This document shows, one piece after another, positions 1-64,000 of a stretch of 64,000 nt of DNA. Under the pieces are notes generated by a model, which made no database searches, had not been told where the DNA came from, and saw only the letters and a program-made list of their open reading frames with translations. A program made the position numbers and the translations under genes. Position 1 is the first letter of the stretch. Each line of letters opens with the position of its first letter. The DNA comes from an uncultured virus (IMG/VR IMGVR_UViG_3300045927_000049). Lineage: Duplodnaviria > Heunggongvirae > Uroviricota > Caudoviricetes. Location: IMG/VR virus record IMGVR_UViG_3300045927_000049; one strand, 5' to 3'.

Positions 1-271
1 ACTCTTCGCGGTTCTTGCCCGCGATGTAGTCGATGCGTCCGCACTTCATGCCGCTGGGATATTCGGTGATGACGAACACCAGCGAGCCGATGATCTCCTT
101 GTCATGAAGCGCCAGCCACAGCGACGCCACGCCCTCAAGCAGCGATGTCAGGATATCGACATTGTGGAAGCGGCCATGCGTTCGCTTGATCGCCTTGTCC
201 ATGTCAGGACTGATCGACAGCCAGACGTTGGAGATGTGCTCACGCGGGACTGCGGTAATCATCGATGTCAT
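1..271 (-). CDS. Partial virion-module protein, GNAT-like fold (runs off window)
   Basis: Hand-translated MTSMITAVPREHISNVWLSISPDMDKAIKRTHGRF...ITEYPSGMKCGRIDYIAGKN; ATGA overlap with upstream stop; resembles acetyltransferase-like proteins found beside podovirus ejection genes. Confidence 0.6.
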   Translation of the reverse strand, partial: MTSMITAVPREHISNVWLSISPDMDKAIKRTHGRFHNVDILTSLLEGVASLWLALHDKEIIGSLVFVITEYPSGMKCGRIDYIAGKNREE

Positions 272-1332
272 TTGCTGCCGCCTCTATTCTGGGCATACAG
301 ACCGGAGCCACCCTTGTTCATCATCTGCATGCGTTGCAGATCGGTCGGCCTGTAGTTCGGGTCTTTCGCGTATTTCTGCTGGAGATATTTCTGTCCGCCA
401 GCACCCATGCCGCCGATGAACATGTCGAACTTGCTGATGCCCTTGTTCTTGGTTGAGGTGTCTTCCACCTTGGCGGGCGGTTGCCAGATCGTTTGTTTCG
501 GACCCGCAACAAATTTCTCCGGCGTCTTGATCTCACTCATGTTGATGCCACTGAACATGCTGCCGGTGTTGCCGGTGGTTGCTGCTGCGCCGGGTTTCCA
601 AGAAACCGTTGCTGCCGGTGTCGCTGCGACAGGTGCCGGAGCAACAGGTGCCGGAGCCACTGGAGCCGGAGCGGCTGGCGCAAGTGTTACGCCACCCCGG
701 CTAGCGGGTTCCCAGACTGCGCCCCCATTGGCGAGACTGACGATGCCGCCACGGTACAGAGAGTTGGGTGCGCCAGCGTAAGCCGGTACTTCAGGTGCCG
801 GTGCCATCGGTTCTGTCGGTGTGACAGGGGCTGCTCCCGATACCGTGGACCCGAACGCATTGGTGATCGCGGCTGGCGTATTGGCAGCGGCCATCGGATC
901 GGGTGCGGCTGCGGGCGGTGGGGTTCTCTGCTGGTTGAACCACAGACCGGCAAGTCCACCCAGTCCGGGTGGTCCACCAACCGGCTGTCCTCCCGGCATC
1001 ATTCCTCCGGGTCCACCCTTTCCTGCCTGCATGGGAGCGCCGGGTCCACCTTTTCCTCCCGGCATGGGAGGCGGCGGTCTGCCTGCCGCGAACTGCTGGT
1101 ATGCCTGCTGAAGCTGCGCCGCCTGCGGTGCCATCGGCCTTGGCGGCATCTGCGCCCTCGCTTGCATGGCGGCTGGTCTGGCTTGCGCCATGCGCTGCTG
1201 CATGGCCTGTTGATAGGGCCGTGCAAAGGCGGCTTGACCTCCCGGTGGCGCACCGGCACCTCTGCCTTGCGAAGCCAACTGGCTCAGTGCCTGTCCGCCA
1301 GCGCCCTTTCCACCACCAGCACCCATACCCAT
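268..1332 (-). CDS. Low-complexity Gly/Pro/Ala/Gln-rich internal virion (ejection-type) protein
   Basis: ORF 268..1392; likely start at 1332 after AAGGAG; contains YRGGIVSLANGG motif shared with neighbour. Confidence 0.6.
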   Translation of the reverse strand: MGMGAGGGKGAGGQALSQLASQGRGAGAPPGGQAAFARPYQQAMQQRMAQARPAAMQARAQMPPRPMAPQAAQLQQAYQQFAAGRPPPPMPGGKGGPGAPMQAGKGGPGGMMPGGQPVGGPPGLGGLAGLWFNQQRTPPPAAAPDPMAAANTPAAITNAFGSTVSGAAPVTPTEPMAPAPEVPAYAGAPNSLYRGGIVSLANGGAVWEPASRGGVTLAPAAPAPVAPAPVAPAPVAATPAATVSWKPGAAATTGNTGSMFSGINMSEIKTPEKFVAGPKQTIWQPPAKVEDTSTKNKGISKFDMFIGGMGAGGQKYLQQKYAKDPNYRPTDLQRMQMMNKGGSGLYAQNRGGSK

Positions 1333-1348
1333 GACCTGTCTCCTTGTC

Positions 1349-3088
1349 CTATCTGCCACGGGCGAGTTCGCGCATGGCCCTTTGATATGCACCCTGACCC
1401 TTTGCCCATTCTTCCGTGTAACCGGTGCCGGGAATGGCTTGAGCCGGGATGTTGTAGTCCCTGAAAATCCCTTGCAGGCGGGACCGGTTGATCAGATCGG
1501 GTTCGCCCCAGATCACGTCACGCGGCTCCATCTGTTCCTGAAGCCGCTGCTCTCCGTAGTTCAGGATCACCGGGACTTCCTCGACCCTGACCTTGCCGCC
1601 CTTCTTCAGTCCGACGATGCCGCCTTGGGCATAGGAACTGACCAGCCCTCCGGTATTCATCTGCGGTGGCTGTTGTGGCGAACCGGTTCTGGCAGTGCGA
1701 ACATCGCCCACCATGCCGTCGAGCGCCTGCGCACCAGCTTGGGTGGAGCCGTTGCCCATTCCTGAAACCACATCGGCGGGAACCACATACTCGCCCTCAC
1801 TGAGGGCGGCGGGTTGTTTGCCGTCGATCATTGCCGGGATGCTGTCCGACATGCCATCGCTGCGCCCTTCACTCTTCGGCATTGCCTTGACCCGTGCCGC
1901 CAAGTCCTGAAGCGCCGGTTCACCGAACTCCTGCACGAAGGACAAGATGATCGGCTGGGCATCCTGTGGCGGTATCTTCCCCTGTATCACCTCGACCGTC
2001 TGGGCGATCAGTTCGCGGTCATTGTCGGTGGTGGGTTCCGCCGTCTCTCCAGTGGGTTCCGGCTCTGTGCCAATCTGTGATGTGGGATATGGGCTGGACG
2101 GAATGTCCTCCAGCGCCGGGGCTTCATCGGTGCCGCCAGCGGGAACGCCCGCCATCGGGAAACTCAAGTCCTGCGGCTGCTGCATCTGCGGATCGACCAT
2201 GCCGCCATCGGCCAGCGTGACGATGCCGCCTTGGGCGTACTGGTAGTTGGGGAAGTAGTTGTGTTCGCGATAGGCGGCGCTCTCTGCCCGCTCTGGGAAG
2301 CTGGCATCGCCACCGCTGTACTTGATCTTGGAGATGTCGCGGGACTTCTCGCCCTTCTCCTTCTTCTGGAACAGACCGCCCACCATGTTGCTCAGACCCT
2401 GCGCCCCGACTGCCAGTAGCGGGAGGTTCTTCATGGTGAACAGTCCACGGATGCCACCCTTGGCTGGAGGTGTGACGGCTGTCTTGACTGCCGTCTGCGC
2501 CGCCGGGGCCATCGTCGCGGCGGTGATCGGCGGATGCATGGCGGCAAACGATCCTGCCGCTGGAGCAAAGTTGGCTGCTGCCGAACCGGCACCTCCGACA
2601 TGGCGGATCGCATTCCCTGCAACCTGTGCCGCTGGAGCCTGACCGGCACCAAACAGGGAGCCGATGCCTTTGCCTATCGCACCGACACCCTTCATCAGAC
2701 CGCCCAGCCCTCCGGTCACCGTGCCAAGTCCGGTCGTGATGGCTGGAGCCGCTGCCGAAGCGAGCGTGCCAGCCGTCATAGCGGCGGCTGGCGCACCAAG
2801 AGCAGCCGCCGTTCCTGCTCCTGCTGCCGCTGCCCCGGCCCCCGCCGCCAAGGCTGGAGCCGCTGCCGTTGCCGCCGCAGCGGCAGGAGCAGCAGCCCCG
2901 AACAGGGATGCCAAGAAAGGCAGGAAGAAGAATGCTTCCGGCAAACCTGTTTGAGGGTTGGTGGTCAGACCACCGGGAATGAGCGAGGCAATGCCCTCCA
3001 ACTCAGCCGGTGACACATGCAGGAGCATGGTGTCGCCAAACCTTCCCCGTGCCGCCACTTGTTGGGCAGCATGCCTCATGTCAGTCAT
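1349..3088 (-). CDS. Internal virion / DNA ejection (pilot-like) protein
   Basis: N-terminal GRFGDTMLLHVSP...TNPQTGLPEAF motif, Ala/Gly hydrophobic stretch, DGMSDSIPAMIDGKQPAALSEGEYVVPADVVS block, repeated YAQGG motifs; position after tail genes. Confidence 0.7.
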   Translation of the reverse strand: MTDMRHAAQQVAARGRFGDTMLLHVSPAELEGIASLIPGGLTTNPQTGLPEAFFFLPFLASLFGAAAPAAAAATAAAPALAAGAGAAAAGAGTAAALGAPAAAMTAGTLASAAAPAITTGLGTVTGGLGGLMKGVGAIGKGIGSLFGAGQAPAAQVAGNAIRHVGGAGSAAANFAPAAGSFAAMHPPITAATMAPAAQTAVKTAVTPPAKGGIRGLFTMKNLPLLAVGAQGLSNMVGGLFQKKEKGEKSRDISKIKYSGGDASFPERAESAAYREHNYFPNYQYAQGGIVTLADGGMVDPQMQQPQDLSFPMAGVPAGGTDEAPALEDIPSSPYPTSQIGTEPEPTGETAEPTTDNDRELIAQTVEVIQGKIPPQDAQPIILSFVQEFGEPALQDLAARVKAMPKSEGRSDGMSDSIPAMIDGKQPAALSEGEYVVPADVVSGMGNGSTQAGAQALDGMVGDVRTARTGSPQQPPQMNTGGLVSSYAQGGIVGLKKGGKVRVEEVPVILNYGEQRLQEQMEPRDVIWGEPDLINRSRLQGIFRDYNIPAQAIPGTGYTEEWAKGQGAYQRAMRELARGR

Positions 3089-3100
3089 GGCTTTTAGTCC

Positions 3101-3274
3101 TTATCTTGGATCGCGCGTGCCGGGATCGTTACCCGCATCCCCTTCGCCAGCGTCTCCGCTTTCTTCTTCGCCGTCCTCTTCCTCTTCCGGCTCCTCCGGT
3201 GGCAGTTCATTGGGAGCAGGAGGTGGCGTCTGTGGTTCTTCGGTGCTGTCTGGCCTTTCTGGATCACCAATCAT
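3101..3274 (-). CDS. 57-aa acidic Pro/Glu-rich peptide
   Basis: Hand-translated MIGDPERPDSTEEPQTPPPAPNELPPEEPEEEDGEE...; ATGA coupling to upstream gene; fills the gap; below ORF-track cutoff. Confidence 0.6.
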   Translation of the reverse strand: MIGDPERPDSTEEPQTPPPAPNELPPEEPEEEEDGEEESGDAGEGDAGNDPGTRDPR

Positions 3275-3567
3275 TGCTTCTCTCCTTCTGGCTCAATGGG
3301 TGGGATTGGCGGGTTAGCCAGAAACTCCGCTTGGCGTTCGGCTGCGCTCACGATTGGGGCGTTACGCAACACTTCAGCCGGATCGGCTGGGATGCTCTCG
3401 ACATCTGGGTCTGCATTCAGCCGCTTTATCTCGTTCTCGTATATTTCCTGCATGGCAGCTTCACAGCGGTTCTTGGTGAAGTTGGTGACCCACTCCACCG
3501 GGTCCACCGCTACATATTCGAGTGCTTTCATCTCTGCGTCGGTCAGTATGATCGTGATGGTCGGCAT
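3271..3567 (-). CDS. Small tail-fibre-associated protein (possible assembly chaperone)
   Basis: 98-aa ORF directly after the C1q triplet, helical EMKALEYVAVDPVEWVTN pattern. Confidence 0.65.
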   Translation of the reverse strand: MPTITIILTDAEMKALEYVAVDPVEWVTNFTKNRCEAAMQEIYENEIKRLNADPDVESIPADPAEVLRNAPIVSAAERQAEFLANPPIPPIEPEGEKQ

Positions 3568-3571
3568 GGTC

Positions 3572-4126
3572 CTATCCCATCATGAAGCCGGTGAAGCGGG
3601 AGTTTGCCGGATACCAGCGATTGGTGGCATACGATGAGTACGAGTAAGGCTCGACGTAATCACCAGCGAGGAGATCATAATTTTCAGAGAGATTGCCCCA
3701 AAAGTAAGCGGCTATCCCCCAGCCGTGGCCGCGTAATCGATAATCAGGGTAGGAAGGATTGACCGTGCGCCCGCCCATTGCGCCATTCACGGCGAAGATC
3801 GGATGGAAATAACGGTCAGCAGGGGCTTCATCCTTGAGAAGGTACAAAGCAAGCTGGAACGCATATTTCCCATCGACCGGCGCAGTAAACCTTGCACTTG
3901 CACCGCTATAGCAATTGCTGGCGTTGATGATGACATTCGGCATCGAAAGCTTGTTCCATGCCCCTGCGGTCAGATAGGTCCAAGTGCCCGGTCCATTGGC
4001 TGAGAACAGCGCATTGTTCGGTCGCATCAGCGCACCCGCCAACGTGAGAGAGGTTGTTACACCCGTGTTGATGGTGAGTGTTCCGCTGGCCTGCGTCAGC
4101 GTCGTGTTGTTGATATCAAGTCCCAT
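3572..4126 (-). CDS. C1q-like domain protein (paralogue 3)
   Basis: RFTAPVDGKYAF and LLAGDYVE...SRFTGFMMG, the gC1q/TNF-like signature. Confidence 0.85.
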   Translation of the reverse strand: MGLDINNTTLTQASGTLTINTGVTTSLTLAGALMRPNNALFSANGPGTWTYLTAGAWNKLSMPNVIINASNCYSGASARFTAPVDGKYAFQLALYLLKDEAPADRYFHPIFAVNGAMGGRTVNPSYPDYRLRGHGWGIAAYFWGNLSENYDLLAGDYVEPYSYSSYATNRWYPANSRFTGFMMG

Positions 4127-4686
4127 CAGCCCAACAGATACCCCTCAAAGCGCGAGTATTGCGGAACAATCGCAAGATCGGTCCCTGCGGCAGCATTGCG
4201 GAACTCCACATAGTCGCCCGCGAGAAGCGGAATGATCTCGGTGCTATCGTTGTCGCCGCTGTATCCCTGCGTCAGCCCATGCGTATATAGCCTGTGCTGC
4301 GGCCCACCGGGTCGCCTCCCGACACTATCGCCATTGACCCAGAACATGCCGTGAGCGTAGTTCACGCCCGCCGTAGCGGGGGTGTTGTAATATGCCGATG
4401 CACTGAACAGGTACATTCCGGCGACCGGCGCAGTGAAGCGCCGCGTACTGGTGTTGAAGCATGACCCGACATTGACGTTGGTGGCGTTGAAATTGATCGC
4501 AGTCCAAGCAGTCGTACCATAGGCAACACCGGCTGCGGTGCCGGAATTTCCGGCGCGGAACATCGGCTGCATGGCATTGCGTCGGAACAGACCGGCAGGC
4601 GTAATCCGCAGAAACTGCGTAGCCCCCGACATCACTTCAAAGCCTTGGGTGGCAGTCAGTTGAGTGCCGTTGAGATCGAAGCCCAT
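4126..4686 (-). CDS. C1q-like domain protein (paralogue 2)
   Basis: FNATNVNVGSCFNTSTRRFTAPVAGMYLF and LLAGDYVE...FEGYLLG. Confidence 0.9.
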   Translation of the reverse strand: MGFDLNGTQLTATQGFEVMSGATQFLRITPAGLFRRNAMQPMFRAGNSGTAAGVAYGTTAWTAINFNATNVNVGSCFNTSTRRFTAPVAGMYLFSASAYYNTPATAGVNYAHGMFWVNGDSVGRRPGGPQHRLYTHGLTQGYSGDNDSTEIIPLLAGDYVEFRNAAAGTDLAIVPQYSRFEGYLLG

Positions 4687-5229
4687 CTAGCCCACCAGAT
4701 AACCTTCAAAGCCGGAATAACGGCGATAGCAATTTGTGCCTGCCCCACTGGCATAGATGTACATATCGGCGTAGTCGCCCGCCGCCATGTTCAGAACGAT
4801 GGCCTGTTCTGCCCCGTAAGAATGACTAGCAGGGTTAGGATGCCCGATAATCTGGTGCGGTCCCACTGCAACCCCATTGATATAGACCTGTGCATAGACC
4901 CATCCCGTTCCAGCCGTTGACGATGCCTTGTTGTGATAGCTGTAAACGTGGAACCAGTAGCGCCCCGCAACCGGCGCGGTGAAGCGGTTCGATGCATATC
5001 CCTTGTTGTAAGTCGTGTTGTTGAAATAGTTCTGGTAGACCCAAGTGTCAGCGGGCTGTGCAACCCAACCGGGATCGGTGGTCAGGCCAGCGTTGAAACC
5101 CGGCTGGTTCGGCGTGAAAGAACGGCCTGTGGTGTCGATGACCAATCCATCAGCGGTCCCGGCAATCTTCAGGGCTTGCGAACCACTGGCTCCTGAGATC
5201 GTGAAAGCGCCACCGATATCGATAGGCAT
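4687..5229 (-). CDS. C1q-like domain protein (paralogue 1)
   Basis: RFTAPVAGRYWF and MAAGDYAD...FEGYLVG. Confidence 0.85.
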   Translation of the reverse strand: MPIDIGGAFTISGASGSQALKIAGTADGLVIDTTGRSFTPNQPGFNAGLTTDPGWVAQPADTWVYQNYFNNTTYNKGYASNRFTAPVAGRYWFHVYSYHNKASSTAGTGWVYAQVYINGVAVGPHQIIGHPNPASHSYGAEQAIVLNMAAGDYADMYIYASGAGTNCYRRYSGFEGYLVG

Positions 5230-5861
5230 CAACCCACCTTTTGCAGAACGAACTTGTAGGTCGTGTTCGTCCTATTGTTGGTGATGAACAGATCGTCCGC
5301 ACCCTCCACGATGGTCCAGTCTCCAACGTTGTTCTTAAGGCTCAGGTCCGAAGTGTAGATGGTGCCGAACCGCTTCGTGGCTGAACCAAGATTGGAGAAA
5401 CCGTTGGCGTTCGGCGTTATGTGACCATACAAAAGAACATCCCCACCAAGAGTTGTGGTGGTGTTCCAGAACTGTGCATTGCCATTGAACTCAGCGTTGA
5501 CCTCTGCAATGAACGGCCCATTGATGAGGGTATCGCCATGCACGGTGAGGTCTTCATTGATCTCCAACGATCCTGTCACAATGTCGCCAGCCTTGGCCAC
5601 CTTGTCATTGGCTAGCGTTGCGTCACCGGCATCGACGTAGGCTTTGGTCGCGATATCCTCTCCATTAATGTTCGCAGCTTTGGCTGACAGCTTATCGGTA
5701 ATCACTTCGTCGGCTGTCAGTTTGCTGACATTGAGCGGTCCCTTTGACAGGATGCGGGTCATCCACTGTTCGATGGTGTGATAGGACTGCCAAAAGAAGG
5801 GAGCGTCGAAACCATCTCGCTTGGCCTGTCCCAAGTTAGGAGCGGATAGGTCATCCCTCAT
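5229..5861 (-). CDS. Short tail fibre / spike protein
   Basis: Start at 5861 by ATGA overlap; DIATKAYVD, VAKAGDIVTGSL, LGSATKRFGTIY and C-terminal SDLSLKN..GDWTIVEGADDLF fibre motifs. Confidence 0.75.
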   Translation of the reverse strand: MRDDLSAPNLGQAKRDGFDAPFFWQSYHTIEQWMTRILSKGPLNVSKLTADEVITDKLSAKAANINGEDIATKAYVDAGDATLANDKVAKAGDIVTGSLEINEDLTVHGDTLINGPFIAEVNAEFNGNAQFWNTTTTLGGDVLLYGHITPNANGFSNLGSATKRFGTIYTSDLSLKNNVGDWTIVEGADDLFITNNRTNTTYKFVLQKVG

Positions 5862-7786
5862 CGCTGTCCATCCGTCCGTGCATCGATGCGAACGATACCC
5901 ATACGCCAGTTGGTGCCGGTCGTGTTGCTCTCCGCTCTGACCGTCATCGACCGTCCGCGCAACCGGACCCACGCCTCTTCGGTAAACTCTTCGATGGGAA
6001 TGGTCGCGGTGCGCTGTGTTTCCCGGCTCTCTTCCTGCACGAAGCCGCCACCCGGTTTGTCCATCATTCTCAAGACGATGTTCATCTGCGGCGCATCGGA
6101 CGATGTTACGCCTTCGCGGAACGTAACATCGGGTAGGATACGCCGTACGAACATCATCTTGTCGCCCTTGTCGAAGCTGCCTTCCGAAGACAGTTCAATG
6201 GGGCCGCTTTCGATGAAGGCATTAAGCGGTGAAACCGGTGAGGTGGACCCGTCGTCGGCACCGACATCGTGGGCGAATATGCGTCCATCATCGGTCGCGG
6301 CAATCGCTCCATGCAAGGCATCGACATCCAGCCATGCAGTGCGGTGCAGATTGCCGAAGGTCCATATCTGCTCCATCACATTGAAGGCGATATAGCTGTC
6401 AATCATGCCACCGCTTTCGGCGCTTGGATAAAACCACAGCACTTCGTTGTGCTTCTGGTTGGCGCTGGCATAAATCTTCGGGAACTGGTCGGTATCCATG
6501 CGGTCGGAGACATAGCCCCAAATCGGGCAGGGCACCTTCTCCGTGCGCCCCGAATAGGCATAGATGCCGGAGCGTCCCATCCAGTAGACCACGCCATTGT
6601 AGGAACAGACCGCCTTCATCCCGGCAATGTCGGACCAGCGGTCGAGGAGTTCCGCCACGTAGATCAGCGGCGCACCGACATACTGGACCGAGTACATTGC
6701 CTGATCCGTCCACACCAGAATTTCACGCGCCGTCGCATGACCGGCGACAAACTTGGAGCCGTTCGACAGCGGCAGGGTTCCGGCAGTCCCGGTCGTCTTG
6801 TTGGCGTCATCCCAATTGAGGATGTTCTCTTGACTGCACCAGCGGAATGACATCGGTTCCTTGATGCCGCCTCCCATGAAAGCCGATGCGCCGAACGCCA
6901 GACAGTGCCGGTCACGGTGCGAGATGATAATGAACTCCGCTTCCTGCGGGGCGTGCCCATCGGCACCCGGCGTGTCGGGACCGAAGAAATCTTCAGGGAT
7001 GTCGAGGATGTTGATCATCCTGTTCTGCGGTGTGGTGGCGTCCCAGTAATAGATGCCGCCACTCAGTGGACAGGCGAGCAAATCCTCGCCCCAGTTGTCC
7101 TGCGACCAGATGCCCATTTGATCCAGAATGGCCTTGTCGGGTTCGCCGCCCCATTCCTCTTCGTTCCAAGTCAGCGATCCCCAGCCGCCGCCGATGATGT
7201 AGTCGTCGGTGCCAGCGCGAAGCAGATAGCGGGCCTGAACCGCTGCTCCTCCTCCTGTTGTGGTTGCCGTCGCGGCAACAGGCAGGGTGACCGTGTAGTG
7301 GTTGTCATCCACATAGGACTGGATGATGTATTCCCGGTTGATGTTGTTGTCGCCACTGTCCGGCAGTCCGGCAAAAGCCGTTGCGCCGGAGATGAACACC
7401 GTGTCACCGGGGAAGTGCTGGTGTGTATTCTGGGTGATGGTCATCACGGTTGAGCCATCGGTGACACTTAGTGGATCGGTGCCGAGCGTCACTGCCGGTC
7501 CAGCCCATGGTGTTACGTCCCACTGATTGTCGTCTGACAGCATGTAGAACCGCTTGGAGGTTCCGGCGCTCACCCACGAGAACCCCTGTAGGTCGCCGTG
7601 CCGATGCAGCGAGCGGCAGATGCCGTCCATCTTCAGGCCGGGATACTCCTCTTCCCATCCGGCCCATTTCTCCGGAGTGCCGTCACGGAAACGGACGAGC
7701 GAGCAGTCGAACCACGTGCCAGCCGTGGCGTACCTTGTGGTGTTTCTGACCAGACCGGGCGCAATCTTCAGGCTTGTCCAACTCAT
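5858..7786 (-). CDS. Tail nozzle / packaged-DNA stabilisation protein (P22 gp10 / tubular protein B-like)
   Basis: 642 aa, beta-rich, FRWCSQE and ILVWTD motifs, ends RTDGQR; canonical position in podovirus tail module. Confidence 0.8.
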   Translation of the reverse strand: MSWTSLKIAPGLVRNTTRYATAGTWFDCSLVRFRDGTPEKWAGWEEEYPGLKMDGICRSLHRHGDLQGFSWVSAGTSKRFYMLSDDNQWDVTPWAGPAVTLGTDPLSVTDGSTVMTITQNTHQHFPGDTVFISGATAFAGLPDSGDNNINREYIIQSYVDDNHYTVTLPVAATATTTGGGAAVQARYLLRAGTDDYIIGGGWGSLTWNEEEWGGEPDKAILDQMGIWSQDNWGEDLLACPLSGGIYYWDATTPQNRMINILDIPEDFFGPDTPGADGHAPQEAEFIIISHRDRHCLAFGASAFMGGGIKEPMSFRWCSQENILNWDDANKTTGTAGTLPLSNGSKFVAGHATAREILVWTDQAMYSVQYVGAPLIYVAELLDRWSDIAGMKAVCSYNGVVYWMGRSGIYAYSGRTEKVPCPIWGYVSDRMDTDQFPKIYASANQKHNEVLWFYPSAESGGMIDSYIAFNVMEQIWTFGNLHRTAWLDVDALHGAIAATDDGRIFAHDVGADDGSTSPVSPLNAFIESGPIELSSEGSFDKGDKMMFVRRILPDVTFREGVTSSDAPQMNIVLRMMDKPGGGFVQEESRETQRTATIPIEEFTEEAWVRLRGRSMTVRAESNTTGTNWRMGIVRIDARTDGQR

Positions 7787-9027
7787 GAGTTCGCCACGCC
7801 TCCACCATACGGGCCGTTATTGGTGCCGGGTGACCAGTATCCCCACTTGGATGCCGCATAGATCGAATAACCAGCAGCACCACCCCCAGCGCCCGCCGCT
7901 CCTCCATAGCCGCCGCCATAGTTTCCGCCATTGCCTGTCGCCCCGGTATTGCCGGTATTGCCGACCGCGCCCCACGACCCTCCCGTTCCACCGGTTCCGC
8001 CATAGCCGCCGGAGCCTGCATAGGCTTGACCACCGGCACCGGGAGAACCACCGCTGCCACCCTGATTGGGGGAGTTGTAACCGATGCCGCGCCCGCCGTT
8101 GCCGCCAGCACCACCCCCGCCACCACTGGTGATCGTCCGGCTGTATGCCGTGTATTGACGGTAAATCTCGTAATAGCTTTTCCAGTAGGTCGGGTTGGGC
8201 GGCTCGTGCGGGCCGGGGGAGCCGCCGCCATAAGAGTTCTGTTCCCGTAACGTGTGCCGGTAGTAGGTGTAGGCACCGTTGGCAAATGGGTTGGCCAGCG
8301 TCGTAGCGGAGCCGACCAAGGTGCCAGCCCATATGGCGGTATCGGTTCCACCGCTGTCGGTCATCCAGCGATAGGTACTCTTGTCGTAAGCCGGTCCTTC
8401 CTGTGCGGTGTAGGGTGTATCGTAATAACCCGGTCCTCCGGTGCCACCCGTACCGCCTACGCCACCCGCTCCTCCACCACCACGAATGGCCCCATGATTG
8501 TGGATGATGGGACGATTGTCATAGGAAGCGTTTTCGGAATTGTAGAGGTAGATGGCATGCTGACCGGCACCCGAATTGGGTGCGCCGCCACCCCCTTGGA
8601 TTTCAGAATTGTTCTGGAAAAGGAAGGAACCATTGTTCTGACGCCCGTAGATGATACAGGCATACCATGACGTTCCCTGTGAATAGATGCCGTTGTTGTT
8701 GATGAAGGTGCATGGCCAACCGGTGCCGTTCGCACCCAGCCAGTCGCTACCGAACTCACCATGTGGATAGTAGTTGTTTATCCGCACCACTGAGTTGGTA
8801 TAGGTCCAACCCTTGGCCTGACCGGCAAAGTGGGCGATCTGGAGATTGACATAGGTTGCCGGGACACCGGCAGAGCCATTGACCGCAGCATTGTCACCGG
8901 AATTGGCACGGACATATTTGCTGGCATGACCACGATGGAACTGTGACAGGTAGGCATTCGCCACAGCCACGCCGTACTCAGTACACAGGTGCCCCATCTG
9001 GAGATTGGCCGAGCCTTGAATGGTCAT
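7783..9027 (-). CDS. Glycine-rich adhesin, T-even gp38-like
   Basis: Start at 9027 by ATGA overlap; NNSEIQGGGG...GQHAIY...IHNHGAIRGGGGAGG glycine-rich motifs and long Gly C-terminus. Confidence 0.65.
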   Translation of the reverse strand: MTIQGSANLQMGHLCTEYGVAVANAYLSQFHRGHASKYVRANSGDNAAVNGSAGVPATYVNLQIAHFAGQAKGWTYTNSVVRINNYYPHGEFGSDWLGANGTGWPCTFINNNGIYSQGTSWYACIIYGRQNNGSFLFQNNSEIQGGGGAPNSGAGQHAIYLYNSENASYDNRPIIHNHGAIRGGGGAGGVGGTGGTGGPGYYDTPYTAQEGPAYDKSTYRWMTDSGGTDTAIWAGTLVGSATTLANPFANGAYTYYRHTLREQNSYGGGSPGPHEPPNPTYWKSYYEIYRQYTAYSRTITSGGGGGAGGNGGRGIGYNSPNQGGSGGSPGAGGQAYAGSGGYGGTGGTGGSWGAVGNTGNTGATGNGGNYGGGYGGAAGAGGGAAGYSIYAASKWGYWSPGTNNGPYGGGVANS

Positions 9028-9917
9028 CCCGTCGCCACCGTGGTTGAGTAAATCTGCACGTCGCTTGCGGTGCGGATGAAGCCATCGGAGCGGATGCGTA
9101 TCTTGATGCCGGACCCCCAGTTGAGTGTCACATCGCTGTTGGTTTCCACCTTCCATGGCGCGTCAATGGCAACCCAAGAGGAAACGCCACCGCTGGTCCT
9201 GCGCACGTAAAGCTTGCCGTCATCCGGTGGTTCCGTGAAAATTTCAGAAGCATGCTTGTTGTCCAAGAGATCGGCATTCAGACCTGATCCCGGTCCCATG
9301 TTGCCAGCATTCCATATCTTTTTTCCGGTGCTGCCTGACGGGGTGATGTAGAGATCGGTGGTGGTGCCGCCTGTCTCCAGCCGCACTGCATAGTCCGTCG
9401 CATCGACATTGGCGTTGTGGAAATCGAAAGCCTTGCCGGTGTCGGTGATGCCGGTCGAACTGACCTGTGGGACAATACCCCAGCGGTGTTGCTCAGATGA
9501 TGTCGAGAACAGGCTGTCGCTGGACCAGATATTGGAGCCGTCCGTGAACACCAGTTTCCACTGATTGTGGATCAGTTCGTAGTTCTGCGTCGGTCCTGCT
9601 CCCGTCGAAATGGTCAGCGAGAAGCCGCCTGTCGTGGCATTCTCCATGAAGAAGAACTTGGAGACGGTCGGTATGCTGACCTTGCGGACAGCCGTTGTGG
9701 TTCCGGTGAAGCGCAGGAACATCGGGCGCGACTGATCGGTCCCGGCATTGACCTTGGTCAGCGTCATGTCGGCATCCGTCATCGGGATGGTCTTCATCGC
9801 GCTGAGGGCTTCTTCGATCAGCGACAGGTTGGTGTTGGTCTTCGATCCCCAAGACGCCCGGTTCTCACCGGTCGCCTGAAGTTCAAGGCCGAGGCTGGTC
9901 GTGTATGTGCTAGCCAT
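9024..9917 (-). CDS. Tail fibre protein
   Basis: MASTYTTSLGLELQATGENRASWG virion-anchor N-terminus, GSGLNADLLD and DGKLYVRR fibre motifs. Confidence 0.8.
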   Translation of the reverse strand: MASTYTTSLGLELQATGENRASWGSKTNTNLSLIEEALSAMKTIPMTDADMTLTKVNAGTDQSRPMFLRFTGTTTAVRKVSIPTVSKFFFMENATTGGFSLTISTGAGPTQNYELIHNQWKLVFTDGSNIWSSDSLFSTSSEQHRWGIVPQVSSTGITDTGKAFDFHNANVDATDYAVRLETGGTTTDLYITPSGSTGKKIWNAGNMGPGSGLNADLLDNKHASEIFTEPPDDGKLYVRRTSGGVSSWVAIDAPWKVETNSDVTLNWGSGIKIRIRSDGFIRTASDVQIYSTTVATG

Positions 9918-12900
9918 GTGTCCACTCGTGTTTCTGGTGGGGATGCTTGATCCAATCCTCTCCCGGTGAAGTGGTCTTCACCCATACATGCTTGTCTGTC
10001 GGCACCGGCACCCAGTCACCGTGACCGCCTTCGTCCACTGGTATCCAGTTCTCGTCCCTGATGTCGTCCTCCGGTCTGTGCCCCCAGTTCGTGGAGACGG
10101 CGCGACCGAGGTGGACAGTCATTGCCTCTGTCGGATACGGCAGTTCGAAGACGTAATCGTAGGCAACGAAAACATCGCCGGTCAGCACCTGCATCTCAAA
10201 GCCGGGCGGCTCAATGCTGACACCGGCAGACGCAATGACATTGCCGAGATAGGCAGTGACCTCCTGTCCCAATACCGGGAAGGTGATGCCGAGGGCAAAA
10301 TCGACCTCACCGACTTCGACCGTCAGTTGCTCACCGAGAAGCGTTGCGGTGGCTGTGCCTCTGACTGTCACCGTTCCGGCAGAAGCGGTGAGGCTCTGGC
10401 CGCTGACGTACAGGTTGGTGACCAGTGCGACAGAGACGCTGCCGACCGAAACAAAGGCCACCGTCGTCAGAGCATTGACGTTCTGGACTGTTCTGACCGA
10501 AACCGTCCCGGCAGAGACGGAGACAGACTGACCGGTGACGGAGACGCCTGCCCTTGCGCTGATCGACAGGGTTCCGAGCGAGACGGTGACACTTTGCCCG
10601 GTAACGCTGACCGCCTGTTTGGTGGCAACCGAGACGGTGCCAAGACCGACCGCAACCTGTTGGCTTGCGACGGTTATCTTCTGCTGCGTCGTGACCTGAA
10701 CTGTGCCGACCGAGACAGCGACCTGTTGGCCGGTCACCGCTGCGGTCATCTTGACGGCTGTCGAAACGGTTCCGACAGAAGCCGTCAGTCCAAGCGAGTT
10801 GCCGCCGCCGCCACCTTCCATCGGCGCGGATGCCTTGTACGGATGTCCTGCCGGGAGGTTGGCCTGTAGCCCCCATTTGTGGGACAGGTAGCCTTCCAGC
10901 TTCTCGCGGTCTGCATCGGCCAGCTTGTTGTCGTAGAGAACGAGTTCCGCGACCTCGCAGTCCATCGTCTCCTGTGTACCGCTGGCATCGTACCCACTGA
11001 TGGCGAAGGTGCCCTGCATTCCCGCGCCGCTGGTGGCGGACCCCAGCAGGGTGCCGTCCTTGAAGAAGCGGATGAGGACGCCACCGGGCGACTTGCCATC
11101 TGCCCCATACAGCTTCCATGGCCCCGGTGCGGACACCCATCCGGTGCCCGACACGATCCAGCCATTGTCGTACATCGTGTCCTGACCGGACGAGTGGAAG
11201 CCGACAAGGAAGTTGGGTGGCGGATAGATGCAGGACATTGCCCGTCCCGGCGGACCGACAATGTGACGGACGATGTAGGACAGTGTGTACTCGTAAGCGA
11301 TGCCGGTACTGGTCTGGCGCAGCCGTCCTTCATTGGTCCTGAAGCGGACGACCGGTTTGCTGTTCAGCGTGTTGGCGGCAACTGTCGGAGCCGGTGACCC
11401 GACAACCGCAAGATCGGGACCGTAGCCGGGGTTCGGCCACGGACTGACCGCAGCCCCGTCCGCCAGACCAAGTGCATCGGCATCCAGCCAGATGTTCAGT
11501 CCGGTCTGGAGATCGGGCGTCCACGGAACAAGCGGAGCGCCTTCGGTAATGTAGACGTTGGCCTTGCCTGTGATGCCAAGTATGCCGCTGTAGGCATTGA
11601 CTGTCGGGCTGGCAACGCCGACCGACATGTTGCCCGCATTGGACACCGAGACATCGCTGACCAACGGATTGAGGACGAGGCCAGTTGGATAGACATTCGC
11701 AGACTGAACAGCCGAAACCGTTCCGACCGAAGCTGCCACTTGCAGTCCGGTGACGGTGACGTTCGCTTTGCCAGTGACCGAAACCGTTCCGACAGAGGCC
11801 GTCTGCGGGTCACCAGCAACCAGCGGTCTGGCCTTGCCGACGACACTGACAGTGCCGACCGATGCTGTGACCGACTGACCGGCGACCGTGACGCTGGCGT
11901 TCGAACTTGCGGTAACCGTGCCGACCGAAGCGGTCAGCCCCAGCCCGGTTAGCGAGACAGTGACATCGGCAGTCACGACATCCCAAGGGATGAGGTCGCT
12001 GTCCCATGTGTCGCTGTCGGTGTTCCACTCAGGACCGGCGGCACCTGTCCCGGTGGTGACGGACGCATCTCCAATGCCTGCCGTCAGTTCCTGCCCGGTA
12101 AGCGTGACGCTCTGTGCGCTTGCGGCAGTGACGGCTACGGTTCCGACATAGGCAGCAAACCACTGGCTGGCGAGCGTGGCGCTTATCTTTATGCTGGCCG
12201 AAGCATTCCCAACAGAAGCCGTAACTTCCTGACCGGTAACGTTAACCGATATCGGGGTGGATACACTGTCCCACCCCAGATCAACGCCAACATATTGCTG
12301 GTCTGGCGTTGCGCCACTGAGCGCCCCTCCCGATGGTCTGTAGGCACCCACAGTCTGCGAGGAAAACTGAAATACGGTTCCCCCGATATTGGCCCACCAC
12401 TGGCCGTCCGATGCCGTGGTGTCCTTCATGATCGCGTAGTAATTGCCGGAGACGACCGAGAAGGGGGCGACCTTGACCCATGCGTAGTCACCAACGGTTC
12501 TGTCGGTGAAATCGACATAGCCTTCCGCAACGAGGCTGTCCGCCATCCACTCGTAAACGGCAACCCTGTGCAGCCCGGTGTTGTCCGTCCCGCACCGTGC
12601 GCCGAGCCACTCAAACGTCATGTTCTGGTTGAACCAGATGCGAACGCCGACACTGCCAGAGAAGTCGTTGCGGTCAGCACCGGGCGTGAAGGATGTGCAA
12701 AGAAAGTCCGCCGGGGTAGCGACAGCCTTGGCTGTGCCTATCGAAGCCGTGACCGCCTGTCCGGTGACAGTCACGCTGATGTTGGGGTTGGCGATTTCCC
12801 TGAAAGCGACAAGCACCGAAACAGCATCAACCGCCGTCGCGGGCGTAAAGGTTTTGCCGGTCGAGGCACTGTCAATGGCGTACTGGTGCGAGGTGGCAAT

Positions 12901-13473
12901 GTTCGATGCCGCCGCGCCACCGGTCGAAGCAACAATACCAAGACGGGTGAAGCCGGTGTAAGCGGCTGAACCAGTCGTCGTTTCGTCGGAACTGACGCCA
13001 ACGTACAGGTAATTCCCACTGGTCAAACCGGAGATCACGGAAGCCGGATCGGCCCCGGTATCCCCCACGCCGCTGGCGGTTCCCACCACTTGGGCTATGT
13101 TGCCCGCGCCCACCGAATAGGAACCAGCGAAAAAAGCGCGGGCGTTGCCGCTGGTCCCGATGGTCAGGGTGATGGTGTCACTGCTGACCAGTTGCACGGT
13201 GGTGTTCGAGTACCAGATCGAACCATGTGCGCCAGCATTGGCAGAGCCTTGGCCGTTGGTCTGGCCAGCCGCCAGAACGTAAGTATTGCCCTTGCTATCG
13301 GAAACGCCGACAACATCATCCGCGCCGGTTACGTCCGTCGTCGCCTTGTTGTCGGCACCGACCGTAACGACGATCAGCGATCCGGCGTTGACGGTTGTCG
13401 CCAGTGTTATGGAAGCCGTGGTGCCGGTCTTGCTGCCGACTGAGCCAAGGTTGACGGGGGTGCCAAATGCCAT
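9910..13473 (-). CDS. Large repeat-rich virion fibre with inserted lectin-like domains
   Basis: 1187 aa; many VTG.xxT.SVGTV repeats; LamG/concanavalin-like insert (WLDADAL...EVAELVLYD...LEGYLSHKWG). Confidence 0.75.
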   Translation of the reverse strand: MAFGTPVNLGSVGSKTGTTASITLATTVNAGSLIVVTVGADNKATTDVTGADDVVGVSDSKGNTYVLAAGQTNGQGSANAGAHGSIWYSNTTVQLVSSDTITLTIGTSGNARAFFAGSYSVGAGNIAQVVGTASGVGDTGADPASVISGLTSGNYLYVGVSSDETTTGSAAYTGFTRLGIVASTGGAAASNIATSHQYAIDSASTGKTFTPATAVDAVSVLVAFREIANPNISVTVTGQAVTASIGTAKAVATPADFLCTSFTPGADRNDFSGSVGVRIWFNQNMTFEWLGARCGTDNTGLHRVAVYEWMADSLVAEGYVDFTDRTVGDYAWVKVAPFSVVSGNYYAIMKDTTASDGQWWANIGGTVFQFSSQTVGAYRPSGGALSGATPDQQYVGVDLGWDSVSTPISVNVTGQEVTASVGNASASIKISATLASQWFAAYVGTVAVTAASAQSVTLTGQELTAGIGDASVTTGTGAAGPEWNTDSDTWDSDLIPWDVVTADVTVSLTGLGLTASVGTVTASSNASVTVAGQSVTASVGTVSVVGKARPLVAGDPQTASVGTVSVTGKANVTVTGLQVAASVGTVSAVQSANVYPTGLVLNPLVSDVSVSNAGNMSVGVASPTVNAYSGILGITGKANVYITEGAPLVPWTPDLQTGLNIWLDADALGLADGAAVSPWPNPGYGPDLAVVGSPAPTVAANTLNSKPVVRFRTNEGRLRQTSTGIAYEYTLSYIVRHIVGPPGRAMSCIYPPPNFLVGFHSSGQDTMYDNGWIVSGTGWVSAPGPWKLYGADGKSPGGVLIRFFKDGTLLGSATSGAGMQGTFAISGYDASGTQETMDCEVAELVLYDNKLADADREKLEGYLSHKWGLQANLPAGHPYKASAPMEGGGGGNSLGLTASVGTVSTAVKMTAAVTGQQVAVSVGTVQVTTQQKITVASQQVAVGLGTVSVATKQAVSVTGQSVTVSLGTLSISARAGVSVTGQSVSVSAGTVSVRTVQNVNALTTVAFVSVGSVSVALVTNLYVSGQSLTASAGTVTVRGTATATLLGEQLTVEVGEVDFALGITFPVLGQEVTAYLGNVIASAGVSIEPPGFEMQVLTGDVFVAYDYVFELPYPTEAMTVHLGRAVSTNWGHRPEDDIRDENWIPVDEGGHGDWVPVPTDKHVWVKTTSPGEDWIKHPHQKHEWTHG

Positions 13474-13497
13474 TCAGCAATCCCCCATCGGTTGGTG

Positions 13498-13791
13498 TTA
13501 AGTTTCAGGTTCCGGTGGCGGCGTGCTGTCTTCCTGCTCCCACACCAGAACAGCCGTCTTCAATGTTTCGATTGCCGCCTGCACTTCCGGATTGGTGTCG
13601 GCAAGCAGACGCTTGGTGATGACTGATGACGCCACACTGGAGGAAACCGGCGTCTCCGCTTCCGATCTTGCCGTCTCCGGTAGCGTCAGCAGGACTTGCA
13701 CCGTGCCTTGCACGAAGTCGTCCACGCCGTAGGTGAGATCGATATAGACGCCAGCGACGTGCTTCTCCGCGTTGACGACAATTTCAGGCAT
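13498..13791 (-). CDS. Small tail-associated protein
   Basis: 97-aa ORF coupled to the end of the CQRY triplet. Confidence 0.6.
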   Translation of the reverse strand: MPEIVVNAEKHVAGVYIDLTYGVDDFVQGTVQVLLTLPETARSEAETPVSSSVASSVITKRLLADTNPEVQAAIETLKTAVLVWEQEDSTPPPEPET

Positions 13792-14927
13792 CAGGCTAAC
13801 CTCGCATTCTCGGCTATGTAGAGGGATGGCGTCATGTCGATGAGGGCCACCGCACGACCAGCCGTGTTGGCGGCGGCAGATGTGTAGTTATGCTCAAAGA
13901 CGTAGGTGTTGCTGTAGTTATTGGCGACGGCTGTAACATTGGGATACGCAGCCGGTTCCCATGCTCTTGGTGTGCCGACCAGTGTCGGTGTTGGAAAAAT
14001 CCGCATCACTGCTTGGTTTGGGTAGGCTGACCGTTGTGATGTAGCAGTTGACGCGATGCCGACACCGATGGACCCCATCTGCTTCTGCCAGTACCGCTGG
14101 CATTCACTGAAGGTCTGGCGATGGGGCGGCATTTCGTAGGACGGTGCTTTGCCGGTCTTCAGCGGGTCGAGATACAGACCGACATCGTAGATGTAGAGCC
14201 AGTTCTGGCCTGCCGTAGAGATGATGTTATGGATGCCATTGTAGCCAAGGTAATTGCCGTTCTGCCAAGAGAGCGTTGCCGGGGCGAAATAGGTTGATCC
14301 GCACACCACCACCCAATCAATGCTGACCCCCATACCGGTGCCGCCCGACCATGTTCCGGTCGTCTCGCCGGGGATTGCAAAGGTAAATACGGTGGGCGTC
14401 GATGAGGTGGAGACGGAAAACGGGATGACGTAGGCCCGGTTGCCAGCCTCATTTCTGAGGGCGACCGCAAAGTCCGTTGCATTTCCATAACGCTCTGCGC
14501 CAAATCTCAAAACGACCTGTTCCGCAGATGACGTTCCCCATTTGAATGGGGCGGCACGGCTGCCCTCAATGCGGTGGTCGATCATCTGATAGTCAGCAGC
14601 AACAACAGCAACGCTGTCAGAAGCGTTATATTCCAATGCGTATCTGGATGAACTGGCGGCATAGGCTCTACGATTTACAGTAATAGGCCGCGATGCATTG
14701 GCAAAATACCCCCACTGATCAGCCATATAGTAAGGTGGAGTGAGGCCAAGATTGTCGCCATTCTGCTGGCTGATTTGCATCGACGGGTTGATGATGTAGT
14801 TGAACGGCAAAGCAGTACCCAACGATGCCGCCGTCCAAGTCCCTGTCGTGGTGCTGTATGTGTAGACCACCGTGCCGCTGGTGAACTTCTGGCCATCGGT
14901 AGGGGAGGATGGGAAGTTGATTGCCAT
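13791..14927 (-). CDS. Receptor-binding / carbohydrate-binding fibre protein (paralogue 3)
   Basis: MAINFPSSPTDGQ start, NYIINPSMQISQ, ECQRYW, ends ENARLA. Confidence 0.8.
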   Translation of the reverse strand: MAINFPSSPTDGQKFTSGTVVYTYSTTTGTWTAASLGTALPFNYIINPSMQISQQNGDNLGLTPPYYMADQWGYFANASRPITVNRRAYAASSSRYALEYNASDSVAVVAADYQMIDHRIEGSRAAPFKWGTSSAEQVVLRFGAERYGNATDFAVALRNEAGNRAYVIPFSVSTSSTPTVFTFAIPGETTGTWSGGTGMGVSIDWVVVCGSTYFAPATLSWQNGNYLGYNGIHNIISTAGQNWLYIYDVGLYLDPLKTGKAPSYEMPPHRQTFSECQRYWQKQMGSIGVGIASTATSQRSAYPNQAVMRIFPTPTLVGTPRAWEPAAYPNVTAVANNYSNTYVFEHNYTSAAANTAGRAVALIDMTPSLYIAENARLA

Positions 14928-16063
14928 CACATCCTCGCATTCATGGCGATGTAGTCGGCTTCCGTCTGGTAGTACATGCATGCCTGCTTGCCGCCCGTGG
15001 CAAAGGTTCCCCCTGTCGTGATGTCGAGTTCCGCAGCCCAGTAGTTGCTGGTATTGGCAGAGATGGACGAGAAGAGGGCTGTCGTTGTGCCATCGTAGAA
15101 CCGAACAGAACCCGCTGCGGTTGCGGTTGGCGCAAGCCGCATCGGCACCGGATGCCGCATCCCACTGCGTGACACAGCGGTGCCGCTCGCCACGCCGCCA
15201 TGCAGTCCATATGCCCTGTACCAGTACCGCTGGCAGCGTTTGGTTTCCGCTGTGATTTCCGGAAGCGCAAACGGCGGCGCAACACCGGTCTTGTAGGGAT
15301 CGGCGTAGAGGCCGAAGTCGAAGATTTCCAACGTATCGCCAACAGTAAAGAACTGCGCTGCGCCAGCCGCGCCACCATCCGCTACGCCGGTCGTCCAGCT
15401 ATTGGTGGTCCCGCCGCTATTTCCACTGCCCCATACAAACGAGAAGCAAAGCTCCATTGCTGCCGAATTGTCATTTGCCCATGTGCCACCCGTGGCACCG
15501 GGTATGACAAGCGTGCAATAGGCGTCCGTGTTAGCAGTGTTTGCTCCTGTCGATGTTCGATACCCGTATCCGGCTGGAGTACGGACAGTGAACTCAACGC
15601 CAGTGGACCCGACAACGGATGCCTTGAAGCCGAAACGCACGACGATCTGCTTTGCGCTGGCTGTCCCGAACATCAAATCGGCTATGCGAACACCCTCTAT
15701 CGGACAGAAAACCCAGACATTCCGCGTACCAATCGGAGAACCGGCAACGTTGTTGATCGTGAAGCGCAGGCGGTTAGGAGAACCATAAGGAGTTACGACA
15801 GCGACTTGCTGTCCAGTTACCGCGCCTGTCGTGGTGGCGGAGACTTTCCAGTTCTCCGAAATATAAGCGGCATTCCCTCCGGTGGTCGCCGTTGTCCCGA
15901 ATGGCTGGCTGACCTGAAAGGCGGGATTGACGATGTAGTTCTTCGGCAGTGCCGTAGTCAGCGGTGCCTTGGTCCAAAGTCCATTGCTGTAGACAAACGA
16001 TGTGCCGGGAACAGCGTTGAAAACCTGTCCTTGTGTGGGCGAGGACGGGAAGTTGATCGCCAT
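14927..16063 (-). CDS. Receptor-binding / carbohydrate-binding fibre protein (paralogue 2)
   Basis: MAINFPSSPTQGQ start, NYIVNPAFQVSQ, RCQRYW, PMRLAPT, ends MNARM. Confidence 0.8.
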   Translation of the reverse strand: MAINFPSSPTQGQVFNAVPGTSFVYSNGLWTKAPLTTALPKNYIVNPAFQVSQPFGTTATTGGNAAYISENWKVSATTTGAVTGQQVAVVTPYGSPNRLRFTINNVAGSPIGTRNVWVFCPIEGVRIADLMFGTASAKQIVVRFGFKASVVGSTGVEFTVRTPAGYGYRTSTGANTANTDAYCTLVIPGATGGTWANDNSAAMELCFSFVWGSGNSGGTTNSWTTGVADGGAAGAAQFFTVGDTLEIFDFGLYADPYKTGVAPPFALPEITAETKRCQRYWYRAYGLHGGVASGTAVSRSGMRHPVPMRLAPTATAAGSVRFYDGTTTALFSSISANTSNYWAAELDITTGGTFATGGKQACMYYQTEADYIAMNARM

Positions 16064-17205
16064 TATGGCCTCGCATTCATCGAGATGTAATTGGCGGTCT
16101 GAGTATCGACCAAGGTCCGGAACGGTCGTCCAATCGTGTATGTCGCGCCAGCCTGACCGATGGTCAGTGCCGTGCTGTCGGCATGGTTCTGGTAGTTGGT
16201 CACCGAACTGGCATTTGGCGCGACAGAGATGTCATGGGTTCTCAGAGAGCCAACCAATGCAGCAGTTGGAGCCACTCGCATCGGGACATAATGCGAGGCC
16301 CAAGCGATGCCTTGCGACGTGGTGTTGACGACCCCATCCATGCGGAAGCACCTGTACCAGTAGCGCAGGCAGTCCTGCTGGTCGTCCTCAATGTGCGTTG
16401 GCTCGAATGGTGGGGCCAAGCCGGTGATGTTGGGGTCCACATACCAGCCGACATCGAACAGTTCCACGGTGTTGCCGACCGTCTGATAGAACGTGTTGGT
16501 CAGCGTGCTGGCCCCGGCATAATTTCCGGAAAGCCATTGATAGGTGCTGGACGTGAAGCTGGCGTTGCAGGCAATCCAGTGGATGAACCCCCATCTGGTA
16601 TTGTCAGTCACCCAAGCCCCATCGGTGCAGGGCGGAACGACACAGACTTGCACCGTATCGGTATTCGCCTGTGCCGCCGAGATGGTGAACGGATACACAT
16701 AGGACCGCGTGGAACCGAAGTTCCTGATGGCGACATTGTAGGTTCCAGCCGGGGCTTTCCATCCGAACCGCAACACGCTCCATTTCGCATTGGTGGTTCC
16801 GTAGAAAAGGTCCGTCATCCTAAGACCTTCCAGATAGTGGTAGAATGTCAGCCACTCTCCGGAACCGAGCGTCGCATCGGCGGTCGTGATCGACAGCCGC
16901 AGCCTGTATTTGGAACCGTCCGGTGTCGTAATAGCCAGACGCTGACCACGATAGACCCCGACATCGCTGGTGTAGGTGGCGTAATAGCCTTCCGCCATGA
17001 TCAGGCCAGCGACGTTCGACCCATCCGTCAAACCGTTCTGGTCATTGATCAGGAAGCATGGGTTGAACAGGAGGTTCTTTCGAGATGCCGTACCGGCCCG
17101 TCTGGTCCATGTGCCTTTGGCGGAACTGTAAACGTAGGTAGGCCAGCCGCCACCAGCCCAATGGACATGACCATTAGCGGGCGAGGTCGGGAAATTGTAC
17201 CCCAT
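16063..17205 (-). CDS. Receptor-binding / carbohydrate-binding fibre protein (paralogue 1)
   Basis: MGYNFPTSPANG start, KNLLFNPCF, DCLRYW, PMRVAPT, ends MNARP. Confidence 0.8.
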   Translation of the reverse strand: MGYNFPTSPANGHVHWAGGGWPTYVYSSAKGTWTRRAGTASRKNLLFNPCFLINDQNGLTDGSNVAGLIMAEGYYATYTSDVGVYRGQRLAITTPDGSKYRLRLSITTADATLGSGEWLTFYHYLEGLRMTDLFYGTTNAKWSVLRFGWKAPAGTYNVAIRNFGSTRSYVYPFTISAAQANTDTVQVCVVPPCTDGAWVTDNTRWGFIHWIACNASFTSSTYQWLSGNYAGASTLTNTFYQTVGNTVELFDVGWYVDPNITGLAPPFEPTHIEDDQQDCLRYWYRCFRMDGVVNTTSQGIAWASHYVPMRVAPTAALVGSLRTHDISVAPNASSVTNYQNHADSTALTIGQAGATYTIGRPFRTLVDTQTANYISMNARP

Positions 17206-19361
17206 CACGCTCCTACCGTATTGATCTGGACCCACTGCGAGGACGAACCGTCATTGTAGTAAATGTAAAGGTTGCCATCAAACGAGTTCCACCACAGTTG
17301 CCCGTGCTGCGGGGAACTGGGAGCACTATCGTTAATGGTTGCTTTAGCAACAGAAACAACATTTATAAGCGTATCAACGTATGATTTTGTAGCTATCCCT
17401 TGAGGAGATGTAGGATCACCACTAACAGTGCCCAACCCTGTATTGCGATTAAAAGTTAAAACTGAACCAGCGGTGTATCCACCATCGTCACAATACTGTA
17501 AGTCAAAGTTAGAGCCTGCATTTGATCCAGTTTCAGTAGCGTTATTACCTAAATACATAACCCATCGATCAAGTGTTGCTTTCTTTCCAGTGATACTGTT
17601 CTTTTCATAATCAGCAGACTTATCCAAAACTATCGACGCCGATCCAGTCGTCGGCTTCATGACCAATCCTCCGGTCATCGTGTCGCCAGCGGCATCAACG
17701 AAGTTCGTGTTGCTCTCTGTCTTGGTGTAGTAGTTGGACAGATCGGGCGCGGCACCGATTGGCCCAACGGTTGCGCCATTGATACGGGCGTACATTCCGG
17801 TCGCCGTTGTCCACACATCGCCATTGGTGGGGGAGGAAGGTGCGGCAGTGTGCGGCAGATTGAGCAGACCGGTATCGATCTTCATCCCGCGAGTAGTGCC
17901 ACTGGTCGAATTGAAAAGGCCAACCGTATTGAGGACTGAGGCGTTGCCGATGTAGACCGCATTGTCGAACGTATACAGGCCGCTGCCGGTAAACGTTGCG
18001 CTGCCAATACTGTCGTGGCGCGGTGATATCTGCACCGTCTGACCATGCGGCGGGTCTGCCCGAATGACGAAGGTGCCGGTGCTGGCAACTGACGTATCGC
18101 GTGCGATGACTGTTTGCCCACCATTGACGAAGGCGAACCGTCCATTGCTGTCTTCGATGGACAGGGTGCTACCCTGAATGATCTTGCCGGTCACACCATC
18201 GAAGCGAGGGACAGTATTGTCCGTCGCACCGGCAGGACCGATGACATCGCCTCCCGGTGCGTCCGCGATCATCTGTGTCACGAAAGCCGTTGTGGCGATG
18301 GAGGTATCGTTGTCACCGGGACTTGGTGTCGGTGCAGTCGGATTGCCGGTGAGAGCAGGGCTGGCAAGCGGCGCATAACCGGAAAGATCGGGTGCCGCCC
18401 CAATCGGCCCTACGGTCCCGCCATTGATGTGGGCATACAGCCCTGCGGTCGTCGTCCACATGTCGCCATTTGCCGGAACGGATGGAGCCGTACCATGCGG
18501 CAGGCGAAACCACGCATTGGCCGATGTCGCAGCCAAGGTGTATATGGCGCTGGAAGTTAAGTTGGCACCTGTAGCTGTAATGCCGTTTGGCGCGCTCAGA
18601 ATACCCATGACATCAAGCGCACCAGCGAACTTGGCGGAACCGTTAGAGCGGTCTATTTCGAATGGATTGCCAAGCCATGCGCCATTGTCCGCATAACGGG
18701 AAACGGTCCACTTGGAACCACTGTTGCTGCCGCTTTCACCAGAGTTCAGGAACATCCGCCAGCGTGGCGTTCCACCACGCTTCCATGCGAACATGGACGC
18801 ATTGTCTGCACTCAATGCCTGCGTATCGTTGATGACGAATTCAGTGCCGGTGCCGCCAGCCGCATTGGTGTTCGCGATGACGCTGCCCGTGACCGTCAGG
18901 TCACCAGCCAGTGACATGCCGGTGCCGCTTGTCTGAAGCTTGACGGCTCCATTGTATGGGCTGTTGAAGAATTCAGCGGTGAACCCGGCTGGCGAACCGG
19001 CCCCGTTGGTGATGTAGAGCGTCGAGCCTGCGACGGTCTGGAAGACCAGCGACTGACCGGTTCCCTGATCAATGATCTTGTAGCCGCCGGTCCCATAACC
19101 GCCTGTCTTCCACGTCACCACCATCTGGCCGTTGGTGGCGTTGTAGGACAGGCCGCTGTTGGTGGTGATGTTACCGTCGCTTTCGAAGGTGAAGGTGGAC
19201 GTACCCTTGGTGATGGTGAAGGAAGTCGTGGTGTCGCTGAAGGTGTACTTCAGGATGTGCTTGATGTTGCGGAAGTGGTCGTCGCCAAACTGTTTCTGGT
19301 CTGATCCCAGAGGCCACGCTTCGTTCAGGCTTGAGAACAGATCGCCGCTTTCGACGCCCAT
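17205..19361 (-). CDS. Long tail fibre protein
   Basis: 718 aa; APLASPALTGNPTAPT..GDNDTSIATTAFV, GDTMTGGL, IATKSYVD; internal duplication; C-terminal GQLWWNSFDGNLYIYYNDGSSSQWV. Confidence 0.85.
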   Translation of the reverse strand: MGVESGDLFSSLNEAWPLGSDQKQFGDDHFRNIKHILKYTFSDTTTSFTITKGTSTFTFESDGNITTNSGLSYNATNGQMVVTWKTGGYGTGGYKIIDQGTGQSLVFQTVAGSTLYITNGAGSPAGFTAEFFNSPYNGAVKLQTSGTGMSLAGDLTVTGSVIANTNAAGGTGTEFVINDTQALSADNASMFAWKRGGTPRWRMFLNSGESGSNSGSKWTVSRYADNGAWLGNPFEIDRSNGSAKFAGALDVMGILSAPNGITATGANLTSSAIYTLAATSANAWFRLPHGTAPSVPANGDMWTTTAGLYAHINGGTVGPIGAAPDLSGYAPLASPALTGNPTAPTPSPGDNDTSIATTAFVTQMIADAPGGDVIGPAGATDNTVPRFDGVTGKIIQGSTLSIEDSNGRFAFVNGGQTVIARDTSVASTGTFVIRADPPHGQTVQISPRHDSIGSATFTGSGLYTFDNAVYIGNASVLNTVGLFNSTSGTTRGMKIDTGLLNLPHTAAPSSPTNGDVWTTATGMYARINGATVGPIGAAPDLSNYYTKTESNTNFVDAAGDTMTGGLVMKPTTGSASIVLDKSADYEKNSITGKKATLDRWVMYLGNNATETGSNAGSNFDLQYCDDGGYTAGSVLTFNRNTGLGTVSGDPTSPQGIATKSYVDTLINVVSVAKATINDSAPSSPQHGQLWWNSFDGNLYIYYNDGSSSQWVQINTVGA

Positions 19362-19790
19362 CTACGCAATCCTGATGATCGCCGTCGCTGCTGCCGGTGC
19401 CGGGAAGATGATGGTGAAGTCTCCCGCAGAACTGGCTTTGTCGGAGCCGAAGTCCAGAATGACCGCAGTCCTGTTGCCATTGGTGGAGTTGTAGATCATC
19501 GCCCCTCTGGCAGTGATGGTGGCGGTTGTCCACGTACTGTCGTTGAAGTCCGTGTAGGCCGTGGTGCCGGAGACGACTGGCGACACATTGGTCAGCGTGT
19601 TGCCGCCCGCCGTATAGCCGGTTCCGGAAACCTCATTGCTCGCCGTATAGGTCGTGGTCGAACTGTCCAATGTCGCCGCGCTGGTGTAGAGCGCGATCTT
19701 GAAGGAGTTGCCGCCCGCTGTGTTGAAGTTGTGCAACCCCTGCATCAGTTCCTGCTTGAAGGTTGTCGCCACTGCTTGGGTAATCGCCAT
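19362..19790 (-). CDS. Conserved virion structural protein
   Basis: MAITQAVATTFKQEL...FKIALYTS...GYTAGG...ARGAMIYN...LDFGSDK pattern common in this phage group. Confidence 0.8.
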   Translation of the reverse strand: MAITQAVATTFKQELMQGLHNFNTAGGNSFKIALYTSAATLDSSTTTYTASNEVSGTGYTAGGNTLTNVSPVVSGTTAYTDFNDSTWTTATITARGAMIYNSTNGNRTAVILDFGSDKASSAGDFTIIFPAPAAATAIIRIA

Positions 19791-19791
19791 C

Positions 19792-20046
19792 TCACCTTTC
19801 CTTTCCGGTCAAGAAGTAAGCGCGGTCTGAGGCGATGGCGCGTTTGACCCCATCCAGAACAACCGCATACATGCGTTCCCTGTACTCCATAGCCTGCGCC
19901 CTGATCGGCTCCGGTGCCGTGTCCGCGATCTGGATCAGCCGCTCGACAATCCTCTGCGCGAAGAACTCCGCTGGATGCCCGCCATCCATGGTGGTGACCA
20001 CGGTGACACTGCCAACGCTGGCCCCAGCTTCTTGCCCAATGCTCAT
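19792..20046 (-). CDS. Conserved hypothetical structural-module protein
   Basis: 84-aa coupled ORF, TAPEPIRAQA motif. Confidence 0.7.
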   Translation of the reverse strand: MSIGQEAGASVGSVTVVTTMDGGHPAEFFAQRIVERLIQIADTAPEPIRAQAMEYRERMYAVVLDGVKRAIASDRAYFLTGKER

Positions 20047-20681
20047 GTCGGCATCCTCTGGTCAGGCATCCGGTAGGTATCCTTGCGCTGGCGTCCCTCG
20101 ACAATCAGCTTGAGATCGGTGATCGCCACTTCGAACTGCTTGCCGTAGGCTTGGATCACATCCTGATCGCCCTTCTCGTAGATGTAGCCATGCATGATGA
20201 TGCCGAAGATCAGCGCGTTCTCGCCGTTCTCTGACAGCCAGTTGGTATTGTCGGGATCATTGTTGAGGCTGATCGACGGCGGCTTCTTGAAGTAGTGCAT
20301 CTCGACTTCGTAGTTCTCCCCCGGTGTTGGGGCGAGCAACAGGTCCGTCTCGTTGCGGACAGCGTAGAAGCGCGGCTTTCCTACCTGAGTGGGGTCCGGG
20401 TAGGCTTCATTGAGGAACGCTTCGTCCTTGGGCAACAGGTAATCGTAAGTCGGCGTAATAACTGCCAGCGAATACGCGGACACGTAGTCCTCCGGCACCG
20501 ACAGGAAACGGTCACCGATAACCAGCGTCGAGGTCGCTGTCTCCTTGGTCATCGGAAGCTGCACCTTGCGATAGATATCCTCTTCGGCAAGGCGGGCATG
20601 CAGCGGAATGTTGGCGAGAAAGGACGGCTCTTCGTTCTCCAGATACTGTTTGACGACAGCCTGTATCTGACCCCAGTTCAT
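20043..20681 (-). CDS. Head-tail adaptor (tubular protein A-like)
   Basis: LAEEDIYR, GKPRFYA, LLLAPTP..NYEVEMHY motifs. Confidence 0.75.
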   Translation of the reverse strand: MNWGQIQAVVKQYLENEEPSFLANIPLHARLAEEDIYRKVQLPMTKETATSTLVIGDRFLSVPEDYVSAYSLAVITPTYDYLLPKDEAFLNEAYPDPTQVGKPRFYAVRNETDLLLAPTPGENYEVEMHYFKKPPSISLNNDPDNTNWLSENGENALIFGIIMHGYIYEKGDQDVIQAYGKQFEVAITDLKLIVEGRQRKDTYRMPDQRMPT

Positions 20682-20983
20682 GTAATCCTCACCGTGACCC
20701 GCCCGACATCCGTGAGCAGGATGTTGGTTGTCTCGTGACCGACAGGGTTCCAGCCGTACAGCCTGCGGCTCTCTGCCAGTTCCGCTTTATCGGAACGCGA
20801 ACCCTTGACGGTCTGCTTGTCGGAAGTCTTGACGCCGCGTGTGTCGAGTTGCGGATGGCTCTCGTCGTAGCAGGACTTGCATACCTTCAGCCCGGTCGGG
20901 CGACCGAGAAGGTACTCATCTCTCAGATGGGACAGTTTGAAACGCAGGCCGCAGCGGTCACAAATGCCGGGAACCGGCTTCAT
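20678..20983 (-). CDS. Small Zn-finger virion-module protein
   Basis: CDRCG...VCKSCYDESHPQL. Confidence 0.75.
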   Translation of the reverse strand: MKPVPGICDRCGLRFKLSHLRDEYLLGRPTGLKVCKSCYDESHPQLDTRGVKTSDKQTVKGSRSDKAELAESRRLYGWNPVGHETTNILLTDVGRVTVRIT

Positions 20984-21660
20984 CGGTTGTAACTCGACAT
21001 GTCGGGAACCATGAAGAAGGAGGCGCGGTCGCGATCCTCCTCCGCAGCCAGCATGTACTGGCGCTCATACTCCGCTTGCAGCATGGGGATGCGATCCGTT
21101 GCGTTCGGAGACTTCATCGCAAGGAAATAGGCCAGTCCCGAAACCAGTGCCGGGAGAAAGCGTGGCGGGATATCCACCGTGTTGGTGTAGTTCCCGGCAT
21201 CCTGAATGGTGCGAATGCCCCAGCAGATGAAGGTTCCGTCCTCCGTGGGTGTCGGCCAGATGCGCAGCTTCGGCGGATAGGTGCGATGCACATAGTATTG
21301 CGACGGGGTGCCGGTTTCATTCTTGTTGGCCATTCCGGCCCACTGTGCCCCACCCAGCCGCGTCATCGTCTGGTCGTTCTGCTCAAGGCCGGTGCCGGTG
21401 CGCCATGCTGCATCCAGCAAGTCGATGGTTTCGGCGGGCAGTTCGACCGTATCGTTGCCCATGGTCATCGGCACGCTGAACTGTGTCAGCGTCCACATGT
21501 TGAGGCCGCGATTGCCCCATTCACGCATCAGCAAATCGAGTGAGCGGCGGGCAGTCTTTAGGTCATAGCCGCCGCGCACTTCGATCCCCACCATTTCATA
21601 GGCTTCTTCAATCAGGTCGATGATGTCCGGATTGAAGGTGGCAACGCCGGATGTGGTCAC
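20980..21660 (-). CDS. Head-tail connector / adaptor
   Basis: [45 protein letters not shown]. Confidence 0.8.
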
Positions 21661-21812
21661 TTCTTACCCTTTTTGGCCGGGATTTTAGCGCCGCTCCTGC
21701 GGGCCTGACTGAGGGATGCGGCGACCGCCTGCTTCTGCGGATAGCCCGCCTTCCTCATTTCCTTGATGTTCTTGCCGATGGTTTCCTTCGACTTGCCCTT
21801 TTTCAGAGGCAT
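21657..21812 (-). CDS. 51-aa basic peptide (MPLKKGKS family)
   Basis: Hand-translated [55 protein letters not shown] coupling to adaptor gene. Confidence 0.75.
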
Positions 21813-22191
21813 CGCTTTCTTCCTCCATGGTCATCAGGTTCAGGACCGTGACCCGAACCGCTTTGTCCTGCGGAAAGACGACCGAGTTTCGTCCCTTGTT
21901 GACGCTGACAAACGGCACCCGGTAGACGGCGACAATGTAACCCTGTCCCTTCATCGCTTCACGACCGGCTGGCGACGGGAACCAGTCCAAGAGTTGTGAA
22001 ATGGAGAGGAAGCCGAAGATGCCGCCCTCTTCCTTGAACCGCTCATAGAAGGGGCCACCTTCGTCCTGTGGACCGGTTGGCCTCTTGTCGAGAGGATCGT
22101 GACCACTAACCGCATCATAAAGCTGGACGGTGCCGGTCAGCGACCATGGACCCTTGCCGGTGTCACGGTGTTCGATCCGATAGACCCTCAA
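21685..22191 (-). CDS. Hypothetical protein (VYRIEH...GPW type)
   Basis: TTGA coupling to upstream gene; the 3' end overlaps the basic-peptide gene out of frame. Confidence 0.6.
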
Positions 22192-22424
22192 TACATTGCC
22201 ACCAGTCCGGTTGCCGTCGAGGCGACCTTGATAGCGCGGGGAGAGATCGGCAGCAGCGTGCCAGCCGGAACAGCCGAGAAGGTGACGGTGGTGCCGTCAC
22301 GGTCGATAGCCACGACTGTTCCGGTGCCGCCAACCCAGATGCCACGGCATCCACCCATGTTGGGTGTGTCGCTCTTCACGACATCCTTGAACGCCTTGAC
22401 CGGATTAGACCAGAGATCGGCCAT
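22188..22424 (-). CDS. Small virion protein (spike-base-like)
   Basis: RGIWVGGTG...VTFSAVPAGTLLPI...VASTAT; strong GGAGGGAG RBS. Confidence 0.7.
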   Translation of the reverse strand: MADLWSNPVKAFKDVVKSDTPNMGGCRGIWVGGTGTVVAIDRDGTTVTFSAVPAGTLLPISPRAIKVASTATGLVAMY

Positions 22425-22433
22425 CGCTCCCTC

Positions 22434-22673
22434 CTACGACAGGACGGCGCTGGTATCCACACGCAGCCAGTTGGTGCCGTTGGAGAAGCATGGGCAAGCG
22501 CCGGTCGCGGCGTCACTGACATAGATGAGCGCACCGGTATTGGTGGTTGCCGAAGGCACCGATGCCTTGGCATAGATCGGAAGCTTGACGGTTCCGCCAG
22601 CTTCCGCAGAAGAGATGTTGCCGATGAAGCCTGCCGTTGAAACGACGGGACCAGAAAATGTGGTGCGTCCCAT
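22434..22673 (-). CDS. Capsid decoration / head fibre protein
   Basis: MGRTTFSGPV start, GALIYVSDA...FSNGTNW; immediately after major capsid gene. Confidence 0.7.
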   Translation of the reverse strand: MGRTTFSGPVVSTAGFIGNISSAEAGGTVKLPIYAKASVPSATTNTGALIYVSDAATGACPCFSNGTNWLRVDTSAVLS

Positions 22674-22712
22674 GGGGTGGTTACCTTTCACAAGAAGGTG
22701 GAGGGCGGGGTG

Positions 22713-22742
22713 AAAGAAAGGGCCGGGGGAGTAACCGGCCCT
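22713..22742 (-). terminator. Intrinsic terminator after major capsid gene
   Basis: GGGCCGG/CCGGCCC hairpin followed by TTTCTTTC on the minus strand. Confidence 0.6.
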
Positions 22743-22770
22743 TCCAATTAGCCGAGAGCGAGGGAGGAGA

Positions 22771-23679
22771 TTACGCTCCCGGCGAGCCGTAAATCGCCAG
22801 CGGATCGCTCCAGCCGAAGCTGTAGCGTTCGCGGCTCTTGTAACGGTAGTTCCCGGTATCGAAGTCGGTATCCATGCCGGTCTTCAGTGGCGCTCTGACG
22901 AAGTGCTTGAGGCCGTTCGGGATATCGGTGGTCAGGAACCATGCGTCCGGATCGGTCAGGTAATGCATGACGCCGTAGCCTTCGGGAATGGCCCCGTTGG
23001 ACTTCAGCGCGTTGACATCATTGTCTGCCGTGCCGGGACGCTGCTCCGTCTGCAACAGACGGGTGGCGACGAACTGGTTGCCGGGAGCGATGATCAGCTT
23101 CCTTGGCCTTGCGGCGATGAGAAGCCCACGTTCATCGGTCCATGCCGCGATGTCGATCACCGCATTTTCCAGTGCCGTCTCGTTGAGGTCCGTTGCGACC
23201 GCAGCGACATTCGAGTTGACGCCACCCGCAACCAGCGGATGGTCGGGAGCCAGCAACGGCTTGCCATCACCACCCGTAAAGTTGGTGTTGAAGCCATTGT
23301 TGAGGGTAGCCGCAGCCTTGACCTGTTTGGTGTAGGCCATGGAGCGTGCCAGCGCCTTGGTGTAGCGGGCCGAAAGCTGGTCATAGAGGTTGTCCTCAAT
23401 GGCCTCCTCGGTGATCGCAAATCCCATGGCGATGGTTTCGTGGGTGTAGCGGGCGGTCCATGCTTCCTGCGCATTGTCATACGCAATGGCGGCACCTTCC
23501 ATCTTCACCGGAGCAGTTCCGAAACCGGAGAGTTTCTGCTCTTCCTCAAACGAGCGGTCACTGTTTTCGGTCGTGTAGACCATGGTGTGCTCGTTCTCGT
23601 ACTTCGCGTACTCCAGCCCAAACAGTTTGTTCAGACCGGGCAGCAACTCTTTGAAGAGTTGAGCGCGAGTGATAGCCAT
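22771..23679 (-). CDS. Major capsid protein
   Basis: MAITRAQLFKELLPGLNKLFGLEY...DFDTGNYRYKSRERYSFGWSDP, 302 aa; follows scaffold. Confidence 0.92.
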   Translation of the reverse strand: MAITRAQLFKELLPGLNKLFGLEYAKYENEHTMVYTTENSDRSFEEEQKLSGFGTAPVKMEGAAIAYDNAQEAWTARYTHETIAMGFAITEEAIEDNLYDQLSARYTKALARSMAYTKQVKAAATLNNGFNTNFTGGDGKPLLAPDHPLVAGGVNSNVAAVATDLNETALENAVIDIAAWTDERGLLIAARPRKLIIAPGNQFVATRLLQTEQRPGTADNDVNALKSNGAIPEGYGVMHYLTDPDAWFLTTDIPNGLKHFVRAPLKTGMDTDFDTGNYRYKSRERYSFGWSDPLAIYGSPGA

Positions 23680-23694
23680 TTCTCAACTCCTTTC

Positions 23695-24267
23695 TTAAGC
23701 TGCCGGGTCACGGTTGAGGTGCGTGTTCAGACGGACAATGCAGTCCGTGAACGCATCACCCACCGCACTGCCGGGGCGACGGACAAAATCCACGATCCTG
23801 ACGGGGAAGGTGGCGGTGGCGGCAATACCAGCGGTCGCCAAAGCAACAGCCGATCTGCCGGTGGTCAGTGAGCCTGCGGTCTGGACAAGGTTGGCGTTCA
23901 GACCCAGTTGCGCCTGCGTCACGGGACCGTTGGCCTGTATCTCAAACAGGAGATCAGGGTCGTCATAGACGTAAGCCCATGCGGAGGAGTTGGGTTTGAT
24001 GACCGTACCAGCGGTCCAGAAGTTCCGATGGAACAGACCCATCGACGTGTCTTCGTACTCGCAGCCCCAGAAGACACCGACCGGCTTGGTGCCGGTAGTG
24101 GCTGTTTCTTTTTCAATAAAGCCAGCGACCAGTTTGACGAGATCGCCACAGAAGATCGACGTGGCGTAGCCGCCGCTGATCTTCATCAGACGATCTCCGT
24201 GTGACATGTACTGACCGCCCTGCATATTGACGGGCCGCAAGCCATAGGGAGCGGCAACTGCTGCCAT
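23695..24267 (-). CDS. Minor capsid / cement protein
   Basis: APYGLRPV...IFCGDLV...GVFWGC...DDPDLLFEIQ; directly upstream of MCP. Confidence 0.75.
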   Translation of the reverse strand: MAAVAAPYGLRPVNMQGGQYMSHGDRLMKISGGYATSIFCGDLVKLVAGFIEKETATTGTKPVGVFWGCEYEDTSMGLFHRNFWTAGTVIKPNSSAWAYVYDDPDLLFEIQANGPVTQAQLGLNANLVQTAGSLTTGRSAVALATAGIAATATFPVRIVDFVRRPGSAVGDAFTDCIVRLNTHLNRDPAA

Positions 24268-24308
24268 CTCTTCTCTCCTATTGGTTTGTGGGGGAGGGTT
24301 AAGCGAGG

Positions 24309-24764
24309 TTACTCGCCAGAGCCGAATGTGGTGCGCGACTTGCGCTCCGGTCTAAGGAGCGGCATGCGCGGGTCATTTTCGCGGAGATAGTTGTTATCTA
24401 CCGAGGACATCTGGTCTGCGGCGCGCTTCTCGTAATATTTCGTACGGGCGGTCACATTCTCGACGGCTGTCTTGCAAAGCAGCAATCCTCCAACCTCCAC
24501 CCCATCGGGGAAGCGGCTGTCCCTGTCGGACATGATCTGGAGTTCAGGATGGTCCGCTGCCTTGACCGGCTCCCATCCTTCCCTGATGCGGGACGACACG
24601 TTCTTGTTGTCCGGTGTCCCGAAGCTGCTGGTTCTGATCCAGCGGAATGCGTAGCCGGGTTGCGGCAACGGTACAGGAAGCAGTGACGACGGCTTCCAAG
24701 ATTGCTCTCTCTTCTCTGCCTCACGGGTTTCTTTGTCTCTAAGTGTGCGTGAAGCTTCGGCCAT
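24309..24764 (-). CDS. Conserved head-module protein
   Basis: GYAFRWIR...REGWEPV...VGGLLLCK. Confidence 0.75.
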   Translation of the reverse strand: MAEASRTLRDKETREAEKREQSWKPSSLLPVPLPQPGYAFRWIRTSSFGTPDNKNVSSRIREGWEPVKAADHPELQIMSDRDSRFPDGVEVGGLLLCKTAVENVTARTKYYEKRAADQMSSVDNNYLRENDPRMPLLRPERKSRTTFGSGE

Positions 24765-25788
24765 CTCTCTGATCCTGTTCTGCGACAAGCTGTTGTGCGT
24801 ATTGCTCGACGGTCAATCCAAGTCTGCGAGCAAGACGGGCTTGGCTCTCCGTGATCTGTACTCTGCGCGGAGCGCCGTTTCCGGTGCGCGACACCGCTCC
24901 CACCGGGGGAGACGATCTGCGTTCCGGCAGTCCACCGTTGGAACGGTTTGAGCGGAAGCGATCCGGAAAGCGCCGCCGCATCTCCTCGTTCAGCTTGGTG
25001 TAATATTCCGGCTGATCGGGCATGATGCCGTCCCGCTCAACCAGTTGCTTGTGATAGCCAAGCGCGTAGCCGGTCATCGCATCATCGCGACCGAACCACG
25101 TATTCTTCTCTGCCCATTTCACCGCCGCCGGGTCTGGTTGTGGCTGCTGCGGCTCCGGTGCCGGACGATTGAAGATGCTCTCGTCTTCCTTGCGAAGCTG
25201 CATCGGCTGCTGTGCCGCAGCGCGTTCCATCTTGGCGATGGCCGAAGCAATGGCTTCCTGCGCCACCACCATGCCATTGGCGTCACCGGCATCGTGGGCT
25301 TCGCGATAGGCGACCTTGGCCTGTTCCAGCATCGACTGAAGACGCCCGCGATGCTCGCCCATCAGGACTTTCTCACCCTGATGGATGAAGTCCTTCATGG
25401 CGTTGTTTTCTTGCATCAGCCGTCTGGCAAGGTTGACGGCTTCCTGATTTTCGCGAGCGATCTCGTCGGCGCGGCGACGCTCCGCATGGATGCGGGCGGT
25501 CATCTGGGTGATACGCTTCTGGGCACCCTTGGCGTAGCCGCGAACCTCGTCCTCACCGGGAATGTCCGGTTCACCGTCGCGACTGTCGTCGGCTACCCAC
25601 TTACCCTTGTCTTCCTCCGGTGCATCGTCGCCAATCTCGACTTCGATATCCGGACCTCTGTCCCTGCCCGGTTTGTCCGGGCGAACCAGTTCAGTCGGTT
25701 CCGGTGGCGTCCACTTCTCATCGTCTTCTTCGAAGTCGCCCTCTTCGATGAAGTCGTTATCCGTCAATGAGTTCTTCGGCATCACCAT
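24739..25788 (-). CDS. Capsid scaffolding protein
   Basis: Acidic N-terminus, coiled coil, WAEKNTWFG, ends ARRLGLTVEQYA. Confidence 0.75.
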   Translation of the reverse strand: MVMPKNSLTDNDFIEEGDFEEDDEKWTPPEPTELVRPDKPGRDRGPDIEVEIGDDAPEEDKGKWVADDSRDGEPDIPGEDEVRGYAKGAQKRITQMTARIHAERRRADEIARENQEAVNLARRLMQENNAMKDFIHQGEKVLMGEHRGRLQSMLEQAKVAYREAHDAGDANGMVVAQEAIASAIAKMERAAAQQPMQLRKEDESIFNRPAPEPQQPQPDPAAVKWAEKNTWFGRDDAMTGYALGYHKQLVERDGIMPDQPEYYTKLNEEMRRRFPDRFRSNRSNGGLPERRSSPPVGAVSRTGNGAPRRVQITESQARLARRLGLTVEQYAQQLVAEQDQRDGRSFTHT

Positions 25789-26147
25789 GCCCTTTCAACC
25801 TTGCGCGGATCATCCACGACCGCTTCCACGGTATCGTCGTTGATGAGCCGGAATTCCTGATCCTCGACTTTCAGTCGGGTGCCGGAATAGGAACGGAAGA
25901 TCACCCAGTCGCCAATCTTGCACCACGGGCCGTTGGGGAACTTCTTCTCGTCCTGATAGGCATCCTCTCCCATGGAGACGACATAGCCGAAGATCGATGC
26001 GACCTCTTCCATTCTGCGCAGTTCATCCGGTCGTATGATGCCGCCTGCGGTTTTCTCCTCGACAGAAGGGATCGCGACGAGGAGTTTGTATCCTTTCGGG
26101 TCCGGAATGACCGAACCTTCAACATCCTTGATTTGCGTGGAGTACAC
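25782..26147 (-). CDS. groES: Co-chaperonin GroES-like protein
   Basis: EEKTAGGII mobile loop, GDWVIFRSYSG, RLINDDTVEAVV. Confidence 0.88.
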   Translation of the reverse strand: MYSTQIKDVEGSVIPDPKGYKLLVAIPSVEEKTAGGIIRPDELRRMEEVASIFGYVVSMGEDAYQDEKKFPNGPWCKIGDWVIFRSYSGTRLKVEDQEFRLINDDTVEAVVDDPRKVERAW

Positions 26148-26157
26148 GGTTCACCTC

Positions 26158-26197
26158 AAAAGAAACCCCGCGCCGGTCTTTCGGAACCGGGCGGGGC
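26158..26197 (-). terminator. Hairpin with U-rich tail upstream of groES
   Basis: CCCCGC..CCGG/CCGG.GCGGGG stem then TTTCTTTT on the minus strand. Confidence 0.45.
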
Positions 26198-26271
26198 GAA
26201 GAAGGAGAAACTTAAGGCACCGGGCTAAGGTGCCACTCTAAAATACGGCACCCCTTGTCAGAGCGTCAACC

Positions 26272-26454
26272 TCACTGGTCCTCATCGTCCTCTGAGAATG
26301 CTTTCCTGACGATCTCCTTGACGATCATGAAGGTTCCCAGCATGGCGATCTGCTCCCGGTAGGTGGTGTAATCGGGGCAACTTCCATTGAGGATGTTGTG
26401 TTCGACCGTCGCCATCTCACGGTCGATCATGGCAAGTATCCGCTCCAGCATCAT
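26272..26454 (-). CDS. Small protein after portal
   Basis: 60-aa coupled ORF, GSCPDYTTYR. Confidence 0.7.
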   Translation of the reverse strand: MMLERILAMIDREMATVEHNILNGSCPDYTTYREQIAMLGTFMIVKEIVRKAFSEDDEDQ

Positions 26455-29027
26455 TTGCCGTTCGCCTTCGGTCTGGCCGCTGCCTTCATCCGGGCCTGCC
26501 GCTCCTGACTTTCGCGGTCAAGCTGCCGCTGATGATCCTCGCGGTCGCGCTCCTCCATTTTGTCGGCATGCTCCTGCCCCATCCTCTGCGCTTCCTGCAC
26601 CGTGGTCGCGATGCTTTCGGAGATTTCCTTGCCAAGCCTGATGCCCTCTTGGCGCTCCTTGCTTTCCAAGTCCTGACCGAAGGTGACAAGGCTGGCCCCG
26701 ACTTCCATACCTTTCATGCGCTCTTGGCTTTGCAGCTTGGCGTAGTCGAGTTGCTCTTCCTTGGCTTCCTTGGCGGCATCGACCACCATATCCACCGCGT
26801 CCTTCTTCTCCTTGTGTTCCTGCGCCTTCTCCTTGACCGCGACTTCCCTCTCGCGCAACTGGAACACAGGATCGGCAGCAATCTGTTCCGCCTGCTTCTG
26901 CTTTGCCTGCTGCTCGTGAAGTTCGCGCAGCCGCACCGAAGCGTCCGCCAAGGCTCGCGAAAGCATGCCCTCCACTTCGGGCGGCTGCTGTTCCCCCAGC
27001 GGGGGAAGCTGAACGCCCATGATCTGCTGTATCTCACCGTGGTACTGGTGAGCCAGATGTTCGGACAGATGGGCTTCCATTGCACCTTGCATTTTTGCCG
27101 CAGAGGGTGACGCCTTCAGCATTTCCAGTATCTTGGGATCGGTGAGGAGGCTGAGATGGACCTGAATATGCGCGGTGTGATCCTGATCAGGGAACACCTT
27201 GGTCGGCTGACTGGTCAGCATCGCCATATTTTCCTGCACCGGGTCCATGCGTGGCGGCGGCGTATCCATGGGCAGAATGCGCTCATCGTTCTTGACGCCT
27301 ATGGCCTGCAATCCCGCCCGATGAAGTTCCTTCATGTTGTAAAGTTCAGGGTTCATTGCCGCCAGTTGCTGGACAGCCTGCGCCTGCATGATGCGGTGCG
27401 CCTGCGTTGAGGCATTGGGATCGGATACCGGGACAACATCCACGGTCTTGCCGTCGAAATCCTGACGCCGGTTGAAGGCACCGCTCTCATCCCACGCATA
27501 CTTTTCGTCCATGTAGTCAAAGATCGACTTGGCGATGAGGCCGAATTCTCTACGTAGGGAAGCATGAAGACGGGCATGCACGGCAGTCATCACCTTCATC
27601 GACCGTTCAAGAAGCGCCAATGTGGTGCCGACAGGGGCGCTCATGGTCTGCGCGGTGATCTCGGTGTCGGCAATCGAACCCACCCGCCTGCCTTCCTCGA
27701 CAAGCATTTGCAGGAGATTGGCCAGCACCGCTGACGGTTCCTTGTACGGCATCGGGAACAGGTTCTGTTGAATGGTCCCGGCAGGGACATCCACGTCCCG
27801 CCACTCACCGGGGGCGATAGGGGTGTCGTCGCCCTTGGTTCGTAAGCCCCTTGTCTTCAACCCACCGGGGAGGTTGGACAAGGTTCCGGCGTCAATCAAT
27901 TGCCTCAAGATGGACGTGGATGCCTTGGCGATTGACCCAAGCAAATGGATCAACCCGATGCCGTAGAAACCCAGTGCAGGCATGTACTGGTAGTGAACGA
28001 AATACTGTTCGGCCACGCGCTGGTCGTCCATTTCGTTCCAGTTGCGGTAGACCGACAGAACCTTCCGGCTCTGTTTTTCAATTGTGATGATGTACGGGTC
28101 GGCAATCTCGTCCGGATCGGCAAGCACGCCGGGGAGATTGTAATAAGCATGGATTTCCCACAGTACATGGCGGTTATCCACCTGTGTCGCTGGTTCGATG
28201 CCGGTGATCTCGTTTTCTTTTTCCTTGCCCTCCGGCGGCGTTTCGACCGCTGGCTTCTCCAGCTTGACCTTCCGGTAGAAGCCTGCCCGCATCAGCTTCT
28301 TCACCTGATTGGGTGATCTGTGCATGACATGCGTGTAGCGTTCGGAATTCTCCAGATCGGAGCATCCGTAATCCACGATGAAGTCCTCTGCCGGAACCAT
28401 GCAGGCGGAAGGCCGCTTCTTCAGCGGGTCGTAGTAGACCTTCTTGAACACCGAGCCTGCGAGAGGGAGACGAAACAGCAGTTGCTCCGTCTCGTTCCGA
28501 TATTCCTTCATGTTCTCCGTTAGCTGGTAGTTCATCTCCTCCTTGACCCGCTTGGAGGTGGCGATCTTCTCCGGGCTTTCGTCGCCGTAGATTTTGGTCA
28601 GCACCGGCCCGTTGGCCGGGAAGATTTCGGTGATGGCGTTCGACTGGAACCTGACGACCGCTTCCGTCATCACCGGATGATAGACGCCACTTGATCCCTT
28701 GAAGGGTTCGTTGCGGTCCTCGCCCTTGAAGCCGAGATAGTCGAGGCCGGAGGTATAGGTGTCGATCCAGTCGGCGCGGCTCATGTCGTCCGCCTCAACC
28801 AGTTCGAACAGATCGGAAGCGATGGTTTCGAGGTCTTCCTCCTCAAGGAAGTCAGCCAGATTGGCGCGATGCTCCGAACCCTGACCGGGCTGCGGCTCCT
28901 CCATCGGCATGTCCTGCGGACGATCCGCCACGTTGTCCGGCACCACATCGACATCAATCGGCGGTGCCGCCCCGTTCATCAGCGGCATCTCGTCATGCAA
29001 GGGGATCATGGCAGGGGCGATGGCCAT
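26451..29027 (-). CDS. Portal protein (P22-like with coiled-coil barrel)
   Basis: 858 aa after TerL; GSVFKKVYYD, LRQLIDAGTLSNLPGG, APVGTTLALLE; charged helical C-terminus. Confidence 0.9.
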   Translation of the reverse strand: MAIAPAMIPLHDEMPLMNGAAPPIDVDVVPDNVADRPQDMPMEEPQPGQGSEHRANLADFLEEEDLETIASDLFELVEADDMSRADWIDTYTSGLDYLGFKGEDRNEPFKGSSGVYHPVMTEAVVRFQSNAITEIFPANGPVLTKIYGDESPEKIATSKRVKEEMNYQLTENMKEYRNETEQLLFRLPLAGSVFKKVYYDPLKKRPSACMVPAEDFIVDYGCSDLENSERYTHVMHRSPNQVKKLMRAGFYRKVKLEKPAVETPPEGKEKENEITGIEPATQVDNRHVLWEIHAYYNLPGVLADPDEIADPYIITIEKQSRKVLSVYRNWNEMDDQRVAEQYFVHYQYMPALGFYGIGLIHLLGSIAKASTSILRQLIDAGTLSNLPGGLKTRGLRTKGDDTPIAPGEWRDVDVPAGTIQQNLFPMPYKEPSAVLANLLQMLVEEGRRVGSIADTEITAQTMSAPVGTTLALLERSMKVMTAVHARLHASLRREFGLIAKSIFDYMDEKYAWDESGAFNRRQDFDGKTVDVVPVSDPNASTQAHRIMQAQAVQQLAAMNPELYNMKELHRAGLQAIGVKNDERILPMDTPPPRMDPVQENMAMLTSQPTKVFPDQDHTAHIQVHLSLLTDPKILEMLKASPSAAKMQGAMEAHLSEHLAHQYHGEIQQIMGVQLPPLGEQQPPEVEGMLSRALADASVRLRELHEQQAKQKQAEQIAADPVFQLREREVAVKEKAQEHKEKKDAVDMVVDAAKEAKEEQLDYAKLQSQERMKGMEVGASLVTFGQDLESKERQEGIRLGKEISESIATTVQEAQRMGQEHADKMEERDREDHQRQLDRESQERQARMKAAARPKANGK

Positions 29028-29151
29028 TGTGTTATATCCTCATCTGAGGTGGGCTGGTTGGTTGCAGCCTGCGTGTCACTGGCTCATGACCTTGGAGACA
29101 CGTCGATTAACCGGAGGGCGGACGCGCCCCAAATTGCCGCTGCAACCACCT

Positions 29152-30672
29152 CTAGTAATACTCCAGCTTTCTCACGTAGGTTTTTTTGAAGTCCTCATCG
29201 TCATCATTCATGGTGCCGATCCAGCCACCGAGACGGAACCGCTGCATCGCCATGGTGACGGTATCGACGTAATCGTCATGCTCTCCGGCGGGGAAGGCGG
29301 CACATTCCTCAATCACCTCCTGCGCCCACGACTTCATCTTTGGCGCATAGACCATTTCGGATGCGAAAATATCGGTGACCGAGTTGACGCGGCTGATCTT
29401 GTCGTTGGGATTGCCGGTGCCGCCCCTACCCACCACCACGTCCTGTATCGGGATGTTCATCATCCGCATCTCGTAGATCAGCGGATGTCCCGCTCCCCGC
29501 GCTTCGATCAGGCAGATGTCCGGCTCCCACTCCTCGTAGTGCTGCTTCGCTCTCCGCTTCAGTTCCGGAAACTCCCACTTGCCCCGGATCGCATCCAGCA
29601 GGATCAGCTTGCTCTTCCCGTCGTCTTCTTCGTCTGAGAAAACGCCCCAAGTAGTACAGGCTGAATAGTCGGCTCTGGTCGTGTTTGAGAAGGCGGTGTC
29701 CCAAGATTGGATAATGGTGTCGCATTTCGGTGGCTTCGGCTTGTCCCAGTTCTGCCAGTAGTCGCGCTTGATCAGCGCCCCCTCTTCCGAGATCGGGTTC
29801 TGCTGGTACTGGGCGTTCCATTTGGACAGCGGGATCGACGCCTTGGTGCGGAGCAGTTCCTCCAGCGACCAGTATTCCGGCCAGATCGGTTTGCCGGAAG
29901 GCAGGATGGCGGGTAGCTGGACGATCTCCCACTGATCGGAGTGCTCGTCGGCCATCTGTTTCTTCAGAAGCTGTCCTGTAAGATCGCGGAGCGACCACCG
30001 TGTCATGACCACGATGATCGCTCCACCCGGCTGAAGGCGTTGGCGGGGGCCACCTTCATACCAAGACATCACCCTGTCGTAGACTTCAGGGTTGCTCTCA
30101 CCGATTACGGCATCCTGCTCCGACAGCGGATCGTCTATGATAAAAAGGTCTGAGCCCTTACCGGCTACTGCACCCCCAGTTCCGATTGCAAAGTATTCGC
30201 CACCCTTGTTGGTGGACCAGCGGCCAGCCGCCTTGTTGTCCGGTGACAGGCTGACACTGGGAAATAATGCCTGAAAATCATCCCTATCGATGAGTGCCCT
30301 CACCTTTCTGCCGAAGCCGACCGCCAACTCTGCCGTGTGGGACGACTGGATGACCCTCTTGTTGGGGAAGCGGCCAAGGAAGAAGGCCGGTAGGTAGACG
30401 GAAGCGAACTCGCTCTTGGTGTGCCGGGGCGGCATGTTGATGATGATCCGCTTCTTGCGACCGGCGATCACGTCATCGAACAGTTCAGAGATAATGCGGT
30501 GGTGTGACCCCTCAACGAAGTCAGGCCACATGGTTTTGACGAACGGCAGGAAATGGGTCCGCGCATTCAGCTTGGCGCGGGTGCGGGTCAGTTCGTCCAG
30601 TAAGTCGAGGACTTCCTTCTGCTTGTCGAGCGGAAGCCCGCTGACCCGAAGCAGCAACTCGTCATAGTTCAT
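29152..30672 (-). CDS. terL: Terminase large subunit
   Basis: NMPPRHTKS Walker A, IIDDP Walker B, VMTRW, SWDTA and HDDYVD nuclease motifs. Confidence 0.95.
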   Translation of the reverse strand: MNYDELLLRVSGLPLDKQKEVLDLLDELTRTRAKLNARTHFLPFVKTMWPDFVEGSHHRIISELFDDVIAGRKKRIIINMPPRHTKSEFASVYLPAFFLGRFPNKRVIQSSHTAELAVGFGRKVRALIDRDDFQALFPSVSLSPDNKAAGRWSTNKGGEYFAIGTGGAVAGKGSDLFIIDDPLSEQDAVIGESNPEVYDRVMSWYEGGPRQRLQPGGAIIVVMTRWSLRDLTGQLLKKQMADEHSDQWEIVQLPAILPSGKPIWPEYWSLEELLRTKASIPLSKWNAQYQQNPISEEGALIKRDYWQNWDKPKPPKCDTIIQSWDTAFSNTTRADYSACTTWGVFSDEEDDGKSKLILLDAIRGKWEFPELKRRAKQHYEEWEPDICLIEARGAGHPLIYEMRMMNIPIQDVVVGRGGTGNPNDKISRVNSVTDIFASEMVYAPKMKSWAQEVIEECAAFPAGEHDDYVDTVTMAMQRFRLGGWIGTMNDDDEDFKKTYVRKLEYY

Positions 30673-30679
30673 GAAATGA

Positions 30680-30702
30680 AAAGGGCCGCATGAGCGGCCC
30701 TT
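30680..30702 (-). terminator. Hairpin/terminator upstream of terL
   Basis: AAGGGCCGC/GCGGCCCTT stem followed by TTTCATTT on the minus strand. Confidence 0.5.
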
Positions 30703-30767
30703 CCATAGGGACGTAGGGGTTTATGGTACGCCTACAGGGTACAGCCCCTTGACGGGGATGGGAAGTG

Positions 30768-31112
30768 CTAGACGTTCTCGACGTTGGCGTCCTCTTTTTC
30801 GATGACCTCCTTGGTCATCGGTTCGCCTTGGCTCACCTCGTCACCGGCACCGACATTCTGCTGCGGCTCGCGCTTGTCGATGAAGACATAGCCGGTGTTG
30901 GTGGGAATTTCCTCGTCGGTAAAACCAGCCTGTCTGTACTGGCGTTCGGCATTGCGCCGCTTCTGGAGTGCCGCAACATCCTCCTCGCCGTCATAGGTGC
31001 GGGAAATCTGAGCGCCTACATCGTAATATTCGGCATCTGCCGCTTCACGGGCTTCGTTCTCAGCCTGCATCTGTTCATCGACACTGCCGGGTCCGGCTCT
31101 GGTCGTGGCCAT
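30768..31112 (-). CDS. Acidic hypothetical protein
   Basis: 114-aa ORF abutting upstream gene. Confidence 0.65.
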   Translation of the reverse strand: MATTRAGPGSVDEQMQAENEAREAADAEYYDVGAQISRTYDGEEDVAALQKRRNAERQYRQAGFTDEEIPTNTGYVFIDKREPQQNVGAGDEVSQGEPMTKEVIEKEDANVENV

Positions 31113-31397
31113 TTACTTTCCTTTCTTTCCAGACTTCCCTTCGGAAGCCTTATCAACTGCGGAGACGCCCTCGGCATCGGCATCCTTCGGCTCGCCCTGA
31201 TTGCCCTTACCCGGCTTGTCTTCGGGAGGGCCGCGACCCTCTTCCTCGCCGCCCTCGCCCTTCAGTGCGGCGGCGACCTTTGTCCATAAATCGGCATCGG
31301 TCAGCATGTTGCGGCTGTTGACTGTCGGGTTGGCGCTGGCATTGACGAAAAGCTGCGCGACACGCTTGCCAATCTCTTCATTCTGCGGGTTGGCCAT
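31113..31397 (-). CDS. Hypothetical protein
   Basis: 94-aa ORF with GAGG RBS. Confidence 0.65.
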   Translation of the reverse strand: MANPQNEEIGKRVAQLFVNASANPTVNSRNMLTDADLWTKVAAALKGEGGEEEGRGPPEDKPGKGNQGEPKDADAEGVSAVDKASEGKSGKKGK

Positions 31398-31881
31398 TGG
31401 TTGGTTCCTCTTCGTTTTCAGGCAGGAAGGTGAAGGTCTTCTGGTCCGTCTGATAGCTGCCCTGCTGCACCCAGACCGGGAATGACCCTGCGACTTCGGC
31501 AGTCGATGGCTTGACGGTCGTCCTTAACTGGTCGCTGCTGATGAAGGTCGTTGGTTCAATACCGCCGTTGAAATAGATAATGCTCGTCTCGGTGAATTTG
31601 TTGCCATTGACGTTCATTTCCACATCGGCAGAACCAATTCTGGCGCTCGACGGATTGATACTATTAAGCACCGGCTCCTCGCCCGGTTCCGGGTCGGGCG
31701 GCAGCGGTGGCTGCGGCGTGTAACCGGGGGGCCATGGCAGGCCATTCTGGAGATAGACGCGGCGCTGGTTGTTGGCCTTGATGATGTTGGCGACATTGGC
31801 CTCGCCATCAAAGGTCTGGGTGGTTTCGCCAAAGCGCGGGTCACCCGGCGTTATCGGCGGCATGCTCTCGTTCTCTGCCAT
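31378..31881 (-). CDS. IPT/TIG (Ig-like) domain protein
   Basis: PVLNSINPSSA...VNGNKFTETSIIYFNG...TTFISSDQL...FTF. Confidence 0.75.
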   Translation of the reverse strand: MAENESMPPITPGDPRFGETTQTFDGEANVANIIKANNQRRVYLQNGLPWPPGYTPQPPLPPDPEPGEEPVLNSINPSSARIGSADVEMNVNGNKFTETSIIYFNGGIEPTTFISSDQLRTTVKPSTAEVAGSFPVWVQQGSYQTDQKTFTFLPENEEEPTNGQPAE

Positions 31882-32167
31882 TCTCGTCCTCCATGAGGGT
31901 GAAAGGAAGCACGGCGGTCACATGGTCGCCGGTCTTGACCTTGACTTCGATGGTCACCGGCTCGCCATGCCACCATGCCGGATCGAAGGGTGCCGACAGC
32001 AAGTCCTGACCCAGCATGCCGCTGGCCTGCGGTTCGCCATCGAACAGCACTTGGCTCTGCATGGTGAAGCCCATGCCCCTGACGCCGAGCACGAATGCGC
32101 CATCGGTGGTCTTGGCGGTATTCGGTTCCAGCTTGAGCAGTTCCGGTGAAGACAGGGTGGCTGTCAT
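31841..32167 (-). CDS. IPT/TIG-like domain protein
   Basis: PELLKLEPNTA...VRGMGFTMQSQVLFDG...LPFTL. Confidence 0.65.
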   Translation of the reverse strand: MTATLSSPELLKLEPNTAKTTDGAFVLGVRGMGFTMQSQVLFDGEPQASGMLGQDLLSAPFDPAWWHGEPVTIEVKVKTGDHVTAVLPFTLMEDENGREREHAADNAG

Positions 32168-32175
32168 GGCTCCTC

Positions 32176-32388
32176 CTATTGCAGCTTCGGCATATCGACC
32201 CCGGTACTGACACCGATCAGGTCGAGCAGCAACAGCACGACGACAATCGCCACCACAACGATAAGGACGATCTTGACGATCCGTTGCGGCGGTTCAGGGA
32301 TGAGATTGTCCACAACGTAGACGGCCACGTAATAAAGAATGCCGATGACCAGCAGCCAGACAATCAGGCTGACGAGAGCGCCAATCAT
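32176..32388 (-). CDS. Small two-TM membrane protein (holin candidate)
   Basis: Two hydrophobic helices separated by IPEPPQR. Confidence 0.65.
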   Translation of the reverse strand: MIGALVSLIVWLLVIGILYYVAVYVVDNLIPEPPQRIVKIVLIVVVAIVVVLLLLDLIGVSTGVDMPKLQ

Positions 32389-32588
32389 GATGCTTTCTCC
32401 TCATAGATTGCTGCCCTGACGGCGGCATCCTTGGCTTCCAGCAGCTTACGAAGAGCAACGGTGCGTTCCGGATTGCGCGGCAGGGTTTCCATGATCGTTG
32501 CAGCCAGTTTGCCAAACGGCTGCGATACCTCCTGAAGATGCTGTGGCAGATGGTGCCAAGCAAAGAACTGAAGGATCGGTTCGCTCAA
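32385..32588 (-). CDS. Small helical-hairpin protein (possible Acb2/Tad1-like fold)
   Basis: TTG start after GGAGGG; LQFFAWHHLPQHLQEVSQPF...ERTVALRKLLEAKDAAVRA. Confidence 0.7.
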   Translation of the reverse strand: MSEPILQFFAWHHLPQHLQEVSQPFGKLAATIMETLPRNPERTVALRKLLEAKDAAVRAAIYEEKAS

Positions 32589-32785
32589 TGAACCCTCCAT
32601 AAACGAAGGGGATCGCGGAGGAGCCAACCCCGACACGATCCCCAACCTTCAACCGCCTGAAAGGAGCGGTTGCGGTGAAGCTTACCACGCTCAAGGAGAG
32701 GGAGGAAAGCCGGGGCGGACAAACCTCCCCCTCAGTGGCCTCCTGTGAAACTGCTGTTCGGGCACATCACTCAGGCTCGTCCAGT

Positions 32786-33319
32786 CTATTTATTCTTCCC
32801 TTTGGGTCCACCGCCTTTGCCGGGGTTGTCGGGGTCTTTCCCTCCACCGGGCTGGTTCCCGTGTCCCTTGTCTGCGTCTTCAGACCCTGATGGTGGGCCA
32901 TTGCTTCCGCCATTGTTACCGGGCGGGCCTTGGGGTCCGGTCGGTCCTTGAGGTCCGGCTGGCCCCTGCGGGCCGGGTGGACCCATTCCCCCGGTTCCTC
33001 CCTGTCCTCCGCTTGGCCCAGAAGGACCAGCAGGACCAGACCCACCACCACCACTATTGCCGCCAGAACCAGAATTGCCAGAATTTCCACTGTTGCCGCT
33101 CTCCTGCGCCGTTGCCTGTTGCTGGCTGTTGTAGACCCTGCATAGCTGGATGGTGTTGACGCCCTTCTGCCTGAGATAGCGGCACTGCTCCTCGGAGAAG
33201 AACAGCCCCGGTCGGTGCATGTTGGTGCAGCCGGAAAGCAGCCACAGGATGATCAGCATCCACAGGACGATGCCAATCGGCAGCGCAATTGCTATGCCGC
33301 GCACGAAGTGGATGCTCAC
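32786..33319 (-). CDS. Lipoprotein with Gly/Ser- and collagen-like tail (o-spanin candidate)
   Basis: GTG start by GTGA overlap; hydrophobic signal ending in LLSGC lipobox; GPQGP repeats. Confidence 0.6.
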   Translation of the reverse strand: MSIHFVRGIAIALPIGIVLWMLIILWLLSGCTNMHRPGLFFSEEQCRYLRQKGVNTIQLCRVYNSQQQATAQESGNSGNSGNSGSGGNSGGGGSGPAGPSGPSGGQGGTGGMGPPGPQGPAGPQGPTGPQGPPGNNGGSNGPPSGSEDADKGHGNQPGGGKDPDNPGKGGGPKGKNK

Positions 33320-33519
33320 TCCCGGCGCTTCTTTTGGGTCTTCGTCTGCGGGCATATCCCCCTCGTATCGATACCAACCTGCTTCATGACGCGGCACTGG
33401 TCCGCCGTGAATTTCGGCGCATCGGCCTTACTGACCGACATCAGGAAGATCAGGCTTGCCATTGCCGCTATCCAGCATGCGGTCGGCAATGAGTTTGAGG
33501 CTTTCGCAATAAGAGGCAA
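33316..33519 (-). CDS. Small secreted two-Cys protein
   Basis: Signal-like segment ending SVSKA, then FTADQCRVMKQVGIDTRGIC; start uncertain (33519 TTG or 33462 ATG). Confidence 0.5.
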   Translation of the reverse strand: MPLIAKASNSLPTACWIAAMASLIFLMSVSKADAPKFTADQCRVMKQVGIDTRGICPQTKTQKKRRE

Positions 33520-33862
33520 CTTCTTCCAGTGTCGGTTCATGCTGGAGAACAACGCTGACGAACCATCTGTCCGCTCCCTGAAAAGCAAAACCCGAAGAGA
33601 CGCCCCACTGATCCGGCCCTCCCCTTTGTTTGACATGGCGCATGACGCATCCCGATTGCTGATTGGAGAACTCCTCGTACTCGCTCATGAAACGGTTCAT
33701 CAGTTTCTCATCGTTCAGCACCCGCCAGACGGCATAGGTCGGGATGCCGATGACAACCAAGAGCGCGATGATCAATACGTTCTGAAGGTTCAGCCCCTTG
33801 ATGATATTGGCGACGTTAGCGATGCGCCCCTCTGGTGGCGGCGGTTGCGGGGGAACGGTCAT
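33428..33862 (-). CDS. Single-TM membrane protein (i-spanin candidate)
   Basis: N-terminal TM NVLIIALLVVIGIPTYAVW, two Cys in soluble part; in lysis region. Confidence 0.6.
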   Translation of the reverse strand: MTVPPQPPPPEGRIANVANIIKGLNLQNVLIIALLVVIGIPTYAVWRVLNDEKLMNRFMSEYEEFSNQQSGCVMRHVKQRGGPDQWGVSSGFAFQGADRWFVSVVLQHEPTLEEVASYCESLKLIADRMLDSGNGKPDLPDVGQ

Positions 33863-34062
33863 TCGATCTTCTCAATCAGTCCCTCGCGCACCGCGTCATC
33901 GAAGTTCATGTGCCACTCGTAGATGGCTTCCTCACTGATCCGGACCAGCGCCTGCGCCAGCCGGTAGACCTCCTGCTTCTGGTGCGAGACGAACACCACA
34001 TGGGTTCCCTTGGGAACGAGGATGTCCTTGGTGGTGCGGTACCTGTTGCGGTTGGCGCTCAT
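33859..34062 (-). CDS. Hypothetical protein
   Basis: 67 aa, ATGA-coupled on both sides. Confidence 0.6.
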   Translation of the reverse strand: MSANRNRYRTTKDILVPKGTHVVFVSHQKQEVYRLAQALVRISEEAIYEWHMNFDDAVREGLIEKIE

Positions 34063-34145
34063 TGCATCAGCCACCACATCAGGCCGAGGATGGCGATGAT
34101 GAGTGTGATGTAGATGACGGCCCATTCGGCATCGTGGCGGTTCAC
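34059..34145 (-). CDS. 28-aa single-TM peptide
   Basis: Hand-translated MNRHDAEWAVIYITLIIAILGLMWWLMQ; GTGA and ATGA overlaps on both sides. Confidence 0.6.
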   Translation of the reverse strand: MNRHDAEWAVIYITLIIAILGLMWWLMQ

Positions 34146-34870
34146 GCGATCTGTTCCCCGTTGAGGATGACGGTGACCTTGCCGGTTGTCGTTATTGTCA
34201 CCACCGGGACATCGGTTGGTGGAACCGGTTCAGGGGAAGGCTCGGTCCACGAGGTTTCGAAGGCTTCAAGGAATTTGACGTGGTAGCCCTTGATCAGATT
34301 GCCGATATTGACGCCACCCGACCAAGTGGGAACCTTGGTCTTGTCGCCGTTGACGATCTCCCGCGCCCCGAAGCTGTCGTTCTTGGTGTCGCTGAAATAG
34401 CGCGGCAAGTTCTGCACCTTGCCGTTGCCGTCCTTGCGGAACCACCCTTCGTACATGCCGCGCATCAAGACCCTTGCACTGATGGTCGCGTCGAGTGCCC
34501 TTTCGGGATGGAGATAGAGATCGTCACCACCTGTAAGGGCAAGCTGTGATGTAGCAAACTTGTAGTTGTCCGCCCACGTAAGCTGGATATCCCCCCTGCC
34601 ATAATAAAGCAGGCCGGTGGTCGGGTCCGGTTCACCGTAGGGCTGTCCCTTGCCCTTGCCGTACTCTTCGATGGGCCACATGGTGGCGCTGGTTTCGTGG
34701 TACGAGGTGGCGAAGCAGTAGGAGATATAACGGAGGTCGGTCTTCGGCGGCACACGTTCCTCGTATGCCCCCATCTTGAAGTTCATCCCGTCCACCTGTT
34801 GCTGGGTCATGTGCCCATGAAACAGGCTCTCGCGGACATGGTTAAAGAAGACAGTGCGGTCGAAAGGCAT
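34142..34870 (-). CDS. Endolysin, glycoside hydrolase family 19-like
   Basis: ATSYHETS, PIEEYG, YYGRGDIQLTWADNY, AREIVNG. Confidence 0.88.
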   Translation of the reverse strand: MPFDRTVFFNHVRESLFHGHMTQQQVDGMNFKMGAYEERVPPKTDLRYISYCFATSYHETSATMWPIEEYGKGKGQPYGEPDPTTGLLYYGRGDIQLTWADNYKFATSQLALTGGDDLYLHPERALDATISARVLMRGMYEGWFRKDGNGKVQNLPRYFSDTKNDSFGAREIVNGDKTKVPTWSGGVNIGNLIKGYHVKFLEAFETSWTEPSPEPVPPTDVPVVTITTTGKVTVILNGEQIA

Positions 34871-34908
34871 TGAACCCTCCCCGCTCTCTCCACGGGGAGG
34901 ATTATGCC

Positions 34909-35136
34909 TTACCGGCGTGAACCCTGAACAGAGGTGCCGCGCGACGTGCCGTGGGCCTTTTCGATCAGCCCCATTGAGGCAAGCGTCTCGATCATTGCCG
35001 AAATCGATCCCTTGGAAGAGATGCCCAAACCAATGGCGATCTCCCTGAAGGTCGGGTTATGCCCATGCATCTCCTCGAATTTGTTGATGAAGTCGAGAAA
35101 CTCCTGTTGCCGCTCTGATGGTCTGGCTGAAGCCAT
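34909..35136 (-). CDS. LexA-type winged-helix DNA-binding protein (no peptidase domain)
   Basis: SERQQEFLDFI...GHNPTFREIAIGLGISSKGS...L..MGLI. Confidence 0.8.
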   Translation of the reverse strand: MASARPSERQQEFLDFINKFEEMHGHNPTFREIAIGLGISSKGSISAMIETLASMGLIEKAHGTSRGTSVQGSRR

Positions 35137-35147
35137 CTCCGTTCTCC

Positions 35148-35363
35148 TCACCTCCATTGTTCGCGTTTCCATTTGATGCATGCTTGCAGCACCTTGATGT
35201 TCTGCTCGTGCTGGCTCCCATAGAGAAGGCCATGGCTGCGGCCATCTCCATGGATCATAACGATCCGCGCGTCGATCTTCGGGTAGACATGGATCGCCTG
35301 CCATGGATAGAGGCAACGGATCAGCTTCCGGTATTCCTTAACCAGCGCCGGTATCTCGTCCAT
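35148..35363 (-). CDS. Hypothetical protein
   Basis: 71-aa ORF in tightly packed operon. Confidence 0.5.
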   Translation of the reverse strand: MDEIPALVKEYRKLIRCLYPWQAIHVYPKIDARIVMIHGDGRSHGLLYGSQHEQNIKVLQACIKWKREQWR

Positions 35364-35583
35364 CGTCGCTCACATTGAACTCCACGGTTTCCGGCACCCC
35401 GTCATCCAGCGTCACCAGTTGGGTGGGAGAAAAGATATGCAGAATGCCGTCGTCGTTCTCGACCACATACCTGATCTGTCCCTTCACCTTCCTGAAGACG
35501 GAGACGATGTAGCCCTGAAACACATAGTCGCCCCCGGTCTTGATGACCCGATCCCCAACAACCAACTGCTTCTTCCTACCCAT
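35338..35583 (-). CDS. Small SH3-like phage protein
   Basis: VGDRVIKTGGDYVFQGYIVSVF...RYVVENDDGILHIFSPTQL. Confidence 0.7.
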   Translation of the reverse strand: MGRKKQLVVGDRVIKTGGDYVFQGYIVSVFRKVKGQIRYVVENDDGILHIFSPTQLVTLDDGVPETVEFNVSDDGRDTGAG

Positions 35584-35600
35584 GATTGCCTCTCTGAACT

Positions 35601-35843
35601 TCACTCGGTATCCCCACGTCCGGCTGGCCACAGCTTGGCCGGAACTCCCGGCCTGTCATCTGACGAATGCGCGTATGCCTGCTCCTCCAGCATGAGGATG
35701 GCATCCTCCAGAAAGGCTTTGGTCACGGTGGTCCATCTGCCGATCTGATCCTGATACAAAATCTCTATCGTCTTGCAGCGCATGGTCTGGTCATGCGTAC
35801 CGCGCAACGCCTTCAGCTTTTCGATCTTCTCTCTTGCGTTCAT
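35601..35843 (-). CDS. Hypothetical protein
   Basis: 80-aa ORF with GGAGAGGGAG RBS. Confidence 0.55.
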   Translation of the reverse strand: MNAREKIEKLKALRGTHDQTMRCKTIEILYQDQIGRWTTVTKAFLEDAILMLEEQAYAHSSDDRPGVPAKLWPAGRGDTE

Positions 35844-35923
35844 CTCCCTCTCCGTTTCATCCCGTCAATCACCATCCATACCCCGATCCCTTGCAGGATG
35901 AGGATTATAATCCCAAGCACCAT
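35840..35923 (-). CDS. 27-aa hydrophobic peptide
   Basis: Hand-translated MVLGIIILILQGIGVWMVIDGMKRRGR, ATGA-coupled to the next gene. Confidence 0.45.
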   Translation of the reverse strand: MVLGIIILILQGIGVWMVIDGMKRRGR

Positions 35924-36001
35924 TTCTTTACCCCTATATAGGACGGAAATCGTCCGGCTGACAGGGTAGCCCCGGTGCCGGAATGGATCAACCGGAACGG
36001 T

Positions 36002-36298
36002 TTATAAATGCGCCGCTTTTCTGAGGAGAAGATTTATCTTCGCCTGCCAGCCCATGCCGCTTTTGCGGAAATGTTCGAGGATATCGTTATCCAGCCAGAT
36101 TGTGACGCGGCTCTTGCGAGATGAGTGGAAGCGTCTGTCGGCCTTTGCAGGATTTTTCGGAATATCGACGTTTTCGACTTTATTTTGCACAGGCTCCGGC
36201 AAATCCGTTTCCTCTTCCCATGGCTGCTTTTCGATCTGCCGAATTTCCGATTTTTTTTGCAGAAAAATTTTTGGTTGGTATTGCCTCGACAGGCTCAT
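36002..36298 (-). CDS. BrnA-like antitoxin / ribbon-helix-helix protein
   Basis: KSRVTIWLDNDILEHFRKSGMGWQAKINLLLR; start after GGAGGG RBS. Confidence 0.8.
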   Translation of the reverse strand: MSLSRQYQPKIFLQKKSEIRQIEKQPWEEETDLPEPVQNKVENVDIPKNPAKADRRFHSSRKSRVTIWLDNDILEHFRKSGMGWQAKINLLLRKAAHL

Positions 36299-36309
36299 GT
36301 TATTTCCCT

Positions 36310-36800
36310 CCGGAATTGCTGTACATACGTACTGTACGTACAGGATGTATATACATACTGTATGATACAGGACGGACAGTACGTACTGTATCAGACTGTA
36401 CGGGATTTGTGAAATTTTGGATCGGGTGTCCGGGTTAGTATGTATCGCGTGACGCACACGCGCCTGCACGCGCGGGGGCTACGTATGGGTGGGGGGTAGT
36501 ACCCCCCACCATGCGCACATACTACATGTGGGGTCCATGCCCTACGACCCTGTGTCCTGATTATCCAATGAAATCAATGGGTTAGTGTACATCTAAGTGA
36601 TTGTAGTGATAGCGAACTGCACTCGAAGAGTGCACAGATTACAGTGTCACCCCATTGTTGTTGTCTCATTCTCTCTCTTACATCTTGATGTAAGAGAACC
36701 AGTGCTATCCCCTTATCCCCTCCTCTCACCATGTACCCTCAGTACCCTTAAGGGACTGAGGTGTGTGTGGTGATTGGCCTTCCATTGTCTTGGTGCCGAC
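36310..36800. other. Non-coding palindrome-rich tract beside terS (candidate packaging site or genome end)
   Basis: TACGTAC repeats, GGTGGGGGGTA/TACCCCCCACC palindrome, IHF consensus at 36572-36584, several hairpins. Confidence 0.45.
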
Positions 36801-36810
36801 AGTCATCTCG

Positions 36811-37395
36811 CTACTCGACATCTTCGATGTCTCCGTTGCTCTTTCCGGGCGAAACCTCTTGGGCATCAGGAAGAACCCTTGGTTCTGGATGTGAAACATG
36901 TTCGATGGTTTCATGCCGAAAGAGTTCGCGAAGTTTGCTTCGCAATTCCAGTTCCACTTCCTCCGGCCTTCTCTCCGTCCTGTCTTCGACAGAGCGAACC
37001 TCTCGAAACATCGAAACCAGATCGATTTTGCCTAAGGCAATCAATGCGGCGATCCGTTCCGATGGCTTCGCGTCTTCTCTCCGGCTTTCTTTCATCAAGC
37101 CGGAGAACACGTGCCGACGAATGGCCACGGCATCCCGATGCATAGCCTTCTCCTGCTCCGTAAGGAGCATTTCCACCCTATGTTTGATCTTGTCCTGCTT
37201 CATCAGCTTGGATGCCGAGACATTGACCGTCGATGACTTACCGCCCGCACTGTAAGTAGCGCGGTAAGCTGCCGAGAGCGTCTCTCCCCGAGCCACCAAT
37301 TGCGCGAAAGCTTCCTGCCTTGGTGTGAGATCGGAGGCCAGTCTGGTCGGCAAACCAAGGCTTTGTCGTAAACTGTTTTGCGGCATAACGGTCAC
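36811..37395 (-). CDS. terS: Terminase small subunit
   Basis: LTPRQEAFAQLVARGETLSAAYRATY...ASKLMKQDKIKHRV...RIAALIALGK. Confidence 0.8.
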   Translation of the reverse strand: MTVMPQNSLRQSLGLPTRLASDLTPRQEAFAQLVARGETLSAAYRATYSAGGKSSTVNVSASKLMKQDKIKHRVEMLLTEQEKAMHRDAVAIRRHVFSGLMKESRREDAKPSERIAALIALGKIDLVSMFREVRSVEDRTERRPEEVELELRSKLRELFRHETIEHVSHPEPRVLPDAQEVSPGKSNGDIEDVE

Positions 37396-37587
37396 CGTGT
37401 CCTAAACCCTATGGGGGTTTAGAAATTCTAGTCAGAACCCCGATGATTTGCCAAGTGGTCCGGCTCCAATACCCAAGGGGATTGGAGCGTCTGCGGGGGC
37501 GCATCATGCCCGCATCATGACGCGAGTTTTCTTCACGCCTGTTTCCCTACGCATTATGCGCAGGAGAAATCGCGCATGGAAAAAGGC

Positions 37588-37616
37588 TTGCCATTTGTCG
37601 TCCGGTTTGGGATTGT
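37588..37616 (+). promoter_or_regulatory. Sigma70-type early promoter
   Basis: TTGCCA-17 nt-GATTGT upstream of the structured leader. Confidence 0.5.
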
Positions 37617-37619
37617 TTG

Positions 37620-37935
37620 GGGGTCGAAAGCAGGATTGCTCCGACAGCGGAAAGCCGGATGGCTCCCGCCAAAAAGCATCTCTCCGGAGAAACCGGGGGC
37701 CGCAAGCACCGCTGTGAAGCGAAGCTTGGTGAAGGCAGAACAAATCCGGACAGTTTTGCGGCGATCATGGATAACGAAGTGATCGAAAGTCAGCGAAGCT
37801 GGTCGTGGCAAAGAGCAATCTTGTGATGCTTTGCCGCCCACACTCCTCCTCACGATTGCTGCGGGATCAAGCTGCAAACTCAGCAAAAGCTGAAAGGCGA
37901 AGCTTGGTCCTTCAACAATCCTGAAAGGATTACGT
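37620..37935 (+). ncRNA. Putative ~310-nt structured RNA / 5' leader, family unknown
   Basis: At least 10 helices identified by eye, G-U pairs consistent with + strand, possible pseudoknot and loop-loop contact. Confidence 0.6.
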
Positions 37936-37936
37936 T

Positions 37937-38542
37937 ATGACGAAAACTGCCAAAACCGTTGCCAAGTCGGAAGTCTCCTCCCGTGAGGAGCTGCTCGCCA
38001 GCGTCTCACAGTTTGAATTTCAAACTTGTGAGATCGTCGGCGGACGGAATTTCCCCATTGGGGAGAAATTCGACTGCATCAAGGTCGGGGTTTCCGGCTA
38101 CGGCAAGCCCTACACGGTCATCTCCGTCAACGGAGAAGACCGGTTCTGCGATCCGAAGAACCTCAAGGTTCTTAAGCCGATGACCGAAGCCAAGATCGCC
38201 GCCGCTAAAGCGGCGCTGGAAGAGGCAAAAGAGGCAACCCTGATCGTCGGCGGAACCATCAAGAATGAGAGTGAGAAAGCAGTTCTCATCTCTCATCATG
38301 GCTGGTTCAAGCCGAAGTGGTTTCCCAAGTCTCTGGTCACCAAGATTGGTGACCATGAAGACGGCGAGCAGAACCTCTATGAGGTTCCTCGTTGGAAAAT
38401 CCATGCCGATCATGGTCCGGCTGGCGTGAAGGCTCTCGCGGCACTCCAAGATGGCTATGAAGCCATGTTGGAGCCGGAAGAAAAGCCGGAACCCAAGGTC
38501 GTCGTCCGTACCGGTAAGTATACCGGTAAGGTCAAGAAGTGA
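37937..38542 (+). CDS. Early hypothetical protein
   Basis: 201 aa, GAAAGGA RBS, ESEKAVLI...WFPKS motif. Confidence 0.8.
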   Translation: MTKTAKTVAKSEVSSREELLASVSQFEFQTCEIVGGRNFPIGEKFDCIKVGVSGYGKPYTVISVNGEDRFCDPKNLKVLKPMTEAKIAAAKAALEEAKEATLIVGGTIKNESEKAVLISHHGWFKPKWFPKSLVTKIGDHEDGEQNLYEVPRWKIHADHGPAGVKALAALQDGYEAMLEPEEKPEPKVVVRTGKYTGKVKK

Positions 38543-38620
38543 TCTCTGAAAAATCGCATGACCTCCCCTCCGAAAGGAGGGGAGAGCGGGCGATTTTGCC
38601 CTGAATGAGGAGCCAACAAA

Positions 38621-38797
38621 ATGCCATTTGATCCCAATGATCTCGCTGAAATGCTCTTGGTAAAAGAGCACTTCATCGATGAGCGAAACTTCGCCATGTC
38701 GATGCGGGATTGGCCGAAAGTTTCTGTCATCCGACAGAAACTCAAGCACGTTGAAAACCGGATTGCTTCGATCCGGTTTCAGCAAAAGACCGCCTGA
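38621..38797 (+). CDS. 58-aa cassette ORF 1
   Basis: Hand-translated MPFDPNDLAEMLLVKEHFIDERNFAMSMRDWPKV...; GAGGAG RBS; stop abuts repeat 2. Confidence 0.75.
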   Translation: MPFDPNDLAEMLLVKEHFIDERNFAMSMRDWPKVSVIRQKLKHVENRIASIRFQQKTA

Positions 38798-38863
38798 GAA
38801 ATTGCATGGGATGGGGTCCACTGGACCCCATTACGGGCAATTTCGCCCTTTTGAGGAGCCAAA

Positions 38864-39118
38864 ATGCAAGTTCTCACGAAAGCACAGAAACTCGCTTTGA
38901 AGCGAGTTTTTGATCGGACGCCTCTTTTCGTCCTTTGGGACGGAAAGTGCTTCATGCCGACTTCCACCGAAGGGTGGAATGCTCACAAGAGACTGGATCA
39001 ACCGACAATGACCTACCGGTCATTTCGGTACACCGCAGTCACCAGCTTTGGGACGTTAATCGTCCCATGGTGTGGAATGTGGCTGGCCATCGAAACCGAT
39101 GGCTACACCCACTCTTAG
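38864..39118 (+). CDS. 84-aa cassette ORF 2
   Basis: Ends VPWCGMWLAIETDGYTHS; RBS supplied by repeat 2. Confidence 0.8.
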   Translation: MQVLTKAQKLALKRVFDRTPLFVLWDGKCFMPTSTEGWNAHKRLDQPTMTYRSFRYTAVTSFGTLIVPWCGMWLAIETDGYTHS

Positions 39119-39189
39119 AGATCGCATGATATCTCCTCCGACTTGTCGGAGGGGATAGCGGGCAATCTCGCCCTATTGAGGAGCCAAAA

Positions 39190-39525
39190 ATGGTTGGAAT
39201 GCTGAACATCGGTACAGTGTCCCATGGGACACTGCGTCCGCAAGATTTGCTCCGTAGGTTTTCCCAAACCTACGAGCAATACTTCAGCGATGAAACGGAT
39301 TACAATCCGTTTCTTTACATGGCAGCTAACTTGTTAGCTGCCACTCTGGATGATCTCGAAGGAGATCATGTTGCCGACCACATCTATGAGCATGTCGATT
39401 ATACAATCGACAAGCTTATAGAGAAGCTGGAAGGCTTGGCTTCCCGTCATAACTGTTACTTCGGAACCACCGAAGGTGACGGTTCGGATTTCGGCTTCTG
39501 GCCGAATGAAGGCGGCGAAGCTTAG
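39190..39525 (+). CDS. 111-aa acidic cassette ORF 3
   Basis: GTVSHGTLRPQDLL...YFGTTEGDGSDFGFW. Confidence 0.8.
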   Translation: MVGMLNIGTVSHGTLRPQDLLRRFSQTYEQYFSDETDYNPFLYMAANLLAATLDDLEGDHVADHIYEHVDYTIDKLIEKLEGLASRHNCYFGTTEGDGSDFGFWPNEGGEA

Positions 39526-39597
39526 GAATTGCATGACTTCCCCACTGAGAAATCAGTGGGGAATGCGGGCAATTCCGCCCTGAATTGAGGAGCCAAG

Positions 39598-39819
39598 ATG
39601 ACTGAAAGAGCACAACTTTTCGCCCAGAGACTTCGTGATCTGGACGAATGCATTGCTGAAAGCAAGGCATCGGAACACTACGATCCGAAAAACGACTACT
39701 GGACCCATCTCAAAGAGATGGAAATTCAGGCTTTCGCCAAAGGCGATGGTGTCGTTTGGCGGGTCAATGACCGGCCTTACATCGTCTTCGATACCATCGA
39801 TAGCCGATGGTATTCCTGA
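39598..39819 (+). CDS. 73-aa cassette ORF 4
   Basis: RBS supplied by repeat 4; stop abuts repeat 5. Confidence 0.75.
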   Translation: MTERAQLFAQRLRDLDECIAESKASEHYDPKNDYWTHLKEMEIQAFAKGDGVVWRVNDRPYIVFDTIDSRWYS

Positions 39820-39887
39820 GAAATTGCATGGGATGCCCTCTCTCAGAGAGGGCATTACGGGCAATTTCGCCCTTTGAGGAGCCAAAC

Positions 39888-40067
39888 ATGATCCTGCTTT
39901 GGATATCGACATATATGTCGATCTTCACGATGGGAATTCTTGCCATCATTGTGGGGACTTCCCCACAATTCGGTTGGCCGGAATATTCCGCCACCATTCT
40001 TGCGATACTTTTCGGTATCGGCGCAGCAACGACGTTGCTGGAAATTGGTCGGAGGGAACGTCGATGA
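39888..40067 (+). CDS. Two-TM cassette ORF 5
   Basis: MILLWISTY..., two hydrophobic helices, basic tail. Confidence 0.7.
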   Translation: MILLWISTYMSIFTMGILAIIVGTSPQFGWPEYSATILAILFGIGAATTLLEIGRRERR

Positions 40068-40147
40068 TCTACATTCTTGTTCCAGTGATAGCTTTGCTAT
40101 CGTGGTACATCGTTTATCTCGAAACAACGAAAGGAGATCGCAAATGA
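40064..40147 (+). CDS. 27-aa single-TM peptide
   Basis: MIYILVPVIALLSWYIVYLETTKGDRK, ATGA-coupled on both sides. Confidence 0.55.
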   Translation: MIYILVPVIALLSWYIVYLETTKGDRK

Positions 40148-40449
40148 AATGTCTCCACTTCGTTGGTTTCACCAACGAAGAACAAATCAGGAAGGCTTCC
40201 CGAATATTCGGGGAGCCTCATTTCATACATCCCAAATGGGATGTCAGAGCCGAGCAAGAATTGGATGTAGACGATGTAATCGTCTACGCCAATGGAACAC
40301 CGAGGAGAGCGGAAGAACGTGAGTTCTTCCTGAGTGTGGGCGGCAAGCAAGGGGGTGGGCGCATGATGCGCCTGCCCCCTTTTTTTTGCTCAAAATTCAG
40401 CTACTATCGCAGACATGCGCTACATACCCGGATACGAAGAACGCTATAG
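40144..40449 (+). CDS. Hypothetical protein
   Basis: LHFVGF...RIFGEPHFIHPKWDVRA; AAGGAG RBS; frame reads through a terminator. Confidence 0.65.
   Translation: MKCLHFVGFTNEEQIRKASRIFGEPHFIHPKWDVRAEQELDVDDVIVYANGTPRRAEEREFFLSVGGKQGGGRMMRLPPFFCSKFSYYRRHALHTRIRRTL
40350..40388 (+). terminator. Intrinsic terminator ending the cassette operon
   Basis: GGGGGTGGGCGCA/TGCGCCTGCCCCC stem plus T8. Confidence 0.75.
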
Positions 40450-40762
40450 AATAGATCAAAACGGCAATGTTTTCTGTAATCATAAGAATAGATTTCTGAA
40501 ACCAACCCTGCACCCTTCAGGGTATCTATTTGTGTCTCTAGCAAAAGGGACAAAAAATTATCCATTGCGAAAGCAATACAAGATCAATTACTTAGTCGCA
40601 CTTACTTATATCGGACCAAGGCCAAAGGGCTTGGTCTGTTGCCACAATGATGGGAACAAACTCAACAATCACCTCTCGAATATCAGATGGGACACCCAAA
40701 AATCGAACATCCACGATGCAATCGTGGCCGGTACGTTTACCGGGCGACCACGTAAGCACTAG
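40415..40762 (+). CDS. NUMOD4-HNH homing endonuclease
   Basis: IPGYEERYRIDQNGNV, GYLFVSL, CHNDGNKLNNHLSNIRWDTQKSN; AT-rich. Confidence 0.88.
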   Translation: MRYIPGYEERYRIDQNGNVFCNHKNRFLKPTLHPSGYLFVSLAKGTKNYPLRKQYKINYLVALTYIGPRPKGLVCCHNDGNKLNNHLSNIRWDTQKSNIHDAIVAGTFTGRPRKH

Positions 40763-41240
40763 TTTTTTCGCGCACGCGCGAGGGGGGGCAGCAGACACGC
40801 GATCCCGGTACTTAATCGTCCGGTCCCAAAAAAGCGATTTTCCAAAAGACCAGCTAAATCTTTGATCTGAAAGAATGTCGTGGACACACTAGAGGGGTGG
40901 CAAAATTCAAGAGGTATTTTTGCCCCCCTCTCAAATGTCAAATCCTACCCATACCCCCCATAGGTAGGAAAAAACTGGCGAAATGCCTGTCAAAGCGTTG
41001 ATCTTAAAGATGCGGACGCTGTGGACGGTTCAATCCGTACACATTCTGGCTGGCCAAAAAGCAGAAAGGCTCTCGCAACATTGGCCGAAGCCAGTCACGG
41101 AGCCTTTCGCTACTGGCGTTTCAACTCACCCCTCACAGGGTTTCGCTTACTTTGTCAGCTAAGTGGTTATAGGGCGCATGATGCCAATTGGCAATGCCAA
41201 AATAGCAGACATGCGATCCCTTTAGCACGGTCTTGTAAAG

Positions 41241-41388
41241 ACACATGTTTGGCTGTCCCATAACGTAAGAATGTTTGCGTTTAACCAATTACCAAAAGTG
41301 GTAGTAACTTATTGATATCATTGATGATATTAACGAAAACCTTATCACACGCAAGAATGTTTAAGTTATGGGACGAACAAACATGTTT
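41241..41388. repeat. 40-bp imperfect inverted repeat with central IHF consensus
   Basis: 41241-41280 vs 41349-41388 match at 31/40 positions; TAACTTATTGATA at 41305-41317. Confidence 0.85.
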
Positions 41389-41496
41389 CCTTACGCGCCC
41401 GTACTAACGTTCATCCCTTGATATCTGAGTGAAATCCGGTGGCAAAAATCGTCCGGTGCCGGTAAGGTTTTGGTTCGATCAGGGAGACGCACATTT

Positions 41497-42453
41497 ATGT
41501 CAAACAAGCATGCACCAGACCCGTTGGTCTATCTGCCGCCAGAAGACGCAGAACGCTTCATGATCCTTATCATGACGCATCTGGTCGATTGGCCGCTCAA
41601 AACCGCTGAAAGTTTCAGAAATGCAGTTCTGGGAAACGGTGCCATTGCCGTCAATCCCCTGCTTGGCATCGAAAACGACAACGATGTCAGCTTCCTCAAA
41701 TCATCCCTTAAGAAGGTGATTGCCGAAGGCCGAATGATCGATTTCGGCTTCATTCCCAATGAACTCTACAAGACTGAAAGTCTGCGCTCCCGTCGCATGT
41801 TTGAAAGCGGCGATTTCCAGCATCCCTACGACACTTGGCTGGGCATCGCATCGTGGGAAGGCGGTTCATGCGGCTACTATTTCACACCGCATCCCGCTGA
41901 CCCAAGCATGATCCTGTGCATCGAACTCTATGGGGTATCGGTGCCGCAAGTCGGTGACGCCATCCTCATCTACGATATCATTTCCATAGAAGTGAAAGGC
42001 ATCGGCCAAACGCTGGTCCATCCGGCACCGATGAAGCATGTCCAAGGATACAGCACCTATTTTGGCCAGACTGAGGAAGAGGCTGGAGCGGCACGTGGCG
42101 CAAATACGCTGGACCCAATGGTCACCATGCTTCGTATCTTGGCTGATGCATCGATCCCAATTGTGGATCGACCGGCACCGGTCAAGCTGAACAAACACAG
42201 AGTGAAGAAAGGGCTGTGGGAAATCCCTGCCCATACCGCTGTTCTGACCAAAGATTACGTCACCGCTTTTAGAGCCGCACAGGCTGGCATGCATGAAAAA
42301 GGTACGCATGCATCACCCGTGGCGCATTGGCGTAGAGCACATAAGAGAACGTTGGCCGATGGACGCATTGTCCCAGTTCGCTCGTCCAAGGTGAATTGGA
42401 GGGAGACGGAGGAACTGCACCGTCTGTTCTACCGAGTACCGGAAAAGAAGTGA
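41497..42453 (+). CDS. Hypothetical protein with C-terminal His/Arg motif
   Basis: GTHASPVAHWRRAHKRTLADGRIVPVR. Confidence 0.8.
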   Translation: MSNKHAPDPLVYLPPEDAERFMILIMTHLVDWPLKTAESFRNAVLGNGAIAVNPLLGIENDNDVSFLKSSLKKVIAEGRMIDFGFIPNELYKTESLRSRRMFESGDFQHPYDTWLGIASWEGGSCGYYFTPHPADPSMILCIELYGVSVPQVGDAILIYDIISIEVKGIGQTLVHPAPMKHVQGYSTYFGQTEEEAGAARGANTLDPMVTMLRILADASIPIVDRPAPVKLNKHRVKKGLWEIPAHTAVLTKDYVTAFRAAQAGMHEKGTHASPVAHWRRAHKRTLADGRIVPVRSSKVNWRETEELHRLFYRVPEKK

Positions 42454-42710
42454 TGTACGGTACAGACATCGAGAAATGCATCGCTTGCGGTGACAATTCG
42501 GACGTGATCGACAGCCGTCCGGTCCCGGCAACAGGTTTCAGAAGAAGACGGCGGCAATGTCCGCATTGCAAGCGCCGCTGGAGCACCTTCGAAGTGTCGG
42601 AAGAAACCTACAGGGTAATCCTTGCAACCGAGAAGCTTGAGCAACTGGCAGACACGCTGGAGGAACAGGCCAAATCACTAAGGCAACTGACTAAAGGAGA
42701 AACCGAATGA
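42453..42710 (+). CDS. NrdR-like zinc-ribbon protein
   Basis: CIACG...VIDSRP...RRRRQCPHCKRRWSTFE; no ATP-cone. Confidence 0.8.
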   Translation: MYGTDIEKCIACGDNSDVIDSRPVPATGFRRRRRQCPHCKRRWSTFEVSEETYRVILATEKLEQLADTLEEQAKSLRQLTKGETE

Positions 42711-43009
42711 GAAAGAACGAAAAGACAGCCTTGACGCCTGATGAGGTGTTGCGTGTAGCCTATGCAGACATCATTAGAGATATCGATCAGGACGATCTCG
42801 CCGCCCTGCTCAACGTGAATTCGGGGCGCGTGGCCGAGGCTGTCATCGCCATACGTTGGGCCATGCATAACCACAAGCTGATCTACAGGCACATCCAGAA
42901 ACAGAAGAACGGCAGAAAGAAACTGGCAGTCGCGGAGGTCGTTGAAAACGGGCAGGGCACAATGAAATTCATAGAGGATGGCGACGGTCTGAGAATAACA
43001 CATGGGTAG
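42707..43009 (+). CDS. Putative HTH protein
   Basis: QDDLAALLNVNSGRVAEAV. Confidence 0.7.
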   Translation: MRKNEKTALTPDEVLRVAYADIIRDIDQDDLAALLNVNSGRVAEAVIAIRWAMHNHKLIYRHIQKQKNGRKKLAVAEVVENGQGTMKFIEDGDGLRITHG

Positions 43010-43295
43010 CAGGATTGGGCGAGGGAAAAAGGTCAAAATGAAAGACCGCATCAAATGCAGGCTGATGGATGAAATCCTGAAAGGTAACAATATCTACATT
43101 GCCGAGACGGTACTTAGTGAGAAGTCCTTCCTTCTGTATGCCAACAATGACCAGCACACCGAGCCTTGTGACGATCTGTTTATGTGGAAGGGCTATGCCA
43201 TGCCATTGGTGTCGCAGCCCGTTACGCTCAAGGATGCCTTGGCGATAGTCGATACACACTGGGACAGCAGGATAAAGATAAATGACATGGCGTGA
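43002..43295 (+). CDS. Hypothetical protein
   Basis: Overlap-coupled ORF. Confidence 0.5.
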   Translation: MGSRIGRGKKVKMKDRIKCRLMDEILKGNNIYIAETVLSEKSFLLYANNDQHTEPCDDLFMWKGYAMPLVSQPVTLKDALAIVDTHWDSRIKINDMA

Positions 43296-43710
43296 TCATG
43301 GCATACACGCAAGGCTGCACAAGAACCTCACCGAACTGCTGAAGCGCGGTGAAGTGAACATCACGCTGACCTGTGTTCATATCAACCAGCCTGTCGAGGA
43401 TGAACGCTTCCACGAGGGCATCTGGCAGTATCTGGCGCATGCTGGCGCTTTCGTGACCGGTCAGACTGACAGCGATGAAGCGTCACAGTGTTTCGGGTGC
43501 GAGAAAGACTGGACATGGAAACGTGTCATCCGTGGGTTTGTGCTCATGGAGTTTATCGATGTAAATGGTCAGAGCGCGATGGGTACGGTCACCGGATTGT
43601 GCCCTATATGTTGGGGTAATGAGCAGAGACTGTTGAAGGCATTCGAGCGTGATTTCGGCATCAAGCCGGATCAGATACGACGGGTGCATCACGAAGGGGG
43701 GCACGCCTGA
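43282..43710 (+). CDS. Hypothetical Zn-binding protein
   Basis: CFGC and CPIC pairs. Confidence 0.65.
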   Translation: MTWRDHGIHARLHKNLTELLKRGEVNITLTCVHINQPVEDERFHEGIWQYLAHAGAFVTGQTDSDEASQCFGCEKDWTWKRVIRGFVLMEFIDVNGQSAMGTVTGLCPICWGNEQRLLKAFERDFGIKPDQIRRVHHEGGHA

Positions 43711-43952
43711 TGATGAAATTCATGACGAACAGTGAAGCTAGATGCATCGTTGAGGATATGGGCGACCGTATCCTCACCACGGAACAGGTTCTGGAGATAC
43801 TCCCGGTCAGCAAATCAACGCTGTGGAGACTGGAGAAACAGGGCATTTTCCCAAGGCACTTCAAGGTCGGTTCCCGCAAGAACGGTTGGCTGGAAAGCGA
43901 TGTCCAAAGCTGGATCGATAATGTCCAAGAGGGCAACATCACCGTCAAATGA
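43710..43952 (+). CDS. AlpA-family regulator / excisionase-like
   Basis: ILTTEQVLEILPVSKSTLWRLEKQGIFP...GWLESDVQSWI. Confidence 0.85.
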   Translation: MMKFMTNSEARCIVEDMGDRILTTEQVLEILPVSKSTLWRLEKQGIFPRHFKVGSRKNGWLESDVQSWIDNVQEGNITVK

Positions 43953-44314
43953 GGAACCTCAATCTGCTGAACGCCTACCGCTGTATCGGACCAGATATCA
44001 TCAAATATTTCGGCAGCACAGGAGATCACACATGTGGGTTCTTCGTGGTGCCGTCGCCCATCGACAAGGGCGAGATGAAGGTCATGGCATCGTCAGACTA
44101 CGATTGGGACCATGTTTCGGTATCGCGTCCCAATCGATGCCCAAACTGGACAGAAATGGAACATGTCCGACATCTGTTCTTCAAGGATGACGAAACTGTC
44201 ATGCAACTGCATGTGCCAGTGGTTGACCACATTTCGGTACACCCGAACTGTCTCCACATGTGGCGACCGCAAAAGCAGGAAATACCAAGACCACCTTCGA
44301 TCTTGGTGGCTTAG
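43949..44314 (+). CDS. Conserved phage protein
   Basis: WDHVSVSRPNRCPNWTEM...LFF...MQLH...HPNCLHMWRP. Confidence 0.8.
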   Translation: MRNLNLLNAYRCIGPDIIKYFGSTGDHTCGFFVVPSPIDKGEMKVMASSDYDWDHVSVSRPNRCPNWTEMEHVRHLFFKDDETVMQLHVPVVDHISVHPNCLHMWRPQKQEIPRPPSILVA

Positions 44315-44322
44315 GGGTAGAT

Positions 44323-44646
44323 ATGGCAAAGGGTAGGCCGCTCCGCTTCATATCGGGGAACTACATTGATCGCGTCAACGATGCGGTGTTTGTCGAAATA
44401 GGCGAAACCACCGTCTATTTCGCTGACCGCAAGGTGATCGCGATGTACGCCCACGATGCGCTTTATCGCGTCAATGCGCTCGACAGCGGCATCATGTACA
44501 AACGTGTGCGGAGCGCCATGCTGCGACACAAGCCACGCAAGGTGCATGAGATGAAGCGTGAAGACCTGAATGCAATGGTCGAGGCTGCGATCATGACCAT
44601 GGCGTCCAAGCTGGTGGATGAAAAGCTGGGGCTGGAAACCGCATGA
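44323..44646 (+). CDS. Hypothetical protein (similar to 45346-45699)
   Basis: VEIGETTVYF...REDLNAMV. Confidence 0.7.
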   Translation: MAKGRPLRFISGNYIDRVNDAVFVEIGETTVYFADRKVIAMYAHDALYRVNALDSGIMYKRVRSAMLRHKPRKVHEMKREDLNAMVEAAIMTMASKLVDEKLGLETA

Positions 44647-45353
44647 GCGAGATCACTTTTGCCTGTGAGCCGGTGGTGTTTGGGTCCATTGCCGAACCGG
44701 TCCCGGCCAAGAAGATCATCGAAGACTGGTTCCGCAAGCTGCCGATGGACCTTCCGGAATACAACATCCTTGAGAACTTCGGCAGGACGGTCAAAGCCTG
44801 CCCGCCCTTCTTGGATGCCATGACGCTGGGCTACATGTTTCTGGTGCCCGCCGACTTCAAGATAGAGATCACCGGCAACGGCACCCACTTCAACGCCTAT
44901 TGGCGCTATCCGGAACCCTATATCGACGGGCATCCACCGAGTTCCATCACCGGACATCCCAAGCATGGCAAGATCATCGTCAAGGTGTTCACCATGTGGG
45001 GCATCAAGACCAAGCCGGGATGGTCCACGCTGATCTTCCCGCCAATCAATCGTGCCGAACTGCCTCTAGAGGCAATGGCCGGAGTGCTGGACAGCGACCG
45101 GATGCACGATGTCCTGACCATTCCATGCTTCTGTAATCTTCCCGATGGTCTGCATTTCATTCGCAAGGGCACGCCGCTGGCACAGGTGCTGCCTTTCAAG
45201 CGGGAGGAACTGAGTATGGTGGCACGGGGAGAGACACCGGAAGAAAAGCTTCTGCGGGAGAACCACAGGCGTCTGATGATGTCCGAGGTCGGCTCCTACC
45301 AGCGCAAAATCCGGCATAAAGGCTACGACGACAAAGACGTGGGGCATGATTGA
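44643..45353 (+). CDS. DUF6065-like / dUTPase-fold protein
   Basis: KACPPFLDAMTLGY, WGIKTKPGWSTL, GVLDSD, KGTPLAQVLPFKRE. Confidence 0.7.
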   Translation: MSEITFACEPVVFGSIAEPVPAKKIIEDWFRKLPMDLPEYNILENFGRTVKACPPFLDAMTLGYMFLVPADFKIEITGNGTHFNAYWRYPEPYIDGHPPSSITGHPKHGKIIVKVFTMWGIKTKPGWSTLIFPPINRAELPLEAMAGVLDSDRMHDVLTIPCFCNLPDGLHFIRKGTPLAQVLPFKREELSMVARGETPEEKLLRENHRRLMMSEVGSYQRKIRHKGYDDKDVGHD

Positions 45354-45699
45354 GTATTCGAGCACACCGGAATTCTTTTTCCACGACGAGATGGGCAACG
45401 ATATCACCTCCGTCTCAGTCGGAGAGGTGTGGCTGTACTTCTACAAGCAGACACTGATCGGCGTGCGTGACATGCGCAACAACAGGGCTGTGTTCCTGCG
45501 CGTCACGAAAATCCCCAAACCGGATGGCTATTCGCACCGGCACGAAATCACCTACGACATTGTGCTACGGGCGACCAAGGAACCCTACCACAATCAGGAA
45601 ACTCCGAAATATCTGCACGCGGAGGAACTGACTGCCTTGGCTATCGCGTGGGTGGCTGAAGGCTTGACCAAACACGTCGATCTGGCGCTGCACGCTTAA
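45346..45699 (+). CDS. Hypothetical protein (similar to 44323-44646)
   Basis: VSVGEVWLYF...AEELTALA. Confidence 0.7.
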   Translation: MIEYSSTPEFFFHDEMGNDITSVSVGEVWLYFYKQTLIGVRDMRNNRAVFLRVTKIPKPDGYSHRHEITYDIVLRATKEPYHNQETPKYLHAEELTALAIAWVAEGLTKHVDLALHA

Positions 45700-45740
45700 C
45701 CTTCTTCCTTAGATGCTTCCACAAAATCGGTTTGGTGGGA

Positions 45741-45768
45741 TTGACAGCCCAGCCGAACCGGATATGAT
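45741..45768 (+). promoter_or_regulatory. Sigma70-type promoter
   Basis: TTGACA-16 nt-TATGAT. Confidence 0.65.
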
Positions 45769-45825
45769 TTGGGCCGGACGACAAAAAACCGGTCCGACTA
45801 TAAAGAAACGTTTCAGGAGAAACAA

Positions 45826-46917
45826 ATGAAAATTTCCGACGCCAAGACCCTGCTTACCACCATTCTCAAGTACAACATCGACCAACATCTGGCCGGTGTT
45901 TCGCATAAGCACTTCATTATTCCTTGCTTCATCGGTGATCCCGGTGTCGGCAAGACTTCCATTCCCAATCAGGTTGCCGCCGAAGAGGGCGTTCCTCTTC
46001 ACACCACCATCATCGCTCAGTATGACGCTGGCGAAATGGGTGGCTTCGGCATTCCCACAGACGTGGTTTTCGAAGAGGAAGACGACGAGGGAAAAATCCG
46101 CCGCTACACTGAGAAGCGTGTGATCCGGGCACGCCCCGATTATCTGCCTGATCCACGTACTCCGGAAGGCGTTGTCGGTATCTGGAACCTTGACGAACTG
46201 ATGCAGGCGTTTCTGGCCAACCAGAACATTTGCAGCCAGATCGTCAACGAGTACCGGGTTGGCGAACATCCGATTTCTCACGGCATCACCATCTGCTGCA
46301 CCGGCAACAAGCCTGAGAACAAGGCCGGTACGACCACCATGCCGATGCACTTGAGGGACCGTCTGATGTTCATCAACATCGAAGCGGACCACAAGGACTT
46401 CAATGACTACGCCAACCAGCGCGGTCTGCATCGTTGGGTCCGTGCCTTTGTCCAGAAGAACCCGGCGTTCCTTCACAAGTTCGAAGTCGGCGTCAACGCT
46501 TTCCCGTCACCACGTTCTTGGGAGCGGACTTCGGAACTCCTGAAGATGGGCCATGCGCCGCACATCCTGACCGAGTGTCTGTATGGCCAGATTGGTGAGG
46601 GTATGGCTTCGCAGTTCCTTGCATGGGTCAAGGTCGAAGACCGGTTGCCGAGTGCCGAGGATGTTGTGAAAGACCCTGAAGGTGTGCCGGTCTTCGGGGA
46701 TCGCGATGCCGACGTGAACTACATGCTGATGGCGAACCTTGTTGAGGTGGCGGACAAGAAGAACCTTGGGCAGATCATCAAGTACCTGAAGCGCATGCCC
46801 AACAAGGAATTCGTCGCCATGTGGGCCAAGGATGTCCAGCAGCGGCATCCGGAAGTCAACGACCTGAAGGAGATGACAGAGTTTAAGCTGTCCACGTTGA
46901 CAAAAATCCTCATCTGA
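45826..46917 (+). CDS. MoxR/dynein-related AAA+ ATPase
   Basis: GDPGVGKT Walker A, WNLDE Walker B, TGN, LRDR, PSPRSW. Confidence 0.9.
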   Translation: MKISDAKTLLTTILKYNIDQHLAGVSHKHFIIPCFIGDPGVGKTSIPNQVAAEEGVPLHTTIIAQYDAGEMGGFGIPTDVVFEEEDDEGKIRRYTEKRVIRARPDYLPDPRTPEGVVGIWNLDELMQAFLANQNICSQIVNEYRVGEHPISHGITICCTGNKPENKAGTTTMPMHLRDRLMFINIEADHKDFNDYANQRGLHRWVRAFVQKNPAFLHKFEVGVNAFPSPRSWERTSELLKMGHAPHILTECLYGQIGEGMASQFLAWVKVEDRLPSAEDVVKDPEGVPVFGDRDADVNYMLMANLVEVADKKNLGQIIKYLKRMPNKEFVAMWAKDVQQRHPEVNDLKEMTEFKLSTLTKILI

Positions 46918-46997
46918 TACTGCGGTTTCCGGTCCTGTTTCGGCGGGACCGGTTTCCGGAATATCAACGAAGGGTAGCAAGAAGTTAGGAGAAACAA

Positions 46998-47873
46998 ATG
47001 GCTAATCTTTCACATCGGGCCGTCATGGTGGTCCTCAATCAACGTGCATGGAAGGGCAAGGCGGTGGACCGTGAGGTTGCTGCACAAGCCGAAATAAACG
47101 CCAACGCAGAACAGGGCACGATGACTGTCATCAAACAGTTGACGCCGAAGTACCTGATCCAGCCGATTACCAACATCATGCAGGAAGGGCGGGCGGCGCA
47201 TTACAAGAAGACCCTTCCCGGTCTGTTCCGTGGTCAAGCTATCCTGCCGACGAAGATGTTCGAGGATTACATGGTCGAGCAGCAGGAGTACGGCGACCAG
47301 TTCTTCAGTGCCGTCGATAAGTTCATCGGCATCTATCCGGATATCCGCGAAGCAGCGAAAGGCAAGCTGGGCACGTCCTATAAGGAAAGCGATTTCCCGA
47401 CAGCCGATGCCATCCGCTCGTACTTCGACTACAAAGTGACGCCGGGACCGATCCCTGAAGCGACTGACTTCCGCCTTGAGGGGGTCAGTGCCGAGAACAC
47501 CGCTGTCTTCAGCAGCGAGGTTCAGGATAGCGTCAAGCAACTCTATGCCGACGCCACCAAGACCATGTTCGACAGGGCGCGAGCCTATCTGGAGAACTTC
47601 TACCGGCAGGCTAAGAACTACAACGTCAAGGCACCGGGGGCCATGCTGCGGGACGCCACCATCGATCAGATGAATGCGTTTGCCGAGATGGTCTGCGACA
47701 TGAATATCACTGGTGATCCTCTGCTGGAACAGGTTGGCAAGGAACTCCTCAAGGACTTCGTTGACCTGTCGGGCAAGGAACTCCGCAAGTCCGCCGAGAT
47801 GCGCACCGAGATTGCCGACAAGGCCAAGCGCATTCTCGACAAAATGACCCCGGTCAAGCGTATCGCTGCCTAA
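46998..47873 (+). CDS. DUF3150-like helical protein
   Basis: Lies between AAA and VWA genes; LGTSYKESDFPTADAI, MNITGDP. Confidence 0.7.
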   Translation: MANLSHRAVMVVLNQRAWKGKAVDREVAAQAEINANAEQGTMTVIKQLTPKYLIQPITNIMQEGRAAHYKKTLPGLFRGQAILPTKMFEDYMVEQQEYGDQFFSAVDKFIGIYPDIREAAKGKLGTSYKESDFPTADAIRSYFDYKVTPGPIPEATDFRLEGVSAENTAVFSSEVQDSVKQLYADATKTMFDRARAYLENFYRQAKNYNVKAPGAMLRDATIDQMNAFAEMVCDMNITGDPLLEQVGKELLKDFVDLSGKELRKSAEMRTEIADKAKRILDKMTPVKRIAA

Positions 47874-47880
47874 ACTCTGT

Positions 47881-47903
47881 GAGGGGGAGCGATCCTCCCC
47901 CTT
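47881..47903 (+). terminator. GC hairpin (possible terminator)
   Basis: AGGGGGAG/CTCCCCCT stem right after stop; weak U tract. Confidence 0.4.
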
Positions 47904-47938
47904 ACACCTTCACTCTGAGCCGGACGATTTCCGGCATA

Positions 47939-47967
47939 TTGACCGGAGCCGCTGGCGGCGGTATGGT
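47939..47967 (+). promoter_or_regulatory. Sigma70-type promoter
   Basis: TTGACC-17 nt-TATGGT flanked by CGGACGAT motifs. Confidence 0.6.
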
Positions 47968-48005
47968 CGGACGATAAAAATCAAGCCCTACAGGAGAAAC
48001 TCAGC

Positions 48006-49277
48006 ATGTCATTGATCACAGATGGTGAAGAGAAAATCACCAAGGCAAAGACCAAGCTGGTGCTCAAGCACCCGTTCTTCTCAATCGTCGCGCTTGGCCT
48101 TCTCTACAGGAACGCGACCGAAGACCACATGCCAGAGATCAATACGATGGCCACGGATGGCCGTCATATCTGGTGGGACGAAGAGTTCACGGACAAGCTG
48201 ACTGTCGCTGAGACGGTCGGCGTGATTTGTCACGAGGTTCTGCACGTTGTCTTCATGCACTGCCTTCGGCGCGGTGCCCGTGACCCATTGATCTGGAACA
48301 TCGCTTGTGATTACGCGATCAATCACATCGTTCTGGATGCCGGTCTGACCTTGCCATCCGACGCATTGTTTGAGCCGAAGTACAAGGATTGGTTGGTCGA
48401 TGCGATCTATGATGACCTGATCAAAAACCGTCCGGATTTGCCGAAGCGTATCACTCTGGGACGCCCATGCCCCGATGGCGATGATGGCGAAGGCAACGGC
48501 AAGCTTCCCCCGCAACCGGGTAAGGGAGACAAGGGCAAGGATGGCAAGACGCCTCTGTGGGGCACCGTCATGGAGCCGCGCAACGATGACGGCACGCCGA
48601 TGAGCGATGCCGAGAAGCGCGAACTGGAAGAGGAGATCAAGATCAAGGTGGTGCAGGCCGCTGAAGCAGCCAAGTCAATCGGCAAGCTGCCGGTCGCTCT
48701 TGAAGGTCTGGTCAAGGCTGTCGGCAAGCCGACTGTCGATTGGAAGGCGTACATCCAGCAATGGGTGAGCGGCAAGGTGCCGGACGATTACACTTGGAAG
48801 CGCCCGAACAAGAAGATGCTGGGCCTCTACGGTCTGGTCACTCCGTCCATGCAGTTGAACGGCTGCGGCACTGGCGTCATCTCCATCGACACATCCGGTT
48901 CCGTGAGCAACGAGGAACTGGTGAAGTACATCACCGAGATCGCTGGCGTCGTGGAAATCTGCAACCCGGACAAGCTGTACATCATGCAGCATGACACTCA
49001 CGTCCACCGTGTCGATGAGTGGGAACAGGGCGATACCTTCGACCACCTGAAGATCACTCACCGTGGCGGCACATGCATCCGTCCGTCATTCGAGAAGGTC
49101 AATACCTTCGATGAACAGATCGACTGGATGATCTGCTTCACTGACATGGGGATCAATGACTTCCCGTCCGTGAAAGAGGCACCGGATTTCCCGGTTCTGT
49201 GGGCGGCGACGGGTCCGGACATTGCTCCCTTCGGTACCTATCTCTCGCTTCGTGATCCGATCAGCGCGGTGTCGTGA
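48006..49277 (+). CDS. Metallopeptidase + VWA domain protein (DUF2201-like)
   Basis: TMATDG, HEVLH, WNIACDYAIN; IDTSGS MIDAS, GGT, FTD. Confidence 0.9.
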   Translation: MSLITDGEEKITKAKTKLVLKHPFFSIVALGLLYRNATEDHMPEINTMATDGRHIWWDEEFTDKLTVAETVGVICHEVLHVVFMHCLRRGARDPLIWNIACDYAINHIVLDAGLTLPSDALFEPKYKDWLVDAIYDDLIKNRPDLPKRITLGRPCPDGDDGEGNGKLPPQPGKGDKGKDGKTPLWGTVMEPRNDDGTPMSDAEKRELEEEIKIKVVQAAEAAKSIGKLPVALEGLVKAVGKPTVDWKAYIQQWVSGKVPDDYTWKRPNKKMLGLYGLVTPSMQLNGCGTGVISIDTSGSVSNEELVKYITEIAGVVEICNPDKLYIMQHDTHVHRVDEWEQGDTFDHLKITHRGGTCIRPSFEKVNTFDEQIDWMICFTDMGINDFPSVKEAPDFPVLWAATGPDIAPFGTYLSLRDPISAVS

Positions 49278-49948
49278 TGATGGATCGTGAGAGGGCAGTC
49301 CTGACCTTCAAGGATATCAGGACACTCAAGCGGATGATGTCGGCGTATAGCGCCGACATCAAAGACGTAAGGCGCGGCAAATCGTGGAACGTCGAGCACG
49401 AGATCAGGGGGCTCTGTGAGCGCATGAAGCTGATGCGCAAGGGACAGCGGGACCGCTCCGCTGATCCTTTGCAAGTCAAGAAAAGCTTCGCTCTCAATGC
49501 CGAGAAGGATATCAAGAGATGCCTGACGGACATATGTAGCAAGCGCAAGTTCAACGAAACAATTATCGTAGGAGGAAAAGACACAGGAACATGTGAATAC
49601 AAGGAGGGGATTAACCGATACTCCAAGCCTACAGTAACGCTGTGCGTAGGGCATATGTGGTATCGCAATGTCTTCAAGAACATCTACGACCACAATCGGC
49701 TGGTCCAGAATGATTACATCATCCTGTCAGCCGTCGAGTACCGGACCAATGTGCCGCATGTCAGGCTCTACGAGGCTGTCGCTTACGGCATCAGCGAGAA
49801 GGGACAAGTGAACGGCTGGATCGGCCAGTCGAAACTGGGTGAGCAACTCTGTTCCTTCAGGACAGACAAGCAAGCCGCAATCCAAGCAGCGCAAAGGCTG
49901 ACAGTCAGGTCAGTCAATGAACAAATATCAGGAGAAACAAATGGCTAG
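49274..49948 (+). CDS. Hypothetical protein
   Basis: 224-aa coupled ORF. Confidence 0.7.
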   Translation: MMMDRERAVLTFKDIRTLKRMMSAYSADIKDVRRGKSWNVEHEIRGLCERMKLMRKGQRDRSADPLQVKKSFALNAEKDIKRCLTDICSKRKFNETIIVGGKDTGTCEYKEGINRYSKPTVTLCVGHMWYRNVFKNIYDHNRLVQNDYIILSAVEYRTNVPHVRLYEAVAYGISEKGQVNGWIGQSKLGEQLCSFRTDKQAAIQAAQRLTVRSVNEQISGETNG

Positions 49949-51074
49949 CATCATCGAAAGCATCAAGGCAGCGGAAGCAGAGGCTATGGAACCCAAGATC
50001 AATCCCGAATTCAGAGACTTGCTCGACATCCAGTCGGAGGTTTCCTACGAGGAACTGAAGAAGATGATCGAAGCGGAGGGTATTCGCGATCCCATCGTCG
50101 TATGGGCAGAGCAGAACGTGATTGCGGACGGTCATAACCGTTTCAAGATCGCCAAGGAACTGGGCATCGAATGCCCACGAGTGGACAAGTCCTTTGCCGA
50201 CGAGGCCGAGGTCAAGACGTGGATCATTCGCAACCAGTTGGGGCGGCGCAACCTCACTCCGGCACGCTTCGAATACTACATCGGCAAACTCTACAACGAG
50301 CAGAAGGCTGAGACTGCACAGGAAAAGCAGGAAGGCGGCGGCAACGTTGCCGAGAAGCTGGCGGCTGAATTCGAAGTGTCGGAGAAGACCGTTCGTCGCT
50401 ACGGCACCAATGCCAAGGGCATCGACGCCATCGAACGCATCCGTGGCAAGCTTGAGAAGAACAAGCAGTTGTCGAACAAGCCGACCTACACCAGTGAGGA
50501 AGTCGCCGTCATCGGACAGGCTCCCAACACCACGGTTGCGGCGAAGACCCTGAAGAACATCGATGACTATAAGAAGCAGAAGGCAGAGAAGAAGCAGGAA
50601 GACAAGGCTATCAAGGCTGCTGTGGTGGACAAGCAGACCTACTACGGTGTCGCCCTGTGTGAGCCAGACTTCTCCGCTTCCGGTTTCTCCATCTCGACAG
50701 AGCCGAAGCCGACGCTCGACAAGAACGCCGCCTGCTATGTGATCGTGCCGGATGAGTGGCTGGCCGAGGGCATCAAGCTTCTCGACAAGTGGGGTCTGCG
50801 CTACGAGGCCAGCTTCATCTACTGGTCATCGGCCAAGATCGATGACGGTCAGTTCTCCAAGATCGTCCATCGCAACGTGTTGCTGGCGACCAAGGGCCAG
50901 ATCACCGGACCCAAGGCAGGGCAGGAAGCATCCTCCTGTGTCCTGCTCAACGGTGATATCGGTCCTGCCGTGGTCAAGCTGATCGACAGCTACCACAACG
51001 GCAACACCAAGAAGCTGGACATGCGCCGTGGTGCCAAGGCCAACGGCAATTGGGAGATCGTCTCCGTCAAGTGA
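49941..51074 (+). CDS. ParB-like N-domain fused to degenerate MT-A70-like domain
   Basis: EGIRDPIVVW...IADGHNR...NQLGRRNL; C-terminal YGVALCEPDF...WGLRYEASFIYW...LLATKG. Confidence 0.8.
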   Translation: MASIIESIKAAEAEAMEPKINPEFRDLLDIQSEVSYEELKKMIEAEGIRDPIVVWAEQNVIADGHNRFKIAKELGIECPRVDKSFADEAEVKTWIIRNQLGRRNLTPARFEYYIGKLYNEQKAETAQEKQEGGGNVAEKLAAEFEVSEKTVRRYGTNAKGIDAIERIRGKLEKNKQLSNKPTYTSEEVAVIGQAPNTTVAAKTLKNIDDYKKQKAEKKQEDKAIKAAVVDKQTYYGVALCEPDFSASGFSISTEPKPTLDKNAACYVIVPDEWLAEGIKLLDKWGLRYEASFIYWSSAKIDDGQFSKIVHRNVLLATKGQITGPKAGQEASSCVLLNGDIGPAVVKLIDSYHNGNTKKLDMRRGAKANGNWEIVSVK

Positions 51075-51137
51075 TTGGGTAGCGAGGGGCCGGTTCGTCC
51101 GGCCCCTGTCTGAGCAATCACGCTCAAGGGGTAGACC

Positions 51138-51320
51138 ATGACCAAGAAAGAACAAGCCGCCGCTCTGCGCAAGCAGATCGAATACCTCAAGCTGACCGAG
51201 GGCGCGAAGCTGTTCAATCTCACCGAACGCTATCGCGAGAACTCCAAGCGGGCCATCGCCTTCAGGAAGAAGATCGACCGACTGGAGACTGAAATCGAGA
51301 AACTAGAGGGGGGCAAATGA
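51138..51320 (+). CDS. Small coiled-coil protein
   Basis: 60 aa, AAGGGG RBS. Confidence 0.6.
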   Translation: MTKKEQAAALRKQIEYLKLTEGAKLFNLTERYRENSKRAIAFRKKIDRLETEIEKLEGGK

Positions 51321-51493
51321 AGAAGTTCAAGTGGACCGAGGAGGAAGACCAACTGCTGCGGCAGTTGGCGCAGCAGAAGGTGGCGCTTGGCTTGATCGCA
51401 CACAAGCTGCGGCGCTCACGACCAGCCGTCATAGCACGGGCAACCAAACTGAAGGTGCCACTCATCCACACTGGGAATGGCTCTCTGCCGTAA
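51317..51493 (+). CDS. GcrA/Myb-like HTH protein
   Basis: Hand-translated MKKFKWTEEEDQLLRQLAQQKVALGLIAHKLRRSRPAVIARATKLKV. Confidence 0.7.
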   Translation: MKKFKWTEEEDQLLRQLAQQKVALGLIAHKLRRSRPAVIARATKLKVPLIHTGNGSLP

Positions 51494-51550
51494 CCGATTT
51501 GTAGGGAGAATTTGAAAATTTTGCGCAAAATTTAGAGCAGGGGTAGCAAC

Positions 51551-52663
51551 ATGATGGTTCTCGACACAGCTTTGGCGCATGGCGTGATGCTGACCAACGG
51601 CATCAAGCAAAAGCTTAAGTATCTCAAACCGTTCACGAGGCGTTTCGTTTTCAACGCCGACGCATCACACAAGCAGGGACGCTTCGCGATGGAAGCGGCA
51701 GACACCATCTGCCGCAACGCCAACTACATCGTGAAGCCGTATCCCAACACGTACATTGAGATCGACAATCACGCCTGTATCAGGGGCGCGAAGAACGATG
51801 TGATGTTCGGTGCCGATGAGAGGATCGGCTACCTGTGGACGGAGTACGGGCAGTGCTTCGTCTGCTACGGCAGCGGACACAAGGCAGAGTGGTCGCCCTT
51901 CGTCTATGCACAGCACGGCACGGGCGGTGATGGCGACCGGCTGTGGGAAATCTACGACAAGCAGATCGTCCAGCTTGATGACAGCATGGACGATGAACGG
52001 ATGACCTACGCCCGGTTCAAGCAGTACCTCATGATCGGACAGGTCGCTCCTGATCTGAGGCCGGACGTAAACAAGTTCTCCCACAATCTCACCGATCTCT
52101 ATGAGATTGGTCTGGCCAGATCAGATATCCCAATGGAGGTTCTTGAGGCGGCATTCAACGAGAACATCGGCACCTACAAATATGCACTGGCATGCCTGAT
52201 GCTGCTGGATGAGAGGATCAAGCGGCAGCTTGTCCACGTCCCGGCCACACGCAAAGTGATACAGGGCAAGCTGACTGCCGTCGCCAAGCATGACGTGGTG
52301 ACCATCGATCTTGATGTGCCGACGATCCGCAAGGTCTATGCCAAAACCGCTCATCAGGGAGGGCACCAAATCGAACATGATGTGTCCGAACACTGGGTCT
52401 ATTACGACTGCTCGACGCAGTGCCAGCATGACTGGCAACCCTTCACCTCAGAGGAAGCGACCGAACGTGACCTGAAGTACGGGCACAAGGAACCACTGCG
52501 CCGTGAAGTCTGCTCCGACTGCGGCGGACGGCGCACCCGCAAGCCATCCTATGTGGCGGGCGATCCCAAGAAGGGATCGACGGTCGGCAAGAAGCGATAC
52601 CGGGTGATCGCAAGCCAAGAGAAGAACGTTATCAACGTGGACTTCAAGAAGAGGAAGGGATGA
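51551..52663 (+). CDS. Hypothetical protein with His/Cys-rich C-terminus
   Basis: HQIEHDVSEHW...CQHDW...CSDCG...GDPKKG. Confidence 0.8.
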   Translation: MMVLDTALAHGVMLTNGIKQKLKYLKPFTRRFVFNADASHKQGRFAMEAADTICRNANYIVKPYPNTYIEIDNHACIRGAKNDVMFGADERIGYLWTEYGQCFVCYGSGHKAEWSPFVYAQHGTGGDGDRLWEIYDKQIVQLDDSMDDERMTYARFKQYLMIGQVAPDLRPDVNKFSHNLTDLYEIGLARSDIPMEVLEAAFNENIGTYKYALACLMLLDERIKRQLVHVPATRKVIQGKLTAVAKHDVVTIDLDVPTIRKVYAKTAHQGGHQIEHDVSEHWVYYDCSTQCQHDWQPFTSEEATERDLKYGHKEPLRREVCSDCGGRRTRKPSYVAGDPKKGSTVGKKRYRVIASQEKNVINVDFKKRKG

Positions 52664-53043
52664 TGTTGCGGATCGCACTCGCTCTCCTCTATATGTCTAC
52701 TCCCGCATGGGGGCAGACATGTACCATCGTCACCGATGGCACCATCGCAATCTACGAACACGAGATCGCACACTGCAATGGCTGGTGGCACGAACCCTTC
52801 GCGCCCAATCTCGTGCCGCCACGAGAGTACGTGCATCCCTACGATGGGTTGCTCACCGTCTATCTCACCGGACATAATTACGGGGAGCACATGGCAATCA
52901 TGTCGCTGGCCCCGATGGACACCAAGTACATCTTCAGGTGGGACGAGACGGTCGAGACTATCTGCCGACAGCTTTGGCAGGAGCGGGGGATTGCGGCGTC
53001 AAAGAAATTTGAGGGACGCTTGTCTGGCTGCGCGGTTCCGTGA
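52660..53043 (+). CDS. Small secreted HExxH protein
   Basis: Signal peptide ending PAWG; HEIAHCNGWWH. Confidence 0.65.
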   Translation: MMLRIALALLYMSTPAWGQTCTIVTDGTIAIYEHEIAHCNGWWHEPFAPNLVPPREYVHPYDGLLTVYLTGHNYGEHMAIMSLAPMDTKYIFRWDETVETICRQLWQERGIAASKKFEGRLSGCAVP

Positions 53044-53506
53044 GCACGCCGTCCAGTGCCCGCACGCATGTGCGCAGACACGTTACATCGAAGGGCCACG
53101 GAATATCCAAGAGAACCAGATCGATAAGAGCGATGCGGTACTGCTTGCCCATCGCCTTATCCATTCCCTTAACGATGTAACAGACAGACATCACTGCATT
53201 GGCTTTTCGTGCAGCTATCCGTGACGGATCGCTGTGTGCCACGCCGTTGAAGTCGGGCGACTTCAGCCCGACGAACGTCGCCCGATGCAACTTATGTAGC
53301 AAAGCGACGAGCAGACTGTACTCAACCGCACTGATGGTATCATTCAGCAGCAGCCGGTCGATCTCGCTGTCGTCCAAGACCTTGCCTTGGTATCCATTCG
53401 AAGCCGTGAGTTTGGGTACGACAGTGAACCGTTTCGCCAGTTCAGGCGAACCGTAATCAGTAGCGACGATTGAAGAGGTTTTCTGTTTCGATGAACTCTT
53501 CCCCAT
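52958..53506 (-). CDS. Hypothetical protein downstream of primase-helicase
   Basis: 182-aa ORF, IDRLLLNDTIS. Confidence 0.6.
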   Translation of the reverse strand: MGKSSSKQKTSSIVATDYGSPELAKRFTVVPKLTASNGYQGKVLDDSEIDRLLLNDTISAVEYSLLVALLHKLHRATFVGLKSPDFNGVAHSDPSRIAARKANAVMSVCYIVKGMDKAMGKQYRIALIDLVLLDIPWPFDVTCLRTCVRALDGVLTEPRSQTSVPQISLTPQSPAPAKAVGR

Positions 53507-55304
53507 CACGCGCTTCCCGATAACTGGTTGGCCCATTGGGGGAGTATGGATGAAGGTCATCCATGATGTCTGTCAAGTAGGTATTGGTGGCGGTGTCGTA
53601 GAGGATTTCACACTCACCCTCTTTACCCATCCAGTCGTAGCGGGTCTTCCAGTTGATGAACTTCACCACTCCCGGCTTGTCGGGCACACGATAGACGGTC
53701 AGTCCGAAGTCCGCCTTGGAATACCAAGCTGCCGATCCCGACACATGATAGCCGCGCGGCGGCGGATAGTTGCCGTCCCTGTCCGGCATCAGCTTGGTCG
53801 GATGGGCGATCAGCCACAGATGAATGCCGTGGTACTGCGCCGTCAGGCGCAGCGTCGTCAGCATGTCATCGATCCACTGGGTTTCGTTCACATCCTTGGT
53901 CGGGCGGGCAATGTAATTGTAGGGATCGATCACCGCACCGGAGATGCCCCACCGGAACACTGCTGTCTTGATGCGCTCGACAATGGAAGCCAGTGAAGCC
54001 TTCTGCCCATCGTCCTGCGACAGGAACTTGAAGTGCTCGTTGATGAACGGCAGGCAGTCTTCCAGTTCCCGCTTGCTCATCCGCTCACCCGCCCTATCCG
54101 TCTCAAAGAAATGCTTTTGGGTCAGCATCTCCGCAAGCTTGGCGATATGAACGTGGATGGGGTTCTCAAATGAACAGATGGCGAACGACTGTCCGTGCCG
54201 ACGCGCGAGATTGAGCATGAACTGGTCCACCATCGTGGACTTGCCGTGACCGGGGATGCCGGTGAGGATCGTCAACAGGCCGGGACCACACGAGTAAAGG
54301 TCATCGATGGGTGGCATGCCCGTGAGAATGCGTTCCCCAAGTCCGTCGTCGTATAGCTTGGTCACGTTGCCCGCAAACGCAGAGGCTTCGTACAACCCTT
54401 CAATGGGCCACGGCTCTGCCAGTTCCACACATGTCCTAAGTCTTTCCCCACCATGCTTTAACAGGACATCGTTAGCATCCTTGCAATCGTCCGGAAATGC
54501 AACCCTCCAGCAACGGTGCTTGCCGATGCGGCGGGCCAGTTCCTCTGCAAGTTTGGTGCCGGGTTCGTCTGCGTCACTGGCAATGACGATGCGCTTGGCT
54601 GCATCCATCTTTTCTTTGGCTGACCACAGGAACGCCATCGTCGTCTTGATGTCGGTGCCTTCGTCTCTGGTAAAACTGGATGAGCCATTAGGCACGGAGG
54701 TGGCGTTGGCTACGCCAGCCTCACCGAAGGAGAGCATGTCCATCTCACCTTCGCAGATGATGAAGTCGCTGTTCTTCTCCATGTCCACCAGTTGCAGCCC
54801 GCACAATGAACCCAGCGTGGTGTCACAAGTGTTCGCCTTCTCAGCCATGCAGCGGACCTTGTGCCCCTGCACTCTGCCATTAACGATATACGGGAATGCG
54901 ACAGCCCAATCCTCACGCCTGAGATCGTGGAAGTAGGCGAGTGCATTGACCACCCCGTAGGATGCAGCCGTCTCTTCAGAGATGCCGCGCCCCTTGAGGA
55001 ACTGCTTGGCTATCGGATCAAGGATGGCTTCGATCTTCTTGACGGCACCCTTGGCGACCTTCTTCTCCGTCCACTTGGGTTCAGCGTCACGTTTGTCATT
55101 CGGATCAAGGCGCACCGCACCTTTGGCATCGCAGTGAAAGCACATGTACAGTGCCTTCTCGTGATCGATGGTGACGGAGAGGATGCGTGCTTTCTTGTTG
55201 GTGCGTGTCTCAGAGCAGGCGAAACAGGTTCTCCTGTAGTGCCCGCTGCCCTTGGCTAAAGCCCAAACGCGCACCGCATTCTTCTCGTCGTCCGTGTATT
55301 GCAC
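53457..55304 (-). CDS. Primase-helicase (T7 gp4/Twinkle-like)
   Basis: CFAC..CFHC Zn finger, ICEGEMD and DAD TOPRIM motifs, KDAND, GIPGHGKS, VIDPYN, AHPTK. Confidence 0.93.
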   Translation of the reverse strand: MQYTDDEKNAVRVWALAKGSGHYRRTCFACSETRTNKKARILSVTIDHEKALYMCFHCDAKGAVRLDPNDKRDAEPKWTEKKVAKGAVKKIEAILDPIAKQFLKGRGISEETAASYGVVNALAYFHDLRREDWAVAFPYIVNGRVQGHKVRCMAEKANTCDTTLGSLCGLQLVDMEKNSDFIICEGEMDMLSFGEAGVANATSVPNGSSSFTRDEGTDIKTTMAFLWSAKEKMDAAKRIVIASDADEPGTKLAEELARRIGKHRCWRVAFPDDCKDANDVLLKHGGERLRTCVELAEPWPIEGLYEASAFAGNVTKLYDDGLGERILTGMPPIDDLYSCGPGLLTILTGIPGHGKSTMVDQFMLNLARRHGQSFAICSFENPIHVHIAKLAEMLTQKHFFETDRAGERMSKRELEDCLPFINEHFKFLSQDDGQKASLASIVERIKTAVFRWGISGAVIDPYNYIARPTKDVNETQWIDDMLTTLRLTAQYHGIHLWLIAHPTKLMPDRDGNYPPPRGYHVSGSAAWYSKADFGLTVYRVPDKPGVVKFINWKTRYDWMGKEGECEILYDTATNTYLTDIMDDLHPYSPNGPTSYREARDGEEFIETENLFNRRY

Positions 55305-55596
55305 AGGAAGTTACCCTTAAAAATGAAGAGGGCATCGCCTAATGGGGTGGAAACCAGCGATGCCCATGTGTCAAGGACCGGATGCTCGTCTGGACAAATG
55401 ACACTAGAATAGTCTACTCCCCCGGTCGTTAGCCGACAACCCGAACCCGGTAATTTGTCAAAGAAAAACCCTTCCCGCAGGGTAGGACGGGAAGGGCTCT
55501 GACAAGACTGGCTGCACCAGATGCATGGGGGGGGTAGAGGGGGGCAAGCGGGTGCAGCCACTGCACACCGGAACATAAAGGCAGACAGGTTCTATT

Positions 55597-56082
55597 TCAA
55601 TAGAGGTAACCTATCAGTTCGAACCGGTTCCACGGGACAACGACCAACGGTTCGACAGACCCTTCATCTTTTCGGTCCCGGCGTCCGTCCACCACAATGC
55701 GTGGCCTGTGGATCACGTCCCTGAAGTCAGCCATATGCACGCTGGCGTTCGGGAAACGCACGGCCAAGTAGCTGGAGTAACCCATCTCAATGAACTGCTT
55801 CGCCGCCGTCACCTTGTTCATGGCGATCCAGTAGCCTTCGCCATAGCCGAAGGGGATGCTCCATCGAAACTTCGCTTCGACAAAAACAATGGCATCCCGC
55901 ATCTCTTCGTCATCGAACTCCACCTTGACGAAGGTGTCGGCATCACGGTCCCGGCACAGGACATAATCCAAACTCAGATACCGGGGAAGCTTCTCGAAAT
56001 TGTCGCAATCGAAACAAGGAAGCAACAGATTGGCTATCGCTTCCTCATTCTCACGATCTTCATCCGTTTCGCGAAGCGGCAT
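55597..56082 (-). CDS. PD-(D/E)xK-like nuclease
   Basis: LDY...FVEAK...GRRDRKDEGSVEP. Confidence 0.6.
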   Translation of the reverse strand: MPLRETDEDRENEEAIANLLLPCFDCDNFEKLPRYLSLDYVLCRDRDADTFVKVEFDDEEMRDAIVFVEAKFRWSIPFGYGEGYWIAMNKVTAAKQFIEMGYSSYLAVRFPNASVHMADFRDVIHRPRIVVDGRRDRKDEGSVEPLVVVPWNRFELIGYLY

Positions 56083-56087
56083 CTACC

Positions 56088-56447
56088 CTATCTTTGCAGG
56101 ACTTCCTTGGCTGCAATGCATGCCTGTCTTGCGATGTTCAGATCATCGATGCGGCGGACGATTGTCAACCGCACCTCTTCCGTCTCACTAATGTCACGCT
56201 CCAGACCGGAGATGATGTTGTCCATCTGCTCGTTCATGGTGCGCGTGGCTCTGTCGGTGTCTTCGTTGGTTGCCGCCTCGACTGCCTTAGCCATGCCGGT
56301 CGGGGTCAGTACCGGACGAGCGAGTTCCGGACGGAGGTTCAGTGGCCTCACCTTACTCAAGCCAAGCTGGTCAGGCTTCTTCGGCTCCACCGTCTTCTCC
56401 AAGTTCAGTATCTCCTTGGCCAGTTCGTCTTCATTGATCATGCTCAT
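56088..56447 (-). CDS. Coiled-coil hypothetical protein
   Basis: 119-aa coupled ORF. Confidence 0.65.
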   Translation of the reverse strand: MSMINEDELAKEILNLEKTVEPKKPDQLGLSKVRPLNLRPELARPVLTPTGMAKAVEAATNEDTDRATRTMNEQMDNIISGLERDISETEEVRLTIVRRIDDLNIARQACIAAKEVLQR

Positions 56448-57277
56448 GCCTTCAGTTCCTTTACTGCTTCATCGAACTGCGCAAACAAGGCGGTCATCGC
56501 AGCCACCTTGGTTTCAAAATCATCAAGCTTTTTATCCAACGTTTCCGATAGCTTACCGTATTCCTCTATCTTCAGTTGGACTTCCATGAGACTGGTGTTG
56601 TAGGTCATGGACCGATCCATGATCTCCCGCACCAGACGGTCCACTTCCGCCTTCTCTTTCTCACGGTTGATCTCTGGACCAAAGGTATCCTCACGAATGG
56701 CCGCAACCCATTCCTTCGGAACCCCCAGATCAGTCGCGACCTTCTCATCGTTCCAGTGCCCCCGATAGCCAGTGGTTTCGTCCGCGTATACTTCGTCTAA
56801 CTTATTGTAAATGATACGTTTATCTGCCCTACTCATGGACAGACTGACCGGAGCCTCTGGCATAATCTGTTCCGTGGAAGCATGCAAATTTCCGGTAGAA
56901 ATTTTCATGTCATCGAACGTGACGGGCGGCGGTATCGCCGTATCTGTCCGGATGTCGGTGTGCTTGGTCTTGATGTTCGCACCACCATTGGCCCTCTTAC
57001 CCATGTCTTCACCCCTCCAGTGTTCGGGGCAGCGGTCGGCACGCTGATGTCCACCCACTCCCCATCCCTTATCCCGAAACCACTTCGCGGCAGCGATGGG
57101 ATTGATCGCTCCTCGCCGCGAGTAGATCATCGTGCGGTCGCAATCCCTTGCGCTGCATCGAATGCGGACCCTGTGGAACTGGTCAGTCGGGTCCGCCGCC
57201 GTGACCATCTCAAAGCTTCTGTCATGCCTGCTCTTCTCATGCATCAGCCACTCCTCAACTTGCGGTTCGCATGCCAC
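56444..57277 (-). CDS. Zn-finger/HTH/coiled-coil protein
   Basis: CSARDC...GW...CPEH; WNDEKVATDLGVPKEWVAAIREDTFG. Confidence 0.75.
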   Translation of the reverse strand: MACEPQVEEWLMHEKSRHDRSFEMVTAADPTDQFHRVRIRCSARDCDRTMIYSRRGAINPIAAAKWFRDKGWGVGGHQRADRCPEHWRGEDMGKRANGGANIKTKHTDIRTDTAIPPPVTFDDMKISTGNLHASTEQIMPEAPVSLSMSRADKRIIYNKLDEVYADETTGYRGHWNDEKVATDLGVPKEWVAAIREDTFGPEINREKEKAEVDRLVREIMDRSMTYNTSLMEVQLKIEEYGKLSETLDKKLDDFETKVAAMTALFAQFDEAVKELKA

Positions 57278-57507
57278 TCTTTCATCTTCTGGGATCGCAC
57301 TTGCTTTTGATCGTCCGAGTAGGACGGTCTATGCCTTGTACCCTTGATAGATGGCAAGGGCAAACCCATCCGGATGAGGTACATCCGCACGCTTGATCCC
57401 TCCTTGTATCCGAGTGCCGGAGCCATTTCCTGTAGGCTCATTCCGTCACGCAGCATCTTGCGTGCCCGCACCACCTTGTCATCCACGTACCCGCCCGCGA
57501 TAGCCAT
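57244..57507 (-). CDS. HTH protein
   Basis: GMSLQEMAPALGYKEGSSV. Confidence 0.65.
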   Translation of the reverse strand: MAIAGGYVDDKVVRARKMLRDGMSLQEMAPALGYKEGSSVRMYLIRMGLPLPSIKGTRHRPSYSDDQKQVRSQKMKEWHANRKLRSG

Positions 57508-57701
57508 CAGTCGAGCACCTCCTCAAGCTGCTCTGCAATCTCCCGGCTGATTTCCTCCTTCAGTTCCTCCCGCTCCTGCTCGTCCGCCCACTCTTCGCGC
57601 AGGCAGTTCCAGTAGTCGTCGCCGTCATAGAGGTAGCAAGTCGATGCCGCCTGTGCGTTTGTGACAGAGCACAGCGCAAGCGTGATAAGTAGCAGTCTCA
57701 T
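57507..57701 (-). CDS. Small secreted two-Cys protein
   Basis: Signal peptide ending AQA; AGGAGAAACAAATG start. Confidence 0.65.
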   Translation of the reverse strand: MRLLLITLALCSVTNAQAASTCYLYDGDDYWNCLREEWADEQEREELKEEISREIAEQLEEVLD

Positions 57702-58070
57702 TTGTTTCTCCTTCATCTGTTATGGGGAAGCCTCCTCCCTGTCTGGAAAACCGCCAAGAAAACCAGACAGGGAGAAGGGATGGGCGGGGCAGTCGCTACA
57801 CCTGACGCCCCCGTTCGCAGGGTGACTTGCGTTATTGTCCCGCCCGCTCCGATCCTTCGGTGAGGAGCCATCCCGAACCGATGGACCGGATTGTTCGACG
57901 GTATTCCCGGCCCGGTGATTTATCAACCGGCCCTTTCCGCATCACAGATGAATGAGATAACGATTACCGTTATTTATACGGAAAACCCCAAAGAGCCAGA
58001 TAAGTAATTGATCTTAAAGAATAATGTTTTAGGAGGTAAGTTCTCACCCGTAGGCGTGTGAACTAACCTC

Positions 58071-58253
58071 CTAACTTCCGGACAATTTAGATTTCTGTCT
58101 GGCCAACAACCCAAGGTCTTCCATCATCCGGCCTTCAACCTTGTGCTCGGCACACAACCACACACCCGGCTTGTCCTTGAACACGCCGAAACCAAAGGCA
58201 CCCCATCTTCCGCAGTAACAATTGTGCAGGAACATCTTGCCTACCTCTGCCAT
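58071..58253 (-). CDS. Small Cys/His protein
   Basis: HNCYCGRWGAFGFG...WLCAEH. Confidence 0.65.
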   Translation of the reverse strand: MAEVGKMFLHNCYCGRWGAFGFGVFKDKPGVWLCAEHKVEGRMMEDLGLLARQKSKLSGS

Positions 58254-58627
58254 ACGTCAGGTGCCTTGGCGTCTTTCGAATAATCTGTTTCGATGATCTC
58301 GCCATCTTTGGTGGCGCTCTCAAACACACGCCGTCCAACCATCCACCCGCTATCTTCACCAAGCATGACGCAGATAGCATCATTAGTCAGACGTGGTGTG
58401 GCGCAACATTCGATATCGATCTGCGTCCACTCATCCTGTCCCTTAAGGAACTCGAATGCCGCAGCCTCTGCCTTGTCCAGTGTCGGGAAAAACCTGTCTC
58501 GTTCTCCATCATTAAAGAACCAGATGGTCAACTGGATTGTCAGCGTGACCACCGGTTGTTCAAACAGATTTTTTTGGACGCAGTTATCCCTATAGCCCAC
58601 TCTTTTCCCCTTCCCATATTTTCCCAC
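58241..58627 (-). CDS. Hypothetical protein
   Basis: 128-aa ORF; start uncertain. Confidence 0.55.
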   Translation of the reverse strand: MGKYGKGKRVGYRDNCVQKNLFEQPVVTLTIQLTIWFFNDGERDRFFPTLDKAEAAAFEFLKGQDEWTQIDIECCATPRLTNDAICVMLGEDSGWMVGRRVFESATKDGEIIETDYSKDAKAPDVWQR

Positions 58628-58629
58628 CG

Positions 58630-59030
58630 TGTTTCCTTTTTTTTCGCTTCGCTACCGGTTATCCCTTCCGGCACCCTCTTAAGCCACGACCCCCCCTACC
58701 CCCCAGAGAACAGCGCGAAGTTTCCCGTCGCGCATTCTGGGGTTAAAGGGGGTGATTGCCACGGGGTCGTCTTCCCCTCCGAACGTTTCCAGCGGCACCT
58801 CGTGTGAAGTCCTAAGTTCCACACAGTCGGATGGTTAACCCTGCGCCCACGGATCATGCTGGCTACGAGTTGCACGTAGTCTCCCGTGAATGATCGATTG
58901 CCCAATCGACGGTGACCAACGACGGTCGTTCCCCTCGGTCTTGATCCCAAGGTTCGGTCCCTATAGGCGGGACTGGCTATGCGTATGCGCCGGACGGAGG
59001 GGATTGGACCCTCTACACCGTAGCTTGATT
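58630..59030. other. ~400-nt hairpin-dense non-coding tract
   Basis: Many nested stems and no convincing ORF. Confidence 0.5.
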
Positions 59031-59064
59031 TTTCACCCCTGCACGGAAGGCTGTCAACCGATAG

Positions 59065-59310
59065 TCAGCTTTCTTTCTGGTTGATCTTTTCCCTGAGAAG
59101 GCGACCGTACTTTTTGGCCAGCGAAATCGGCAGGCCAGCCAGCGTGGTCATCTGGTTGCGCATGTCCTCGACATGCACGTTTGCCAAGTAACAGACGGTA
59201 TCGAAGTCAGGGCTGGCCAGCCATGCAAAGACCTCATCCCTCGCCCGTGGGTCACCCTCGTAGATGTCACGGACTGACTGGCCGATCACTCCCCTCCAGA
59301 GACGATACAC
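59065..59310 (-). CDS. Hypothetical protein
   Basis: RLWRGVIGQSVRD...WLASPDFDTVCYLA; start uncertain. Confidence 0.65.
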   Translation of the reverse strand: MYRLWRGVIGQSVRDIYEGDPRARDEVFAWLASPDFDTVCYLANVHVEDMRNQMTTLAGLPISLAKKYGRLLREKINQKES

Positions 59311-59689
59311 GGATGACTGTTCGTGGTCGCTGTGGATCAACCAGCCCGGTGACTGTCTTCTTACGGACCTGTCTATCGTTGACGTAGACACGTCCTTGCA
59401 GGGCGTCGAGGATGAGGCTTTCATCAAGGTCAGGGCGTCGGCTCGTGTAGTAGATTTCGAGTTCGACATGGACATCCCCAAGGAACATGGGATCAAGCGT
59501 CGGACACTGCATGGCGAACGCACTCAGGTAACCCAACGCCTCATCGCTTTTGATGAAACGGACTTTGCCGTTGACGTGTACCAGTTTGCGGGAGTTCGCC
59601 TTGCTATGTGGCTGACCGAGGATCACCTTGGTCCATGGAACCTCACGCCCGAGAAGGTTCTGTTTTTTCCTTGCCTTGACATTCTTCAT
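59267..59689 (-). CDS. rusA: RusA-like Holliday junction resolvase
   Basis: SKANSR, RRPDLD, ILDALQGRVYVNDRQV. Confidence 0.85.
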   Translation of the reverse strand: MKNVKARKKQNLLGREVPWTKVILGQPHSKANSRKLVHVNGKVRFIKSDEALGYLSAFAMQCPTLDPMFLGDVHVELEIYYTSRRPDLDESLILDALQGRVYVNDRQVRKKTVTGLVDPQRPRTVIRVSSLEGSDRPVSP

Positions 59690-59783
59690 GGGTCTGATGC
59701 TATGAACTGTCGTGTTATCAAACCATGAGCCGGGAGAAATATCCACCAGTCCCGGCGATCAAATTTTCCAGCGGGGTAGGGCA

Positions 59784-60704
59784 GTGAAGTACACCAACAA
59801 ATTCAATCTGCCGGACACCATTGTCCGCGCAGCCTATGTCAACAACGACAAGTACAACAAGGGCGACGTGCACCGGTCGGTGACACAACTGATCCAGCCG
59901 CCGCGCATCGACATGCTGCGCAAGGCGCACTTCGTGGATATGGAGAAAGATATTTCGGAGGAGTGGTGGGCGCTGTTCGGCTCCGCTGTCCACCACATTC
60001 TGGAGATGGGGGCTTCCACCCCAACGCTTGTCGAAGAGCGGCTGGCCTGTGAGATCGATGGCTGGAAGGTGTCGGGGATGATCGACCTTCAGGAGATCAC
60101 CATCGATGGTCTGGTCTTGTCCGACTACAAGGTGACCACCGCCTTCGCCCTGATGCAGGAGGAGGTCAAGCCGGAGTGGATCAACCAGTTGAACCTTCTC
60201 GCTTATCTGGTTCACTGCAACAAGCCGGAGTTCAGGATCGCGGCATTGCAGATCGTCGCCATCGTCCGCGACTGGCAGCGCACGCAGGCAGCGATGGATG
60301 CCATGTATCCGGTGGCTCCGGTGGTCAGGTTGAAGGTGCCGCTGTGGTCCGTCAAGCGACAGGAGAATTACCTGCGCGAGCGGGTCAGGCTGCACCGCGA
60401 GACGGAGATGCTGCACGAGATCGGGGTGCCGCTGCCCTACTGCTCCGATGAGGAACGCTGGATGCGCGACAGCAAATGGGCGGTCATCAAGGAAGGGAGT
60501 AAGAAGGCGGCACGGGTGTTCTTCAACGAGGCCGAGGCCAAGGAACATCTCAAGGAAAGGAAGAATGGCTACAAGGTAGAGTTCCGTCCCGGCAAATCGG
60601 TCCGCTGTGACGGGGATTATTGCGGCGTAGCTAAGTGGTGTGAGCAGTGGCGGCACATGAAGGAGCATGACAATGATCAAGCGGAACAGGGTGGTGCCGG
60701 TTGA
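59784..60704 (+). CDS. PD-(D/E)xK (Cas4/RecB-like) exonuclease
   Basis: GSAVHHILE, SGMID, DYKVT, QLNLLAY, C-terminal Cys cluster. Confidence 0.85.
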   Translation: MKYTNKFNLPDTIVRAAYVNNDKYNKGDVHRSVTQLIQPPRIDMLRKAHFVDMEKDISEEWWALFGSAVHHILEMGASTPTLVEERLACEIDGWKVSGMIDLQEITIDGLVLSDYKVTTAFALMQEEVKPEWINQLNLLAYLVHCNKPEFRIAALQIVAIVRDWQRTQAAMDAMYPVAPVVRLKVPLWSVKRQENYLRERVRLHRETEMLHEIGVPLPYCSDEERWMRDSKWAVIKEGSKKAARVFFNEAEAKEHLKERKNGYKVEFRPGKSVRCDGDYCGVAKWCEQWRHMKEHDNDQAEQGGAG

Positions 60705-60885
60705 TAAAAACCGTGCGGTCATTTACGATGAGCGGGACTACGAGGCGACAGGCACAAGCTATCTTTCCCATACGGTCTACCTTTCAGAGGAACCGGCAGC
60801 GGTGGATACCGGACTGCTTGACGCCAGTGGCAACAAGATCATGCGTGATGCAGAAAAACGAACCATCGGGTTCATAAAATTTTAG
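60667..60885 (+). CDS. Small hypothetical protein
   Basis: DTGLLDASGNKIMR...IGF. Confidence 0.6.
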   Translation: MTMIKRNRVVPVDKNRAVIYDERDYEATGTSYLSHTVYLSEEPAAVDTGLLDASGNKIMRDAEKRTIGFIKF

Positions 60886-60893
60886 GAGAAACA

Positions 60894-61616
60894 ATGTCAG
60901 ACGAACAGTTTGTCCAAGCCATGCAGGCACTGCATGAACTTGGAGATCAAGTGGCTGTCCCAATGAAGGGCGGCAAGTCCTACGTCATGGTCAAGGACCG
61001 CATCGAAATCTTCCGCAAGGAATTCGGTGATCGCTTCGGTATCAGGACTGAGGTTGATTACAAGGAAGGCTTCGATCAGGGAGCGCCGGTCGTGGCGTCT
61101 GCCTTCATCCTCAACAGCGAGGGACTTGTGATCGCATCCGGATGGGCTGTCGAGTTCGTCGGCTCGACCAAACTGACCGATGCCTCGCCGGTCGAGGTGG
61201 CTGAGACGAGCGCGATAGGACGCGCCTTGGCCTGCTTCGGCCTGCATGGTGGAGAGTACGCCTCACTGGATGAGATGCAGACCCACCAGAGGAAGGAAGA
61301 ATTCCGCGCGGCACCACGCACTGTGGCCAAGCCAGCCAATGGCAACGGTCCCGACAGACCAGTTGAGCAGAAGCCAATGCCAAGCAGATGGTACGTACCG
61401 ACTGTCGATGACTGGGAAATCCAGCCCGACGAAGCGGCGCAGAATGTCATGGACGAGATCGACCGCATCGATACCACCCATGAACTCGGCAAATACTGGG
61501 GTGAACTCAAGCCGTCGCTTGACACCCTCAAGAAATTTGCGGGAGCGCAGGACATTATCGCAGAGATCAAGGCCACGTTCGCAACGCGGCACAACACAGT
61601 GGGGTCAAGGAAATGA
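60894..61616 (+). CDS. Single-strand annealing protein (Rad52/Erf-like)
   Basis: GKSYVMVKDRIEIFR, EVAETSAIGRALA..G..GGEYASLDEM; next to exonuclease. Confidence 0.75.
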   Translation: MSDEQFVQAMQALHELGDQVAVPMKGGKSYVMVKDRIEIFRKEFGDRFGIRTEVDYKEGFDQGAPVVASAFILNSEGLVIASGWAVEFVGSTKLTDASPVEVAETSAIGRALACFGLHGGEYASLDEMQTHQRKEEFRAAPRTVAKPANGNGPDRPVEQKPMPSRWYVPTVDDWEIQPDEAAQNVMDEIDRIDTTHELGKYWGELKPSLDTLKKFAGAQDIIAEIKATFATRHNTVGSRK

Positions 61617-62164
61617 GTGACTGGGGTAGAGCACGCAGCAATCGTGGCCGTGGAAACTATGACGACAGGGATGATGACAGGCAGCAGCAGAGGTTCCCCA
61701 ACAATGGCGGTCTGTTCCCGGTCAAGGATAAGCGTTCGGACAATTCGCCCGACATGAGCGGCACCATCCTGATTGCCGACGATGTGCTCGACTACATCGT
61801 GCGTGAGGCACAGAACGGCAACGAGGTGCTGATGGAACTGAAGGGCTGGCGGCGCATCTCGCGCAACAACACCAACTACGAGAGCATCGCCATCAACATC
61901 CCGTACAATGTCCGCATGGAAGAGGGCGGCAACCCCACCTACAGGTCACAGCGCGGTGGCGGCAGGCGTTACAGCCAGCCACAGAGACGCAGGGATGATG
62001 ACCGTGGTGATCCGCAGGGCAACCGCTACTCGCAGCAAAGCGGTCGTGGCAGATACGACGAACGCAACCCGCCGCCACGCAGGAATGATGACGACGAGTT
62101 CTCGCGTGGCGACCGGATGCCAGACTTTCTGCGCGACGATGACGATGATGCCCCACCGTTCTGA
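61613..62164 (+). CDS. ssDNA-binding-like protein
   Basis: GGLF..K....PDMSG, disordered tail ending DDDDDAPPF. Confidence 0.7.
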   Translation: MSDWGRARSNRGRGNYDDRDDDRQQQRFPNNGGLFPVKDKRSDNSPDMSGTILIADDVLDYIVREAQNGNEVLMELKGWRRISRNNTNYESIAINIPYNVRMEEGGNPTYRSQRGGGRRYSQPQRRRDDDRGDPQGNRYSQQSGRGRYDERNPPPRRNDDDEFSRGDRMPDFLRDDDDDAPPF

Positions 62165-62513
62165 CCGGGAGTACCGGGTAGTTTACACACGGCGCAAGCG
62201 GAAGGAAGACCCGTTCCGTTTGCGTTCTTTCTCCTATCTCTACTTCATCCGTGGCAAGCCGTGCCTTCAGTGCGGCTCACCCGGTGAGGCCCACCACATC
62301 CAGTACGCACAGCCACGAGCACTGGGACGCAAGACCGGCGATCAGTACGCAGTTCCCTTGTGCCATCCCTGCCACATGAAACTGCACAACGATGGCATAC
62401 CGGAGCGGACGTGGTGGGCCTTGCGTGGAATTGATCCAGTGAAATGGGCAGAGAGAAGCTACGAGGAATGGAGCAAGGAGCATGGCGTACACAACGACGA
62501 CACCGGTTCTTAG
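62148..62513 (+). CDS. DUF968-like HNH/Zn protein
   Basis: PCLQCG...AHH...KTGDQYAVPLCHPCHMKLH. Confidence 0.75.
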   Translation: MPHRSDREYRVVYTRRKRKEDPFRLRSFSYLYFIRGKPCLQCGSPGEAHHIQYAQPRALGRKTGDQYAVPLCHPCHMKLHNDGIPERTWWALRGIDPVKWAERSYEEWSKEHGVHNDDTGS

Positions 62514-63333
62514 TGCGACGGGGATCGCGCCGGTTCAGATCGGCAACCAGATATTCAACGGGCCACCTATGTGGGCGGATGCACAGATAGCAATTGGTGA
62601 CCCACGCAATGTCATCGTCGCCGGGAAGAAGCTGAAGGTACTGTCGAGGTTTGAGCAGGGCAGGAACCGGCTTCAGCGCAATTTCGGTGAGGAGAAGCAA
62701 GGCATCGACTGGTACTACGAAGCGGTGCCGGTCGAGGAAGTGATCGATGCGCTTGGCTGGTGGAACCCGATGCAGTCCGGTCGCCCCAAGCTGTATGCCC
62801 AGAAGCTGCTCGACGGTCTGCCGTCTCCGTGTCCCGGCAAGGGGTTTCGCTGGAAGGCGTGTGGCCTGATGCTCTTCACGCCGCCGGAAGTCGGACGGCA
62901 CCGCTCCAAGAACCGCACCTCATCGGCAGGGTTGGCCCTGCTCAAGCACTGGGCTGAGAGCCGCCCGAAGTTCCGCCCGTTCTTCAATGCTTACTACAGT
63001 GAGAAGGCAGAGCGTGAGATCACCCTGATCTGCGTGGACCTTGCGCTGGGTGTGATGCCCGCTGCTTGGAAGCAGATCATGGAGCGCAACAAGCTGGTGG
63101 TTGAGGTGAAGTCGGAACAGATCAGGAAGAGCATGCACGCACAGGCACAGGCCAACCAGACCTACAGTCAGGGAATTCAGTCAAACATGCTGGCGCAGCA
63201 GGCGATGCTGGCGCAGCAGGCCAACAGCATCAGTAACCAACTGTATGGAATGGGTCAGTCGGCAAGTCAGATTGGTCAGGGTCTTTTGGGAAATCTGTTT
63301 GGGGGAGGATTGAACATCAATGCAAGACGATGA
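62482..63333 (+). CDS. Hypothetical protein with Gln-rich tail
   Basis: 283-aa ORF, AAGGAG RBS. Confidence 0.7.
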   Translation: MAYTTTTPVLSATGIAPVQIGNQIFNGPPMWADAQIAIGDPRNVIVAGKKLKVLSRFEQGRNRLQRNFGEEKQGIDWYYEAVPVEEVIDALGWWNPMQSGRPKLYAQKLLDGLPSPCPGKGFRWKACGLMLFTPPEVGRHRSKNRTSSAGLALLKHWAESRPKFRPFFNAYYSEKAEREITLICVDLALGVMPAAWKQIMERNKLVVEVKSEQIRKSMHAQAQANQTYSQGIQSNMLAQQAMLAQQANSISNQLYGMGQSASQIGQGLLGNLFGGGLNINARR

Positions 63334-63787
63334 GGAAAGAGAAATCGAATTGCTGTCCTCGAAATTCGAGGCAGTGAAGATCGCCATGAACCAAGACAAG
63401 ACGGGGTTCATCCTCAAGCTGTCGGTCCACCCGAACGATGCTCCGGAAGACATCATGCGTGATCCGGTTGGCACCCGCTATCTGGTGGTGGCTGTACGGA
63501 TTGGCGATGAGGGTGAGGCGATTGCCTCACCTTCTCTTCGTGATGGGATCGTGGCGGTTAATCTGGCGGGACAGCTTGCACGGGACAGCCGCTTTCAGAC
63601 ATGGCTGGTGCAGCAGGAATTATCGGACGTGATCTCCGAAGCCGCAGCCGCAGATGCCATCCGTACTCATTGCGGCGTGGTGTCACGTTCTGACCTTAAG
63701 ACCAATGTGGCTGCACGCCGCCGGTTCCTTGCCCTGCGCGACGAATTCGCCAATGATCTGCGCCGTGGCACCGTACCAAAGGGGTAG
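63320..63787 (+). CDS. Hypothetical protein
   Basis: FEAVK...VHPND...FQTWL...CGVVSRSDL. Confidence 0.75.
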   Translation: MQDDEEREIELLSSKFEAVKIAMNQDKTGFILKLSVHPNDAPEDIMRDPVGTRYLVVAVRIGDEGEAIASPSLRDGIVAVNLAGQLARDSRFQTWLVQQELSDVISEAAAADAIRTHCGVVSRSDLKTNVAARRRFLALRDEFANDLRRGTVPKG

Positions 63788-63790
63788 ATT

Positions 63791-64000
63791 ATGGAAGAAT
63801 ATGAGTGGGCAATGAGCAGTTATGTGAGGTCGAAGAAGTTCGAAAAGCTTTCTCCGAACTCCAAGAGAATATACAGCGACGGCATCGATACTCTGGCACC
63901 GTACTTCAGCGGTGTCCTGTTGAAGGATATCGACAGGCCGATGGTGATCGCGTTCCGTGACGCACACTACGATCAACCGGGCAAGTGCCGGGTGGCGATC
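63791..64000 (+). CDS. Partial tyrosine recombinase/integrase (core-binding domain)
   Basis: Hand-translated YVRSKKFEKLSPNSKRIY...LLKDIDRPMVIAFRD...PGK; catalytic domain is outside the window. Confidence 0.65.
   Translation, partial: MEEYEWAMSSYVRSKKFEKLSPNSKRIYSDGIDTLAPYFSGVLLKDIDRPMVIAFRDAHYDQPGKCRVAI

Follow-up and report, generated by a model that had tools for sequence, protein, structure and literature searches.

Structured RNAs of some 300 bases and 15 helices are rare, and those that have been described tend towards sophisticated functions. Most riboswitch aptamers are well below this size, and RNase III processing hairpins are known from the T7 early region. Among the closest described systems is the leader of the lambda PL operon, where a long structured RNA of about 200 bases, made up of nutL and the RNase III-sensitive N-leader, separates the first early gene from the early promoter. 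The product of that gene, N, is small and basic. According to PMC5725501, which cites Wilson 1997 and 2002, translation of N is repressed by factors bound about 200 bases upstream, and the intervening RNA is highly structured. Another comparison is offered by OLE, GOLLD, ROOL, HEARO and raiA, which are free-standing, multi-helix covarying RNAs of several hundred bases. Among them are phage-associated families (10.1101/2024.12.08.627333).

Here we describe a leader RNA from the window, the whole 64,000-nucleotide stretch of uncultured virus DNA that was analysed. The window covers all or most of a tailed phage genome, and its DNA recurs in soil metagenome runs. A minus-strand gene array (about 3.5-37.4 kb), which includes portal, TerL and endolysin, ends with the small-terminase gene, terS (36811-37395). 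A plus-strand array begins at 37937 with ORF1 (37937-38542, plus strand), which encodes 201 amino acids. The leader RNA (37620-37936, plus strand) sits in the 541-base gap between these divergent genes and extends from about the putative transcription start to the base before the ORF1 ATG at 37937. A promoter-like site just upstream (37588-37616, plus strand) consists of TTGCCA at 37588-37593, a 17-base spacer and GATTGT at 37611-37616. An earlier note on this DNA had read it as a promoter. The hexamers are present as claimed, but the site is absent from the list of a consensus promoter scan, whose criteria the second hexamer fails, and it is weak by the sigma-70 consensus. In the alignments, the -35 hexamer and the spacer motif that follows it are kept in the related loci L003 and L008, and the -10 hexamer differs in L008. 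Judging from these letters, transcription would begin at this site, with a start near 37620.

The layout of promoter, long structured leader, first gene and then a terminator or hairpin recalls that of lambda. The RNA occupies the same position, on the transcribed strand between the putative early promoter and the first gene, in all four lineages described below. The two systems differ in that there is no similarity of sequence or model, the present RNA is larger with many more helices, and no boxA or boxB was recognised by eye. The first genes differ as well, ORF1 being a protein of 201 amino acids with two predicted beta-barrels that does not resemble N. The leader RNA stands at the very head of the early programme of a phage from a large and hardly studied group, the podovirus-like phages. 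Should it prove to be a sensor or a control RNA that binds protein, it would reveal how early expression is timed in these phages and offer a compact RNA-protein pair to work on. Even as no more than an elaborate 5' UTR, it would remain a clean new RNA family, suitable for inclusion in Rfam.

Relatives of ORF1 form 18 protein clusters, down to 57% identity. Leader DNA was reached for four lineages only, represented by five sequences. The four lineages, W to Z, are that of the window (W), with identical copies in L001, L002 and G001; that of L003, with an ORF1 70% identical; that of L008 and L009, with ORF1 76% and 75% identical and with aligned leaders that differ only in the apical loop of helix Pe; and that of L010, which is truncated at its 5' side and whose ORF1 is 81% identical. 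G001 is a virus record of 57.5 kb, near-identical to the window, and carries the leader stretch at 100% identity. In each of these lineages the element is found between terS and the ORF1 homologue, with the RNA always preceding ORF1 and one copy per genome, always at the same place. The gap between terS and ORF1 aligns as invariant islands that are split by stretches varying in both sequence and length.

One test was not fitted to the structure: a fixed 15-helix model was laid over a MAFFT alignment, and those 46 pairs were scored that fell in the same columns in at least four of the five sequences. Among these, 95.7% of the cells are paired, compared with 85.1 ± 1.4% in shuffles, none of 500 being as high. 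Double-sided changes affect 17 pairs, as against 8.2 ± 1.9 in shuffles (again 0 of 500). When the partners are slid by one to three columns, pairing drops to 27-39%, with 0-4 double-changed pairs. The 3' domain gives the same picture when taken alone (17 pairs, 97.1% paired, 5 double-changed; 1 of 500 shuffles as high). RNAalifold run on the plain MAFFT alignment finds 70 pairs, 28 of them with a compensatory change. In a structure-fitted alignment, which leans towards the structure, 275 of 279 cells are paired, and the 15 helices comprise 77 pair columns, of which 32 are compensatory, 6 half-compensatory and 39 invariant. The lineages are too few for a statistic of the R-scape type.

It is this comparison of sequences, and not folding energy, that decides for a real conserved RNA. 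The plus strand does fold better than its shuffles (-122.4 kcal/mol against -101.8 ± 5.2 in 100 shuffles; z = -3.99; none as good), and homologues behave similarly (L008, z = -3.90; L003, z = -2.40, with 2 of 100 shuffles as good). The reverse strand, however, reaches z = -3.89. As both strands fold nearly equally well, the energy shows neither strand nor function, only DNA rich in inverted repeats. The strand is indicated by 29 G-U cells among the conserved pairs, which would be A-C mismatches if read on the other strand, and by the alifold energies (-67.5 for plus, -52.2 for minus). The preference of the G-U pairs for the plus strand, which had been claimed from the window alone, is thereby borne out. 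On these alignments, the stretch 37620-37936 is a genuine structured RNA of the plus strand, about 310 bases long and conserved.

The RNA belongs to an undescribed family. A search of the whole window with the 4227 families of Rfam 15 gave no match at gathering thresholds; the families covered include riboswitches, T-box, pRNA, 6S, tmRNA, RNase P, OLE, GOLLD, ROOL, HEARO, raiA and ribozymes. At E up to 10, the region 37300-38100 yields four weak matches of 10.6-15.2 bits against cut-offs of 40-54, and the only one on the plus strand within conserved helices is ALIL (37548-37667, 10.6 bits). ARAGORN found no tRNA or tmRNA. Besides matching none of the models of OLE, GOLLD, ROOL, HEARO and raiA, the leader RNA is smaller than these RNAs and, unlike them, is fixed to the 5' end of one gene, with four lineages known. 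What the earlier note had proposed at its core, a large undescribed structured RNA that runs from the promoter-like site to the first rightward gene and diverges from terS, is supported by covariation in four lineages, the lack of an Rfam family, the G-U cells that favour the plus strand and the lack of a kept reading frame. A new family is thereby added to a known general kind of RNA. The tertiary contacts proposed in the note do not hold.

The conserved fold, all on the plus strand, begins with P0 (37623-37645), a two-part hairpin of 4 bp, an AA bulge, 4 bp and a tetraloop. Four of its nine pair columns are compensatory among W, X and Y, Z being truncated here. Pa (37649-37666) has a GG/CC clamp, a stem of 4-5 bp and a GGA-type loop, with three of seven columns compensatory and no mismatch. 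Pb (37684-37696) is a CCGG/CCGG hairpin with a variable loop; its stem is invariant and hence without covariation evidence. Pc (37701-37731) places a variable stem of 4-7 bp on an invariant CGC/GUG base (37701-37703/37729-37731), and in the unfitted alignment four of its eight pairs are double-changed and 97.5% of the cells paired. In the window, and there only, Pc carries a 16-base apical insertion with a small hairpin. A small hairpin with a UGUGAA-type loop is found at the tip of Pc in the window and between Pa and Pb in L008 and L010, and such a modular move hints at a functional loop.

The central part follows. The alignments show J3 (37732-37750) as a conserved single-stranded joiner that reads AAGG, four or five bases, CAAA, three bases, GGA. 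Pd (37751-37801) is a long hairpin with a base of 7-9 bp (37751-37759/37793-37801), eight of whose nine columns are compensatory, with two mismatched cells. Further up are a 3-bp GGY/GUC step, which L003 lacks, an internal loop with a conserved GAAA, a bulged A and an apical stem that displays a UAAC/UUAC loop motif; the Pd helices are 86-100% paired in the unfitted test. Pe (37807-37835) has a covarying base of 5 bp, an invariant irregular stem (AGCA-A-UC/GA-UGCU) and a variable apical loop. It is 100% paired in the unfitted alignment, where two of its pairs are double-changed and seven invariant. J5 (37836-37853) is a variable joiner that has a pyrimidine stretch in each lineage.

The 3' domain, Pf (37854-37920), consists of Pfa, 7 bp (37854-37860/37914-37920), Pfb, 10-12 bp (37863-37872/37902-37911), and the apical Pg (37880-37893), in which four of five columns are compensatory. 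The internal loops of Pf are not conserved between the W and X lineages and the Y and Z lineages, which argues against Pf itself being a ligand pocket. A last hairpin (37917-37931) is invariant, and its 3' arm is the RBS, with AAGGA at 37925-37929. Invariant bases are concentrated in the centre of the RNA (J3, the Pd internal loop and Pe) and not in the domain that touches the RBS, a distribution that fits a bound factor better than a simple mask.

The five duplexes and eight hairpins of the earlier note are all complementary where it put them, yet only six of these 13 elements are part of the conserved fold: 37653-37664 (Pa), 37681-37699, 37762-37785 (the Pd apical stem), 37863-37873/37901-37911, 37880-37893 and 37917-37931. 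The hairpin 37717-37727 shares just its 3' arm with a conserved helix. The other six have no counterpart in L003, L008/L009 or L010. The bases of an 11-bp long-range helix (37631-37641/37813-37823) form the P0 apical stem and the invariant Pe stem, and the other lineages lack such complementarity. A pseudoknot (37673-37680/37825-37832) and a kissing pair between GGAT (37657-37660) and ATCC (37744-37747) are specific to the window, their complementarity being missing elsewhere. The helix 37644-37650/37709-37715 depends on the window-only insertion, and the hairpins 37735-37759 and 37790-37802 compete with the covarying base of Pd. GCGAAGC, taken as a mini-hairpin, does occur three times (37719, 37793, 37897), but L003, L008 and L010 lack it at the corresponding positions; the whole window has 20 copies, compared with 11.9 ± 3.3 in shuffles. 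The pseudoknot, kissing loop, long-range helix and GCGAAGC hairpins are not supported; they are peculiar to the window and conflict with the covarying P0, Pe and Pd base. Conversely, five conserved helices had been missed: P0 (37623-37645), the Pc base (37701-37703/37729-37731), the Pd base (37751-37759/37793-37801), Pe (37807-37835) and Pfa (37854-37860/37914-37920).

The only feature of mechanism that can be read directly from the sequences lies at the junction with ORF1. Pfa covaries, with a G-C pair replaced by A-U in L008 and the last pair flipped from U-A to A-U in the window. Its 3' strand shares the four bases AAUC with the 5' arm of the RBS hairpin, so Pfa and the RBS hairpin are mutually exclusive. 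The best fold with Pfa and the best with the RBS hairpin are only 1.4-2.0 kcal/mol apart in all four lineages. Partition functions of the full-length leaders give the GGA of the RBS a probability of about 0 of being unpaired in every lineage, its partner being either the RBS hairpin arm or the J5 pyrimidine run. For AAGGA as a whole, the unpaired probability averages 0.26-0.37 with the native leaders; with the upstream sequence shuffled it averages 0.40-0.52, and 5, 12, 10 and 14 of 60 shuffles are at or below the native value. By this control, burial of the RBS is weakly beyond chance, suggestive and not established. The hairpin that had been said to bury the RBS is present and invariant, but the covarying Pfa is in competition with it, and, as it never varies, it has no covariation support of its own. 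A three-way switch in which the invariant 5' strand of Pe pairs with the 5' strand of Pfa was also considered and rejected: the pairing is perfect in the window and has an A-C mismatch in L008/L009, where Pfa is compensated.

We consider it most likely, with a probability of about one in two, that the leader acts in cis on the ORF1 message, as the 5' leader of the first early mRNA of an uncultured soil phage. The last domain ends one base before the RBS region. With Pfa formed, the local RBS hairpin cannot form; with Pfa opened, the hairpin could close over the RBS. A factor bound at J3, the Pd internal loop and Pe might set the balance or the fate of the transcript, candidates being RNase III, a small ligand or a protein, which might be ORF1. 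Both the switching and the effector we infer. As in translational riboswitches and RNA thermometers, access to the RBS is tied to a conserved helix through alternative pairing: bases that can pair next to the RBS are partly shared with the 3' strand of the covarying basal helix, and two exclusive folds are nearly isoenergetic. Unlike in translational riboswitches, no Rfam riboswitch model matches and the domain that touches the RBS has non-conserved internal loops. The RNase III processing hairpins of phage early leaders are another likeness, as stacking of Pfa and Pfb with the J5/RBS pairing would give an irregular helix of some 22-24 bp by the start codon. The case for control in cis is weakened by the shuffled control on RBS burial, the invariance of the RBS hairpin, the non-conserved internal loops of Pf, the small number of lineages, the weak promoter-like site and the sparse metatranscriptome cover, and also because a 300-base RNA of 15 helices far exceeds the need for RBS occlusion.

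This excess over RBS occlusion is also among the grounds for a second explanation, possible if doubtful, in which the RNA is functional itself as a stable non-coding RNA or as an RNP with ORF1, either processed from the leader or still attached to it, and serves early host take-over. Some 15 helices, invariant joiners and the invariant irregular Pe are more than occlusion of an RBS calls for, and the RNA and ORF1 are always adjacent. The protein itself has no Pfam, annotated PHROG or Atlas family. Its predicted structure (pLDDT 78.6) contains two small SH3/KOW/WYL-like beta-barrels, and such barrels often bind nucleic acid. The best fold matches are to the ssDNA-binding WYL domains of DriD (E = 6e-4, TM = 0.34) and to KOW domains (Z of about 7), the latter list including the OLE-RNA-binding protein OapB at Z = 6.0; these are at a level that the tools call common (Z under 8). 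Against an RNA in its own right, there is no terminator or obvious 3' end between it and ORF1, and no trans target is known. Nor do RNA contigs single out the leader. Six metatranscriptome runs contain 17-34% of the sequence words, and the four examined have sparse contigs (depth 2-7) over both gene arrays; the bin 37411-37811 is covered to 0, 0.69, 0 and 0 in these.

A bolder proposal combines these elements, and we regard it as rather unlikely. It takes the leader as a new class of ornate phage RNA that, with the beta-barrel ORF1, forms an RNP or a sensor of a ligand or of RNA polymerase and sets the switch from immediate-early to later transcription in a manner unlike nut/N or put.

A processive antitermination element, like lambda nut or HK022 put, appears improbable. 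Here the leader, alone or with ORF1, would modify RNA polymerase for the read-through of terminators. Such terminators can be pointed to: L003 has canonical ones on the same strand at 2003-2026, right after ORF1, and at 2845-2868, 0.8 kb on, and the window has a 9-bp G+C hairpin with no adjacent T-run after ORF1 (38563-38584, plus strand) as well as a terminator at 40349-40381 with same-strand genes beyond it. L008, however, has no plus-strand terminator after ORF1, and downstream promoters, one of them at 45741-45768, explain expression equally well. Known put and nut elements are far smaller than this leader, and no convincing boxA- or boxB-like motif was seen on its plus strand by eye. In favour is the placement between the early promoter, which the leader follows directly, and the first gene, comparable to that of nutL before N (PMC5725501).

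Two further explanations are very improbable. In the one, the leader is a sponge or target of a CsrA/RsmA-type protein through GGA in hairpin loops and in the RBS. GGA-type loops are indeed present in P0 and Pa, and GGA recurs in J3 and the RBS, but under a first-order model the observed and expected counts of GGA are 8/7.0, 9/8.5, 16/10.2 and 13/9.1 (p = 0.41, 0.50, 0.03 and 0.11), unenriched in three of the four lineages, and ANGGA and AGGA are not enriched either. A CsrA sponge is rejected for this reason. In the other, the stretch works as DNA (as an origin, as a pac site or through hairpin promoters made of GCGAAGC mini-hairpins), for which one may cite the adjoining terS, the three GCGAAGC copies and the equal folding scores of the two strands. 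The lack of GCGAAGC at homologous places speaks against it, as do the 29 G-U cells that would be A-C on the other strand and compensatory changes that keep long irregular hairpins, which is typical of RNA. Least probable of all, to the point of being negligible, is a chance fold or a missed small protein gene, because covariation is far above the controls and because the open reading frames of 68, 69 and 110 amino acids that overlap the stretch have no family match and are disrupted by indels whose lengths are not divisible by three. On neither strand does a frame without stops survive across the lineages, so that the region is not coding.

The distribution of the RNA is narrow. A covariance model, R1, covering Pb to Pe (148 positions), finds one copy in the window and gives the known relatives scores of 98-160 bits. 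By TerL, the closest cultured phages (about 50% identity) are the Pelagibacter phages HTVC027P and HTVC023P and phage DSL-LC04; these three and 023Pt_psg01 gave no R1 match at E up to 1. R1 was also run on 711 kb in 77 loci that surround TerL relatives of 53-62% identity, many of the loci being short enough that they may miss the terS side, and found only two junk matches of 8.6 and 6.7 bits. A scan of viral contigs for the Pe motif returned 30 loci, with the RNA in only the four known contigs. Species genomes gave no match to a long RNA pattern and no ORF1 relative, and a search of a phage GenBank collection by DNA gave one 39-base chance match, in a Bacteroides phage, and no near match for 30000-45000. 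As far as seen, the family is confined to the small phage clade that carries ORF1.

A pattern scan of viral contigs for the 3' domain returned the four known contigs and L049, an unrelated provirus fragment. There, at 1001-1068 on the minus strand of the locus, the exact 15-base sequence of the RBS hairpin lies 45 bases after a GCGGGATC motif and upstream of another gene. We do not count L049 as a member of the family, since it is without every other motif and its contig is without a model match; the resemblance is probably due to chance.

The region between terS and the leader has features of its own. A 13-base palindrome, CGCATTATGCGCA, at 37550-37562, precedes the -35 hexamer by about 30 bases and is conserved in all three lineages that reach that far (the window, L003 and L008/L009). 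Upstream of it are two direct GCATCATG repeats (37501-37508 and 37512-37519), of which L003 has three copies and L008/L009 degenerate versions only. The palindrome and the repeats look like regulator binding sites in the region of the divergent terS and early promoters. The minus strand encodes a protein with a LexA-type DNA-binding domain at 34909-35316 and one with a BrnA-type antitoxin domain at 36002-36469, between terS and the lysis and regulator genes. Just upstream of the terS start codon, a hairpin at 37402-37422 lies in the 5' UTR of terS, in minus-strand RNA. It is kept in L003 and L008 with differing stem sequences, and the scan lists the L008 copy as a terminator-like site of the plus strand. 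The hairpin might be a bidirectional terminator or another small structured element.

Within the rightward array, the terminator at 40349-40381 (plus strand) is a very strong intrinsic one, with a 15-bp stem and a T-run. It is followed by an HNH endonuclease gene (40415-40762) and many more genes on the same strand, which therefore need read-through or a new promoter. The promoter scan lists a near-consensus site at 45741-45768. The region 45769-49277 (plus strand) after it, in the early/middle part of the genome, encodes an ATPase (PHROG 1297) and, one gene later, a protein with DUF2201 metallopeptidase-like and VWA-like domains. Finally, at 64 kb the window exceeds G001 (57.5 kb, with a completeness rating of 94%) in length, and its two ends do not repeat one another. 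It may include flanking host DNA or represent a longer phage genome; its first 3 kb are richer in G+C (0.61-0.65).

Follow-up and report, generated by a model that had tools for sequence, protein, structure and literature searches.

A previously undescribed folded RNA element repeated between small early genes in an uncultured soil phage

Introduction

The early regions of phage genomes are rich in small, unknown host-takeover genes, and, apart from T7 and T4, little is understood of how the expression of these genes is coordinated or how they are exchanged. T7 has five early RNase III sites. Its early signals are hairpins that extend over about two helical turns and contain an internal loop; they lie between the cistrons of one early transcript made by the host RNA polymerase and resemble one another in sequence. 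The integron attC sites also form co-oriented arrays, in which every promoterless ORF has its own imperfect hairpin; the outer stem and certain unpaired positions are conserved, and the center varies. An account of Escherichia coli RNase III describes its substrates as typically spanning two helical turns and notes that internal loops can limit the enzyme to one bond, leaving protective 3′ hairpins (PMC1540722). The PeSL of T4-type phages, as portrayed in two reports, comprises a sigma-70-like early promoter and a terminator stem-loop, and these short repeated regulatory cassettes lie beside small variable early ORFs, where their homology enables genes to be swapped, lost, and reordered between related phages (PMC2839356, PMC4122927). 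The SAS of Cluster K mycobacteriophages is described as a 13-bp sequence, GGGATAGGAGCCC, near the start codon of some non-structural genes; upstream of about half of its copies lie imperfect inverted repeats whose spacer varies, a translational function is supposed for SAS/ESAS, and the authors of that description found little support for hairpins in ESAS mRNA (PMC3203893). One source on T4 likewise presents phage-specific features of the RNA where early translation begins, which set translation or inactivate early messages: the split ribosome-binding sites (RBSs) of genes 25 and 38, with a hairpin between the Shine-Dalgarno (SD) sequence and AUG, and the GGAG in early SD sequences at which RegB cleaves (PMC3014915).

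In the present study, we analyzed a 64,000-nt stretch of DNA from an uncultured soil phage, hereafter the window, in which five folded elements of ~75 nt each are interspersed among small early genes at 38546–39890 on the plus strand. They belong to a single kind of folded RNA element, not described before, that very probably acts at the RNA level as a cis-acting part of one polycistronic early mRNA. As modeled here, these modules most likely govern the cutting and translation of the shared mRNA.

Results

The array appears, from its sequence, to sit in a single early operon without internal promoters. At the head of the operon, outside the array, is a structured leader RNA (37400..37936, plus strand) that aligns with those of three relative lineages. 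The leader is conserved, with compensatory changes in 21 of 60 predicted pairs, has no match in Rfam, and contains a hairpin, AAUCC-UGAA-AGGAUU, that overlaps the SD of the first gene. That gene (37937..38542, plus strand) encodes a 201-aa protein of unassigned function with 18 homologue clusters at 57–100% identity. Its structural model consists of tandem SH3/KOW-like barrels (matches with Z ≤ 7.3 and TM about 0.3), and an identity based on the fold was rejected because the SH3/KOW/WYL-like matches were generic only. Five ORFs follow on the plus strand: those of 58 aa (38621..38797; homologues in the lineages designated L130, L132, and L136 at 42–43% identity), 84 aa (38864..39118; 74% identity to an L130 homologue), 111 aa (39190..39525; 41% identity to an L130 homologue), and 73 aa (39598..39819; without a homologue in L130 or L136), and, 3′ of the last module, one whose translation is a hydrophobic protein of 59 aa (39888..40067). 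They are mutually unrelated, as stated in the initial annotation, which was made from the sequence alone; the best all-versus-all BLASTP E-value was 0.56. The operon ends at a strong intrinsic terminator (40349..40390, plus strand; located at 40349–81 in the scan) consisting of a 15-pair stem and then a T run, and a consensus scan found no promoter- or terminator-like site on the plus strand within 38546–39890. No RegB-like gene was recognized among the 53 window ORFs compared with Pfam or the 30 compared with PHROGs. The metatranscriptome consists of short, fragmentary, low-depth Logan contigs from which ends and strand are not readable; an RNA-library contig at 38487–38637 covers the first module intact, and a fragment at 39755–39886 covers the fifth intact. 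Contigs of two studies begin at 39592 and 39597, and several contig ends fall in hairpins, where assemblers break anyway.

Each module spans from the stop codon of the upstream gene to the RBS of the next and is composed, from 5′ to 3′, of an 8-bp outer stem, a conserved, non-canonical AUGR/RCGG internal loop, a variable inner stem of 8–13 bp, GCCCU, and the invariant RBS TGAGGAGCCAA. All copies are oriented as the genes are. Module E1 (38546..38623; minimum free energy [MFE] −36.8, z-score −5.0, 87.8 bits in the covariance model described below) has the outer stem AAAATCGC/GCGATTTT at 38550–57/38590–97, the loop AUGA/GCGG, and the inner stem CUCCCCUCC/GGAGGGGAG, followed by GCCCU, by TGAGGAGCCAA at 38606–16, and by the ATG at 38621. 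In E2 (38795..38866; MFE −33.2, z −4.9, 78.6 bits), the outer stem is GAAATTGC/GCAATTTC at 38798–805/38837–44, the loop is AUGG/ACGG, and the stop codon TGA at 38795–97 adjoins the stem. The outer stem of E3 (39116..39192; MFE −33.7, z −4.2, 85.3 bits), GAGATCGC/GCAATCTC at 39118–25/39162–69, contains one C·A mismatch and is overlapped by the stop codon TAG at 39116–18; the loop is AUGA/GCGG, and the inner stem has 13 bp including one U·G. E4 (39523..39600; MFE −39.8, z −7.0, 84.7 bits) has the outer stem GGAATTGC/GCAATTCC at 39525–32/39569–76, overlapped by the TAG at 39523–25, and the loop AUGA/GCGG. E5 (39817..39890; MFE −33.9, z −5.0, 81.8 bits) again has GAAATTGC/GCAATTTC, at 39820–27/39861–68, with the loop AUGG/ACGG and an adjoining TGA at 39817–19, so that E2 and E5 share identical flanks around inner stems that are unlike each other. 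The exact 11-mer TGAGGAGCCAA occurs five times in the window, always in a module and 1–4 nt 5′ of an ATG.

These results place the five elements where the initial annotation had put them and reproduce its outer-stem arms, its inner stems that differ in sequence from copy to copy while remaining paired (over 8–13 bp by our count, 9–13 bp in that annotation), and its pairing rule for the loop, with ATGA opposite GCGG in E1, E3, and E4 and ATGG opposite ACGG in E2 and E5. The proposal that every copy starts at a stop codon holds for copies 2–5 and fails for copy 1, where the true stop of the upstream gene is the TGA at 38540–42 and the aligned TGA at 38547 is out of frame. The form AUGR(N)/(N)RCGG describes the loop in all five window copies, and both copies from a contig of a 76%-related phage (L130) have AUGUU/CGCGR; the non-canonical A·G, U·G, and R·R pairs are kept in all seven, save for one A·A. 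In all seven, too, the total helix comprises 21–26 positions, that is, 8 bp, 4–5 loop positions, and 8–13 bp.

The RNAfold z-scores of the modules range from −4.2 to −7.0, and for each copy none of 200 shuffled sequences folded equally well. The five modules are the top interrupted inverted repeats of the region from 36 to 64 kb, except for an unrelated palindromic pair at 36356–36400 that ranks fifth among them. A covariance model run with filters off gave exactly five strong matches in the window (78.6–87.8 bits, E-values from 1e−18 to 1e−20), and the next match on the plus strand scored only 15.2 bits. Taken together, these three lines of evidence indicate that the modules are not due to chance. 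Covariation was assessed in seven modules, the five window copies (W1–W5) and the two from L130: 12 of the 19 hairpin pairs show compensatory changes and 98.5% of cells are paired, a level reached by none of 500 shuffles; with the partners shifted by 1–3 columns, this signal is lost. The suggestion that the module has been selected for its structure is thus borne out by those compensatory pairs. The plus strand is favored both by the model scores (78–88 bits versus 25–30 bits on the minus strand) and by 12 wobble cells that are legal on the plus strand only, versus 3 C·A cells. A search of Rfam, self-cleaving ribozymes included, returned nothing at gathering score in the window, in agreement with the novelty that had been supposed; at E ≤ 10 within 37300–40500, the elements were overlapped only by weak, chance-level rows, namely mir-3204 at E4 (18.4 bits, E 3.8; minus strand) and mir-605 at E5 (18.3 bits, E 5.1). 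The motif is a candidate for a new RNA family.

A second structure can be drawn at the 3′ side of the element. The 4-bp mini-hairpin GRGC-N6-GCYC, which cannot form together with the outer stem, shows covariation in all nine elements compared. All 36 of its cells in the nine elements are paired, a level matched by 6 of 500 shuffles, and the covariation consists of one varying pair (G-C six times, A-U three times, never mixed) that reflects at least two independent events. When the 3′ fragment was folded, the MFE structure was the mini-hairpin in four of seven modules. Stop codons adjoin the stem foot in eight of the nine elements, where they start anywhere from 1 nt within the outer stem to 3 nt ahead of its first base; the exception is E1, where the distance is 10 nt. 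The SD can pair with the GCCCU that precedes it: GCCCU/AGGAGC pairing is present in the MFE structure of all five window copies, although this helix shows no covariation, with three pairs invariant, one changed on one side, and one broken in two copies. The modeled probability that the SD is unpaired is 0.25–0.37 in five of seven modules, 0.84 in W2, and 0.03 in R2. Truncation of the RNA raised the modeled accessibility of the SD in W3, W5, R1, and R2, left it the same in W1 and W4, and lowered it in W2; masking of the first 15 nt, as by a ribosome, raised it in four of seven modules, W1 and W4 gaining nothing and W2 becoming less accessible. Because the copies behaved inconsistently, we dropped this modeling of cut or ribosome-masked RNAs as support.

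The L130 phage has two modules and carries its homologue of the 84-aa ORF after that of the 111-aa ORF, the reverse of the order in the window; the 73-aa gene is missing, another small ORF is present, and exact breakpoints could not be placed. Relatives thus hold different ORFs, and the same ORFs reordered, between modules, as had been asked in the initial annotation. The order of early genes is also permuted outside the array, in those parts of a 70% relative (L136) where no modules sit. L136 has a second module type, in which the SD lies inside the basal stem of a ~20-bp hairpin that lacks the AUGR/RCGG loop; AGGAGC pairs with GCUCUUG in two of three MFE folds, and in the remaining one the partner of the SD is GGCUCC. 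Since the stop codons there are 31–75 nt upstream of the SD-pairing stem, a terminating ribosome could not open it. The 201-aa protein is 76% identical in L130 and 70% identical in L136, and its gene occurs, like the leader and the modules, in a narrow set of lineages, those of the window, L130, and L136; none of the three was found in 15 more distant loci. Those loci were collected through a 318-aa protein and compared together with the L136 contig; they contained no module of the window type, except for a diverged hairpin in L192. The RBS motif AGGAGCC is missing from 9 of the 16 loci and sporadic in the others, and long interrupted hairpins number 0–3 per locus in the nine loci examined. 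Modules within a genome are more alike than modules across genomes, which fits ordinary homologous exchange or gene conversion.

Pattern searches gave little beyond these lineages. A loose DNA pattern returned at least 118 single matches in IMG/VR, which were taken as chance and left unused. A tighter one found identical copies in L126 and L127, plus a match in L125 that lies inside a coding region and was rejected as chance, and a generalized pattern found only the phage of the window and L130. The 43 single matches of the generalized pattern in GTDB genomes, all scoring ≤20.5 bits by the model, were likewise taken as chance. No relative was found when protein alignment A2 was compared with GTDB genomes, hence no host or prophage lead, and no DNA match was found in GenBank phages; TerL is at most 53% identical to those of Pelagibacter, DSL-LC04, and Planktothrix phages.

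A long interrupted hairpin at 51068..51150 (plus strand; arms 51071–93/51099–121) matches the model at 15.2 bits (E 0.056) and represents a diverged sixth element. Its stop codon, TGA, is inside the stem foot, it carries GAGC-N6-GCUC, and its SD region pairs with the final codons of the upstream ORF. The stems covary with those of its orthologue in L192 (14043–14120).

Discussion

The pairing of the SD, the covariation of the mini-hairpin, the position of the stop codon next to the outer stem, and the location in a single operon without internal promoters all argue for a role of the modules at the RNA level. Our preferred reading, held tentatively, is that they are RNase III-type processing sites that also gate translation; the cleavage, the nature of its enzyme, and the sense in which translation would change are inferred, as follows. 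Each element folds into a quasi-continuous two-turn helix. A host double-strand-specific endonuclease of the RNase III type might nick this helix within the conserved loop, much as happens in the early region of T7. After the cut, the upstream message would retain a protective 3′ hairpin, and the freed 3′ strand would refold into the GRGC-N6-GCYC mini-hairpin at the new 5′ end. The anti-SD GCCCU would thereby be drawn off the SD, and the next cistron would be stabilized and translated. As a by-product, the repeated modules would supply homology for the reshuffling of the genes between them. The placement of the stop codon at the stem foot in eight of nine elements is left unexplained by this RNase III reading. 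Also against it are the lack of covariation in the anti-SD helix, the uneven response of the modeled SD to truncation, the contigs that cross E1 and E5 intact, and the dependence of the mini-hairpin on one varying pair.

That placement is accounted for by a close rival, a relay of translational coupling without cleavage, which we consider rather unlikely. A ribosome standing on a stop codon reaches about 7–8 bp, which is the length of the outer stem, so a ribosome terminating at the hairpin foot could open that stem; the freed 3′ arm would form the mini-hairpin, GCCCU would quit the SD, and the next cistron would be initiated, chaining the translation of all five genes to that of the first, whose own start would be gated by the structured leader. 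The covariation of the mini-hairpin, the gain in modeled SD accessibility in four of seven masked modules, the pairing of the SD region with the last upstream codons in the sixth element, and the leader hairpin over the SD of the first gene are consistent with such a relay. It cannot, however, work in L136-type modules with their distant stops, it gives no reason for the 8–13-bp inner stem or the two-turn length, and occlusion of the SD is weak, with a modeled change that is inconsistent among copies. The conservation of the loop amid two variable stems might instead point to an operator at which a phage RNA-binding protein, a repressor or antiterminator and possibly the 201-aa product, reads AUGR/RCGG and switches the early cistrons off or on together. 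The SH3/KOW-like fold is common in nucleic-acid binders, and the 201-aa gene, leader, and modules are co-distributed, but the fold matches are generic, co-distribution inside one operon is not independent evidence, and the protein is well kept in L136, which has a different module, and in L130, which has a different loop. We therefore regard the operator as doubtful. Bacterial operons hold intercistronic stabilizer hairpins and REP elements, and the position of the modules between cistrons and their great stability (−33 to −40 kcal/mol) would suit passive hairpins that block exonucleases and keep the folding of cistrons separate, with neither factor nor switch. A stabilizer, however, needs no conserved mismatches, invariant flanks, GRGC/GCYC covariation, or fixed stop position, and we find this explanation highly improbable.

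Action on DNA is the remaining alternative. The initial annotation had raised recombination joints, and attC-type ones would have one folded DNA strand serve as the substrate of a phage tyrosine recombinase that moves single-gene cassettes. In their favor are the conserved outer stem, conserved unpaired positions, and variable center, the presence of one module per promoterless ORF, the varying gene content and order among relatives, the identical flanks of E2 and E5 around unrelated centers, and a tyrosine recombinase encoded in the genome. The attC core GTTRRRY/RYYYAAC, however, occurs in none of six elements on either strand, as that annotation had already remarked. The sole tyrosine recombinase found (G001:49583-50053) is about 24 kb away, just beyond the window end; it is Xer-type by NCBIfam, at 54 bits against a cut-off of 220, and matches no IntI model. 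The invariant RBS, SD pairing, and plus-strand wobble bias are features of RNA, gene order is also permuted in module-free parts of L136, and homologous exchange fits the within-genome likeness. The case for a dedicated recombination joint is weakened accordingly, and its probability seems slim indeed. A combined reading, improbable in our estimation, sees in the modules portable joints between cassettes, ready for expression. In the RNA, the long hairpin holding the SD would alternate with the SD-free GRGC/GCYC mini-hairpin, and a single riboswitch-like leader would thereby control the chained translation of unrelated early genes; in the DNA, the conserved arms would permit whole genes to be excised, inserted, and reordered between co-infecting phages.

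Among the closest known systems are the T7 early signals; the modules likewise have about two helical turns (~20–22 bp), an internal loop, and an intercistronic site in an array of similar copies. The two show no sequence similarity, and the modules differ in having a symmetric loop (4 × 4 or 5 × 5) of mainly non-canonical pairs, in being joined to an RBS of fixed sequence as well as to an anti-SD and the covarying mini-hairpin, and in the position of the stop codon. The differing gene content and order between modules fit homologous shuffling by analogy with the PeSLs of T4-type phages. Unlike PeSLs, however, the five modules contain no promoter-like site on the plus strand, have GCCCU and not a T run after the hairpin (none of the five was called terminator-like), and are internal to one mRNA with an RBS on board. 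They share AGGAGCC a few nucleotides before start codons with SAS/ESAS (GGGATAGGAGCCC versus TGAGGAGCCAA here), but AGGAGCC alone is in common and the 13-mer is not matched; as described in that source, SAS/ESAS occur as 11–19 scattered copies and not as five tandem modules, and their consensus and host group differ (PMC3203893). Compensatory changes in 12 of 19 pairs further set the modules apart from ESAS. Whereas the hairpin of the T4 split RBSs is reported between SD and AUG, that of the modules is upstream of the SD (PMC3014915). From attC sites they differ in the absent core sites, in carrying the RBS of the next gene, and in evidence that favors the RNA sense strand, and no integron integrase was found. 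Other candidates were rejected for lack of their defining sequence features or partner genes, namely sigma-54/sigma-70 promoters in the arms, intrinsic terminators, N4-type hairpin promoters, K-turn/tandem-GA motifs, CRISPR-like repeats, and MITE or REP elements with RAYT.

New here are the covarying GRGC-N6-GCYC mini-hairpin, the contact of stop codon and stem foot in eight of nine elements, and the SD-burying module type of L136. The module is a compact natural part, leading from stop codon through structured insulator to RBS, that joins unrelated genes, and it gives a clear two-state RNA model supported by covariation. If it is cleaved, the motif would also be of use in synthetic operons, as an element for processing between cistrons, and if the cassette-joint reading were true, the joints would be a phage-borne analogue of integron arrays that needs no integron integrase. 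The same genes, reordered in a relative, tie repeats of a regulatory kind to the shuffling of genes among phages that are not related to T4.

Structure and covariation of the modules

The modules E1 to E5 lie on the + strand at 38546-38623, 38795-38866, 39116-39192, 39523-39600 and 39817-39890, respectively, and re-reading of the sequence found their arms and loops as the initial annotation had described them. Each combines an 8-bp outer stem, an internal region kept across the modules (A.G, U.G, G-C, A.G or G.A, and then a variable position) and an inner stem (8-13 bp) that no two of the five copies share, with minimum free energies (MFE) of -33 to -40 kcal/mol and z-scores of -4.2 to -7.0. 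A small helix formed by GCCCU and the AGGAGC within the invariant TGAGGAGCCAA abuts the hairpin, and the ATG lies 1-4 nt 3' of TGAGGAGCCAA. The stop codon starts between 1 nt inside and 3 nt before the first base of the outer stem in eight of nine elements; the view that every copy starts at a stop codon holds except for E1, where the true stop is at 38540-42 and the TGA that aligns with the other stops (38547) lies in a different frame. As had been proposed, the intervening ORFs are mutually unrelated; none matched Pfam, and the 111-aa ORF alone matched PHROG, weakly.

The 201-aa gene directly 5' of the array, which has 18 homologue clusters, was used to reach three further lineages, L130/L131 (76% identity), L132 (short) and L136 (70% identity), and L130 contains two modules of the same type, R1 and R2. 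When these were aligned with the five modules of the window, 98.5% of the hairpin cells were paired, and the proposal of a structure-selected module was supported by both-side changes in 12 of 19 pairs, which none of 500 shuffles equaled and whose signal was lost on sliding the partners. The covariance model derived from the seven modules, applied to the window with filters off, found exactly five strong copies on the + strand (78.6-87.8 bits; 25-30 bits on the - strand at the same places) and a marginal sixth match of 15.2 bits at 51068-51150. This match and L192:14043-14120, on the L136 contig, are orthologous long interrupted hairpins between two middle genes, with covarying outer and inner stems, a stop codon within the stem foot and GAGC-N6-GCUC in both; the family thus has a sixth, diverged member. 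The model gave no match above 20.5 bits among 43 pattern-selected GTDB loci, and at 16 loci reached through a 318-aa protein (15 more distant relatives) it matched only the diverged L192 hairpin. Judged from the sequences searched, the family is restricted to a narrow clade. Rfam contained no match to the modules, in agreement with the earlier view that the motif belongs to no described family; the element is a genuine RNA motif, new and narrowly distributed.

GRGC, made up of the last two loop bases and the first bases of the 3' arm, can also pair with GCYC after the hairpin across a 6-nt loop, and this mini-hairpin is mutually exclusive with both the outer stem and the helix between GCCCU and the Shine-Dalgarno sequence (SD). 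Its cells are all paired (36/36) in a set of nine, namely the five window modules, the two of L130, the sixth window hairpin and its L192 orthologue, the variable pair being G-C six times, A-U three times and mixed in no case, while 6 of 500 shuffles were as good. Because the variable pair rests on at least two independent events, genuine covariation is suggestive rather than proven. L136 has three copies of a second module type (B, L136:1996-2690), composed of a GGGGAG-rich first hairpin, GCUCUUGCG (GCTCTTGCG), a variable 10-13-bp hairpin and UUUYAGGAGCCAUC (TTTYAGGAGCCATC); the first copy sits 3' of a true intrinsic terminator. In two of the three MFE folds the SD is taken up as the 3' side of the basal stem in an interrupted hairpin of ~20 bp, and in the third it pairs with GGCUCC adjoining the stop codon. 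Predicted pairing of the SD with a GCYCU-like sequence thus recurs in two architectures, which would explain the conserved C after AGGAG.

Gene order between the modules

With genes named by their length in aa, the window order is 201 - E1 - 58 - E2 - 84 - E3 - 111 - E4 - 73 - E5 - TM, that of L130 is 201 - simple hairpin and RBS - 58 - module - 111 - TM' - module - 84 - HNH, and that of L136 is 201 - B - 58 - B - new ORF - B - TM''. The relatives therefore hold different ORFs, and shared ORFs in another order, between their modules, as cassette shuffling had implied; L136 gene order also differs where no modules lie. The 84-aa gene has 74% identity to its window counterpart; for the genes of 58 and 111 aa the figure is 41-43%. 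Module copies in one genome resemble each other more closely than they resemble the copies at orthologous positions in another: R1 and R2 are nearly identical, and E2 and E5 have identical flanks. From sequence comparison, this indicates intragenomic exchange.

The nearest concepts are the RNase III sites of T7, the promoter-early stem-loops (PeSLs) of T4-type phages and the SAS/ESAS repeats of Cluster K mycobacteriophages. Two reports state that PeSLs promote gene exchange (PMC2839356, PMC4122927), and the shuffling among the relatives resembles that action, but the present modules contain neither promoter nor terminator. The SAS/ESAS repeats share AGGAGCC 5' of start codons and upstream inverted repeats, whereas their authors, in the portion of the report considered, see little support for mRNA hairpins there (PMC3203893).

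Possible function of the modules

Module orientation equals gene orientation in all copies, each of which spans the region from stop codon to RBS; 12 G.U/U.G wobble cells would read C.A on the opposite strand, the reverse applying to three cells only (C10.A51 in E3 and R2, C17.A44 in E1); and the conserved flank holds the SD together with its potential pairing partner. Orientation, wobbles and flank favor a sense-strand RNA. The scan found no + strand promoter-like or terminator-like site inside the array, and a strong terminator at 40349-81 closes it, so the array is probably an internal part of one transcript headed by a conserved structured leader.

The T7 early transcript is cut by RNase III at five intercistronic hairpin sites, RNase III cleavage switches on the translation of some phage messages, and a 5'-terminal hairpin stabilizes E. 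coli mRNAs. According to passages of one report, helix length and an internal loop are reactivity features of RNase III substrates, and where such a loop limits cutting to one strand, protective 3' hairpins remain (PMC1540722). Because the modules match these features and recall the T7 and related cases, we tentatively prefer to regard them as RNase III-type processing sites: after a cut at the module the mini-hairpin would form and release the SD. A cleavage-free coupling relay, powered by the terminating ribosome, is a close rival that we consider rather unlikely; it accounts better for the placement of the stop codons but is unworkable in the L136 modules, where the stops lie 31-75 nt upstream. 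Processing and relay are mutually compatible. Thermodynamic switch modeling gave results that differ inconsistently among copies, and two RNA-library contigs span E1 and E5 intact, although assembled contigs do not reveal RNA ends.

That the modules serve as an operator for a phage protein appears improbable, and a role as hairpins that passively stabilize the message more improbable still. Least credible are attC-like DNA joints, because the elements have no attC cores, an absence already pointed out in the initial annotation, and the sole tyrosine recombinase found, an Xer-like protein of 281 aa (G001:49583-50053, approximately window 64115-64585), is encoded ~24 kb away, just past the window end.

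Leader and genomic setting

The leader, a stretch of ~300-500 nt that precedes the 201-aa gene (window 37400-37936, + strand; L131:1-470; L132:1-335; L136:850-1420), is conserved in all four lineages, with the invariant blocks GGTGAAGG, AGAGCAATC..GTGATGCT, GCGGGATC and AATCCTGAAAGGATT; compensatory changes occur in 21 of 60 predicted pairs, with only four sequences compared, and Rfam gave no match. It is a candidate for a new large structured RNA, and it looks riboswitch-like because its final hairpin, AAUCC-UGAA-AGGAUU, overlaps the SD and AAUCC has an alternative upstream partner.

The phage is an uncultured tailed phage of soil metagenomes, and the window covers most of it; over the array region an IMG/VR record, G001 (57.5 kb, 94% complete), has an identical sequence. 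GenBank phages gave no DNA match, and the best relatives of TerL, from Pelagibacter phage HTVC027P, phage DSL-LC04 and Planktothrix phages, are only ~50% identical. Structural, packaging and lysis genes (portal, TerL, major head, tail fibres, endolysin) occupy the - strand up to ~35 kb, early and middle genes the + strand from ~37.4 kb on, and a LexA-like repressor (34912-35316) and a BrnA-like gene the divergent region; repressor and Xer-like recombinase together suggest a temperate lifestyle. A cluster of overlapping palindromes with GTAC/TACGTAC/TGTACA units at 36320-36400, with the BrnA-like/repressor genes to one side and the early operon to the other, looks like an operator. Directly 3' of the operon terminator lies an HNH/NUMOD4 homing-endonuclease gene (40415-40762), and the preceding ORF, 40144-40449, crosses the terminator and overlaps this gene, as a recent insertion might explain. 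In L130, too, an HNH gene lies after the array (L130:7770-8190).

The 318-aa protein (41497-42453), a member of family PF26125, is represented by more than 100 homologue clusters, whose contigs measure 40-80 kb; its neighboring genes differ in order between relatives, and it is a useful marker for the wider group of these soil phages. Several middle genes (45700-45826, 46920-46998, 47900-48006, 49900-49941 and 60860-60894) are preceded by a start region of another stereotyped form, (C/T)AGGAGAAAC(A)AATG, and three of them have sigma-70-like TTGACA-N17-TAtnnT promoters immediately 5' of it. Given these promoters and the two standard start regions, the phage seems to employ the host RNA polymerase together with two classes of standardized ribosome-binding sites.
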